Shown here: positions 1-35,729 of the stretch, piece after piece | Layout of the letters: each line of letters begins with the position of its first letter | Position numbering within the stretch: the first letter of the stretch is position 1 | Assembly (NCBI GenBank): GCA_042584585.1 | Contig: JBHOSQ010000011.1 | Span: 1-35,729, forward strand | Reading direction: 5' to 3' | DNA: 35,729 bases | Origin: an archaeon | Lineage (GTDB): Archaea; B1Sed10-29; WALL01 | The notes under the pieces: model-generated | What the model saw: only the letters and a program-made list of their open reading frames with translations | Told to the model about the DNA's origin: nothing | Database searches by the model: none | Position numbers and translations under genes: made by a program

Positions 1-767
1 GGCGTTATGTAGGTGCCGCGCTTTCCGCCTTTGTCGCTCTTTTTGGTGAGGAACAGTGCGCTACCCGCCCCGATGAGCGCGAGGTAGGAAAAGAAGCTGC
101 CGAACTCGACGACGCCGGTGATGAACTGGAGTGTCACGATCATGGGGATTATCCATGACGCGCCGTGGGCGAAGCCCTCGAGAAAGGTTATTTCCTGGAG
201 GCGCTTGTTGGACTTCAGGGATTTGAAGAGGCTTATGTGCATTCGCTTTTCGCCGAGCCCTCTGGCGAGCCAAATGGCCGGCAGCATGGCGAGGAATCCG
301 GCGGCAAAGGCCCAGTTGAACCCGTACTGGCCCGCGATTATTCCCGCGGCGGCGGGCGCGATTATGTTCACGAGGAAGCCCGCGCCCATCACGACGCTGT
401 TGGTGAACGCGCGGTTGCTGTGGGTCGTGCGGTTTTGGACTAGTGAGTTGTATACGACCCAGAAGTCAGTCATAATGACGGAGTATATCAGCGCGATTAG
501 GTAGAGGTGGAAGTGGTGGGAGACTTGGGTGGCTGCGAGGAACGTCAGGGCACGCAGGCCGAGGCCGAACGTGAGGTAGTTTTTGGTCTTCCAGTTCCGC
601 GTGACAGCCATGACGAGGAGCGATGCCGAGAAAAACGTGGCGAAGAAGAGCATGACGTCGAGGTGCGAGTAGCCGAGCGAGACTAGGTATGGGACAAAGA
701 GTGTCCAGCCGAGGCCAACCGCCAAGGTAAACACGGCGTTGAGTGCGACGAGCTTTTTTATCGCCAT
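1..767 (-). CDS. MFS-type membrane transporter (3' end runs off the window)
   Basis: Not in ORF track; manual translation from ATG at 767: MAIKKLVALNAVFTLAVGLGWTLFVPYLVSLGYSHLDV...IIAPAAAGIIAGQYGFNWAF...LFLTKKSDKGGKR; open to window edge, many hydrophobic helices, MFS-like loop motifs; starts 6 nt after the Na/Pi gene stop. Confidence 0.75.
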   Translation of the reverse strand, partial: MAIKKLVALNAVFTLAVGLGWTLFVPYLVSLGYSHLDVMLFFATFFSASLLVMAVTRNWKTKNYLTFGLGLRALTFLAATQVSHHFHLYLIALIYSVIMTDFWVVYNSLVQNRTTHSNRAFTNSVVMGAGFLVNIIAPAAAGIIAGQYGFNWAFAAGFLAMLPAIWLARGLGEKRMHISLFKSLKSNKRLQEITFLEGFAHGASWIIPMIVTLQFITGVVEFGSFFSYLALIGAGSALFLTKKSDKGGKRGTYIT

Positions 768-772
768 TTTGT

Positions 773-2389
773 TCACTTCCCGTTACGCTCCCGCGCTTTG
801 TCGAGTGTTCTGGTCTTTTGGGCGATGTTCTTGGCGTGGTCAGAGACGCGCTCCAGGATGTGGATTACGCCGGGATAGGCCTGGCCCGCGGCGGGCTTGC
901 ACTTGCCGTCACACATGCGCTTCATGTGCGCGGCATGGAGGCGTGACATGAACGAGTCCACGTTTTCCTCGATGCGGACGACTTCGTCGCAGGCGTCGCG
1001 GTCGTAGTTCCCGATGAGGGCGATTGCTTTTTCGAAGCTCTCGAACGAAAGCGAGTGTATTTTTTCCAGGTCTTTCTTTGCATGGGCCGAGAACGACGTG
1101 TCTTCGTCAATCAATTGCTGCGCGACCATGCCGAGATGCATTGCGAGGTCCCCAACGCGCTCGATTTCGTTGGTCATGCGTGAGTACGCGGCGACGCGCT
1201 GGGCATCGTATTCGCTGAGCTCTCCGCGCGAGGCCTTGATGAGTGCTGCGGTGATTTCTTTTTGGAGGTGGTTCACGAGATTCTCTAGCTTTTGGACTTC
1301 ACGGAGCTTTCTTTCGTTGCGCTCGAACATTGAGGAGTACCCTTTGTCGAGCATCTTGCGGACGATTTTGGCTTGGCGGGTGAGCTCTTTTTCAACGAGC
1401 TCAAGGGCAACGAACGGCTCTCCGGCGTGCTCCTTGAGGTGGACCGCGCGGTGCTCTTCTGTCTCGCCGTCGTCTGGCATGATTCGGTTGACTAGGGCGG
1501 CAAAGGGCTTTATGAGCAAGAGCGCGACGACTGCGGTGACCACGTTAAAGATGGTGTGGGCGTTCGCGATTTGTGTGGCCGCGGAGCCGCTGAATGACAC
1601 CACTAGATCGGCAAGTGGGCCCATTAATGGGAAAAAGATTGCTGCTCCGGCGAGCTTGAACATCACGTCGGCGAGTGCCGAGCGCTTTGAGTTCCGGCCC
1701 AGGCGCATGGACGCGAGCACGACGGTGATGGTGGTGCCTATGTTGGCGCCGATTATCAGGGGGATGGCTTGGTTGATGTTCAGGAGGCCTTGCAGGCCCA
1801 GGAGGACTATGAGGCTGGTGGTGACGCTGCTGGACTGGATGACTGCGGTGAAGGCCGTGGCGATGGCCAGGCCATACAGCGGGTTGTCGAGGAGCATGAG
1901 GCTGCTTGCGATGCCGGGGTTGGACTTGATTGGGGCGATGCCCTGGCCCATGAAGTCGAGGCCGAGGAACAGTATTCCGAGGCTGAACAAGGCGTTGCCG
2001 ATGAAGCGATTCCGCCCCTTCGTGAACGTGGAGAGGATGAAGCCAACTATCACGAATATGGGGGCGAGGGCCGTGGCCTTGAGCGCGACGATTTGGGCGG
2101 TTATTGTGGTGCCGACGTTGGCGCCGAACATTATGCCGAGGGACTGCATGAAGCTCAGGAGGCCGGCGTCGACGAGGCTTACTACGATGACGGTGGTGGC
2201 GCTGCTGGACTGGATTACCATGGTGAGAATCATTCCAACGACTGCGCCGCTCCATGGGTTTTTGGCGGCCTTCTGGAGGTATTCGCTGGCCTTGCTCCCC
2301 GCGAACTTTTGGAGGTCGTCGCTAAGCGTAATTATTCCGTACAGGAATAGGGATAGGCCTAGTGCAAAAGGGACGATTGCGTCGAACAC
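773..2389 (-). CDS. Na+/Pi cotransporter family protein with C-terminal PhoU-like domains
   Basis: Duplicated QSSS and GAN(V/I)GTTIT motifs; helical C-terminus with two ERxxD motifs (ERVGD, ERVSD) typical of PhoU repeats; GTG start. Confidence 0.92.
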   Translation of the reverse strand: MFDAIVPFALGLSLFLYGIITLSDDLQKFAGSKASEYLQKAAKNPWSGAVVGMILTMVIQSSSATTVIVVSLVDAGLLSFMQSLGIMFGANVGTTITAQIVALKATALAPIFVIVGFILSTFTKGRNRFIGNALFSLGILFLGLDFMGQGIAPIKSNPGIASSLMLLDNPLYGLAIATAFTAVIQSSSVTTSLIVLLGLQGLLNINQAIPLIIGANIGTTITVVLASMRLGRNSKRSALADVMFKLAGAAIFFPLMGPLADLVVSFSGSAATQIANAHTIFNVVTAVVALLLIKPFAALVNRIMPDDGETEEHRAVHLKEHAGEPFVALELVEKELTRQAKIVRKMLDKGYSSMFERNERKLREVQKLENLVNHLQKEITAALIKASRGELSEYDAQRVAAYSRMTNEIERVGDLAMHLGMVAQQLIDEDTSFSAHAKKDLEKIHSLSFESFEKAIALIGNYDRDACDEVVRIEENVDSFMSRLHAAHMKRMCDGKCKPAAGQAYPGVIHILERVSDHAKNIAQKTRTLDKARERNGK

Positions 2390-2473
2390 CGTTTATGATT
2401 TTGGGGGCAGCATATAAAAATGCCGATGGAACATAAAACCTTTAAAAACCCTGCTTTTCATATCCCTCCCAAG

Positions 2474-4492
2474 GTGGTTAATTTCAGGTATTTGGTGACT
2501 TCTGCATTGCCTTACGTTAACAGTAGGCCGCACCTCGGCCACTTAATCGGCAGTCTGCTGCCCCCGGACATTTACACGCGGTACCTGCGGCTCAAGGGCA
2601 TTGAAACCATTTACATCTGTGGGACTGACGAGCACGGGACTGCAACGGAACTCGCGGCCGAAAAAGCGGGCGTAACGCCCGAGCAGTGGTGCACGGACTA
2701 CCACAAGCTGCACAAAAGCGACTACGAGTGGTTCGACATCGAGTTCACGCATTTCGGGAGGACTTCGAGCCCCTCAAACCACGAGCTCACCCAATACATA
2801 TTCAAGAAGAACTACGACGCGGGAAACGTGTTCGAAAAGGACGTCGAGCAGTTGTACTGCGAGAACTGCAAGCGGTTCCTGTCCGACAGGTACGTCAAGG
2901 GCACATGCCCCACGTGTGGCGAGGAGACGGACGCGGACCAGTGCGACGCCTGTGGAGCCCTGCAGGAGCCAAAGGAGCTGAAGAGCCCCAAGTGTGTCGT
3001 GTGCGGCCATGGCGCGGTGCTACAAACAAGCAAGCACTTGTTCCTTGATTTGCCAAAGTTCGCGCCGCAGCTAAAGGAGTGGCTCGGGACCAAAGGGTTT
3101 TGGGCGCCGAACGTCAAGAACTGGGCATTGTCGCTCGTGGATGACTTAAAGCCACGGTGCATCACCCGCGATTTGAAATGGGGTGTGGACGTGCCGCTCG
3201 AGGGATTCGAGGACAAGGTGTTTTACGTTTGGTTCGACGCGCCGATTGGGTACATAGCGATTACGAAGGATTCTGGGCTTGACTGGCACGACTGGTGGAC
3301 CGCGGACGACGTGCGGCTCGTGCATTTCCTTGGGAAGGACAACATTCCGTTCCACACCATTATTTTCCCGTCGATGCTTTTGGGGACAAAGGAGTTTATC
3401 CTGCCGTACAACGTGGTTGGGGCCGAGTACCTGAACTACGAAGGGAAAAAGTTTTCGAAGAGCAAGGGCGTTGGCGTGACGCTGGAGGACTGTCAATCCT
3501 TGCCGTTCACTGCGTCGCAATGGCGCTACGCGTTGATCCAGATGGCTCCGGAGGCGCATGACTCGGACTTCATGTGGGGGCAGTTCCAGAAGTCGGTCAA
3601 CGAATTGGCGGACGTGGTGGGAAACTTTGTGCACAGGACCGTGATACTGAGCCAGAAGTATTACGAGAGCGTTCCCGAGCACGGCGACTGGTCCGAAAAG
3701 GACAAGGAATTGATAGAAAAAATCAAGGCCGCGCCGGCAGGCGTGTCCGAGAACCTGGAAAAGGCGAACCTGCGCGAGGCATTGAAGCGCGCTGTTGCGC
3801 TCGTCAGAGAAGGCAACGCCTATCTCAACGAGCAGGAGCCGTGGAAGAACGAGGCGAACAGGGCGAACACATTGTACCTGTCGCTGGTCGTGTGCAGGTC
3901 GGCGAGCATTCTTTTGGAGCCGTTCATCCCGAGCGACGCGAAGAAGATTCGTGCATTGCTTGGCGAGAGAGAGTTGAAGTGGGACGATGCCGCCGAGATA
4001 ACGATTAAGGGCCCGTTGGGCGAGTCAAAGCCGCTTTTCCAAAAGCTTGATGGTATTAAGGAATACGAGGAGCGCTTTGGGGGAAAGCCCGGGGCAGGGG
4101 CGTCCGCGCCAAAGGCTGCGGTATCCCCCGGGGCGGCGACGCCCCAAAAGGCAAAGAAAGAGGAAGTGAGTTACGTGAAGTACGAGGATTTCAAGAAGAT
4201 GGACATTAGGATTGCGGAGGTAAAGGCCGTGGAGCGCCTGGAAAAAAGCGACAAGCTGTACAAAATCCGGCTTGACGTGGGCGAGCTCGGCGAGCGGACC
4301 GTGCTGGCGGGGCTTGTTCCTTTTTACAAGGAAGACGAGCTGCTCGGCAAGAAAGTGACTTTCCTTGCGAACCTTGAGCCGAAGGAATTGTTCGGCGTGA
4401 AGAGTGAGGGCATGATTCTGGCCGCGGGCGAGGACGACGCCGCGCTATTGCTCCCCGGCAAGGAAGTGAAGCCGGGCACAAAGATTTTATAG
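2474..4492 (+). CDS. metG: Methionine--tRNA ligase with C-terminal OB-fold tRNA-binding domain
   Basis: TSALPYVN, HLGH, GTDEHG, four CxxC zinc-knuckle pairs, YVWFDAPIGY, KFSKS, C-terminal Trbp111-like domain (SEGMILAA). ORF is open from 2420, but GTG 2474 is favoured (TTTAAAA box near 2441). Confidence 0.97.
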   Translation: MVNFRYLVTSALPYVNSRPHLGHLIGSLLPPDIYTRYLRLKGIETIYICGTDEHGTATELAAEKAGVTPEQWCTDYHKLHKSDYEWFDIEFTHFGRTSSPSNHELTQYIFKKNYDAGNVFEKDVEQLYCENCKRFLSDRYVKGTCPTCGEETDADQCDACGALQEPKELKSPKCVVCGHGAVLQTSKHLFLDLPKFAPQLKEWLGTKGFWAPNVKNWALSLVDDLKPRCITRDLKWGVDVPLEGFEDKVFYVWFDAPIGYIAITKDSGLDWHDWWTADDVRLVHFLGKDNIPFHTIIFPSMLLGTKEFILPYNVVGAEYLNYEGKKFSKSKGVGVTLEDCQSLPFTASQWRYALIQMAPEAHDSDFMWGQFQKSVNELADVVGNFVHRTVILSQKYYESVPEHGDWSEKDKELIEKIKAAPAGVSENLEKANLREALKRAVALVREGNAYLNEQEPWKNEANRANTLYLSLVVCRSASILLEPFIPSDAKKIRALLGERELKWDDAAEITIKGPLGESKPLFQKLDGIKEYEERFGGKPGAGASAPKAAVSPGAATPQKAKKEEVSYVKYEDFKKMDIRIAEVKAVERLEKSDKLYKIRLDVGELGERTVLAGLVPFYKEDELLGKKVTFLANLEPKELFGVKSEGMILAAGEDDAALLLPGKEVKPGTKIL

Positions 4493-4513
4493 GAAGACGC
4501 TGTTTCTTGTTGT

Positions 4514-4600
4514 ATGGGTTGTGGATGCTGTTGCGGTGCGAAGGAACCGGCAAAGAAAAAGCCGGCCAAAAAAAAGCCCGCCAAGAAAAAGAAGAAATAG
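4514..4600 (+). CDS. 28-aa Cys-rich/Lys-rich micro-protein MGCGCCCGAKEPAKKKPAKKKPAKKKKK
   Basis: ATG 4514 to TAG 4600; three PAKKK repeats differ only at synonymous third positions. Confidence 0.65.
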   Translation: MGCGCCCGAKEPAKKKPAKKKPAKKKKK

Positions 4601-5205
4601 TCGCGGCTTGCCGGCTATTGTCCAGGCATTACGGTGGGCTTAAGCCCGCTGTGAAGCTGCGGACTCCGTTTCAAACACTGGTAGCGACCGCGCTTTCCGC
4701 CCGAACCAGGGACGCTAACACGATTAAGGCTGCGGGGCAGCTGTTTGCCAAATACCCAACTGCCAAGGCGCTTTCCAAGGCACCGGTTAGGGATGTGGAA
4801 AAGCTGATTCGGCCGGTTGGGATGTACAAGACCAAGGCAAAAAACATTATCGGGCTGGCGAAGCGCGTTGAGAAAACGGGCGTGCCGAAGACGATCGGGG
4901 GCTTGGTCGAGCTGCCGGGTGTTGGGAGGAAGACTGCGAACTGCACTTTGGTTTATGCGTTCGGAATTCCGGCGATGTGTGTTGACACTCACGTGCACAG
5001 GATTACGAATTTGTTTGGGTGGGTTAAGACAAAGACGCCGGAACAAACCGAAAAAGAGTTGCGGCGAATCGTTCCGAAAAAATATTGGGTTGGCATCAAC
5101 GACTGGCTTGTGAAGCACGGGCAACAAGTTTGCCCGGCGAATCGACCAAAGTGTGAAAAGTGCTTTTTGAACAAGCTGTGCGCACACGGAAAAAAAGCCG
5201 TTTAA
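4525..5205 (+). CDS. nth: Endonuclease III (HhH-GPD DNA glycosylase with 4Fe-4S cluster); start uncertain (4507/4525/4597/4618)
   Basis: PFQTLVATALSART, HhH LPGVGRKTAN, VDTHVHRI, C-x6-C-x2-C-x5-C cluster motif. Confidence 0.93.
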   Translation: MLLRCEGTGKEKAGQKKARQEKEEIVAACRLLSRHYGGLKPAVKLRTPFQTLVATALSARTRDANTIKAAGQLFAKYPTAKALSKAPVRDVEKLIRPVGMYKTKAKNIIGLAKRVEKTGVPKTIGGLVELPGVGRKTANCTLVYAFGIPAMCVDTHVHRITNLFGWVKTKTPEQTEKELRRIVPKKYWVGINDWLVKHGQQVCPANRPKCEKCFLNKLCAHGKKAV

Positions 5206-5300
5206 ACGCAGCCAAACCGCCTATTTAAACATAGTCTTTTATACCTGTTAAGGGATAATATAGAGTACGGGGGAGCTTTTTGAAAAAGGGGACAAATTCC

Positions 5301-5423
5301 ATGGAACAAAAAGAGATTACGGTATGCAAGTCATGCGGTTCGACCACACTTTCTCGGCTCGCTAGTAGGGGAAAAGAATACCTCTTGTGCCAAGAGTGCG
5401 GAAAAGTACACCGAACAAAGTAA
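5301..5423 (+). CDS. 40-aa zinc-ribbon micro-protein MEQKEITVCKSCGSTTLSRLASRGKEYLLCQECGKVHRTK
   Basis: Not in ORF track; ATG 5301 to TAA 5423; two CxxCG motifs; fills an otherwise empty intergenic gap. Confidence 0.7.
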   Translation: MEQKEITVCKSCGSTTLSRLASRGKEYLLCQECGKVHRTK

Positions 5424-5456
5424 AGTTATTTATTTGCCCCGCTCTTTTTGTTTTGT

Positions 5457-5759
5457 ATGAAAGCATTTTTGTCCGTGTTGCTTGTGGCAATGCTTGTCGG
5501 GTGTATCACTCCACCGAGCGCGAGCATCAGCAACCCCGGGTCAGTTGGCGGGGCGGTGGACGAAAAAAAAGTGTGCAAAGTGGACGCTGACTGCGTCGCG
5601 GAGACGTGCTGTCACGCCAGACGCGCCGTCAACGCACCGAACGCGCCGAACTGCACTGACGTTGCCTGCACCATGGACTGTGAGCCGGGGACGGTCGACT
5701 GCGGCCAGGGCTATTTCGCGTGCTCGGAGAGCGAGCAGTGCGTGGTCATTCTTTACTGA
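5457..5759 (+). CDS. Cys-rich putative lipoprotein
   Basis: MKAFLSVLLVAMLVGC lipobox-type signal; C-terminal CxxDxDC..CC..C..C..C..C..C..C domain. Confidence 0.75.
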   Translation: MKAFLSVLLVAMLVGCITPPSASISNPGSVGGAVDEKKVCKVDADCVAETCCHARRAVNAPNAPNCTDVACTMDCEPGTVDCGQGYFACSESEQCVVILY

Positions 5760-6519
5760 GCTTCAGAATAAGGCGCTTCAATAGCTCCGCGGGAACGACA
5801 CAGTGCCCGACCATCGGGTTGTATTCCACGATGTCCGCGGCAATGACCTTTTTCTTGCTTATTTCCTGCCATAGGTCCCGAAACTTCATGCCGCTGGGGA
5901 CAGGGGTGCCAGTCGGCACACCGGTAAGGACGTCCACGTCAACGCTTAGGTAGCATTTTCCTTTCACGGGCTTCAGTTTCTTGGCAAAAGCCCATTCTTC
6001 TTTGCTGCCGGCACGGGCGCCGCGGATTTCCACGTTGCCGATTACTTCCATGACGCGGCGGTTCACGCACGTGTGCGAGTTGGGGTAGCCGTTGAAGTCG
6101 TCCAATAGGTCCAGGTGGGCGTCGTAGCATAGGTAGCCGAACTTTTCGTACTCCGCGAGCGCGGAAACTACGGGTAATGTAATGGAGTGGTCTCCGCCGA
6201 GCGTGATTATCGGTGCTTTTGTCTCGTCGCGAATGCCACGGACTGCTTCGGCGATTGAATCAAAAGTGTCTTCGGGAGAGCCGTGGACCACGTCCACGTC
6301 GCCGGCGTCGAATAGCTTGACGTCGCCGAGGTCGCCGAGGCCTGGCTCGTTGCCTGAGACAAACAAGTCGAAGTCTTCGCGGATTCGCGCTGGGGCAAGG
6401 CGGGTGCCGGGGAGGCCGGTGCAGGTGCCGTCGAACGGCACGCCAAGCAGCACTACTTCGGCTTCGCTTGGCTCGTAAATGTTTTCCCAAATCAATCGGT
6501 TTTTGCGGAGCATGGTCAT
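5746..6519 (-). CDS. speB: Agmatinase/arginase (ureohydrolase) family protein
   Basis: LGVPFD, GGDHS, DAHLD, SVDVDVL, DIVEYNP metal-binding motifs. Confidence 0.88.
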   Translation of the reverse strand: MTMLRKNRLIWENIYEPSEAEVVLLGVPFDGTCTGLPGTRLAPARIREDFDLFVSGNEPGLGDLGDVKLFDAGDVDVVHGSPEDTFDSIAEAVRGIRDETKAPIITLGGDHSITLPVVSALAEYEKFGYLCYDAHLDLLDDFNGYPNSHTCVNRRVMEVIGNVEIRGARAGSKEEWAFAKKLKPVKGKCYLSVDVDVLTGVPTGTPVPSGMKFRDLWQEISKKKVIAADIVEYNPMVGHCVVPAELLKRLILKLSKE

Positions 6520-7061
6520 CTCTCCAGTACAAGGAAAGTCTTTTTCTTTTTGGGGTTTTTAGGGTTGTCGATTGCGATGCTTGTTTTGAAGCCCTCGCGG
6601 GCGAATGCCTTGGCGGCTTTCATGGCGTCTTCTTCTGTCTCGGGATAAAACTGGAACACCGCGTGGGACGAGTACTTCAGCACGCGGGAGACTTCTTTGG
6701 CTGCTTGCTTGTAGTCGGTCACCCATTGTAGTGAGGATATTGAAACAGCGGCGTCAAACTCGCGGTCTTCAAAGGGAATGTTTTCGAACGAGCCGACAGA
6801 ACACAATAGTTTTCTCTCGTGGGCCTTCTTGACCATTTCCTCGTTCGGGTCGATGCCGACGGTGTCGAAGCCTTCGTCGGCCAGTACTTGGGTGGAGTAG
6901 CCGGTACCGCAGCCGATGTCGATGACTCGGCCGGACTCGATTCCCAACAATTCGATTGCCCGCTCGGTGAGGGCTTCCTGCATCCGCTTCATGCCGGGGG
7001 ACTCGTATTCCCCGGGACGGAACTCGAAGCCAGGCTGCTGCTCGGGGCGTGTTTTATCCAT
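6516..7061 (-). CDS. Class I SAM methyltransferase, Bud23/WBSCR22-like
   Basis: RPE, QxxLTERAIELL, DIGCGTG, IPF..FDAAVSISSLQW, AVFQFYPE, GF..IDNP..KKKKTFLVL in the same order as eukaryotic Bud23 motifs. Confidence 0.8.
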   Translation of the reverse strand: MDKTRPEQQPGFEFRPGEYESPGMKRMQEALTERAIELLGIESGRVIDIGCGTGYSTQVLADEGFDTVGIDPNEEMVKKAHERKLLCSVGSFENIPFEDREFDAAVSISSLQWVTDYKQAAKEVSRVLKYSSHAVFQFYPETEEDAMKAAKAFAREGFKTSIAIDNPKNPKKKKTFLVLER

Positions 7062-7108
7062 TGGAGGGTTAAGGACAAAACCCCTTTTTAACCACGGCAG
7101 GCATAATT

Positions 7109-7735
7109 ATGGCAATGCGTGAAAGAATGATGCAGAAAAAACACGAGGCCCCGAAAGTAGAGAGGTTTGTGGTCATTACCCACACTCCTGAAGAAAACAG
7201 TGCCCACGGCAAGGCCAAGACCGAAGAGCTCCTTAGGTTGATTGACGAGCACGCCGATGACGCAGGAACCCACTTCATGGTCAGCTGGCTCGACGACATC
7301 CCCAAAAACCAGGCCATCGTGGACGCACTGAACAAAATCAATGACGGGCGGGTGCACCAGCCGGTCGCGGACAAGGGACTGGAAGAGGACAAGCGCAGGT
7401 CAAACTTCTTTGAGGACGATAACGGCTTGGTCAAGCACGTCACGGGCCTCAACTTTGCGGACGAGATAGACGTGACGAGTTGGGGTGAATTTGGTGACTT
7501 GTGCGCCAACGGGCACGTCACGGGGTTCTTGAAAAAGCTGTCGGGCAAGACAAGGATAAAAAAGATTACTGTTGCCGGCGGCGGGTTCACGAACGGAGAA
7601 GTAGACGACGCTATCTACGGCGGGAAAAAACAGACTCCTGAGACAAAAAGATTGCTGAAGCTTGCCGCAGGATATGCTGTCAACGGCTTCGAGAAGTACA
7701 CCCCCCATGTGGAAGTGAAGTGGCTGAAGGGCTAG
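7109..7735 (+). CDS. Hypothetical protein (208 aa)
   Basis: Long ORF with genome-typical codon usage filling the gap between two minus-strand genes; TTTTTAA box upstream near 7085. Confidence 0.7.
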   Translation: MAMRERMMQKKHEAPKVERFVVITHTPEENSAHGKAKTEELLRLIDEHADDAGTHFMVSWLDDIPKNQAIVDALNKINDGRVHQPVADKGLEEDKRRSNFFEDDNGLVKHVTGLNFADEIDVTSWGEFGDLCANGHVTGFLKKLSGKTRIKKITVAGGGFTNGEVDDAIYGGKKQTPETKRLLKLAAGYAVNGFEKYTPHVEVKWLKG

Positions 7736-7739
7736 CCAG

Positions 7740-8123
7740 TTATTTCTTCGTAATCATCTTTTGGCCCATGATGTCCGTGTACTCGATTTCTGCGCCTGCT
7801 GCTTCGGCGAAGACATCGGGCTTCTTCATCTCGAACGTCTCGTACGTCTCAAGGTCCATGATCTGGATGTTCGCGCCCATGTCCGCGAGGAACTGGCCCT
7901 TGCGGCGGTCCACCATGGGGATTTCGCAGTTTGCGTCCATAGGCTTCAGCAGCTGTTTTTTCGAGCCGTCGAAAACGCCGATTGCCGTCACGCGGGCTTT
8001 GGCGGCGCCGTGCTTGCCTGGCTTAGACGTCTGAATGTCCACTACTTTGCACGGCACGTCATCAATAAGCACGTACTTTCCTTTCTTGAGGTCTTTGACC
8101 ATTCCAATTATTTTTCCACCCAT
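7740..8123 (-). CDS. eif5a: Translation factor aIF-5A
   Basis: TSKPGKHGAAK hypusination loop; QIMDLETYETFE. Confidence 0.96.
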   Translation of the reverse strand: MGGKIIGMVKDLKKGKYVLIDDVPCKVVDIQTSKPGKHGAAKARVTAIGVFDGSKKQLLKPMDANCEIPMVDRRKGQFLADMGANIQIMDLETYETFEMKKPDVFAEAAGAEIEYTDIMGQKMITKK

Positions 8124-8127
8124 GGTA

Positions 8128-9123
8128 TCACTTCTTAGTCGTCAGCCCGAGGTGCCACGCGACCGGCAGCCCGGCAATAATGACCAGCCAAAACGAAATC
8201 AGCCGGTCGATAAGCGTAACCGCACCCGCAGTTACCGTGTTAATCGCAGTGCTCGAATAAATAATTATCATTGTGGCCTCAAGAGTGCCCGGCGGCAGCG
8301 GCAGGGAAGCCACTATATTGGCGATTACGTAGACCGCCGCAATCACGGCAATCGGCACGTTTATGCCCAGCGCGAGGAAGATCACGTACGCTCGGGAAAT
8401 CTCAAGCGCCCAGTACACCAGTGACGCGAGGATTGCCTTGATTAGCACGCCTTTCTTCGCGATGCGGGCCGCGTTGTCGTAATAGTTGGCGAGCGAGTCG
8501 TCCAGTTTGTCGCGGTAGTACCCAACCAACGGAAATTTTTCGGAGAGGCGCTGGTACTTGTCGATTAGCCCCACTATCCACTTGGCCTTGATTTTGCGGC
8601 GGAGCGTCACGTAGACGAGCGCGGCCATAATCCCAGTGGTGAACAGGAAGGACAATGCCAGCAGCAGCACGGTGTGGCCGGGAACGTTGAGGTAGTAAAA
8701 CGCGTAGAAGATGGCGAGAATCGTGATGATGGAGAACGCGGTCATGTCCGCGATTTTTTCGATTACGACGGTTGCGAGGCCGGTGCTTGTGCGGGCGCCA
8801 TGGCGCTTTTTCAGTAGGTAGGCACGCAGTGGCTCGCCACCCATGCGCGAGCTTGGGGTGATGTTGTTCATCGCGGTGCCGGCGATGGTCATAAGCAGCA
8901 CGCTGCTGAACTCTGCCTTGTGGCCGGTTGCTTTTATGAAGATGGCCCAGCGCTGTGCCATGGCGACCATGGCAAGGGCTTGGATGCCCAGGGCAAGCAA
9001 CAGGTATTCCGGCTTCATTTTCGAGACTTGGTCCCACACTGCGTCGGGGCCTAGCACCCAGACTATGGCCGCGAATACTAGGATTCCAATAAAAATCGTT
9101 GAAAAAAGCTGTTTACCGCGCAC
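8128..9123 (-). CDS. UPF0104/lysylphosphatidylglycerol-synthase TM domain flippase-like protein
   Basis: RW motif, NNITPSSRMGGEPLRAY, EK..D, final R..SFW; multiple TM helices. Confidence 0.88.
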   Translation of the reverse strand: MRGKQLFSTIFIGILVFAAIVWVLGPDAVWDQVSKMKPEYLLLALGIQALAMVAMAQRWAIFIKATGHKAEFSSVLLMTIAGTAMNNITPSSRMGGEPLRAYLLKKRHGARTSTGLATVVIEKIADMTAFSIITILAIFYAFYYLNVPGHTVLLLALSFLFTTGIMAALVYVTLRRKIKAKWIVGLIDKYQRLSEKFPLVGYYRDKLDDSLANYYDNAARIAKKGVLIKAILASLVYWALEISRAYVIFLALGINVPIAVIAAVYVIANIVASLPLPPGTLEATMIIIYSSTAINTVTAGAVTLIDRLISFWLVIIAGLPVAWHLGLTTKK

Positions 9124-9157
9124 AAGGATTAAATAGAATTACTTCTTTTTTAACTTG

Positions 9158-9913
9158 ATGCCATTAGTGGACTGCCATTGCCATCTCGAGGACAAGCGGT
9201 TCGAGAAGGACCGCGAGGAAGTCATCGAGCGGAACAAGAAAGCGGTTAACTTTGTTGTTAATTCAGGGGTTGATTTTGGGGGAAACACCGCGACGCTCGA
9301 GATGCATCACGAGCACCCCGAGTTTATTCACGCGTCGCTTGGCCTGGCCCCGCCGCTGGCTGCGGAGATGGGGGACAAGGACGTCGACAATATCATGGAC
9401 TTGATTCGTGAGCATGCGGACGACGTGGTTGCGATTGGCGAGGTTGGGCTGGACTATCACTGGACCAAGGAGCCAAAGGACCGCGAGCGGCAGGCCGTGG
9501 TGCTGAAGCAGTTCATTTCCCTTGCGGACGAGCTGGGGAAGCCGTTGATTGTGCATTGCCGTGACGCCATGCCCGATTTGTTGAAAATTATTGGCAAAAA
9601 CCACCCGGATAATGTGATGATGCACCATTTCTCAGGCAACGAGGAGGAGCTTAAGGAGTGCCTTGACAACGGCTTTTTTATAAGCCTGTGCACGGGATTC
9701 AAGGACAAAAGCCTTATTAAGCTGATTCCACTACAATATACACTAGCTGAGACAGACAGCCCATTCAATTGTCCAATGAGGGGCAAGCGCAACGAGCCGT
9801 TCTTTGTTCGTGATATTGTTGCTTTGGTGTCGACCTTGAACGAGGTTGACGCGACTGATTACATCTTTGAGAACGCACTGCGCTTCTTTTCTGTTTCGGC
9901 AAGAACCGTGTGA
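9158..9913 (+). CDS. tatD: TatD family deoxyribonuclease
   Basis: DCHCHL, AIGEVGLDY, PLIVHCR, HHFSG, ETDSPF. Confidence 0.93.
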   Translation: MPLVDCHCHLEDKRFEKDREEVIERNKKAVNFVVNSGVDFGGNTATLEMHHEHPEFIHASLGLAPPLAAEMGDKDVDNIMDLIREHADDVVAIGEVGLDYHWTKEPKDRERQAVVLKQFISLADELGKPLIVHCRDAMPDLLKIIGKNHPDNVMMHHFSGNEEELKECLDNGFFISLCTGFKDKSLIKLIPLQYTLAETDSPFNCPMRGKRNEPFFVRDIVALVSTLNEVDATDYIFENALRFFSVSARTV

Positions 9914-10395
9914 CGGTGATTATCATTGTATTTGAGGAAGTAAGAAGCAAGCTTGGCTTGCGCAGGATTACCCACAAGCATATTGGCGTGCTCGTCGACG
10001 GGCCGAACATACTCCGCAAGGAATTTAACGTGAATTTGTTCGACATGAAGACGAAGCTGGAGCCGTACGGCCAGGTCAAGGTCGGCAAAGTTTTCTTGGA
10101 CCAATACGCGCCAGACAAATTGATTGAGGCGGTGACGAACCAGGGGTTCGAGCCGGTCATCACGAGCACTGACGTGGACGTGACCATGGCTGTGGAGGCA
10201 ATCGAGTTGGTGTACAACTCTTCGATTGACATCCTGGCGCTGATGACGAGGGACGCGGACTTCCAGCCCGTGCTGCAGAAGGCAAAGCTCCGCGGAAAGG
10301 AAACAATCGTGCTCGGTGTCGAGCCTGGATTTTCCACGGCGCTGAAAAACACGGCCGACAGAGTGATCATGATCGGAAGAATGAACGGTGAGTGA
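9910..10395 (+). CDS. NYN-domain protein (TIGR00288-like)
   Basis: VLVDGPN, DVDVTMAVEA, TRDADFQP, GFSTALKNTAD; GTGA overlap with tatD stop. Confidence 0.9.
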   Translation: MTVIIIVFEEVRSKLGLRRITHKHIGVLVDGPNILRKEFNVNLFDMKTKLEPYGQVKVGKVFLDQYAPDKLIEAVTNQGFEPVITSTDVDVTMAVEAIELVYNSSIDILALMTRDADFQPVLQKAKLRGKETIVLGVEPGFSTALKNTADRVIMIGRMNGE

Positions 10396-10398
10396 AAA

Positions 10399-11163
10399 GT
10401 GAACATACCTCTTGGCACGCAGGAAATCGCTGGGCGAGAATTATCGGAAGAGACAGTCCGCGAAATAATTTCTTTCCTGGACGGCAACAAGACGGGTTAC
10501 TTTTGCATCACTACCGAGGGAGAGCACGGCATTGAGGACGGGCTCATGGTCATCGAGGCCGGCAACATCATCGGGGCGCACTACGAGTACATGGCGTTCG
10601 AGAGGGAGCACATCGCCGGCGAGGCCTTGAAGCGCGTGCTGAACTCACTGATTGCGCCGAAAGGCGTTTATGACGCGTATACATTGACCGCCCAGCAGTT
10701 GGAGCTCCTCAAAATCTTCAACGAAAACATTTTGCTGCTCGAAAGAATCCCGCTGCGGGCGTTCGAGGGCATGGTGCCCGTGTCACACTCCACGGAATAC
10801 GAGGCCCAGGAAATCGCTGCGATTCCGGTGCAGCGGAAAGACGTGCTTGGAAAGCACGGCTTGTCCGAAATCAAGATTGACAATTACGCAGAAATCAAGG
10901 CAAGCGTGGAAGCGATTGCCCCAACCCCCGGACCCTCGGAAAAAGTTGCTGAAAAGGTGACTGAATACGTGACCGGAAAGCCAACCGAGAAGCCGGTTGT
11001 TCCGCCCGTGGAGCCGACCGAGATGCCGGTTGTGGAGGACGTGAAGCCGCCGGTGTCCGACGTTCCTGTCGAGCAGGCGCTTGACGCGGACACGACGCAG
11101 GAGCTTGAGGGATTGAACCAGCAGGCCGAGAAACTGAAGAAGCTGCTTCTTAAGGAGAAATAA
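10399..11163 (+). CDS. DUF2226-like protein with Pro/acidic linker and C-terminal helix
   Basis: N-terminal 'TGYFCITTEG..EDGLMVIEAGNIIGAHYE..AGEALK..YDAYTLT' pattern recalled for DUF2226/PATAN-like domains; GGTGA RBS; upstream of minD. Confidence 0.65.
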   Translation: MNIPLGTQEIAGRELSEETVREIISFLDGNKTGYFCITTEGEHGIEDGLMVIEAGNIIGAHYEYMAFEREHIAGEALKRVLNSLIAPKGVYDAYTLTAQQLELLKIFNENILLLERIPLRAFEGMVPVSHSTEYEAQEIAAIPVQRKDVLGKHGLSEIKIDNYAEIKASVEAIAPTPGPSEKVAEKVTEYVTGKPTEKPVVPPVEPTEMPVVEDVKPPVSDVPVEQALDADTTQELEGLNQQAEKLKKLLLKEK

Positions 11164-11166
11164 AGG

Positions 11167-11625
11167 ATGAGACTGAAGCCGTGGAACATCGATTGGGTGG
11201 TGAGGAACACCTTTCGCAAGCTTACTGGCCAGAAGACACTGGAGGCGGAGAGGCAGGAACGGATGGCGATGCTGCGGGAAATGCTTTACCCCGGCGAGAC
11301 CCGGTTTGTCAAGCCCGCGATGACGAGGCAGTACTTCAGCAAGCTAGCGGACGACTTCACGCTTTCTTCGGTTGTGCTCGCGAACCGTGACGGGAGCGTC
11401 CGGGCGAACAGCGGGGGCAAGGACATCCACGCGGAGAAGTCGGTGTTTGACTCGGTCGTGAAAGAGATTCCTGACGCGAAATACTTATTAATAAAGGGTG
11501 AGAAAAAGACTCATATCGTGTGCCCCGACAACGGCTCGCTGGTCGTGGTCGAGGCCAGGGGCAATGTTTCGCCCATCGAGATGAAGGCGCTCATGCGCAA
11601 AATCCAAAAGGGGAATAATTCATGA
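11167..11625 (+). CDS. Hypothetical protein with roadblock/MglB (profilin-like fold)-type C-terminal domain
   Basis: 'SSVVLANRDGSVRANS' strand-DG-strand signature followed by helix, three strands and a terminal helix; ATGA overlap with minD. Confidence 0.6.
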   Translation: MRLKPWNIDWVVRNTFRKLTGQKTLEAERQERMAMLREMLYPGETRFVKPAMTRQYFSKLADDFTLSSVVLANRDGSVRANSGGKDIHAEKSVFDSVVKEIPDAKYLLIKGEKKTHIVCPDNGSLVVVEARGNVSPIEMKALMRKIQKGNNS

Positions 11626-12803
11626 CACGCATCATCGCAATCGCTTCAGGCAAGGGCGGGGTCGGCAAGACCTCTCTAACCTCTAACTTGGGCATTGCCC
11701 TCGCGAAGATGGGCAAGAGAGTGATTGTGGTCGACACTGACCTGCAGATGGCGAACCTTGGCTTGATGCTGGGCATGGAGGGCAGGCCAATCACGCTGCA
11801 GGACGTTCTTGCGGGCGAGGCCTCGTTGAGCGACGCCGTTTATGATGGGCCTGGCGGGGTCAGGTTTGTGCCGGCTGGACTGTCGATTGACAAGTTCAGG
11901 CGCGTGGACGAAGAAAAATTGATTGACGTCGTGAAGGAATTGGGGAACCACGCTGACATTTTGCTTCTTGACACTGCTGCGGGAATTGGGAACGACGTAT
12001 TGGCGAGCCTGCACAGCGCGACCGAGGTCCTCGTTGTCACGATGGCGGAGTCGATTGCGGTCGCGGACGCCTTGAAACTAATCATGGTCGCCGAGCGCAG
12101 GCTGGGCCTTGACATCACGGGCGTTGTTGTCGAGATGTACAAGGGCATGAAGCAGGAAATGACTTCCAAGGAAATCCAGAAGGCGCTTCAGACCGAAGTA
12201 ATCGCAATTATTCCTGAGGACCCGTTGTTCCGGGAGTCTTCTCTTGACGGAAACCCGGTGGTGGTAAAGCACCCGACGTCTCCTGGCGGCACCGCGGTGA
12301 TTAACCTTGCCGCGAAATTGATTGGCGCGCCGGCCCCGATGATGGAGGAAAGGAAGCGCGGGATTATCGAGATTATTCTTGGGCTGTTGATGCCGAAGAA
12401 GAAGCGGACGCTCACAGGCAAGGCGGAAGAGCCAAAGAAAAAAGAAGAAAAGAAGCAGCCTGTTCCGCCGAAAGAAGAGCCCAAGAAAGAAGCTGCAAAG
12501 CCTCCGGCCGAAAAGAAACCAGCCGCTCCAGTAAAGGCGCCGGTTCCAGCACCCACTGCTCCAGCCAAGGCTCCCACTCCAGCACCCACTGCTCCAGCCA
12601 AGGCCCCAACTCCTATTCCAGCCGCGCCCACTAAGGCTCCAACCCCCACTCCTACCACTCCAACCGGAGAGTTGGCAAAGGCCAACCCCCCCAGTTCTGC
12701 TGGTGTTCCCCCCAGTTCTCCCGGGGCCAAGCCACCCAGCGCGTCTGAGACGGAGCTGTTCGGTTCTCCAGCGAAAAAACCGGGCGAACAGCAGAAAGCT
12801 TAA
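11622..12803 (+). CDS. minD: Archaeal MinD-family ATPase with long Lys/Pro/Ala/Thr-rich C-terminal tail
   Basis: Deviant Walker A SGKGGVGKT, DTDLQMANL, LLDTAAG, IPED; amphipathic KRGIIEIILGLL followed by ~130 aa of low complexity. Confidence 0.9.
   Translation: MTRIIAIASGKGGVGKTSLTSNLGIALAKMGKRVIVVDTDLQMANLGLMLGMEGRPITLQDVLAGEASLSDAVYDGPGGVRFVPAGLSIDKFRRVDEEKLIDVVKELGNHADILLLDTAAGIGNDVLASLHSATEVLVVTMAESIAVADALKLIMVAERRLGLDITGVVVEMYKGMKQEMTSKEIQKALQTEVIAIIPEDPLFRESSLDGNPVVVKHPTSPGGTAVINLAAKLIGAPAPMMEERKRGIIEIILGLLMPKKKRTLTGKAEEPKKKEEKKQPVPPKEEPKKEAAKPPAEKKPAAPVKAPVPAPTAPAKAPTPAPTAPAKAPTPIPAAPTKAPTPTPTTPTGELAKANPPSSAGVPPSSPGAKPPSASETELFGSPAKKPGEQQKA
12545..12604 (+). repeat. 33-nt-period tandem repeat in minD tail (PAPTAPAKAPT)
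   Basis: tccagcacccactgctccagccaaggc identical at 12545-12571 and 12578-12604, with degenerate copies on both sides. Confidence 0.85.
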
Positions 12804-12843
12804 TATTACTTCCTACTCCTAATCAACGTAGAGGTGTTTTTTT

Positions 12844-13065
12844 ATGGCAAATGATAGGCCTTTTGACTTTTTGAATGACTCAATGAACAAACCCGTGCTT
12901 GTTCGGCTTAAGGGAACACGCGAGTTGAGGGGAACGCTCAAGGCGTTCGACGTGCACATGAACCTTGTGCTTGACGACGTCGACGAGCTTGAAGACGACA
13001 AAGCCCTCAAGAAGATTGGGTCAATGCTCGTTAGGGGCGACAACATAGTCTTTATAAGCCCTTAA
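12844..13065 (+). CDS. Sm/Lsm-like RNA-binding protein (SmAP1)
   Basis: Sm1 (GTLKAFDVHMNLVL) and Sm2 (VRGDNIVFISP) motifs; GAGGTG RBS at 12831. Confidence 0.95.
   Translation: MANDRPFDFLNDSMNKPVLVRLKGTRELRGTLKAFDVHMNLVLDDVDELEDDKALKKIGSMLVRGDNIVFISP
13051..13057 (+). promoter_or_regulatory. Putative TATA box inside the 3' end of the Lsm gene
   Basis: TTTATAA placed for a start site near 13078-13080; no other TATA-like box upstream of tRNA-Ala. Confidence 0.45.
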
Positions 13066-13077
13066 TCCCCGAATAAA

Positions 13078-13191
13078 GGGAGCGCAGTGTAACAGCGCTT
13101 ACCCCCGGGATTCACACCCTGGGAGACCGACACCGACCAAAGTCGGTGCATCGCAAACCGACGTTGACCCAAGTCAACGTCAAGGGTTAGC
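13078..13191 (+). other. Structured non-coding leader (four hairpins) before tRNA-Ala, containing the repeated GACGTTGAC-N4-GTCAACGTC palindrome
   Basis: Stems agcgc/gcgct, cccggg/cctggg, caccgac/gtcggtg, gacgttgac/gtcaacgtc (13160-13181). Confidence 0.6.
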
Positions 13192-13265
13192 GGGCTCGTA
13201 GCTCAGTCCGGAAGAGTACCCCCTTGGCGTGGGGGAAGTCCCGGGTTCGAATCCCGGCGAGTCCA
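13192..13265 (+). tRNA. tRNA-Ala(GGC)
   Basis: Full cloverleaf; anticodon loop TTGGCGT; G3:U70 pair; TTCGAAT T-loop; no encoded CCA. Confidence 0.96.
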
Positions 13266-13307
13266 CTATAACACTTTTATAAAGAAACAACAGAAATACG
13301 ACACAAT

Positions 13308-13382
13308 GGGCCCATGGTCTAGCCTGGTTAGGACGCGTCCTTGACGTGGACGAGATCTCCGGTTCAAATCCGGGTGGGCCCA
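13308..13382 (+). tRNA. tRNA-Val(GAC)
   Basis: Full cloverleaf; loop TTGACGT; TTTTATAAA box near 13275. Confidence 0.96.
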
Positions 13383-13383
13383 C

Positions 13384-14073
13384 TCATTCATAATAGCCGT
13401 TTAGTTTCCAGAATTCGTACTTCTGCAAATGCCGCTGGTTTTTGAAGCCAATTAAGCCCAGCCATTTGTTCAGCCGCTTAACCCCGTTGATGTCAATTTG
13501 ATATTCGATGGATCTGCCAAACCGGTCATCATAACGTTCTCGTCTAGATGAAGTAAACAGAAGTCCAAGAGCGATTAGTAACACTTTTACGTTCCCGTAA
13601 AGATTGGCGCTTTTCATAGAAATTGTGATTGTGGGGTAATATTTAATCTGTTTATGCCTTTTCTTAAACGCAAGAGAACCATCAGAATCAAACAACCCGC
13701 GCAGGAACGCAATCTTTAAATCGTCACTTCCGGTCATGATGAATTCAGGAACAGCTATGTTGCTTTTTTTGCCACTCTTAACCCCCAATCCCACAAATAA
13801 TGTATGTAGCTCTACAGATGAAAACTCCAGGATTAGTGCCGAACTTTTGGATTTTATTGTGAGGTTATCTAAGCCATAGAGCCGCCTCTTTCTTGGCAGT
13901 AAAATATTTTCAAAGTAATCTAAGTCTAACAAAGCATCCCCACTATAATTGAAGCGATACCTCTTTCTCCCGTCGTAGGCCTCAATCTTCATATGCCCGT
14001 CGCCAATGTGGTGGCCAATGTCCTCAGCCAGCTCAGCACAGAGTGGCGGTGCCTGGATTTGCCTTTTCTTCAT
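13384..14073 (-). CDS. Free-standing two-motif LAGLIDADG (DOD-type) homing endonuclease family protein
   Basis: LAEDIGHHIGDGH and AFLRGLFDSDGS motifs; low GC (20/60 and 22/60 G+C in two hand-counted lines); no intein or intron context. Confidence 0.88.
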   Translation of the reverse strand: MKKRQIQAPPLCAELAEDIGHHIGDGHMKIEAYDGRKRYRFNYSGDALLDLDYFENILLPRKRRLYGLDNLTIKSKSSALILEFSSVELHTLFVGLGVKSGKKSNIAVPEFIMTGSDDLKIAFLRGLFDSDGSLAFKKRHKQIKYYPTITISMKSANLYGNVKVLLIALGLLFTSSRRERYDDRFGRSIEYQIDINGVKRLNKWLGLIGFKNQRHLQKYEFWKLNGYYE

Positions 14074-14170
14074 TGATTAAGGCTAATGCAATGCCCTTTA
14101 AACCACATGAGTTTAGGGCTTGCCGAGAACAACAAATATAAACGCCACTAGCTCCTAATTTATCCTCGCT

Positions 14171-14255
14171 GCTAGGGTGGCGGAATCCGGTTAACGCGCC
14201 GGCCTTGAGAGCCGGTGGGCCTCGGCCCGTGCAGGTTCAAATCCTGCCCCTAGCG
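14171..14255 (+). tRNA. tRNA-Ser(TGA)
   Basis: Cloverleaf with loop CTTGAGA, long variable arm (gggcc-tc-ggccc), G73 discriminator; AATATAAA box near 14135. Confidence 0.95.
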
Positions 14256-14257
14256 CT

Positions 14258-14429
14258 CGAGGCTTTTCTTTGCGGATGGACGTTGACTCAAGTCAACGTC
14301 AAGGGGCTAGAAAAGCCCCGTCGGCAAAAGAAACTATTTGAACAATACAACCTGCCTCTGGGAGCCTTCAGGCTCCCAAGCCTAACGTGCCGCCTGAGTT
14401 TCAGGCGTTATAATCCTGCCCCTAGCGCT
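14258..14429 (+). mobile_element. Miniature hairpin-rich element inserted at the tRNA-Ser 3' end with 18-bp direct repeat
   Basis: aatcctgcccctagcgct at 14240-14257 and 14412-14429; the 154-bp interior is mostly stems and is near-identical to 20755-20854 (inverted). Confidence 0.75.
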
Positions 14430-14430
14430 T

Positions 14431-15510
14431 CTAAGGGTTAGACACTTTCAGAATCTCGAACACGCGGTCAATGTCGTCCCTGAAGACGACGCCGACTATT
14501 TCTTCTTCGCTGATTACGGGCATGGCTTCCAGGCCGTTCCGCATCATTGAATGCATTACGACGGTGACGGAATCGCCGATTTCAGCGGCGCGCACCCGGT
14601 TCGCGATTGCCTTGAGGCTCGTCGTCTTCCACTTCGACTTCGGCACGTGCCTGATGTCGTAAAGGCTCACCAACTCCATGTGCCTGCCGATTGTCGTGAA
14701 CGCAACCAAAGAGCGGGACTTAATCATTTCCTCAATCGCCTTGTCCAATTTGGTTGCGGGCTTCAGCACCAGGTAATTAGCACGGACAATGCGCTGCAGC
14801 GGGAAATGGGCGAGCAGCTTGTTCGAGAGGGCGTACTCCAGCTCGGAAACCGCGCCCAAGTAAACAAAGATTGAGATTACGAGCAGGATGATGTTGTACG
14901 TGAACAAGGCGTAGAGGAACAAAAAGAAAGTGATGACTGTGGAGACCGTGGTCGCGATGCGCGTCGCGTTCACATAGTCCGTGACGAGTGCAAGCGCCGA
15001 GCGGAACACGCGGCCGCCGTCAAGCGGAATCGCGGGCACGAACAAGTTGAACGAGCCCAACAGCCAGTTAAGCCAGAACGCACTCGAGAACAGCATGGTC
15101 GCTAGCGGGACAGCAATGGAGCCGCCCATCGCCGCATTCCAGTCAGCCCACCCCATTAGGAACGGCAATCCAAAGAGCTGGGCGGCCAAAGCAATCAAAG
15201 TGCATAAAGAAAAGTTCAGGAGGGGCCCCGCAATCGACATTTTGAACTCGGAGTAAGGCTTCAGCTGGACTTCGTCCATCGCGGCCATTCCGCCGATTGG
15301 CAAGAGAACGATTTTTTTGACGTTGATGCCGTGCAGCTTGCCGATGATTGAGTGCGAGAGCTCGTGCAGGGTGATTGACGCGAAGAGCACGAAAAGGATT
15401 ATGAGAAAGCTCCAGTCCAGCAGGAGGAAGAGCAGGACAAACAGTATGAAGGATATGTGGAGCTCGACGTCTATCCCCATGACGTTGAATATCTTGAAGT
15501 TGCTCTTCAT
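14431..15510 (-). CDS. Site-2 protease (M50) with C-terminal CBS domains
   Basis: HELSH, LLPIGG, AGP, NLFVPAIPLDGGR; CBS-like C-terminus. Confidence 0.93.
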   Translation of the reverse strand: MKSNFKIFNVMGIDVELHISFILFVLLFLLLDWSFLIILFVLFASITLHELSHSIIGKLHGINVKKIVLLPIGGMAAMDEVQLKPYSEFKMSIAGPLLNFSLCTLIALAAQLFGLPFLMGWADWNAAMGGSIAVPLATMLFSSAFWLNWLLGSFNLFVPAIPLDGGRVFRSALALVTDYVNATRIATTVSTVITFFLFLYALFTYNIILLVISIFVYLGAVSELEYALSNKLLAHFPLQRIVRANYLVLKPATKLDKAIEEMIKSRSLVAFTTIGRHMELVSLYDIRHVPKSKWKTTSLKAIANRVRAAEIGDSVTVVMHSMMRNGLEAMPVISEEEIVGVVFRDDIDRVFEILKVSNP

Positions 15511-15580
15511 CAGTTCTTTTTACCCGGCGGCGCCTTATTAATGGTTACGCTTTTATTTCCCGCGGGAGTAGGGCTTGTTC

Positions 15581-15790
15581 ATGGAACTGACGGGAACGTG
15601 TGACGTCTGCGGCAAGCCCTGCGACCTCAATACTTGCACGAAATGCGGGAAGCGCGTGTGCAAAGAGCACTATGCGGACGGGCTATGCAGTGAGTGCGGC
15701 AAAACCGGAGCCAAGGGCGGGGGCGGCGAGTTTACCATTCCGGACTCGGCTAAGCCAACCACCGTAACTCCGGGGGACACACGGAAATGA
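15581..15790 (+). CDS. Small zinc-finger protein
   Basis: CxxCGK..CxxCGKxVCxxH..CxxC; ATGA overlap with next gene. Confidence 0.8.
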   Translation: MELTGTCDVCGKPCDLNTCTKCGKRVCKEHYADGLCSECGKTGAKGGGGEFTIPDSAKPTTVTPGDTRK

Positions 15791-16689
15791 AGCTGCTGGA
15801 CGCTGCACGGAACGCGGTTGCGCTCTCCAAGCCAAAGAAAAAAGAGTCGCTCTTGGTTGTGACCGACGCCCCAACCCTCGCGATAGGCAAAGCCATTTAC
15901 GAGGCCGCGCAGGAAAAGTGCGGGGCGGAAATTCTGGTGATTAAGCCCACGGGCGGGCACAGCCGTGAGCCGCCAAAGAAAGTGGCCGCAGCCATGAAAA
16001 AAGCGGACATTGTTTATTGCCCAACTAAATACTCGTTGACCCACACCGGAGCGTCTCGTGCCGCGAAAAAGAATGGCGCCACGGTGATTACGCTGCCCGG
16101 AATTACGCGGCCTGTTTTCATTCGAGGCGTGGGGGTGGACTACAAAAAAGTGCGGCGGACCACGAAGCGAATCAGCGACAAGATGCACAAGGCCAAAAAA
16201 GTGCGGATTGTGGCGCGTGGGACTGACGTGACGATTGATGTTCGGGGGTGCAAGCGCGCGGACGACGGAGGGTGGTTCCCGCGGAAGAGCATCCATAATT
16301 TGCCGAGCGGCGAGGCAGCGGTCGCGCCGAAGGGCGCGGACGGGTTTTTCACCGCGAAGGACCTGCACCTGGCGAAAAAAGCGGTGAAATTCACGGTGAA
16401 AAAAGGGAAAGTCGTGGGCGTGGACAGCCCGCGGCTCAAGCGGCATTTGTGGAAAATCAGGAACGCACGGAACATTGCGGAGCTGGGGATTGGGACGAAC
16501 CCGGGGGCGAAACTGTCGGACAGCACGCTGGAGGCCGAGAAGGTGCTTGGGACGTGCCACATTGCGGTGGGCGACTCGAAGAGCATGGGCGGCGCGGTGT
16601 CCGCGGAAATCCATTGGGACTTCATAATCAACAAGCCGACGATTTGGTTCGACCGGAAAAAGGTAATGGACAAGGGGCGATTATTGTGA
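15787..16689 (+). CDS. Aminopeptidase (M29/aminopeptidase T-like)
   Basis: NLPSGE, IAELGIGTN, EKVLGTCHIAVG, IHWD. Confidence 0.9.
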   Translation: MKLLDAARNAVALSKPKKKESLLVVTDAPTLAIGKAIYEAAQEKCGAEILVIKPTGGHSREPPKKVAAAMKKADIVYCPTKYSLTHTGASRAAKKNGATVITLPGITRPVFIRGVGVDYKKVRRTTKRISDKMHKAKKVRIVARGTDVTIDVRGCKRADDGGWFPRKSIHNLPSGEAAVAPKGADGFFTAKDLHLAKKAVKFTVKKGKVVGVDSPRLKRHLWKIRNARNIAELGIGTNPGAKLSDSTLEAEKVLGTCHIAVGDSKSMGGAVSAEIHWDFIINKPTIWFDRKKVMDKGRLL

Positions 16690-17687
16690 GGACTCACAAG
16701 CTTGACGAATTGGTGGGAAAGAAGTGTGACACTGTGTTGATACCTAGTTCGGGGATGGCTCCGGACATGAATTTGCAGTACTATTCGGGGATTGACGCGA
16801 CGCAGGCCGGCGGCGCGGTGCTTTGGAGGGTCGGCAAGGACCCTGTTTTGGTGGCGCGGGACTCGAAACAGAAACGGAAGGCGAAGCTGGTGGTGCGGAA
16901 GGACCAGAAGACGGTTTACCGCGAGCTGAAGAAGCGAAGGGCGAAGCGAATCGGGGTGAACATGGATTATTTGTCGGTGAATGCGGCAAAGAAGATTCGG
17001 AAGGAGAGCGGCGCGAAGTTGGTTGACATCAGCAAGGAATTAAAGCAGGTGCGGGCGATTAAGGAAAAGGGGGAGTTGAAGAGTATTTCACTTGCGTGCG
17101 GGGAGACGAGGAAGGCATTAAAGAAATTGCGGCTGTTGGGCCGCAGCGAAAAAGCGGTTTACGCGGACTTGGTCTCGAGTTATGCGGCGAGGGGGTTGCC
17201 GTTGGCGTTTGACCCGATTGTCGCGGCGGGAAAGAACACCGGATTGATTCACACGCGGCCCACGGCGACGCGGATTGGGAAGCGGGACTGCGTGATTATT
17301 GACACTGGGTGCCGGGTGAATGGCTATTGTAGTGACATCACGATTACGAGGTGTGAGGCGCCGGACTCCCGGACAGAGGGGATGCTGTTGTCTGTGTTCG
17401 AGGCCAGCAAATTGGCGTTGCGTGAGGCGCGGCCGGGGATGAAGGCAAAGGACTTGTGCGAATCAGTGAAGGCGTGTTTTGGCAGGCGCGCGAAGTATTG
17501 GGCGTATGGGTTGGGCCACGGGATTGGCCTGGGCGTGCATGAGTCGCCGAGCCTATCGCTGGAGAGCGATGACGTGCTGGAAGCAGGAATGGTGTTCACG
17601 CTTGAGCCCGGGCTTGTGGGCCCTGGGCAGGGAGCGAGGATTGAGTACACGGGTGTGCTCACAAAAAACGGTTTCAGGGTGCTGTGA
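16686..17687 (+). CDS. Xaa-Pro peptidase (M24B) family protein
   Basis: RAIK..E, IDTG..GYCSDIT, GHGIGLGVHE, TLEPG, ARIE; GTG start overlapping previous stop (GTGA). Confidence 0.9.
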   Translation: MRTHKLDELVGKKCDTVLIPSSGMAPDMNLQYYSGIDATQAGGAVLWRVGKDPVLVARDSKQKRKAKLVVRKDQKTVYRELKKRRAKRIGVNMDYLSVNAAKKIRKESGAKLVDISKELKQVRAIKEKGELKSISLACGETRKALKKLRLLGRSEKAVYADLVSSYAARGLPLAFDPIVAAGKNTGLIHTRPTATRIGKRDCVIIDTGCRVNGYCSDITITRCEAPDSRTEGMLLSVFEASKLALREARPGMKAKDLCESVKACFGRRAKYWAYGLGHGIGLGVHESPSLSLESDDVLEAGMVFTLEPGLVGPGQGARIEYTGVLTKNGFRVL

Positions 17688-19280
17688 ATGAACATTGAGG
17701 AAAAGAAGAAGAGGAGCATGGACGCTTTCGTGGACTTGATTGGCAGGGCCATGAAGTCTTTGGCGGAGAGGCACGAGGGGATGGGGCACGAGTGGCCTGA
17801 CTCCCAGTTTGTCAACGAGCTCGCGGAACAGGCGAACAACGGGCGGCTGCCGGTTGTCGTGGTCGAGGGCGAGAATTTGGGGAAGGACAAGGGCACGATT
17901 CTTGGGACGACTACTGTGATTTACCGGAATGGATTGCCGACGAGCGAGTTCATCAAGGAGCCAAGCAACCTGTTCAATGAGGACGGCACAATCCGCAAGA
18001 GCATGGCGCCGGTGCTTGTGCACGAGTACTGCCACGCGCTCCAGAACATGTCAATGAAGAATTTGACGGCTGAACAGCGGGCGCAAGTCCCAGTCGCCAC
18101 GATTGAGCACGCGAACCAGGCGCTGGCCATCAGCGTGTGGGAAGAAATCAAGAAAATCATGAGGCCGGAGGAGGCAGCGGCTGCGGAGCGGGAGTGGTAC
18201 GCGAAAAAATCCAAGTCGTGGCGCGGCCAGCACAAGGAGGCAGTGAATTGGGTGCCCGAGGCAGAGACCGAGACCATGGCGTTTCAGGACAAGGTGTCGC
18301 GCTATCCCGGCGACATTTTCATCAGGCAGAACAAGGAATGGTTCGAGGACAAGGGCAGAATCAGTGTCCAGATAAAGTCGGATTCCATGCCGATGAAGGA
18401 ATTGGCGAGGCAGTGGGCTGCCGCGAAGGACAGTGTCGACGTGCCTGACGAGATGGACGGCCTGGTCAGGGGGATGCTGCTGAAGAAGGCGGTGCGCAAG
18501 CGCTCGCCAGTCAAGGATTTCATGCGCTACATCGGGGGCGGGAACGGCAAAAGGTCTCCGCTGAAGGACTTCATGGGCTACGTGGGGACAGGCAGCCAGT
18601 CCCAGATTAAGGATATGGCGGGTTACATGCGGGAGAGGGGTATTGTGTCCGGCGAGCTGCTTGGCGAGTTCACGCCCGAGCCGAGGAAGGACGCCCTCAC
18701 GCGCTTCGTCATGGGCGAGCTGAAGCATCGCCGCGAAATCGGTAGGCTGGACGAGATGCGGGAGCGGCTGGATCGGGGCCAGATGGACATTAGGGATCTA
18801 AACGCGCTGCATGACTTCGCTGTGAAAAAGGGTTTCGGCGAGCACATCGAGTGGGCCAGGAAGACGCAGGGCGAGGGCACTAAGGAGTATGCCCACACGC
18901 TGATTGACTTTGCGAAGGTGCACAAGATTGGCGAGCTTGAGCGGGGCCGCATGAGCGTGGAACGGGCGGCCGGGGTGCTTGGGACACGGCTCAAGATTTT
19001 GCACAACACGGGGTATTTCCCGGAGGACCACATCAAGGAGATTTACGAGCGGGAGAAGTACTTGCACACGCCTGAGAGGGAGCGGATGCTTGAGGGAATC
19101 CGTGAGAAGGCGCGGCTCCGTGGAATCAGCAAAGAGATTTCGGAGCGGAAGACAAAGCGCGATAGGGAGTCCAAGGAAAAGACGAAGAAGGGCGGCGGCC
19201 TGAGAGGAATCGGCGGGCGCCGTGGGCGAAGCCAGAGTAGGACTAGGCGGAGTGGAACGAGAGGGCCTATCCCGAAGTAG
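17688..19280 (+). CDS. Hypothetical 530-aa protein with HExxH (zincin-like) motif
   Basis: VLVHEYCHALQ; internal KDFMxY repeats; Arg/Lys/Gly-rich tail; abuts previous stop. Confidence 0.75.
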   Translation: MNIEEKKKRSMDAFVDLIGRAMKSLAERHEGMGHEWPDSQFVNELAEQANNGRLPVVVVEGENLGKDKGTILGTTTVIYRNGLPTSEFIKEPSNLFNEDGTIRKSMAPVLVHEYCHALQNMSMKNLTAEQRAQVPVATIEHANQALAISVWEEIKKIMRPEEAAAAEREWYAKKSKSWRGQHKEAVNWVPEAETETMAFQDKVSRYPGDIFIRQNKEWFEDKGRISVQIKSDSMPMKELARQWAAAKDSVDVPDEMDGLVRGMLLKKAVRKRSPVKDFMRYIGGGNGKRSPLKDFMGYVGTGSQSQIKDMAGYMRERGIVSGELLGEFTPEPRKDALTRFVMGELKHRREIGRLDEMRERLDRGQMDIRDLNALHDFAVKKGFGEHIEWARKTQGEGTKEYAHTLIDFAKVHKIGELERGRMSVERAAGVLGTRLKILHNTGYFPEDHIKEIYEREKYLHTPERERMLEGIREKARLRGISKEISERKTKRDRESKEKTKKGGGLRGIGGRRGRSQSRTRRSGTRGPIPK

Positions 19281-19281
19281 T

Positions 19282-19590
19282 TCACTTGAACGCGTTGCGG
19301 ATGCGGCGGATGTCTTTCATGGCTTTTTCTTCGGCTATGAATACATAGAGGAATAGCACTCCCGCGAAGAACGAGATTATTCCGCCGAATATTTTGAAGC
19401 CGCCGTTGAACACCCCTGAGTCCGAAAGGAAGTATAGTGCCTCGCGGATGAAGAGGAACATCATGGCTATGGACAGGAACGCTGGGATTTTGTTTTTGGG
19501 GTTTGCCCCGTAGAGGTACGCCGACACTAGGAACAAAAGGAAAAAAAACGCTGTTCCGAACGCCTGAATGAACGTCAAGTCGATTTGCAT
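19282..19590 (-). CDS. Small membrane protein (3 TM)
   Basis: Three hydrophobic segments, basic C-terminus; 5 nt downstream of methyltransferase stop. Confidence 0.75.
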   Translation of the reverse strand: MQIDLTFIQAFGTAFFFLLFLVSAYLYGANPKNKIPAFLSIAMMFLFIREALYFLSDSGVFNGGFKIFGGIISFFAGVLFLYVFIAEEKAMKDIRRIRNAFK

Positions 19591-19594
19591 TTTG

Positions 19595-20116
19595 TCACTT
19601 CCTGCAGAGGATTACCGCGCTTAGCTCGTCGTCGGAGCGGCCCACGATTTTTTGGCTGATTACGTCGAGGCCGTACGAGAGCTCAATCAGTTCTTCAAGG
19701 GCTTGGGCCTTGTTGAACACGTTGCAAAACTTTGATATCAGGACATGCCCCCTTGGCTTGAGCACGCGCCTCATTTCCGAGACGGCGCGGCGGGCCTGGG
19801 TGGCGTGGAGCGTGTCTAGGCATACAACAAAGTCGAACGAGTCGTCCTCGAACGGCAGCTTTTCGGCTGTGCAGTGAATGGTGTTGTAGCCTTTTTTGAT
19901 GGCTGTCTTGAGCATGGTGGGGTCTTCGTCGATTCCCACGACGTCAAGGATGACTCCTTTGCCGCGGAGGAATTCCTCGAACAGGGCGGTGCCTATCCCA
20001 ACGTCCAGCACCTTGCCGCGGAGGTTCACTCCCTCCAGCATGGGCAGCATTCCGTCGTATTTGCGGAATTGGCACTCCATCTTCCAGGAGTCGTAGATAA
20101 GGCTTGATATTCCCAC
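19595..20116 (-). CDS. Class I SAM-dependent methyltransferase
   Basis: VLDVGIGT, VVGID, AEKLPFEDDSFDFVV, RRVLKPRG. Confidence 0.88.
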   Translation of the reverse strand: MGISSLIYDSWKMECQFRKYDGMLPMLEGVNLRGKVLDVGIGTALFEEFLRGKGVILDVVGIDEDPTMLKTAIKKGYNTIHCTAEKLPFEDDSFDFVVCLDTLHATQARRAVSEMRRVLKPRGHVLISKFCNVFNKAQALEELIELSYGLDVISQKIVGRSDDELSAVILCRK

Positions 20117-20198
20117 GCAAAACTAAACGCAATAAGGGTTTATAGAGGTTTCGATTCAAACCCCCAAATCTTAAATAAGGTGGCTGCGTTAGTGGTGT

Positions 20199-20714
20199 AT
20201 GGCCATCCACAAGCTAATGGACCACCGCTCAATAACCCCTGCACATCATGAGCTCGTGAAAAGCCTAACCCCACGCGACGCCAGGAACATGTTGGGTGTC
20301 GTCAACAGTAGCACGGCACTGAAGCACGAGAACATGAAGGCCTTGTTCTTGGGCAGCACTGTCGAGATGGAGCGCTACAACAAGAATGGGGGAAAGGCAA
20401 AGGCGTTTGAGGGGGGAGCCATAAGAGTCATGCCTGAGTATTTTGGCGAAATGGACACGTCAAAAAACAAGCAGCGGGCAATACAAAAGTTCCTTAGGGG
20501 CGTGTTGCACCTGAGCAGAGGAGACCTGTTCGAGAGCGCCAAGATATCGTACATCAATGGCGAGGGCGAGCTCATAGAAAACATTGATGTAGGCGGCACT
20601 GGCTCAATACCTGAGGACATAATGGCCCTTACACGCATTCACGTCGAGACACCAAAGAACCGCATTCTAACGCAAGTGATAAAGGATTACCAGAAGGAAG
20701 TGTACGGCCGGTAG
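20199..20714 (+). CDS. Hypothetical protein (171 aa)
   Basis: Clean ORF with TTAAATA box ~25 nt upstream; no recognisable motif. Confidence 0.7.
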   Translation: MAIHKLMDHRSITPAHHELVKSLTPRDARNMLGVVNSSTALKHENMKALFLGSTVEMERYNKNGGKAKAFEGGAIRVMPEYFGEMDTSKNKQRAIQKFLRGVLHLSRGDLFESAKISYINGEGELIENIDVGGTGSIPEDIMALTRIHVETPKNRILTQVIKDYQKEVYGR

Positions 20715-20854
20715 GCGGCCTGCTAATGCAGGCGGTGTGTGTGGAACCTACGATTCCCAGAGGCGGGTTGTATTGTTCAAATAGTTTTGCCGACTGGGCT
20801 TTTCTAGCCCCTTGACGTTGACTTGAGTCAACGTCCATCCGCAAAGAAAAGCCT
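20715..20854 (-). repeat. Second copy of the tRNA-associated hairpin element, directly downstream of tRNA-Gly
   Basis: Reverse complement of 20755-20854 equals 14260-14363 apart from two substitutions and one 4-nt indel; two further hairpins keep structure but not sequence. Confidence 0.9.
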
Positions 20855-20856
20855 AG

Positions 20857-20929
20857 TGCGCCGTGGGGGATTTGAACCCCCGTTATTAGCTTGGGAAGCT
20901 AAGGTCCTGCCAGACTAGACTAACGGCGC
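20857..20929 (-). tRNA. tRNA-Gly(CCC)
   Basis: Cloverleaf gcgccgt..acggcgc-a; loop TTCCCAA; TTCAAAT T-loop. Confidence 0.96.
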
Positions 20930-21005
20930 ATCATTCGTCCGCTGTCGGCAGTAGCCGGCACGGACAACGTGCCAGCTTAGTTTAAGCTGCTTGACTAACG
21001 GCGCA
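20918..21005. repeat. 13-bp duplication of the tRNA-Gly 5' end flanking a 62-bp triple-hairpin insert
   Basis: gactaacggcgca at 20918-20930 and 20993-21005; stems cggc/gccg, gcacg/cgtgc, cagctta/taagctg between them. Confidence 0.8.
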
Positions 21006-21075
21006 GTGCTGTGTTTTTGGTTTTAGCGGATTTAAAAGGCTAATCCTTAAATACTGGCGCCGGGTTTTTAGTCGC

Positions 21076-21282
21076 ATGGCAAGGAAAAAGGCCAAGAAGA
21101 AGGCTGTCAAGAGAAAGAAGCCTGCACGGAGAAAGGGCCCGGACACGGACCTTGTTTTCGTTGGCGGGGTTGCGTTGGTTGCCGCTGCTGCGGTTTACTT
21201 AATGATGGGCCAGGACGCGTTCATTTGGTACGGCGTTCCTGCGGCCGTCGGAGTGGCATTGCTTTACGAGGCCTACAAGTAA
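21076..21282 (+). CDS. Small membrane protein with Lys/Arg-rich N-terminus (2 TM)
   Basis: MARKKAKKKAVKRKKPARRK then two hydrophobic helices; TTAAATA box upstream. Confidence 0.75.
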   Translation: MARKKAKKKAVKRKKPARRKGPDTDLVFVGGVALVAAAAVYLMMGQDAFIWYGVPAAVGVALLYEAYK

Positions 21283-21629
21283 ATCGACGCAGAATTTACT
21301 CCGCTTGCCCACACCCTGACTTCACCAGTGGTTGCTGCGGCTAAAGAACAGCTATGGGTGACCCCCGGGATTAGCACGGTCGCAGAGTCAAACGTGCAGT
21401 CCCCCGCGGTCGTCTCCATTGCACTGAACTCCGTCGTGTTGACCGCGCCGATGTTGGTTATTCTCAGCCGAGACGAGTTATAGGCGTGCACTTGGATGTC
21501 CACGTTCGAGTGTGGCAGGGAAGGCGCCGCCGCGGTTTCCCCGATAAGCCAGTAATAAATCGCGAGCGTCGCCAACAAGCCTATCGCAACAAGCATGATG
21601 AATGCAACAACCGGGGAAATGCCTCGCAT
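21273..21629 (-). CDS. Archaeal type IV pilin-like protein (class III signal peptide)
   Basis: MRG|ISPVVAFIMLVAIGLLATLAIYYW; small beta domain with I-x-N-x-G and a Cys pair; ATG at 21629. Confidence 0.85.
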   Translation of the reverse strand: MRGISPVVAFIMLVAIGLLATLAIYYWLIGETAAAPSLPHSNVDIQVHAYNSSRLRITNIGAVNTTEFSAMETTAGDCTFDSATVLIPGVTHSCSLAAATTGEVRVWASGVNSASIYL

Positions 21630-21667
21630 ACGGCAACTAACTCGTTTCTGGCTTATAAATCCAGTTG

Positions 21668-24535
21668 CTATGCGCAACCAACTGTGAGGGTGCCTGTGCC
21701 CCCTAGGCCCTCAGCGAAACCGCCAATGCGGAGTTTGTAGCAGTTGCCGATTGTCACTGCCGCCGTAACTTCCGATTGTACGCCACAAGAGTCATCGTTG
21801 CAGTCCACGATTACCATCGTGCCACAGTCGCATCCCTCGTAAAGCGCCATCCTCGTGTCGAAGCCGCTGCCGCACGTGTCGGCAGTCAAAGTCCCCGTGC
21901 ACGTGGTAATGTAGTTGAACCAGACGTCGTCGTAGATTTGGTCGCTCCCAAAGACATCGCACAGCGGATCTGGGTCTCCGTCCGTGGTCGCGCTGGTTGT
22001 GACGAATGCATTGGCCCCGTCACTGGCAGCGACAGCAGTAGTACAATCATCCATTATGCATATGGGATCTGCAGTGCAATCGTCGTCGTTGCAGTCTGTG
22101 AGGCCGTCGCAGTCGTTGTCTATGTCATCGCCACAGTCTACACCCACAATCTCGTTGCCTATCTGGCAGTCCGTGTCGTCGCAGTCCGTGTCCCCGTCGC
22201 AGTCGTCGTCGTCTCCGTTGTGGCAGCTTACCTCGGGGTCCTCCGGGGCAGCAAAAGGAGTGCATGGCTGCGCGACGCCATTCACGCACTCGACAATCTC
22301 GCTCTCGCACTCGCCGACCCCACACGTTGTGTTGCCCAAGTCCTCCTCGGAGTGGCAAGTCGAGTCGCAGCAGTCCTCACTCTCAGTGTTGCCATCGTCG
22401 CACTGCTCGCCGTCGTCGACACTGGAGTCTCCGCAAACCCGTGACGTCACGCCACAGTTGGGCAGCGCTCCCTCTGTCACGTCGCCGGTGTTCACGCCAG
22501 GGGCGTCCAAGTAATAAGAGCACGCGGGGTTGTAGTCGTCATAAGTCGCCGAAAAGAAGTTGCCGCCCAGGCCGGTGTTGTTCACGACCATCGTTATGTT
22601 GCCGCTGCAGTTTTCGTACAGCGCAGCCCACGACAACCCAGTTTCGCTGTTGAGCGTGTATCTAACGCCGTCGTTGCTAATCTCGTAAAAGATTGAGATG
22701 CTGCTCACAACTGGCGTGCTGAAGCCGTCGCCCGTCATGTTCACGCGGTACTTCATGTACTGGTTCGGGGACTGGATGGTGTTGTTGACCACTAATTCCC
22801 ACGCGCCAAGCGAGTCATAGGCACTGCCGGTGCTTGCCTCGACAGAGATGGTTCCCCCGTTCAATGTCTCTGACCACGAGGCGCCGCTCCAGTTGCCGCT
22901 CGAAGTCGCGTTGAACCACTCCGACTCGAACGAGCCGCTTGTTTGGTACAGGCCGTCGTTGGTGTATACAACCGTTTCGGTCACGCCAGCATCTTTAGTG
23001 CCCGCCCACGTCACATGGACCGAGCCATCGGTGCCAAAGGCGAGGGAGCGGGGAAGGCCTGTCTGGATGTCGGAGTCCCACGTCATCAGTAGTATATCCG
23101 ACAAGTCGCTGCCGTCCACCCCTGAAATCTTTTTGTAGTAGACTTCCGTCTGACTCTTGTACCAGAACACGTGGACATTGCCATCAGAGTCTACGCCAGA
23201 GGATAAGAGATTCTCGTCGTTGGTGAGTGTGGGGGTTATCGCGACTTCATCAACCAGCGTGGCTGCGTCACTGCCCCGCATCTTTTTGTAATAAAACCGT
23301 GGGAAGATTTGTGAGTCACCCTGCCACACAAGGTGGACATTGTCGCTGGAGTCAACGCCGAAGTTCCAAAACGACGTGTTGGCGTTTTCTGATATGTCGG
23401 TGTTTGCGATTAGAGCGGAGCCGTCTGAGCCGTTAATCTTTCTGTAGACCAGCGTGTCCGCGAGGAGGTCAACCCAAGTCACATGAACATTGTCGTCGCT
23501 GTCCACTCCTAGTTGGGGCCACATGGATCCCAGTAACCCGGAGGGGCTGAGGCGGATTTGGTTAGTGAGGTTGGATCCATCAGTGCCATTAATCTTCATG
23601 TACATGGCGTTGTACCCATCACCGGGCCAAGTGGTTTCCCAGCCGATGTGAACATTGCCTTCCGAGTCCACGTCTAATGTCCTAATGGCAGCGTCGTAAG
23701 GAGTAGAATTCACAGCCATCACAATTCCTGTGAGGTTATTGCCGGTGTCAGGGTCAAACTTCGTATACATTATCTGCTCATCGCCTACTACGTTAAGCCC
23801 GAAATGCAGGTCGCCGTCTGGGTCAACCCCCATTCGATGAGCACCACCATCGGAAGCCATTAGGGGGTGCGTAAGTGTTACTAATACGGGGTTAGTCAAG
23901 TTGGAGCCGTCGGTCGCGTTCATTTTCATGTAATAAACTTCTCTTAACGCAGAGTCACCGAAGCTGACGTACACGCTGTCGTCCGGCGCGACGTTAACCC
24001 AAGTGTAAACCGGGCGGACACTGGGAGTGTGCTGGACAATCCTGAAGTTCATGAGCCCAATGGACGTTGGTCGCGTGCGGTCTTGGGAGCCGCCCTCGAA
24101 CTCGGTTCGTCCGGACTGCGTGACCTCACCAGACTCGGCTCCACTCTGCATGGTCACGTCCGATACCTCGCTGGCCGGCACCAGGATTTCGACCCACCCG
24201 GTTTCCGGGCTGTATAATGTGGTGGCGCCCCTTTTCGGCGGCACGGAGCACACTCTTTGTTGGCTGGGGAGAATGGTTACTTCGCCGCCGAAGTCACAGC
24301 TCGTGCCGTCAGTCGTGTTAAAATATGTTATCGTCAAGTCCCGGTTCCCCAGGTTCACGATTGCCACGGTTCCTGTAGCGGCGTCCAGCAGGTTGGCAGT
24401 GATTGAGATTGGGATTTGGGGCGTGGGCTGCTTGGTGGTGAGCCCTCCAGCCCAAAAATAGATTCCCGCGGCGGCCACCACAGCTATGGCAATCATGAGG
24501 ACAATGCTCACAATGATTGAAAGGCCTCTGCGCAT
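21668..24535 (-). CDS. Pilin-fused modular adhesin (955 aa): class III signal, pilin domain, 7-repeat beta-propeller, Cys/Asp-rich repeats
   Basis: MRRG|LSIIVSIVLMIAIAVVAAAGIYFW; repeats GVDSxGNVHxxW..YxK; CGD..GEQCDDGN..CC..C; CxxGxDxDCDGxxDCxDxDC x2; ATG at 24535. Confidence 0.85.
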   Translation of the reverse strand: MRRGLSIIVSIVLMIAIAVVAAAGIYFWAGGLTTKQPTPQIPISITANLLDAATGTVAIVNLGNRDLTITYFNTTDGTSCDFGGEVTILPSQQRVCSVPPKRGATTLYSPETGWVEILVPASEVSDVTMQSGAESGEVTQSGRTEFEGGSQDRTRPTSIGLMNFRIVQHTPSVRPVYTWVNVAPDDSVYVSFGDSALREVYYMKMNATDGSNLTNPVLVTLTHPLMASDGGAHRMGVDPDGDLHFGLNVVGDEQIMYTKFDPDTGNNLTGIVMAVNSTPYDAAIRTLDVDSEGNVHIGWETTWPGDGYNAMYMKINGTDGSNLTNQIRLSPSGLLGSMWPQLGVDSDDNVHVTWVDLLADTLVYRKINGSDGSALIANTDISENANTSFWNFGVDSSDNVHLVWQGDSQIFPRFYYKKMRGSDAATLVDEVAITPTLTNDENLLSSGVDSDGNVHVFWYKSQTEVYYKKISGVDGSDLSDILLMTWDSDIQTGLPRSLAFGTDGSVHVTWAGTKDAGVTETVVYTNDGLYQTSGSFESEWFNATSSGNWSGASWSETLNGGTISVEASTGSAYDSLGAWELVVNNTIQSPNQYMKYRVNMTGDGFSTPVVSSISIFYEISNDGVRYTLNSETGLSWAALYENCSGNITMVVNNTGLGGNFFSATYDDYNPACSYYLDAPGVNTGDVTEGALPNCGVTSRVCGDSSVDDGEQCDDGNTESEDCCDSTCHSEEDLGNTTCGVGECESEIVECVNGVAQPCTPFAAPEDPEVSCHNGDDDDCDGDTDCDDTDCQIGNEIVGVDCGDDIDNDCDGLTDCNDDDCTADPICIMDDCTTAVAASDGANAFVTTSATTDGDPDPLCDVFGSDQIYDDVWFNYITTCTGTLTADTCGSGFDTRMALYEGCDCGTMVIVDCNDDSCGVQSEVTAAVTIGNCYKLRIGGFAEGLGGTGTLTVGCA

Positions 24536-24611
24536 CGGGATATCCCTAAAAGAAACGCAGTGCGGGTATAAAAGCGTAAGGCTTAAAGACACGGGGCGAA
24601 TAGCTTTTGTG

Positions 24612-25394
24612 ATGCCTGTTGTCGAGAGCGAGTTCGACCGCGTGATTCGGAAGGACCACATCTACGCCATAAACAAAGAGGCGCAGCAGGTCGCGGACAG
24701 GATTGCGGAAAAGCACGCGCTGCCAGACAAAATCGTGCTCAAAATAACCGCTCGGCCCCAGTCCACTGGCACACACATTGACTACGCGGACTGGAAAATC
24801 GTTATTGACTACAATGCGTTGAGCGTGCAGAAGGCATTGATTGAGCGGCGGGCGCTGCGCGGCTTGCTGGCCCACGAAATAATGCACATGGCCCAAAAGC
24901 TGGACGGCACAGAAAAAGAAATAATTCGGTTGTTCACGAAGTCGTTCAGGGACCGTGGGCTCGGCAAGGACCGGTTCGAGTTGATGAAGGCCATGGGCAT
25001 GATTGCCAAGGACGTGTTCGTCAACGACGCCTTGATTGGCGAAGGGTTTTCCGAGGAATTGTTCAAGCACTATTTGATACTCGTGCACTCGCGCGTCAAG
25101 GACAACGTGCTTCCGTTCAGCGAGCTCACCACGGACAGGTTCGACGACTTTTTCATTGCTTTGCTGGGGCTATTCCCCTCTTACGTGCCGTTTTTGCGCA
25201 ATGGGGACGCGGAAAAAGGCGGGATAATCAAGTCCAGCATAAACTGGCATTTCGAGGACATTCCCCACGAATTAAGGGCTGGTGTGGCAGGCGTGGAGGC
25301 CACTCTCCTTGGCGCCAGCCTCACGGAAAAAGGCATCGAGGCCTTTATTGAGAGCTCGCTGACGTGGTACTCGCACCTGCTAAGCAGTAGCTGA
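24612..25394 (+). CDS. HExxH-motif putative metallopeptidase
   Basis: GLLAHEIMHM plus downstream KDVFVND helix; start reassigned to ATG 24612 (TATAAAA near 24567, divergent from adhesin gene). Confidence 0.75.
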   Translation: MPVVESEFDRVIRKDHIYAINKEAQQVADRIAEKHALPDKIVLKITARPQSTGTHIDYADWKIVIDYNALSVQKALIERRALRGLLAHEIMHMAQKLDGTEKEIIRLFTKSFRDRGLGKDRFELMKAMGMIAKDVFVNDALIGEGFSEELFKHYLILVHSRVKDNVLPFSELTTDRFDDFFIALLGLFPSYVPFLRNGDAEKGGIIKSSINWHFEDIPHELRAGVAGVEATLLGASLTEKGIEAFIESSLTWYSHLLSSS

Positions 25395-25416
25395 GGCAAT
25401 AGAAATCATAGGGTCC

Positions 25417-26157
25417 CTAGCCGAGGGTGGCGAGGAAAGCGAGGACGGAAAGCCCGCCAAAGCCCCACGCAAACCACGAAAAATTGACTTTTTCGGCGAG
25501 TTTCAGTAATACTTCAATCGACAAAAGCCCGAAAACGAACGCTGGGACCAGCGCCAAAAAGTGTTCGGGCACCACTGCGAAGCCGTCCAGGAGCACGAGT
25601 GCGTTCGCCGCCAGCACGACCGGCACGCTCATCAAAAAGCTGAGCACGAGGGCTGCACGGGGCGTGTATTCCCTGCCCAAGAGGGCGAACAAAGTTATTC
25701 CCGAGCGGGACACCCCTGGGATTACTGCGAAGCCCTGGAGCACGCCTGCAATGACTGCGTCTTTGTCAGAAGTCTTTTTCGTGGTCTTGAGGCCGCCTTT
25801 TTTCTTGTGGATAAACAAGCCGGTCGCGATTAGCCCGACGCCGACCACAAGGTACCAGAGCGAAGAGCCGAACGACAATTGTTTCAGCGCCATGTAAAGC
25901 GCTAGGCCGAGCGGCAAAGAGCAGGCGGTCGCGATGCCAAGGAAGCGCAAGAGCTTTTTGTCGCGCGGGAGGGCCATCACGTCTTTGCGGAAGTACACGA
26001 GCACGGCGAGCACGGTTCCAAGGTGCAGGTACAGCGCGAGCTGCAGTGGCTGGGCAACTGCCATTTGGACTGCGGCGAGCGTGAGTATTCCTTCGCTGCT
26101 GACGGGCAGCCACTCGAAGATGCCCTGCAGCACACCGAACACGAGGTATTCCAGCAT
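25417..26157 (-). CDS. uppP: Undecaprenyl-diphosphate phosphatase (UppP/BacA family)
   Basis: QGIFEWLPVSSEG, LHLGT, PGVSRSG, SFLMSVP. Confidence 0.93.
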   Translation of the reverse strand: MLEYLVFGVLQGIFEWLPVSSEGILTLAAVQMAVAQPLQLALYLHLGTVLAVLVYFRKDVMALPRDKKLLRFLGIATACSLPLGLALYMALKQLSFGSSLWYLVVGVGLIATGLFIHKKKGGLKTTKKTSDKDAVIAGVLQGFAVIPGVSRSGITLFALLGREYTPRAALVLSFLMSVPVVLAANALVLLDGFAVVPEHFLALVPAFVFGLLSIEVLLKLAEKVNFSWFAWGFGGLSVLAFLATLG

Positions 26158-26210
26158 CGCTTAACAAAAGGCGTGTTAGGTATTTAAATGAATGCGGGGT
26201 AATTGGTTTC

Positions 26211-26342
26211 ATGGAAGGCGAAGGCATGGCCATGATACTCACGTTCGTGGGAGTGCTAGTGCTTGTTTTGATTGGCGTCATGGTGTGGCAATTAATCAAG
26301 AAAAGGCGTTCCGTTTACACGTACGGGTACGAGCAGCGATAA
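26211..26342 (+). CDS. 43-aa single-TM micro-protein
   Basis: Not in ORF track; MEGEGMAMILTFVGVLVLVLIGVMVWQLIKKRRSVYTYGYEQR; TATTTAAA at 26181. Confidence 0.65.
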   Translation: MEGEGMAMILTFVGVLVLVLIGVMVWQLIKKRRSVYTYGYEQR

Positions 26343-26358
26343 AAAAAGGGTTGAGGCC

Positions 26359-29300
26359 CTACTTGCGGGCCTTTTTCCACGGCTTCTTCACGTACAGCAG
26401 CGCCACGATTCCGAAGACGACCAGTATTACGAACACAACGCCGAACAGACCTAGGTCAAACCCGGCTGTCTGTGGGATCACTGTCGGCACCGGAGTTGGC
26501 ACAGGGGTCGCCGTCGGCACCGGGGTCGGCCCGGACGTTGGCACCGGAGTTGGCGTCGGCAGCGGCACTGCTTCCCCGCCGAACCCGACCGTGAATATCT
26601 TCGGCGCTTTCATGTCTTCCTTGACGATGTCCCTGCTCACGTAGCTGTTGGTCAGGAACCTGATCACTTTCTCGGACTGCGGCATAAACTTGTCGAAGAC
26701 TATGGTGAACACCGGGTCAGATTGCGTCACGAGTACGGTCGCTCCTCCCGCGGTCACGGTGATGCTTGACGCGGAAGACGCGAAGGACTTGGGTATGTCA
26801 ATTACGACTATCTGACCCTCAAGGTCAAACTCTCCCTCGTAGGAAAGTGTGAGGACTATCCTGGACGCCGTAGTCCCAACGTGCTCGATGTCCATCGTGA
26901 CCAAAAGGTTCTCCGCCACTGCCGCGGATGTCTCGGCGATTTGCTGTAATGCCGCCTCGTCGGTGAGGTCAATGCCAGCGTCCTCGAGCGCGTCCTGGAC
27001 CGTTTCGTCGGTACCAAACAAGTCGTTGAAGCCCGCGACGGTCGTGGTAGTTGGTGTGAAGTCCGTCTCGAAGCCATACGTTGGCGCAGGCCCGGGGGGC
27101 GCGCTGTCCGAAGAGCCGGTGCTCGTCGTCGTGGTCGTGGTGGGAGTGGTGGCTGTGGTAATCGTCAGCGAGCGCTGCGCGCTTGTGCTGTTGAAGCCAT
27201 TGGAGTCGTTGCAGGAGACCTTCCACGTGTGCGCCCCGAGCGCCAGGGCGCTGCTGGTGTAGCTGGAGGTGTTGGTGCCCATGTTTGTGTCCACGGTCTG
27301 GTTGGTGACGACGACTGTGCCGTCGACGTAGACTGTGCAGTTGACGCTCGCGCTGTTTTCCTCCACGGAATAGCTAAGCGTGGGCGTGGTGTCCGTGCTG
27401 CTGGCGCCGGCCGCAGGGCTGGTGAGCGTTATTATCGGAGTTGCACTGACTGTAGGCCCTCCTGCCACGGAAAGAGCAGTCCTGCCCGCGCTGTCAGTGC
27501 AGTTTACCTTGAACGTGCGTCTGCCGTCCGCCACCATGTTGGTCGTAATCGTGCCGTTGTGGTTGGTGGTGTTGGTCGTGATGACGGTTGTGCCTGACAC
27601 TGCGGTGCCCAGCTCGGACACGAAGCAGTCAATCGTGGTGTCGTTGTTGTCGGCGACTTCCGCAGTAATTGGCACGTTCCATGTGGTGGTCGTTGCCGGC
27701 GAGTACATGGTGACCGTTGGATCGGTCTTGTCGAGCCAAATGTTGGTGAGCGTGGTGGCTGTCTCGGAAGCGGTAGCCCAGTCACTTGAATAGTACTGGA
27801 GCGTGTTATTGTCCTCATTGGTTATAGTGAACGTGCTTGCCGTAACCCAACCACCACTGTTGAGATTGTACTTGGTTAGCTTGCAGCCGCTGCCGTTGGT
27901 GTTGTCAGTACATGTGAGCTCGACGGGTATGTCCGCGCCGTACCAGCCACCTGTGATGTTGATTGTCGTGGTTGGCGCGACAGCGTCTTGCGTGCCCGTG
28001 TACACGGTGGACTTGGTCTCGTTGCCGGCCAGGTCCGTGCAGTTCACCCACGTATAGTAAGTGCCGTCGGAGTAGTTCTGGCTTACGGTGAAGTTGGTAT
28101 CTGTGTTATTGGCAGTGGTGGCATTGGTGTCAAAATTCTCTAGGGAGTGGAGAGTGCCGTTCACATAGGTGCCGTTCATCCAGCCCGCGCAAGACAGGGT
28201 GTTGGAAACAGCATCAACTGCCTTGAACGTCATCCAGCCAGTTGATAGGTTTGTTGCGTTGGACCAAGCCACAGACGGCACGCTTACGGTGAGTACCGGC
28301 GCGTTGCTGTCGAGCATCACCGTGATGTTGCCCAGAGACTCAGTGTTGTTCGCGGTGTCATTCGAGTAATACCGAATGTACGTGTAATTCTGTTGAGTTA
28401 TCTGGAAATTCGGCGCTGCGTATGTGATACTTGGCGTGCAAGTGTTCGTTGTATCGACACAGTACTGTGTCACGTTGCACCCCACGCCCAGCCCGTCGTT
28501 GCATGCCAAAGTCACGTTAACGTAGGTTTCTGTGTTCCAAGTGCCAAACGTATACGCTGCGCCGGTTGAGTCATTGCCTGTAGGTGTCGTTGTGGGCGCG
28601 ACCACGTCCCTGCGGACCTGGATTGCGGTGTTGTGCGTGTTGCCGGGTGGGGCGCCGCCGCCAAAGTCCCACGCGTAAGCGGTTATGGTGTGCAGGTCGC
28701 CAGAAAGCGTTACGTTCAGGGCGTCACACGTTATTTCTGTCCAGTCCGCCGTGGTGTTGGCGCAGTTGGCCTGGATACCACTGTTGTTGAGTGATGTGAG
28801 CACTGTGCTGTTCATGTACAGAGTCAAGTTGCTTACTTGGCTGCCGGTGCCGTTGACCGTCACGTTGACGAGGATGCTGTCAGCGTTCGTCGCGGTGTTG
28901 TTCGGCGGAGTCGTGATTGTCACAATCGGGTTTTCGTTGTCGCTCGCGTTGTACTCCGAGAAGTCCGCGACCGTGAACGCCAGGTCACCGTTCGGCACCA
29001 TGAGCCCACCCATGTTGTACGGGGTCTGCGCCGTGAACACAACACTGCTTATGGCGCCAGAGCCGGTGCCGGAGTGCGAAATGTTCGGCTCGTGGCCGAA
29101 CGGCAATCCGTACAGGGTTATGTCGGTGCTGGTGTTCAGCACTCCGAACGCCGTGCCGTTTACGAATATGGAGCTCTGGTCCCACGTCTCTGGCGCGCCT
29201 ATGGACACGGCAATGGCGTCCTGCAGGTTCTCGAGCGCCTGATACGTGCTTTCATCAGAGAAGTTCAATGCGCCGAACTCCAGCTTGAGCACTTTCTTGA

Positions 29301-32300
29301 ACGTTGCCGCCCACGGCAGCTCTAGCCCGCCGTTGCACCCTGCGGAGCCGTTAATCTCCACTTCGTCGACGAAGGTGATTGCGGCGAAGTTGGTCTCGTT
29401 GCAAAAGTTGGTTGTGCCCGAGCCCGGCTGCTCACAGGTAGTGGCTGTGAATGGCAGGGTCTCGTTGTAAAGAACCGCAACCGTGAACGGGTCGTCCGTG
29501 CCCCACAGGAGCTCTGTGTTTCCAGCGTTGTCCTGCGCGTCAATGGTTATGTTGACGTTGTTGAAGTTGTTCGACGAAGTGTCGTTGACGACGATAGTTG
29601 CCTTCCAGTGCGTGCCGTTGTTCGCGAGAGGGACAAGATTCGTGTAGGTGTCGTTAACTTGGGTTATATTGGCTTTGACCCAGCTAACTCCGGACACGCC
29701 AATGTCCGCAGCGGCGACGACAATCGTCAGGTCGTCGTTGAGGTTGGTGCTGCCCGAGTAGGCACAAACGAAGTCGTCTGCCTCGAGGGTTGCGGCGGTG
29801 ATGTTGACGCCGACGGTGTCGATGTTTATTTGGTAGAGTGCCGTGTTGTTGTTGGTGGCGTTGTCCTCGCCGTAGAAGGTCATGTAGTAGGTACCGTCGT
29901 CCAAGGCCTCGGTGAACGTGGTGCTGCAATTGTAGCCTCCGCCGGTCGCGTCGCACGTGAGATTGGCGCCATCCTCGGAATATAGTGCACTGTAGGTGCC
30001 ATTGGTCACGTTGATTTGTGAATAGCCCAGGCTCACGCCAGCGTTCATTGCTCCAGCTGTGTCAGTGATGTTGAACTCGATGTAGGGGGTGGAGTCGCTT
30101 ACGTTGCTGTAGTTCGCTGCCGGATAAATCAGGGCGATTGCAGGATTGGTGTTGTCAATGTTGACCGAGACGTTACCCCAATCCGCGACGTAGGTCACGT
30201 TCTGGTGCCCGAGGTTGTCCGTGGCCTGCACGAGGAAGTAGTACTGCCCTTCCACGTCCGGGCCCGCCCACGTGGCGTTCCACGTGCCGTTGACATCGTT
30301 CGCGGCGCTCCAGCTGGTGCCGTTGTCAATGCTCACGTTGACATAATTGACTACAGAGCCGTAGTCGGTCACGTTGCCGAACAAGTAATGCGCGGACTTG
30401 TTGTTGAACCACAGCCCGCCCATCATCTGGCTGTCATGGTCCGGGTTAGTGAAGAATACTTCGGGTGCCTCGTCGTCCTGGTAATAGGTATAGTCGGGGT
30501 TGCCCATCATATTGGTCACGTTGTCCTGGACTCTGACGACCATTTTCCATTGGATGTCGTACATGGAGCCACTGTAGTTGGTGGGGACGTTGAGGAACGA
30601 GCAGTTGCTGCCGTCATAAGTGTCGAGATTGTCGTACCACGTCGTGCCATTGTCGGGGCTGACTTCACAGGTCGAGCCGTTGATTCCGGATTCTGTATCG
30701 CTTACCGCCGCGGTCACGTTCACCGTCGCGTTGACGTATACGTACGGCTCGGGCATGCCGCCTGTTGCGTTGTACGAAGGCGTCACTACCGGGAACTGGA
30801 TAACTGGGGGCGTGAGGTCAATCGTGAAGTTGTACTGTACTGTCTTGTCGTTGTCCGCCATGTCCTGGCCCATGAAAGACGCGTTGTACTCGCCGTCGTC
30901 CAAGGGGTCCAGCGCCGCCCAGTCAGGGGTGCAGCTCACGGGGTCGGTGGCGGTGCAGGTCAAGTCGTTGCCGCCGCCCACACTAAAGGCGTAGACCACG
31001 CCGCTGCTGTTGCTGATGTTCAGCTCGGCATAGCCGCTGTCCGGCCCGCTGTCTGTGTCAGTGACGTTGAACTGCAAAGGTGGAGTCGTGTCGTTGTAGA
31101 AGCCAGTGGCGTTGTCTGCCGGAACAATGCCCGTGATTGTTGGGGGGGTACCATCGATTCCGAAGGTCCAGTTGTTCGTGGTGTTCATCCACGCGGTGTT
31201 GCCGGCGAGGTCTTCGCACTCCACGTTCCACTCGTGCCAGCCCGCGGTGGCGAGGCCGGTGAAGTTGAACCAGTTCGTGCCGGCGTCCGTGAGCACGGTG
31301 CCGTTGGTGTTGTTCGCGCCCCACGCGCCAGAGTAGTTCCAGTAAAGCGTGCATTCCAAGAGGCTGGAGTGCGCGTCGGTCGGGGTGTAAGAAAAGTTGA
31401 TGTTGGTGGAGGGCATCCACATATTGTCCATTGGCGTCGAAAGCGTGCCTGTCGGGGCGACGGCGTCGAGCAGGGTGTGGTTGACGGTGGTGTTCGTGCT
31501 CCATTCCATCGCCGAGTTGTTTGCGCTGACTTTGATGGATACGTTGTTGCCGTTCACGCCGCTCAGGACTTGCTGGGTGGTGCCGCTGGTGTAGTCACTG
31601 TACAGGCCCCAGGTGGCGCCATCATCCGTTGAATTGTAGAGCTTGTAGCCATCAATGGCTGAGTGTGGCTCGCTGAAGTTGCCCCACGAGACGGTTATCG
31701 TGGTCGCGTTGGAGTAGTGGTCGTTGTAAGGGGTGATTTGCACCCAAGCGCCGGTTTCGTCCGGGGCAGAGCTGTCGTAGCCTATGGTGGCAGCGGAGGT
31801 GGTCGATTGGCCGGCCATGTCACTGGCGGTTACGTTGAAGTATTCGCCGTCCGAAATCCCATTAACGTCAAAAGTATAGTTGCAGAAGTATTTGTCGTGG
31901 TACGCGCCGGGCGTCTGCACAACACAGTCCATCGTGAGGTCGGTGGCACTGCTGTAGTTGTAGATTGTTACGGCTGAGGTGTCTACGCCGACGTAGTCGT
32001 CTTCGACAGTGACGTTGGCCGGGATAGTGCCGGTGTCCAGCGACACCCAAGTCACCGCGGGGGTGTTCCAGGTGATGATTGGGGGATTTGCGGCCCCGGG
32101 TATAGAGTCAGAATCGTCGGTTCCGGAGGAGTCGTTCCAGTTGATCGCGAGGTTGATTGTGTCAGTGCCGATGCCATCGGTCTCGTTCACGGCTTCGAGG
32201 TCCAGTGCATACCAGCCGCACGAGTTGATGTCAATGAAATTGGTGCTGGCCCAGTTCACGTTGCGGGGCGAGCCGCCGCCGTCAGCAAAGTCTGTGACCG

Positions 32301-32544
32301 GCCCTTGTGACGAAAGGTTCGTGTTAAGATCCCGGACCTTGAACATCGTTTCGTTGAAGTTCCACTCGACTCCCGTAATATTTAATGTGGAGTCGGACTC
32401 AACACAAATAGACACGTTGAACGTATAGTTGGCGGTAGGGGTCACGCTCGCGGGGGACCAAGAATAGTTGTAGGTCGCAGCCGCGCTTGCGACCATGCAG
32501 AAGAGCATAACCGAAACTAGGGTAAACAATAACTTAGATTTCAT
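26359..32544 (-). CDS. Giant (~2060 aa) cell-surface glycoprotein with Ig-like repeats and C-terminal membrane anchor
   Basis: Sec signal MKSKLLF..ASA; repeated D(T/x)TxP / DxAGN Ig-like boundaries; very many N-x-S/T sequons; Thr-rich and PT-rich linkers; TAGF + TM + basic tail; GAGGTG RBS and TTTATATA box upstream. Confidence 0.9.
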   Translation of the reverse strand: MKSKLLFTLVSVMLFCMVASAAATYNYSWSPASVTPTANYTFNVSICVESDSTLNITGVEWNFNETMFKVRDLNTNLSSQGPVTDFADGGGSPRNVNWASTNFIDINSCGWYALDLEAVNETDGIGTDTINLAINWNDSSGTDDSDSIPGAANPPIITWNTPAVTWVSLDTGTIPANVTVEDDYVGVDTSAVTIYNYSSATDLTMDCVVQTPGAYHDKYFCNYTFDVNGISDGEYFNVTASDMAGQSTTSAATIGYDSSAPDETGAWVQITPYNDHYSNATTITVSWGNFSEPHSAIDGYKLYNSTDDGATWGLYSDYTSGTTQQVLSGVNGNNVSIKVSANNSAMEWSTNTTVNHTLLDAVAPTGTLSTPMDNMWMPSTNINFSYTPTDAHSSLLECTLYWNYSGAWGANNTNGTVLTDAGTNWFNFTGLATAGWHEWNVECEDLAGNTAWMNTTNNWTFGIDGTPPTITGIVPADNATGFYNDTTPPLQFNVTDTDSGPDSGYAELNISNSSGVVYAFSVGGGNDLTCTATDPVSCTPDWAALDPLDDGEYNASFMGQDMADNDKTVQYNFTIDLTPPVIQFPVVTPSYNATGGMPEPYVYVNATVNVTAAVSDTESGINGSTCEVSPDNGTTWYDNLDTYDGSNCSFLNVPTNYSGSMYDIQWKMVVRVQDNVTNMMGNPDYTYYQDDEAPEVFFTNPDHDSQMMGGLWFNNKSAHYLFGNVTDYGSVVNYVNVSIDNGTSWSAANDVNGTWNATWAGPDVEGQYYFLVQATDNLGHQNVTYVADWGNVSVNIDNTNPAIALIYPAANYSNVSDSTPYIEFNITDTAGAMNAGVSLGYSQINVTNGTYSALYSEDGANLTCDATGGGYNCSTTFTEALDDGTYYMTFYGEDNATNNNTALYQINIDTVGVNITAATLEADDFVCAYSGSTNLNDDLTIVVAAADIGVSGVSWVKANITQVNDTYTNLVPLANNGTHWKATIVVNDTSSNNFNNVNITIDAQDNAGNTELLWGTDDPFTVAVLYNETLPFTATTCEQPGSGTTNFCNETNFAAITFVDEVEINGSAGCNGGLELPWAATFKKVLKLEFGALNFSDESTYQALENLQDAIAVSIGAPETWDQSSIFVNGTAFGVLNTSTDITLYGLPFGHEPNISHSGTGSGAISSVVFTAQTPYNMGGLMVPNGDLAFTVADFSEYNASDNENPIVTITTPPNNTATNADSILVNVTVNGTGSQVSNLTLYMNSTVLTSLNNSGIQANCANTTADWTEITCDALNVTLSGDLHTITAYAWDFGGGAPPGNTHNTAIQVRRDVVAPTTTPTGNDSTGAAYTFGTWNTETYVNVTLACNDGLGVGCNVTQYCVDTTNTCTPSITYAAPNFQITQQNYTYIRYYSNDTANNTESLGNITVMLDSNAPVLTVSVPSVAWSNATNLSTGWMTFKAVDAVSNTLSCAGWMNGTYVNGTLHSLENFDTNATTANNTDTNFTVSQNYSDGTYYTWVNCTDLAGNETKSTVYTGTQDAVAPTTTINITGGWYGADIPVELTCTDNTNGSGCKLTKYNLNSGGWVTASTFTITNEDNNTLQYYSSDWATASETATTLTNIWLDKTDPTVTMYSPATTTTWNVPITAEVADNNDTTIDCFVSELGTAVSGTTVITTNTTNHNGTITTNMVADGRRTFKVNCTDSAGRTALSVAGGPTVSATPIITLTSPAAGASSTDTTPTLSYSVEENSASVNCTVYVDGTVVVTNQTVDTNMGTNTSSYTSSALALGAHTWKVSCNDSNGFNSTSAQRSLTITTATTPTTTTTTSTGSSDSAPPGPAPTYGFETDFTPTTTTVAGFNDLFGTDETVQDALEDAGIDLTDEAALQQIAETSAAVAENLLVTMDIEHVGTTASRIVLTLSYEGEFDLEGQIVVIDIPKSFASSASSITVTAGGATVLVTQSDPVFTIVFDKFMPQSEKVIRFLTNSYVSRDIVKEDMKAPKIFTVGFGGEAVPLPTPTPVPTSGPTPVPTATPVPTPVPTVIPQTAGFDLGLFGVVFVILVVFGIVALLYVKKPWKKARK

Positions 32545-32589
32545 ACAAAGACACCTCACAAGCAGCTAAGTGTTAAGTATATATAAATA

Positions 32590-33249
32590 TTACGCCAACA
32601 GCCGCATGTAGTCCTCTATTTCCTGGTTCGAAATCGCGCAGCCCGAGTATTTGAGCCCGTAGAGGGACGCGTGCAGCACGCTTTTGTCCTGGCCGAACTT
32701 TTGCATCAAGCCGTTCTCGTACGCCCACGCCAACAGTTCGCTGGAGCGGATTACGTTGATTTCGTCGAGCTCGTTCCCCAACTGCTTCGCGATTTTGTGA
32801 TTGAGCTTGAGGTTGAATCCCGTGCGGCGCTCTATGTGCCTCTTCAGGGCCTCGCGGTCCTCCACCAACAGGCGTGTGGTGCGCTCGTCCACCAAAAGGG
32901 TTTGGATGCCCTGCTTTTGCATGAGGGCGATGGACTCTGCCTCGCCGCCGTGGATTATGTTGACGTTGTGCTTGCCGTACTTCAGCAACGAGTTGGCGAG
33001 CGACGCGAGTTCCGTGGCGTGCTTGCTGACCTCAGCGTCGGCCACGACCTTGATGGACCCGGAGCCGATTGCGTTGCTGAGGCGCATGGCCTTGAACCCG
33101 AACCTAGCGGACTTCATGGGCCGGTCAACCATCTCGCGCTTTACTTCCTCCGGGACGACAAACTCTGCGTTGAACCCCGGCAAAAGCCAGAGGAGGCAGT
33201 TGTCGCTCATGGAGATTAGTGACGACGAGTCACAAACAATTTTTTTCAT
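32590..33249 (-). CDS. PIN-domain protein (DUF3368-like)
   Basis: IVCDSSSLI, VPEEVKRE, IHGGEAESIAL, LLVDERTTR; ATG at 33249. Confidence 0.82.
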   Translation of the reverse strand: MKKIVCDSSSLISMSDNCLLWLLPGFNAEFVVPEEVKREMVDRPMKSARFGFKAMRLSNAIGSGSIKVVADAEVSKHATELASLANSLLKYGKHNVNIIHGGEAESIALMQKQGIQTLLVDERTTRLLVEDREALKRHIERRTGFNLKLNHKIAKQLGNELDEINVIRSSELLAWAYENGLMQKFGQDKSVLHASLYGLKYSGCAISNQEIEDYMRLLA

Positions 33250-33250
33250 T

Positions 33251-33793
33251 TCAGGATTCCCCCAACACTTTTTTTGCGGCCTGGTAGCGGTCAATCACGC
33301 TTTTTCCGATGGTGTACGGCCGGTCGTGAATCGTGGTGCCGCCGATGTACGACATCAATTGGAACTTGTCCGCGCCGGTTAAGCCAACAGCTTTATCGAC
33401 CGACAGGCCCATGGCATATATGCGCGAGGCTTGCTTCACCCGGGCCTTTTCGATGACGTCCTGGACGTAGTTGCCGAGTGACTCATCGATTTTTGCGATG
33501 TCGCGGATGACGTCTTTCTCGAGTAATTCTCCAATCGGCGCGCCCTTTTCCTTGAGCTCCATCGCCTCGCCGAGGTCCCTGTCCACGTCCGCCACAAACT
33601 GCTTCCACTGCTCGCTCTCGAGCACGTGCTGCTTCGACAACAGTTTGTACAGGGCGTACGAGATGAGGGACACGTTCACCATTTCCGCGTCCTCGGTCAT
33701 GGCGGCGCGCTCGATGGCTTGGTTGCTGATGCGCTTCAGCGAGTTTAGGTTTTTTGCCTTGAAGGCCTTGCGGAGTTTTTCAAGTATTTTCAT
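33251..33793 (-). CDS. Helical protein with C-terminal UPF0175-like HTH (putative antitoxin/partner of PIN protein)
   Basis: ASRIYAMGLSVDKAVGLTGADKFQLMSY; ATG at 33793 overlaps fen stop (TAATG). Confidence 0.7.
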   Translation of the reverse strand: MKILEKLRKAFKAKNLNSLKRISNQAIERAAMTEDAEMVNVSLISYALYKLLSKQHVLESEQWKQFVADVDRDLGEAMELKEKGAPIGELLEKDVIRDIAKIDESLGNYVQDVIEKARVKQASRIYAMGLSVDKAVGLTGADKFQLMSYIGGTTIHDRPYTIGKSVIDRYQAAKKVLGES

Positions 33794-34797
33794 TACCACA
33801 CGTCCAGGCGACTTTGCGTGCCCTTGGTCGACGCGGCCTCGCGCATCTTTGCTATTGACGACTTGACCCGCTCGACCGAGAACTCGTGCTTGTCCACCAA
33901 AAGCTTCAGTGTTTTTTCTTCGTCCGGCTCCTGCCAGGCGAGCTTGTAGTCCTTCGTGGTTTCCGGGTGGAGGAAAATGTCGCGGGCCGGCGTCAGGTCG
34001 GTGTCGATGCCGGCGTCGTGGTGGACTTCGTCCGCGGTCTTTCCTTTTTTGATTGCCGCCAATGCTTTTTTGGGGCCGATTCCCTTCACGCCTTCGTTGA
34101 AGTCCGTGCCAATCATCAAAGCGACCTCGATTAGTTGGTCGCGCGTTAATTCGCATTCACTGGCTTCGATGATTTCGGGCTTGACCATGATGTAAACATT
34201 CTTTTTGGGGAGCTTGCGGCGGCCGGTGACCGTCATGTTTCTCAGCAGCCGGGGCGAGCCGAACAGCAATGCGTCGAAGTCCTGTGACCCCGCGGCCCAC
34301 GCGTCTCCCTGGGCGCACATGAACGCTGCCTGGGCCTCGCCTTCCTGCGGGGCCTGCACAGAGGGGATTCCGAGGGCGGCCAAAAGCTCCTTGGATTGCT
34401 CGACCATGTCCTTGGTCAATCGGGTTGCTTGCTGGGCGTATGTGCGCGCCTCTTCCATGGCGCCGCGCTCGAGGGCTTCGTCCCATTTTTCTTTTGCCTT
34501 GCGCCGGACTTCGATGCGGGCGGCGATTGTTTCCGATTTCTTTTCGGGGGGCACGCCGTCGAACACGAAGGAGGGGTGGATGCCGAGCGCTACTAAATTG
34601 GAGGTGCGGTACAAGAGGCCGGCGAGGTGGGAAGTGATTTCGCCGCGGCTGTTCATGAGTGGTGTGCCGTCGGGCTGGCGGATGATGGAAAGGAATTGAT
34701 AAAGAGTGTTGTATGCGTCGACGGCGATGGAGCGACCTGTCAGGTGCTCGAGCTCGACGCTCTTGCTGGGCAGCAGTTCTCCAAGGTTTACACCCAT
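33793..34797 (-). CDS. fen: Flap endonuclease FEN-1
   Basis: MGV, IAVDAYNTLYQFL, FVFDG, APQEGEAQAA, SQDFDALLFG, GTDFN.GVKGIGPK, PIP box QSRLDVW. Confidence 0.97.
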   Translation of the reverse strand: MGVNLGELLPSKSVELEHLTGRSIAVDAYNTLYQFLSIIRQPDGTPLMNSRGEITSHLAGLLYRTSNLVALGIHPSFVFDGVPPEKKSETIAARIEVRRKAKEKWDEALERGAMEEARTYAQQATRLTKDMVEQSKELLAALGIPSVQAPQEGEAQAAFMCAQGDAWAAGSQDFDALLFGSPRLLRNMTVTGRRKLPKKNVYIMVKPEIIEASECELTRDQLIEVALMIGTDFNEGVKGIGPKKALAAIKKGKTADEVHHDAGIDTDLTPARDIFLHPETTKDYKLAWQEPDEEKTLKLLVDKHEFSVERVKSSIAKMREAASTKGTQSRLDVW

Positions 34798-34867
34798 TGA
34801 ATCCTACCGATTGACACTACGTAGAAAGAATATATAAATAAAGGGGGTTTTTCAACGCCATTTTCCA

Positions 34868-34918
34868 TCGAGGCTTTTCTACCGAGCAGCCGCTAGGCTG
34901 TAATAGAAAAAGGGTCGG
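34868..34918. repeat. Probable degenerate member of the hairpin element family
   Basis: tcgaggcttttct identical to 14257-14269; closes with tagaaaa and gtcgg as in the tRNA-Ser copy, around a different inner hairpin (gcagcc-gcta-ggctgt). Confidence 0.55.
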
Positions 34919-34936
34919 GATAAGGCGGATTCCAAG

Positions 34937-35341
34937 CTACATCCGGATTCTGCGGTTGCCGAAGTGGCTGACCGCGAATGCCGCGACGATTATCAGGATT
35001 ACTCCGCCGATGACCAGGAACCCGAGCACGCCGATTCCGCCGGCCAAAAGCAGTATGTTGCCGTCGATTGGCTTGGGCTGGCAGTCCGCGCAGTCGCCAA
35101 GCGCCCGTTCGCTGTCGGAGCAGAGACCGTCGTTGATGCATTTTGCCACCGGGGTTTCAGAGCAGTCGCTGCATCCCGCTGCATTCTCGACACTGGTGCA
35201 CTGCCCGTCGTCCACACACACGCTTCCGAAGCTGCAGTCGGCGTATCCCAAGCCCCGTTCCTCGGGCTCGCAGATTCCGTTGCCTATGGACTGCGCTAGG
35301 GCAAGACTCGTGATGAGTAAGAGCAGCACTAATCTCTTCAT
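34937..35341 (-). CDS. Type I membrane protein with three small Cys-rich repeats
   Basis: Signal MKRLVLLLLITSLALA; (C)xx(N/D)GxCxxxE..(C)xDC x3; long C-terminal hydrophobic segment. Confidence 0.8.
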   Translation of the reverse strand: MKRLVLLLLITSLALAQSIGNGICEPEERGLGYADCSFGSVCVDDGQCTSVENAAGCSDCSETPVAKCINDGLCSDSERALGDCADCQPKPIDGNILLLAGGIGVLGFLVIGGVILIIVAAFAVSHFGNRRIRM

Positions 35342-35449
35342 AAAAGCGACCTCTGGCGTCAATTATAATTGCAAACCTATATAAAGGGTGCTGTTTTGCC
35401 CCTTGAAGAAGCATTGTCTTTATAAAGCATCCGCTGCATAATTATTGCG

Positions 35450-35729
35450 ATGGCTCAGGGCAATCTTCACGTTGTAGTGGCCCTTGTTTCGGGGGCGCTG
35501 GTGGCTGTGTACGTCAACCCTCTGGCGGGGTGGGCGGTAGCCCTAGGCAACCTTGTGCCTGACCTTGATGAGTACACGAACAAACAGTGGGGCGCAAGCT
35601 GGCTTACGCACACCGCGATTTTCCCGTCGTTTGTGGCGATGCTGTATAACCTTCAGCCGGCGCTGTACGCACTGGGAAACGTGGTTCCGCCGTTCACGTT
35701 CGGGATGCTTATGCACATTTTCATGGACT
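35450..35729 (+). CDS. Membrane-bound metal-dependent hydrolase (YdjM/DUF457-like), 3' end off window
   Basis: Manual translation MAQGNLHVVVAL..GNLVPDLD..WLTHT..GMLMHIFMD: H, PDLD, TH, HxxxD motifs; TTTATAAA near 35419. Confidence 0.8.
   Translation, partial: MAQGNLHVVVALVSGALVAVYVNPLAGWAVALGNLVPDLDEYTNKQWGASWLTHTAIFPSFVAMLYNLQPALYALGNVVPPFTFGMLMHIFMD

What the first reader, a model, noticed from the sequence alone, without database searches (positions are those of the whole stretch)
13078..21005. Candidate new system: family of miniature, modular hairpin elements that insert at tRNA gene ends
Seen: three of four tRNAs carry non-coding strings of short hairpins built from shared modules. (A) GACGTTGAC-N4-GTCAACGTC at 13160, 14279 and 20814. 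(B) an outer GGCTTTTCT..AGAAAAGCC stem at 14261-14317 and in the tRNA-Gly copy, degenerate at 34868. (C) a terminal module AACGTGC + 7-bp stem + GTT loop: cgcctga-gtt-tcaggcg (14391-14407) versus cagctta-gtt-taagctg (20973-20989), three compensatory pair changes. In both cases module C lies 3-4 nt before a duplicated tRNA end (18 bp Ser 3' end; 13 bp Gly 5' end), and it is sense to one tRNA but antisense to the other. All tRNAs remain intact; no integrase, transposase, RT or terminal inverted repeats are visible. Inference: a non-autonomous mobile family with structure-level selection, variable-length target duplication and tRNA targeting, fitting neither classic MITEs, REPs, att-site islands nor CRISPR. 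Candidate mobilisers: HUH/RAYT-type transposase, casposase, RT, or break repair after cleavage by the neighbouring LAGLIDADG enzyme.
Basis: partly seen in the sequence, partly recalled or inferred. Interest (0 to 1): 0.88.

Follow-up and report, generated by a model that had tools for sequence, protein, structure and literature searches.

The report
Mobile hairpin elements at archaeal tRNA ends
A small archaeal genome carries families of tiny hairpin-forming DNA insertions that land at the ends of tRNA genes, copying a short stretch of the gene so that the tRNA stays intact, and no known mobilising enzyme was found.

Summary

They belong to nested repeat families in a roughly 1-Mb DPANN-like archaeon:
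- **Hairpin A:** 20 exact copies here, 1 in a sister species.
- **Double hairpin D-C** (about 60 nt): 33 copies here, 30 in the sister species, 0 outside the genus.
- **Module B:** older and family-wide. It also forms the tRNA intron in two other genomes.

Module C lies within 300 nt of a tRNA in 13 of 33 and 16 of 30 copies. Direct duplications of 10-39 nt follow hairpin C in 8 of 33 and 14 of 30 copies, against 30 of 2000 random sites.

Six filled/empty site pairs between related genomes show real insertions. The elements have no terminal inverted repeats and ragged ends.

No RT, Cas1, IS110, DDE or rve gene was found in the genus, and no Y1 transposase in this genome. A tyrosine integrase and TnpB occur only in the sister species.

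Best reading: non-autonomous structured insertion elements that target tRNA gene ends, with the mobiliser unknown. New variant of a known kind; interest 0.72.

The parts
13080..13191 (+). Structured 5' leader of tRNA-Ala(ggc). Hairpins lie at about 13103-13123 and 13131-13148, and hairpin A at 13160-13181 with an AAGGG tail. The leader ends 10 nt before the tRNA.
   Evidence: Sequence. Fold energy -41.7 kcal/mol, z -5.2. The orthologous leader in sister species G002 is a plain promoter plus about 25 nt with no hairpins.
13192..13266 (+). tRNA-Ala(ggc), intact.
   Evidence: ARAGORN; Rfam 61.7 bits.
13308..13383 (+). tRNA-Val(gac), intact and without modules. Its 3' end abuts the stop codon of the LAGLIDADG ORF.
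13384..14073 (-). Free-standing LAGLIDADG-type ORF (229 aa), an insertion relative to G002. It is context only; no link to the elements has been shown.
   Evidence: Pfam LAGLIDADG_3, E 9e-8. G002 has 141 nt between tRNA-Val and tRNA-Ser where this genome has 785 nt. Single copy in G000, with 4 distant paralogs in G002.
14171..14257 (+). tRNA-Ser(tga), intact. Its last 18 nt (14240-14257, from the T-loop to 1-2 nt past the 3' end) form the first copy of the duplication.
14258..14411 (+). 154-nt composite insert. It holds B outer stem 14261-14269/14309-14317 with hairpin A (14279-14300) nested in its loop, a linker 14318-14358, hairpin D 14359-14378, CTAACGTGC up to 14390, hairpin C 14391-14407 and the tail TTAT.
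   Evidence: The same junction is present in G002 with a different inner part. The same B'-linker-D-C composite sits at other tRNAs.
14412..14429 (+). Remnant: the second copy of the last 18 nt of tRNA-Ser(tga).
   Evidence: The remnant has decayed to gacaCTGCCCCTAGCGCT in G002.
20755..20855 (-). Trailer of tRNA-Gly(ccc): B(A)-linker-D composite, with hairpin A at 20814-20835. It is 96% identical to the tRNA-Ser insert, and its C hairpin is replaced by a different hairpin.
   Evidence: A related metagenome contig carries the full B-D-C at this tRNA.
20856..20930 (-). tRNA-Gly(ccc), intact. Bases 20918-20930 (leader base -1 plus tRNA positions 1-12) form the first copy of the 13-nt duplication.
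   Evidence: This tRNA is inverted relative to G002 while the flanking genes are colinear.
20931..20992 (+). 62-nt D-C element of type 3, antisense to the tRNA. Hairpin D lies at 20937-20965, ACGTGC at 20967-20972, hairpin C at 20973-20989, followed by the tail CTT.
20993..21005 (+). Remnant: the second copy of the tRNA-Gly(ccc) 5' end.
   Evidence: Remnants of the 5' end of this tRNA also lie upstream in G002 and G001.
34850..34915 (-). B module (CCCTTTTTCT ... TAGAAAAGCCTCGATGGAAAA) in an intergenic region away from any tRNA.
   Evidence: It aligns with B modules from 4 other genomes.

Best explanation
The hairpin strings are copies of nested families of small, structure-defined, non-autonomous insertion elements.

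Three families were resolved:
- A: a 22-nt perfect palindrome.
- B: a stem about 50-75 nt long with conserved arms (A)ACCCTTTTCCTG ... GGAAAAGCGTYGRYGGAAAA and a variable inner hairpin.
- D-C: about 60 nt, made of a variable hairpin D, the linker CTA-ACGTGC-C and a 7-bp hairpin C.
They combine into composites and nest inside each other's loops.

Shown:
- They are inserted DNA, with filled and empty sites in related genomes.
- They land preferentially at the ends of tRNA genes, and also at the 3' ends of protein genes.
- Many insertions are flanked by a 10-39-nt direct duplication of the target. At 3' ends it usually runs from the T-loop or T-stem to the tRNA 3' end; at 5' ends it runs from the 5' end into the D-arm. 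One complete gene copy survives and a decaying remnant is left behind hairpin C.

Inferred:
- Being mostly in the sense orientation downstream of tRNAs, they are co-transcribed as leaders or trailers and trimmed by RNase P and tRNase Z.
- A B copy that lands next to the anticodon is tolerated as a spliced intron.

Mechanism (inferred, about 0.25 on its own): the ends are ragged, there are no terminal inverted repeats, the duplication length varies, and no transposase, RT, Cas1 or (in this genome) integrase was found. I therefore favour insertion at widely staggered nicks, or by replication template switching between hairpin-forming donor and target DNA. This would be carried out by host replication/repair enzymes or by a nuclease not yet recognised. 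I do not favour a classical transposase.
For: Copy numbers and lineage restriction:
- A: 20 exact copies in G000 against 1 exact and 4 near copies in G002.
- D-C: 33 copies in G000 and 30 in G002. The pattern is found only in genus g1, in 3 of 41 relatives and, with 2 mismatches allowed, in 3 of 13 genomes of the order.
- B motif: G000 5, G001 6, G002 17, G005 4, G003 1, and single hits in G020 and G031.

Filled/empty pairs:
- G000 C1:54232-54311, 62 nt, empty in G002.
- G002 tRNA-Glu(ctc), 61 nt plus a 16-nt duplication, empty in G000.
- G002 tRNA-Arg(cct), B module plus a 15-nt duplication at the 5' end, empty in G000.
- G002 tRNA-Gly(gcc), an extra 120 nt plus a 13-nt duplication.
- Metagenome contigs L133 (tRNA-Met, 63 nt plus 13 nt) and L137 (tRNA-Ser gct, about 125 nt plus 13 nt), both empty in G000.
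- Leader and spacer hairpins at tRNA-Ala(ggc), tRNA-Gln(ctg), Gln-Val and Lys-Gly in G000 are absent from G002.

Duplications of 10 nt or more after hairpin C: 8 of 33 (G000) and 14 of 30 (G002), against 30 of 2000 controls in each genome.

tRNA-end remnants:
- One search flagged 5 3'-end and 1 5'-end duplicates among 45 G000 tRNAs, and 14 and 4 among 46 G002 tRNAs.
- One 3' flag in each genome is a neighbouring tRNA's T-arm.
- One search lists 18 3'-end events. Hairpin C lies directly before the remnant in 17 of them, in one case interrupted by a nested insert.

tRNA association and orientation: 13 of 33 and 16 of 30 C copies and 13 of 20 A copies lie within 300 nt of a tRNA. Where a tRNA is the upstream neighbour, it is in the same orientation in 20 cases and opposite in 4.

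Structure: compensatory pairs in hairpin C across 76 copies, many different complementary D stems, fold z-scores of -3.2 to -5.7.

No terminal inverted repeats in the two window inserts.

Enzymes not found: RVT_1, Y1_Tnp, Phage_integrase and Cas1 in G000. Cas1 and RT in 6 of 6 family genomes. IS110, DDE_Tnp_1 and rve in the 3 genus genomes.

B as a canonical-position intron: in G001 tRNA-Gly(ccc) and G020 tRNA-Arg(cct).
Against: - No mobilising enzyme or intermediate was identified. The genomes are 84-89% complete, and genes of mobile elements often escape bins.
- Most copies (25 of 33 and 16 of 30) have no detectable duplication, and one clean insertion has none.
- Part of the copy number on contig C6 probably comes from segmental duplication of gene cassettes, because the downstream gene starts repeat.
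- The sense bias downstream of tRNAs, the T-rich left ends, the hairpin-plus-T right ends, the stem covariation and the conservation of B across families would also fit selected RNA elements.
- The geometry of the duplications (T-loop to 3' end) is the one that integrase att sites show. G002 does encode a tyrosine recombinase beside a classical array of tRNA-Thr remnants.
- Compensatory changes in DNA palindromes can arise by template-switch correction without any selection. This point is from my own knowledge and was not tested.
- No read-level or RNA data could be obtained.
Confidence: 0.7

Rival explanations
1. Functional RNA modules. The hairpins would be selected leader and trailer elements, such as terminators, 3'-end stabilisers or processing signals for tRNA and mRNA transcripts. 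They would spread by gene conversion, and the duplications would be side effects.
For: - Sense orientation downstream of tRNAs in 20 cases against 4.
- Left ends are T-rich like archaeal terminators, and hairpin C is often followed by TT.
- Many copies sit exactly at the 3' ends of genes.
- Stems covary.
- The B arms are conserved across genera.
- Leader hairpins end 8-12 nt before about a dozen tRNAs.
Against: - Orthologous tRNAs and gene pairs in the sister species lack them.
- A expanded from 1 to 20 copies in one species.
- D-C is absent outside the genus.
- Both orientations occur, including antisense copies.
- Target duplications and remnants are signatures of insertion.
- No Rfam family matches.
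- The two readings are not exclusive: inserted elements may have been co-opted.
Confidence: 0.15
2. Integrase scars. The inserts would be miniature or deleted derivatives of tRNA-integrating elements moved by a tyrosine recombinase. The duplications would be attL/attR cores, not target-site duplications.
For: - The duplications run from the T-loop to the tRNA 3' end, as at att sites.
- G002 has a Phage_integrase gene (E 5e-24) beside about 9 same-strand copies of the tRNA-Thr(cgt) 3' end spread over about 28 kb, flanked by arm-like inverted repeats.
- A 2.3-kb insert at G002 tRNA-Gly(ccc) starts with the same B' left end as the small composites.
- A published model links integration of mobile elements with tRNA fragments and intron gain (PMC3293823, abstract seen).
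Against: - The same roughly 60-nt D-C unit sits at 18 or more different tRNA ends and at protein-gene ends, each time with a site-specific duplication. An attP-bearing element cannot supply that.
- Inserts of 59-85 nt are too small to be recombining circles (inference).
- 5'-end duplications occur.
- One insertion has no duplication.
- No integrase was found in G000, despite perfect duplications and a species-specific burst of A.
- None of the C copies listed lies next to the integrase gene at G002 C12:78360-79529.
Confidence: 0.1
3. RNA-mediated retroposition. Trailer or intron RNAs, bounded by the tRNase Z site and a terminator-like hairpin C, would be copied back into DNA at nicked tRNA genes.
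For: - Conserved 3' end with a variable 5' extent, variable duplication length and ragged junctions.
- Left ends begin where tRNA trailers begin.
- B also exists as a spliced intron.
Against: - No RVT_1 in 6 of 6 family genomes.
- The remnants lack CCA, so mature tRNA is not involved.
- Antisense insertions occur.
Confidence: 0.05

Closest known systems
MITEs (miniature inverted-repeat transposable elements) of bacteria and archaea
   Same: Small, non-coding and dispersed, with presence/absence polymorphism, lineage-specific bursts and intergenic location.
   Different: No terminal inverted repeats. The duplication is 10-39 nt and variable, not short and fixed. The ends are ragged. No parent IS or transposase was found.
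REP/BIME palindromes with RAYT, and IS200/IS605-derived palindromic elements
   Same: Short palindromic units, modular composites, and hairpins near the element end.
   Different: No Y1 transposase in G000. TnpB occurs only in G002, on contigs or at positions far from any element copy. Those families make no target duplication (from my own knowledge); here long duplications occur. The association with tRNA ends is strong.
Casposons (Cas1-driven) and CRISPR spacer integration
   Same: Long duplications of about 14-15 bp or more, and integration at tRNA 3' ends in some families. This is from my own knowledge; I saw only the abstracts of PMC5137440 and PMC4046053 in the listing.
   Different: No Cas1 in 6 of 6 family genomes. 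No terminal inverted repeats. The duplication length is variable. The elements are about 100 times smaller.
tRNA-integrating elements with tyrosine integrases (att duplications)
   Same: The duplicated segment runs from the T-loop to the tRNA 3' end. Tandem layers of remnants occur.
   Different: One element family sits at many different targets, each with its own duplication. The inserts are tiny. 5' ends and protein-gene ends are also used. No integrase was found in G000.
[quoted passage not shown]
   Same: Long, variable direct duplications flank inserts that carry no recognisable mobility gene (passages of PMC2853133 read).
   Different: Those inserts are gene-sized and bacterial, the R-M unit duplications are over 30 bp, and there is no hairpin architecture or tRNA preference.
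Mitochondrial double-hairpin elements, GC clusters and repetitive hairpin-forming elements
   Same: Tiny mobile hairpin pairs in compact genomes, often beside tRNA genes and endonuclease ORFs. This is recalled; I saw only titles and abstract starts in the listing.
   Different: Those are in organelles, not a free archaeal chromosome. No comparable long duplications of tRNA ends are known to me.
Archaeal bulge-helix-bulge tRNA introns and intron-gain models
   Same: The B module is the intron at the canonical position in two tRNAs. How archaeal tRNA introns arrive is described as open (abstract of 10.64898/2026.10.13.758758). A mobile-element model exists (abstract of PMC3293823).
   Different: Most copies lie outside the mature tRNA and are flanked by duplications. 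The splicing motif was not verified here.

Membership tests
Classic MITE | Terminal inverted repeats | tested here: not met
   Only internal hairpins were found in the two duplication-delimited window inserts. Termini of other delimited copies differ from each other by eye.
Classic MITE | Short target-site duplication of fixed length | tested here: not met
   Duplications run from 10 to 39 nt. One clean insertion has none.
Classic MITE | Related autonomous IS with a transposase | tested here: not met
   No Y1 in G000. No IS110, DDE_Tnp_1 or rve in the 3 genus genomes. Other transposase families were not searched, and the genomes are 84-89% complete.
REP/RAYT | A RAYT (Y1/HUH) gene in the genome | tested here: not met
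   PF01797 gave 0 hits in G000. G001 and G002 were not tested.
IS200/IS605-derived palindromic element | Insertion without target duplication, with TnpA or TnpB present | tested here: not met
   Duplications are present. TnpB-like genes occur only in G002, 4 copies, and none lies near a C copy.
Casposon derivative | Cas1 casposase | tested here: not met
   PF01867 gave 0 hits in 6 of 6 family genomes.
Integrase att scar | Tyrosine recombinase present | tested here: inconclusive
   None in G000. One in G002, next to remnants of tRNA-Thr.
Integrase att scar | One element family uses one att core | tested here: not met
   The same D-C unit lies at 18 3'-end events on different tRNAs, and also at protein-gene ends.
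Non-LTR retroposon / SINE-like | Reverse transcriptase available | tested here: not met
   PF00078 gave 0 hits in 6 of 6 family genomes.
Non-LTR retroposon / SINE-like | Variable duplication, conserved 3' end, variable 5' extent | tested here: met
Archaeal tRNA intron (B module only) | Sits one base 3' of the anticodon | tested here: met
   G001 tRNA-Gly(ccc), read by eye against the intron-less G000 gene. G020 tRNA-Arg(cct), by ARAGORN with an intron. Alignment.
Archaeal tRNA intron (B module only) | Bulge-helix-bulge motif at the splice sites | tested here: inconclusive
   A 4-bp UUCC/GGAA or CUCC/GGAG helix can be drawn by eye. No motif model was run.
Any Rfam RNA family | Match at the gathering score | tested here: not met
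   Only the 4 tRNAs matched in the window. Nothing credible appeared in 13050-14450 at E up to 10.

The most novel reading that the evidence does not exclude
These hairpin modules are a class of mobile DNA that needs no dedicated transposase. Hairpin-forming donor and target DNA, the tRNA T-arm and D-arm among them, drive insertion through staggered breaks or template switching by host enzymes. The same process seeds archaeal tRNA leaders, trailers and, when a module lands beside the anticodon, new tRNA introns. This genus would then be a living model for how archaeal tRNA genes become interrupted.
Probability: 0.3. Interest if true: 0.9.

Novelty: new variant of a known kind. Interest (0 to 1): 0.72.

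Why it matters
- **Scale at essential genes.** About 13 of 46 tRNA genes in one species carry a remnant of their own 3' end behind a hairpin insert. This shows a frequent insertion process aimed at essential genes that nevertheless leaves them intact.
- **Unknown mechanism.** No known element type combines these features: no terminal inverted repeats, ragged ends, 10-39-nt duplications, a preference for tRNA ends, and no recognisable transposase, RT or Cas1. The mechanism may therefore be new.
- **A route to tRNA introns.** One module is found both as a duplication-flanked insertion at tRNA ends and as the canonical intron of two tRNAs. That gives a concrete, testable route for the arrival of archaeal tRNA introns, which a recent preprint calls open (abstract).
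- **Practical effects.** The repeats break assemblies; two contigs end inside the same composite. They also mediate local rearrangement; tRNA-Gly is inverted between species.

Tried and rejected
**Assembly artefact.** Rejected. The same junctions occur in independent assemblies.

**Known RNA family.** Rejected.

**C/D-box, H/ACA or K-turn readings of B and the A hairpin.** I considered these by eye and dropped them for lack of the box motifs. No tool was run.

**Leader hairpins as a requirement of an unusual RNase P.** Dropped. Archaeal RNase P RNA is present in all 3 genus genomes, the hairpins are missing from orthologous leaders, and the paper read did not bear on the point.

**TnpB guide-RNA reading** (hairpin scaffold plus a flank that matches the target). 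Dropped. TnpB is absent from G000 and lies far from the elements in G002.

**Integron attC array on contig C6.** Dropped. No tyrosine recombinase was found in G000, and the spacing reflects small-gene cassettes.

**LAGLIDADG as the trigger.** Not testable here. There is 1 copy in G000 and 4 distant paralogs in G002. Two of these five abut tRNA 3' ends, and no tRNA remnant flanks them.

**Kilobase-scale inserts flanked by remnants in G002.**
- They carry AAA_14-DUF4143 ATPases, an Exo_endo_phos protein and an integrase.
- The two ATPases and the Exo_endo_phos protein gave no tblastn hit in G000 at E 1e-5.
- The Pfam integrase search was also blank in G000.
- I therefore did not adopt any of them as the mobiliser.

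**Viral contigs.** 0 pattern matches.

**Sequencing runs.** None was listed, and no RNA holder was listed.

**Taxonomy.** The one scan of genome contigs gave only a 34%-identical titled relative, a Nanobdellati MAG, so the placement as DPANN-like is tentative.

**Literature.**
- Searches turned up no report of such elements in archaea.
- That holds only for those term sets in the held library.
- Supplementary files were not consulted.

**Two counts corrected on re-reading.** Hairpin A has 20 exact copies, not 23. Duplications of 10 nt or more occur in 8 of 33 copies, not 9.

**Rows dropped.**
- Two false module-C hits in G002 (C2:18975, C9:63355) were removed before the counts.
- Three of the 13 metagenome contigs (L131, L136, L142) were set aside as chance matches in unrelated GC-rich coding DNA.
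- ARAGORN tRNA calls with introns over 200 nt were removed.
- In one search, one 3' flag per genome (Arg cct in G000, Phe gaa in G002) is a neighbouring tRNA's T-arm.
- The copy selection required at least 6 of 7 pairs, so it leans towards pairing. The IUPAC pattern does not force complementarity. By my reading of its list, the R/Y and S/S positions were complementary in 54 of 54 matches and K/M in 52 of 54.

Full report
**1. Setting**

The window is contig C11 of a 1.02-Mb, 32-contig genome (G000) with 55% G+C, 84% complete. Several features mark it as archaeal:
- archaeal RNase P RNA;
- an LSM protein;
- tRNA introns next to the anticodon.

The only titled relative found for one protein is a Nanobdellati (DPANN) MAG at 34% identity. 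The placement is therefore tentative.

ARAGORN finds 39 tRNAs without introns, and 45 when introns are allowed.

**2. The observation**

- Hairpin A lies at 13160, 14279 and 20814.
- The B outer stem lies at 14261-14317 and again in the tRNA-Gly trailer.
- The two trailers form a 111-nt inverted repeat, 96-97% complementary.
- Hairpin C lies at 14391-14407 and 20973-20989.
- An 18-nt duplication of the tRNA-Ser 3' end (14240-14257 and 14412-14429) flanks a 154-nt insert.
- A 13-nt duplication of the tRNA-Gly 5' end (20918-20930 and 20993-21005) flanks a 62-nt insert.

The modules fold much better than shuffled sequence, with z from -3.2 to -5.7. The two inserts have internal hairpins only and no terminal inverted repeats. 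Rfam recognises nothing but the four tRNAs.

**3. Families and their spread**

*Hairpin A.* It has 20 exact copies in G000. A few variants have both arms changed so that pairing is kept. The sister species G002 has 1 exact and 4 near copies. A is therefore a burst specific to this species.

*Module C.* It follows a variable hairpin D, which comes in three flank types with many different complementary stems. I count 33 copies in G000 and 30 in G002 after dropping two false hits. The pattern occurs only in the genus:

| Search | Genomes with a match |
|---|---|
| Exact pattern, 41 relatives | 3 (G000 29, G001 2, G002 23) |
| Up to 2 mismatches, 13 genomes of the order | 3, all in genus g1 |
| Viral contigs | 0 |
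| Metagenome contigs | 13, of which 10 come from the same genus |

*Module B.* Its conserved arms reach further: G000 5, G001 6, G002 17, G005 4, G003 1, and single hits in G020 and G031. B copies from five genomes align arm to arm around a variable inner hairpin.

*Composites.* A nests in the loop of B, in the loop of D, and in the D-C linker. Recurrent composites include B'-linker-D-C and a G-rich 'E' hairpin followed by D-C.

**4. These are insertions**

I fetched the whole of G002 and compared orthologous loci. Clean filled/empty pairs:

| Filled site | Insert | Duplication | Empty in |
|---|---|---|---|
| G000, between two convergent genes (C1:54232-54311) | 62-nt D-C | none clear | G002, where the spacer is 16 nt |
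| G002 tRNA-Glu(ctc) | 61-nt D-C | 16 nt | G000 |
| G002 tRNA-Arg(cct), 5' part | B module | 15 nt | G000 |
| G002 tRNA-Gly(gcc) | second, 120-nt insert | 13 nt | G000 |
| Metagenome L133, tRNA-Met | 63 nt | 13 nt | G000 |
| Metagenome L137, tRNA-Ser(gct); flanks 89-94% identical to G000 | about 125 nt | 13 nt | G000 |

In the other direction, the hairpins in the G000 leaders of tRNA-Ala(ggc) and tRNA-Gln(ctg), and in the Gln-Val and Lys-Gly spacers, are missing from G002.

The tRNA-Ser(tga) insert is shared by G000 and G002 with the same right junction. In G002 the remnant has decayed, and both the inner part and the D stem differ.

**5. Duplications and target choice**

*Duplications after hairpin C.* An exact direct repeat of at least 10 nt starts within 8 nt after hairpin C in the following shares of copies:

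| Set | Copies with a repeat of 10 nt or more | Longest |
|---|---|---|
| G000 | 8 of 33 | 29 nt |
| G002 | 14 of 30 | 39 nt |
| Random positions, each genome | 30 of 2000 | not applicable |

*tRNA-end remnants.* I scanned every tRNA for a second copy of its own end within 400 nt.
- G000: 5 3'-end and 1 5'-end cases among 45 tRNAs.
- G002: 14 3'-end and 4 5'-end cases among 46 tRNAs.
- One 3' case in each genome is really a neighbouring tRNA's T-arm.
- The cross-tRNA null also produces some long matches from shared T-arms.

*The 18 3'-end events:*
- The exact duplicated part is 10-20 nt.
- Its left edge lies in the T-loop, the T-stem or the acceptor strand.
- Its right edge lies between -3 and +6 of the tRNA end.
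- The inserts are 61-294 nt.
- Hairpin C lies just before the remnant in 17 of the 18 events, in one case interrupted by a nested insert.

Both junctions carry 0-7 variable bases, so the ends are not precise.

*Association with tRNAs*. The null is the share of bases outside long reading frames that lie within 300 nt of a tRNA.

| Module | Genome | Copies within 300 nt of a tRNA | Share | Null | Binomial p |
|---|---|---|---|---|---|
| C | G000 | 13 of 33 | 39% | 19% | 0.004 |
| C | G002 | 16 of 30 | 53% | 12% | 9e-8 |
| A | G000 | 13 of 20 | 65% | 19% | 7e-6 |

Where a tRNA is the upstream neighbour of a C copy, it is in the same orientation in 20 cases and opposite in 4.

*Protein genes.* Their ends are also hit. 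A 14-nt duplication covers the last codons and stop of a convergent gene (C13:13231). A duplication of about 29-35 nt covers the end of a small ORF (C8:10462), and that one is shared in decayed form by a metagenome relative.

*Inference.* With duplications this long in a genome with very short spacers, only insertions whose duplication reaches past a gene end can survive. A structure-directed first cut near the T-arm or D-arm, plus a second cut 10-20 nt away, would produce the pattern seen.

**6. Structure**

Across 76 copies, three pairs of hairpin C switch between fully complementary forms:
- pair 2: A-T 54, G-C 22;
- pair 3: G-C 58, C-G 17;
- pair 6: G-C 44, T-A 24, C-G 6.

That selection required at least 6 of 7 pairs. 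The looser IUPAC pattern shows the same complementarity.

Hairpin D keeps its flanks but uses many different stems, and all of them pair.

This fits selection on structure, for propagation or for RNA function. Template-switch correction of palindromes could also produce it. That alternative is from my own knowledge and was not tested.

**7. Search for a mobiliser**

| Family | Result |
|---|---|
| RVT_1, Y1_Tnp, Phage_integrase, Cas1 | none in G000 |
| Cas1, RT | none in 6 of 6 family genomes |
| IS110, DDE_Tnp_1, rve | none in the three genus genomes |
| TnpB-like | 4 genes in G002 only, none near an element |
| LAGLIDADG | 1 ORF in G000 (an insertion relative to G002); 4 distant paralogs in G002 |

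Two of the five LAGLIDADG genes abut tRNA 3' ends, and none is flanked by a tRNA remnant.

G002 holds a classical integration array at tRNA-Thr(cgt):
- about 9 same-strand copies of the tRNA 3' end over about 28 kb;
- inverted arm sequences flanking them;
- a tyrosine integrase;
- AAA_14-DUF4143 ATPases;
- an Exo_endo_phos protein.

The ATPases and the Exo_endo_phos protein have no tblastn hit in G000. The Pfam integrase search was also blank in G000. Yet G000 has perfect duplications and its own burst of A. So these genes are not obvious drivers, although all three genus genomes are incomplete (84-89%).

**8. Link to introns**

In G001 the tRNA-Gly(ccc) gene, which has no intron in G000 and G002, carries a B module of about 79 nt one base after the anticodon. 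Further B copies, each followed by the first 17 nt of the tRNA, lie in tandem upstream.

In G020, from another family of the same class, the intron of tRNA-Arg(cct) is built on the same B arms.

The same module therefore occurs as a duplication-flanked insertion and as a canonical intron. A short helix suited to the splicing motif can be drawn by eye, but I did not test it.

A recent preprint states that how archaeal tRNA introns arrive remains open (abstract only). An older study proposed integration of mobile elements as the route to tRNA fragments and intron gain (abstract only).

**9. Comparison with known kinds, and verdict**

- The elements work like small non-autonomous repeats such as MITEs, REPs or SINEs.
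- They fail the defining tests for MITEs, REP/RAYT, IS200/IS605 derivatives, casposon derivatives and retroposons (see the membership table).
- Integrase att scars share the geometry of the duplications. They cannot explain one roughly 60-nt unit at 18 or more different targets.
- Long, variable duplications without a known enzyme have a precedent in bacterial restriction-modification units and in IS1630 (passages of PMC2853133).
- Mitochondrial double-hairpin elements are a recalled analogue. I saw only a search listing for them.

I rate this a new variant of a known kind. There is a 0.3 chance that it represents a new, transposase-independent insertion mechanism that also seeds tRNA introns.

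Confidence that these are mobile insertion elements with target duplication at tRNA ends is 0.7. Confidence in the proposed mechanism taken alone is about 0.25.

Noticed in passing
window 13384-14073 (-): A free-standing LAGLIDADG ORF (229 aa) whose stop codon abuts the 3' end of tRNA-Val. It is absent from the sister species, which has four distant paralogs, one of them 34 nt from the 3' end of tRNA-Met. The motif GGG(C/G)TTGCCGAGAAC lies upstream of two of the genes.
   Followed up: partly
window 14253-14363 and 20755-20861; tRNA-Gly 20856-20929: The trailers of tRNA-Ser and tRNA-Gly are a 111-nt inverted repeat, 96-97% complementary. tRNA-Gly(ccc) with its flanks is inverted relative to G002 while the surrounding genes are colinear. 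This suggests recombination or conversion between element copies.
   Followed up: partly
L146 (G001:C5:1841-4859), about 1500-1800; L143 (G020:C15), 1448-1584: The B module forms the canonical-position intron of tRNA-Gly(ccc) in G001 and of tRNA-Arg(cct) in G020. In G001 it also repeats in tandem upstream, each copy followed by the first 17 nt of the tRNA.
   Followed up: partly
G002 contig C12, about 74.9-103 kb (L036-L038): About nine same-strand copies of the 3' end of tRNA-Thr(cgt) with arm-like inverted repeats. The region also holds a tyrosine integrase (C12:78360-79529), two AAA_14-DUF4143 ATPases, an Exo_endo_phos protein and carotenoid-type genes. It looks like a tandem array of integrated elements.
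   Followed up: partly
G000 contig C6, 4-22 kb and 24-35 kb: Eleven D-C copies, all on one strand, lie between small predicted membrane or secreted protein genes, several with repeated downstream gene starts. Next to them is a block of about 43% G+C holding long ORFs that I did not annotate, and then the rRNA genes.
   Followed up: partly
G000 C2:121772-121807 (contig end) and C8:1-54 (contig start): Both contigs end inside the same hairpin A plus module C composite, so these repeats break the assembly.
   Followed up: no
G000 C4:11768-12170: The introns of tRNA-Trp (59 nt) and tRNA-Arg(cct) (82 nt) hold sequences that look to me like C/D-box guide RNAs. No tool was run on them.
   Followed up: no
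window 21668-24661 (-) and 26359-32559 (-): Two very long ORFs (997 and 2066 aa) with internal repeats of about 150-165 nt. They were not examined.
   Followed up: no

Follow-up and report, generated by a model that had tools for sequence, protein, structure and literature searches.

The window analysed here (the whole stretch of 35,729 nt) belongs to a genome of Candidatus Iainarchaeum, G000, which is assembled in 32 contigs, measures 1.02 Mb and is 84% complete. In it, a tRNA-Ser(UGA) gene and the gene of an M50 (site-2-type) protease with a CBS domain converge on a short insert bordered by a direct repeat. Both ARAGORN and Rfam recognised the tRNA as complete without any splicing. The 18-nt sequence AATCCTGCCCCTAGCGCT occurs in two exact copies in the window, at 14240-14257 and 14412-14429; a search allowing up to 3 mismatches still returned two matches, for a chance expectation of 0.03, and two or more were found in none of 100 shuffled sequences. 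With 2 mismatches the repeat grows to 23 nt (14235-14257 versus 14407-14429, 91% identity) at a spacing of 172. Its first copy contains the end of the T-loop (from A58), the 3' strands of the T-stem and of the acceptor stem, the discriminator and 2 further nt. The second copy, scored against the end of tRNA-Ser, reached 18, a value matched by 0/500 shuffles, and a single nucleotide (14430) separates it from the protease stop codon (14431-14433). The preliminary description of this DNA had reported the exact repeat around 154 bp, the convergent stop 1 nt beyond it and four stems in the insert, and all these elements were recovered, the stems as a palindrome at 14279-14300, hairpins at 14360-14377 and 14391-14407, and an outer 9-bp complement between 14261-14269 and 14309-14317, bases that the minimum-energy fold pairs somewhat differently. 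Misassembly, which it had considered as a possible source of the repeat, is unlikely because the same arrangement recurs in the independently assembled genome of a sister species (G002). The features of the locus and of a second, related one in the same window are the following:

13160-13181, no strand: copy of the H1 palindrome, 11 nt upstream of tRNA-Ala(GGC) (palindrome search)
14171-14256, + strand: tRNA-Ser(UGA), intact, the likely insertion target (ARAGORN; Rfam tRNA, 62.2 bits)
14240-14257, + strand: repeat copy 1, inside tRNA-Ser (repeat search and shuffles)
14260-14320, + strand: module A, T-rich trailer hairpin AGGCTTTTCT...AGAAAAGCC, 59/59 identical to the tRNA-Gly(CCC) trailer at 20796-20854
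14279-14300, no strand: H1 palindrome GACGTTGAC-N4-GTCAACGTC, nested in the loop of module A (inverted-repeat search)
14321-14351, + strand: module B, linker GTCGGCAAAAGAAACTATTTGAACAATACAAC, common to the tRNA-Gly(CCC) trailers of G000 and G002
14352-14408, + strand: H unit with hairpin a (14360-14377), linker AAGCCTAACGTGC (14378-14390) and hairpin b (14391-14407), one of 36 genome copies
14408-14411, + strand: TTAT filler from hairpin b to repeat copy 2, identical in G002
14412-14429, + strand: repeat copy 2, orphan tRNA-Ser 3' end (repeat search; score 18, 0/500 shuffles)
14431-15510, - strand: M50 (site-2-type) protease gene with CBS domain, convergent (ORF/domain match)
20755-20855, - strand: second copy of modules A and B with a degenerate H unit, directly behind tRNA-Gly(CCC) (genome search, alignment)
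20814-20835, no strand: copy of the H1 palindrome (palindrome search)
20856-20929, - strand: tRNA-Gly(CCC) gene
20931-21005, + strand: H-like unit 5' of tRNA-Gly(CCC), hairpin b at 20973-20989 (0/100 shuffles)

The 154-nt insert is highly structured, with folding energies of -66.2 kcal/mol as RNA (z -5.6) and -40.6 kcal/mol as DNA (z -7.2), neither of them equalled in 200 shuffles. Rfam 15 yielded no match in 14257-14430 at E values up to 1; its matches within the searched interval (window positions 12500-15500) were three tRNAs plus three sub-threshold ones over tRNA-Ala/Val. By contrast with the idea of a self-contained 172-bp satellite element, which had been put forward for this unit, the insert is composite and built of repeated modules: a comparison of the 211-nt region with its own genome gave 56 matches and resolved a trailer hairpin of tRNA-Gly(CCC) that encloses a 22-nt palindrome, then a linker, and finally a unit of 56 nt, the H unit. 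T-runs occur on both strands, directly past the tRNA-Ser end and ~95 nt past the protease stop, and those of modules A and B would probably act, once in place, as terminators for the two convergent genes. The H1 palindrome has 19 copies in G000, and for 12 of these the distance to one of the 39 tRNA genes does not exceed 220 nt (binomial P 1.8e-16). Its stem is invariant and its loop variable, copies stand beside tRNA genes on either side, and they frequently sit inside the loop of another hairpin (trailer hairpin A or hairpin a of an H unit), as if loops were landing sites. Another repeated module of G000, ACCCTTTTTCTGTTAC...GGAAAAGCGTYGAYGGAAAA, is a long T/A-flanked hairpin seen in several tRNA trailers and at C24:640-960; it lies 3' of several tRNAs and of the 5S rRNA, often immediately preceding an H unit, and could be a two-way terminator travelling with the H element.

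The H unit family and its target duplications

H units consist of a variable GC hairpin a, the conserved linker AAGYCTAACGTGCC and hairpin b. Iterated nhmmer searches found 36 copies in G000, 14 of them within 400 nt of a tRNA (P 4.7e-12), and a covariance model detected 32 copies in G000, 47 in G002 and 6 in G001, all three genomes being Candidatus Iainarchaeum, and 0 copies in 98 other relatives that included three other genera of the family. Hairpin b exhibits compensatory double changes at 3 of its 6 pairs in an alignment of 21 copies, and the stems of hairpin a vary in sequence among copies and keep their complementarity. We found no matching Rfam family, no match of a degenerate H core in the viral contigs of IMG/VR and no description of such elements in the full-text literature, supplements being outside this search. 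We regard H units as a family of hairpin insertion elements that is restricted to the genus and apparently undescribed. Two other identities were considered and dropped: hairpin b as a mimic of the T-arm, from which its loop differs, and the whole unit as a C/D-box, H/ACA or attC element, since no box or R'/R'' motifs were seen by eye.

The duplication behind tRNA-Ser is one of many. For each of the 36 G000 copies, the 70 nt past hairpin b were compared with the 300 nt before the unit, with 100 shuffles as reference. Eleven copies had a repeat of 10-35 nt with a score reached by 0/100 shuffles, starting 0-6 nt past hairpin b and having its partner up to 112 nt upstream; 2 further copies were borderline (p 0.02-0.03), and 23 showed no flanking repeat at p < 0.05, these copies without repeat being either old or arrived in another way. 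The duplicated targets comprised the 3' ends of the tRNAs Ser(tga), Arg(tcg), Arg(ccg), Val(cac) and Gly(gcc), the 5' end of tRNA-Gly(ccc), the last 16 nt of the 5S rRNA, three protein-gene 3' ends and one repeat of the C6 island. The duplication begins inside the 7-nt T-loop in 4 of the 5 tRNA 3'-end cases and usually stops 1-2 nt past the tRNA end, sometimes 10 nt. As these are 11 different targets, each with its own 10-35 nt duplication, a site-specific integrase with a single att core cannot account for the H family. The same test was applied in G002 to 53 units from 31 fetched loci, 15 of which were dropped because the match fell short of the model end; 23 of the 38 kept had repeats of 9-51 nt.

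In both genomes, the hairpin-b end of the element shifts by no more than 0-8 nt and the hairpin-a end is variable. The orientation is equally strict: hairpin a faces the intact gene and hairpin b adjoins the orphan copy in 7/7 RNA-gene cases of G000 and in 6/6 G002 cases with a repeat inside an annotated tRNA, two sets that come from kin genomes, are not independent and both count the tRNA-Ser case. At tRNA-Ser and tRNA-Arg(tcg), a GTT is present both in the T-loop and in the flank of hairpin b; microhomology at the junctions followed no consistent pattern, and 2-8 nt fillers without it occur at G002 tRNA sites. Two H units of G000 (C8:23918-24004 and C8:44269-44336) end exactly at base 1 of intact tRNA-Ser(CGA) and tRNA-Ser(GGA) genes. 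They sit between promoter and tRNA, with no detectable duplicate, and RNase P would need to cut there immediately past hairpin b.

Several sites can be compared between genomes in filled and empty states. At C13:22953, G000 has TTTGACTGAA on each side of the unit, and G002 and G001 have a single TTTGA(C/G)TGAA or equivalent, in what is not a clean isogenic pair, as the DNA past the site differs between genomes. At C13:13286, where the unit is absent from G002, the two convergent genes both have their stop codons inside the 14-nt repeat and each, therefore, retains its end. G000 has no cassette behind tRNA-Asp, G002 has 1 and G001 has 2, and every one of them terminates with a copy of the tRNA-Asp 3' end; the two copies of G001 (L071, G001:C36:6450-7148) are a perfect one of 21 nt and a diverged one of 19 nt, and the anticodon region of the tRNA-Asp gene at this locus contains a long intron rich in hairpins. 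At a protein-gene locus of G002 (L083, G002:C9:43900-45000), the last ~50 nt of the gene, stop included, are present three times, separated by two H units, as the outcome of tandem re-insertion at one site or of unequal crossing-over there.

The tRNA-Ser locus in relatives and its chimeric cassette

In G002, tRNA-Ala, tRNA-Val and tRNA-Ser follow one another in the same order as in G000. Behind tRNA-Ser come a different T-rich trailer hairpin, an H unit with an identical hairpin b, TTAT and a repeat copy 2 in which 15 of 18 positions match, the last 14 exactly. Between this copy and the protease, G002 has 3.8 kb of small genes with ParE, MazE and AbiE-like matches, some below the Pfam cut-offs, and two extra tRNA-Ser end fragments, each followed by trailer-like sequence. 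The unit had been expected to lose its standing if relatives carried a large integrated element of which it was just a deletion scar. G002 does bear a larger block with tRNA-Ser fragments, but this block is distal to the shared H unit and repeat and does not replace them. It is made up (L041, G002:C12, 3183-7016) of three toxin-antitoxin-like blocks, with ParE/MazE-like pairs, one of them duplicated (96% over 300 nt), and an AbiEi/AbiEii-like pair, separated by the tRNA-Ser 3'-end fragments and trailer-like sequence. No H unit was found at the borders of these gene blocks and no tRNA fragment adjoins the protease stop of G002.

A search with the tRNA-Ser 3' half retrieved one genome record (the G002 contig) and one metagenome contig (L111), in which an identical tRNA-Ser 3' half is followed directly by TTTATCAC, with neither cassette nor second copy of the tRNA end, and one 200-codon gene precedes the protease. 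The distance from tRNA-Ser to the protease stop is 3.8 kb in G002 and 0.65 kb in L111; an exact 30-mer across repeat copy 2 and the protease stop of G000 had 0 matches among metagenome contigs. Over 551 nt of the protease gene, L111 and G000 share 83.1% identity, L111 and G002 82.6%, and G000 and G002 81.7%, and G001 shares 60-63% with each of the other lineages. As G000, G002 and L111 are about equidistant (82-83%), they form a trichotomy that is compatible alike with three histories of the cassette: one gain in a common ancestor of G000 and G002, a gain followed by precise loss in L111, or two parallel gains. The tRNA-Ser genes of G001 and G005 have no repeat (329/500 and 325/500 shuffles, respectively, score equally). 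Since G001 and G004 have the protease upstream of tRNA-Ser on the same strand, the convergent arrangement is derived, and the 1-nt spacing of G000 may also be derived. Of the proposal that removing the unit leaves a compact ancestral locus, the 1-nt spacing stands and the ancestral compactness is uncertain, G002 and L111 having 3.8 kb and 0.65 kb there. On the other side of tRNA-Ser, a 229-aa LAGLIDADG_3 homing-endonuclease-like ORF (window 13384-14073, - strand; Pfam E 9e-8) fills the gap to tRNA-Val; its stop abuts the tRNA-Val 3' end and the local GC content falls to 46%. The corresponding gap measures only 143 nt in G002 and 13 nt in L111, which makes this gene a lineage-specific insertion.

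The left part of the G000 cassette has another origin than the right. Modules A and B reappear, inverted and 6.5 kb away, behind tRNA-Gly(CCC), and it is from that copy (20755-20855) that the left part of the tRNA-Ser cassette probably derives. In G002, tRNA-Gly(CCC) is followed by two successive H insertions, and after each tRNA-Gly end copy comes AGGCTTTTCTTT...AAAGAAAAGCCC-AGTCGGCAAA, that is, module A without the palindrome; its presence after each of these copies identifies module A as the native trailer of tRNA-Gly(CCC). In G000, module A has the palindrome in its loop, and modules A and B fill the left two-thirds of the tRNA-Ser cassette, which matches the G002 tRNA-Ser locus at the left-junction CTCGA and, on the right, in hairpin b, TTAT and repeat copy 2. 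These alignments are read most simply as the result of ectopic copying, in which gene conversion or template switching would have carried sequence of the tRNA-Gly locus into an H cassette of greater age. Behind its own cassette in G000, tRNA-Gly(CCC) has no significant repeat of its 3' end (477/500 shuffles score equally). At the 5' side of the same gene, the H-like unit lies between two complements of the first 15 nt of the tRNA plus 1 flanking nt (20915-20930 and 20990-21005), a duplication of 16 nt with 1 mismatch in which the unit is antisense to the tRNA. A promoter-like TTTTAAA stands upstream of the orphan 5' copy, such that the pre-tRNA leader would include the element, and G002 has another insert, of 125 nt, in place of this unit.

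Proposed insertion of H units and alternative explanations

The 172-bp unit is likely a scar, later remodelled, that an H unit left by inserting into the 3' end of tRNA-Ser(UGA) and duplicating its target. The preliminary description had offered a target-site duplication as one of two readings, and it is the one that our results support, with the tRNA left intact by the insertion. The duplication would span ~18-22 nt, beginning in the T-loop and reaching 2 nt beyond the discriminator, with an intact tRNA-Ser rebuilt on the hairpin-a side and the orphan copy left beside hairpin b. It would be old, the same or an identical event being present in G002, and afterwards the left two-thirds of the G000 insert would have been overwritten by a copy of the tRNA-Gly(CCC) trailer, giving rise to the chimera. 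Repeat copy 2 is still identical at 18/18 positions in G000 although the insertion predates 18% nucleotide divergence, which fits neutral decay only loosely; conversion or constraint could be involved. Comparison of genomes suggests that H units are mobile; we saw no donor-target pair or excision product for them. Eight sequencing runs each contained only 0.07-0.08 of the sequence words sampled.

We searched for enzymes that might move such elements. The tyrosine integrase model (PF00589, Phage_integrase) had no match in G000 (84% complete), one in G002, on the same contig as tRNA-Ser and 38 kb from it, and two weak or partial ones in G001; its control was positive in 14/14 genomes. Cas1 (PF01867), Y1 transposase (PF01797) and reverse transcriptase (RVT_1, PF00078) were not detected in any of the three Iainarchaeum genomes, with controls that were also positive in known genomes. 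These negative results cover MAGs that are 84-89% complete.

If H units do insert, template switching by the host replication or repair machinery is a way in which we tentatively think they might move. A nascent strand would stall in a target hairpin, for example the T-arm, switch to a donor H element at its hairpin-b end, copy the donor towards the hairpin-a end and return to the target just past the gene end, re-copying that end. The fixed hairpin-b end, the variable hairpin-a end, the strict polarity, the ectopic copying and the tandem re-insertion at one site (tRNA-Asp of G001, tRNA-Gly of G002 and L083, with its three copies of a 50-nt gene end) argue for such polar copying or capture. 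However, the junctions lack consistent microhomology and the protein-gene targets have no sequence in common with tRNAs. A more general proposal, which we regard as doubtful, is that H units represent a transposase-independent mobile DNA of DPANN archaea: modules of ~55 nt that would be template-switched into stalled or broken hairpin-forming gene ends, entering always at hairpin b and re-copying 9-51 nt, at sites that would become landing pads for gene cassettes such as the toxin-antitoxin genes of G002.

Alternatively, and this is possible if somewhat questionable, though about as probable as template switching once insertion is accepted, the units might be inserted by an unrecognised nuclease or transposase of cellular, plasmid or viral origin making variably staggered cuts at structured gene ends, with fill-in generating the duplications. 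The constancy of the hairpin-b end to 0-8 nt and the strict polarity speak for it, and the conserved linker and covarying hairpin b look like a protein recognition site. There is also a precedent at the T-loop region of a tRNA: the casposase of Aciduliprofundum boonei needs the T-psi-C-loop segment of tRNA-Pro for integration and produces a duplication that overlaps the tRNA end and measured 15 bp in 26/28 clones (PMC5137440). Against this explanation, that 15-bp length compares with 9-51 nt for H units, Cas1 is absent from our searches of the three Iainarchaeum genomes, the H core has no match in IMG/VR viral contigs, and terminal inverted repeats are lacking, since a search of the cassette returned the internal palindrome and no other inverted repeat.

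The other reading of the preliminary description, attL/attR sites of a tyrosine-integrase element, now seems improbable. The unit would be, in that case, the deletion scar of a kilobase island or a minimal satellite moved by an integrase in trans. A tRNA 3' end duplicated from the T-loop onwards is what classically marks att sites, and a repeat made of the tRNA 3' part does border the insert; moreover, G002 has its 3.8 kb of toxin-antitoxin-like genes with two extra tRNA-Ser fragments before the protease and a Phage_integrase match 38 kb away on the same contig. Yet in G000, where PF00589 has no match, the H unit occurs at 11 targets with repeats of their own and of different lengths. Besides, no H units delimit the gene block of G002, which is distal to the H unit and repeat common to both genomes, and with no tRNA fragment at the protease stop there is no visible template for a fragment-to-fragment deletion leading to the G000 state.

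It is quite improbable that the unit is a non-mobile functional module (a pre-tRNA trailer, a terminator or a small RNA) maintained by selection and spread solely through gene conversion and local duplication. The T-runs on both strands past the tRNA end and the protease stop, the resemblance to trailer hairpins behind several other tRNAs and the covariation, which supports a structure, are compatible with a function, and the chimera would document gene conversion between loci; nevertheless, L111 has an identical tRNA 3' half without the cassette, copy number varies among three congeners (6, 32 and 47), units at the ends of protein genes have fresh duplications that reach 51 nt, and no Rfam family was matched. 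Finally, retroposition of an H transcript reverse-transcribed at a nick, as in the target-primed reverse transcription of SINEs and LINEs, would account for the variable duplication length, fixed 3' end, variable 5' extent and strict polarity, but is very improbable given that RVT_1 is unmatched in the three genomes, there is no A-rich tail and the orphan copy bears the genomic trailer bases CT instead of CCA.

Comparison with known mobile elements

Tyrosine-integrase elements (SSV-type, pNOB8-type, PYG1 and others of Thermococcales) resemble the H case in that insertions can pile up behind one tRNA, as seen in G002. They differ from it in that H inserts are 55-170 nt long and non-coding, have many targets, each with its own duplication of 9-51 nt, and use 5S rRNA, a tRNA 5' end and protein-gene ends among these targets, with no integrase found in G000. 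In Thermococcaceae, partial tRNA genes lie beside elements of 9-23 kb, with a 44-bp repeat in the case of PYG1, and that work attributes tRNA gene fragments to such 9-23 kb elements or to CRISPR (10.1101/2022.07.05.498093). The casposon shares with H units a long duplication at a tRNA 3' end, in the T-loop region, which in its case results from staggered nicks and fill-in; casposons possess terminal inverted repeats, their own Cas1 and polymerase and a fixed 15-bp duplication (PMC5137440), whereas H units have neither terminal inverted repeats nor a Cas1 and their duplications vary in length.

Like H units, MITEs and REP/BIME elements are small, non-coding, multi-copy, hairpin-forming, non-autonomous and mostly located at gene boundaries; with MITEs, H units also share presence/absence between relatives. 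MITEs have terminal inverted repeats, short fixed-length duplications and a cognate transposase. H units lack the first two, and the integrase, Cas1, Y1 and reverse transcriptase models revealed no related autonomous transposon. REPs make no duplication and depend on a Y1 (RAYT) transposase; H units differ from them, and from IS200/IS605-derived palindromic elements, since duplications are present and no Y1 HUH transposase was found in the 3 genomes. Target-primed reverse transcription is recognised by duplications whose length varies, a 3' end that is fixed, a 5' extent that is not, and strict polarity, and H units resemble SINEs in having target duplications of variable length, one defined end, the other variable, and strict polarity. 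Unlike SINEs, they have neither a reverse transcriptase nor a poly-A or simple-repeat tail, and their host is prokaryotic. Integron attC arrays offer another likeness, with imperfect hairpins bounding small insertions, and G000 has arrays at other places. In contrast with integrons, there is no integron integrase, the H duplications are long and not a GTT core, and the gene cassettes behind the G002 tRNA-Ser are not bounded by H units. Archaeal BHB tRNA introns have a bulge-helix-bulge motif at each boundary and must be spliced out before the tRNA is made; tRNA-Ser is complete here without that step. To our knowledge, no transposase yields products like these duplications of 9-51 nt.

DPANN archaea have very small genomes. 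Iainarchaeum, with no Y1-transposase, Cas1 or reverse-transcriptase match in three genomes, still bears tens of structured elements in two of them, and these elements would land at the ends of essential RNA genes and rebuild those ends. If they are moved without a dedicated enzyme, or by an unknown one, they would exemplify a new route by which long target duplications form in prokaryotes, and this would explain orphan tRNA fragments and cassette arrays in genomes without a found recombinase. Orphan tRNA ends of this type should consequently not be taken for integrase att sites when genomic islands are called. The unit behind tRNA-Ser(UGA) departs from integrase elements, casposons, MITEs, REP/RAYT systems and retroposons in the features that define each of them; it looks like an att scar and works like a non-autonomous insertion element.
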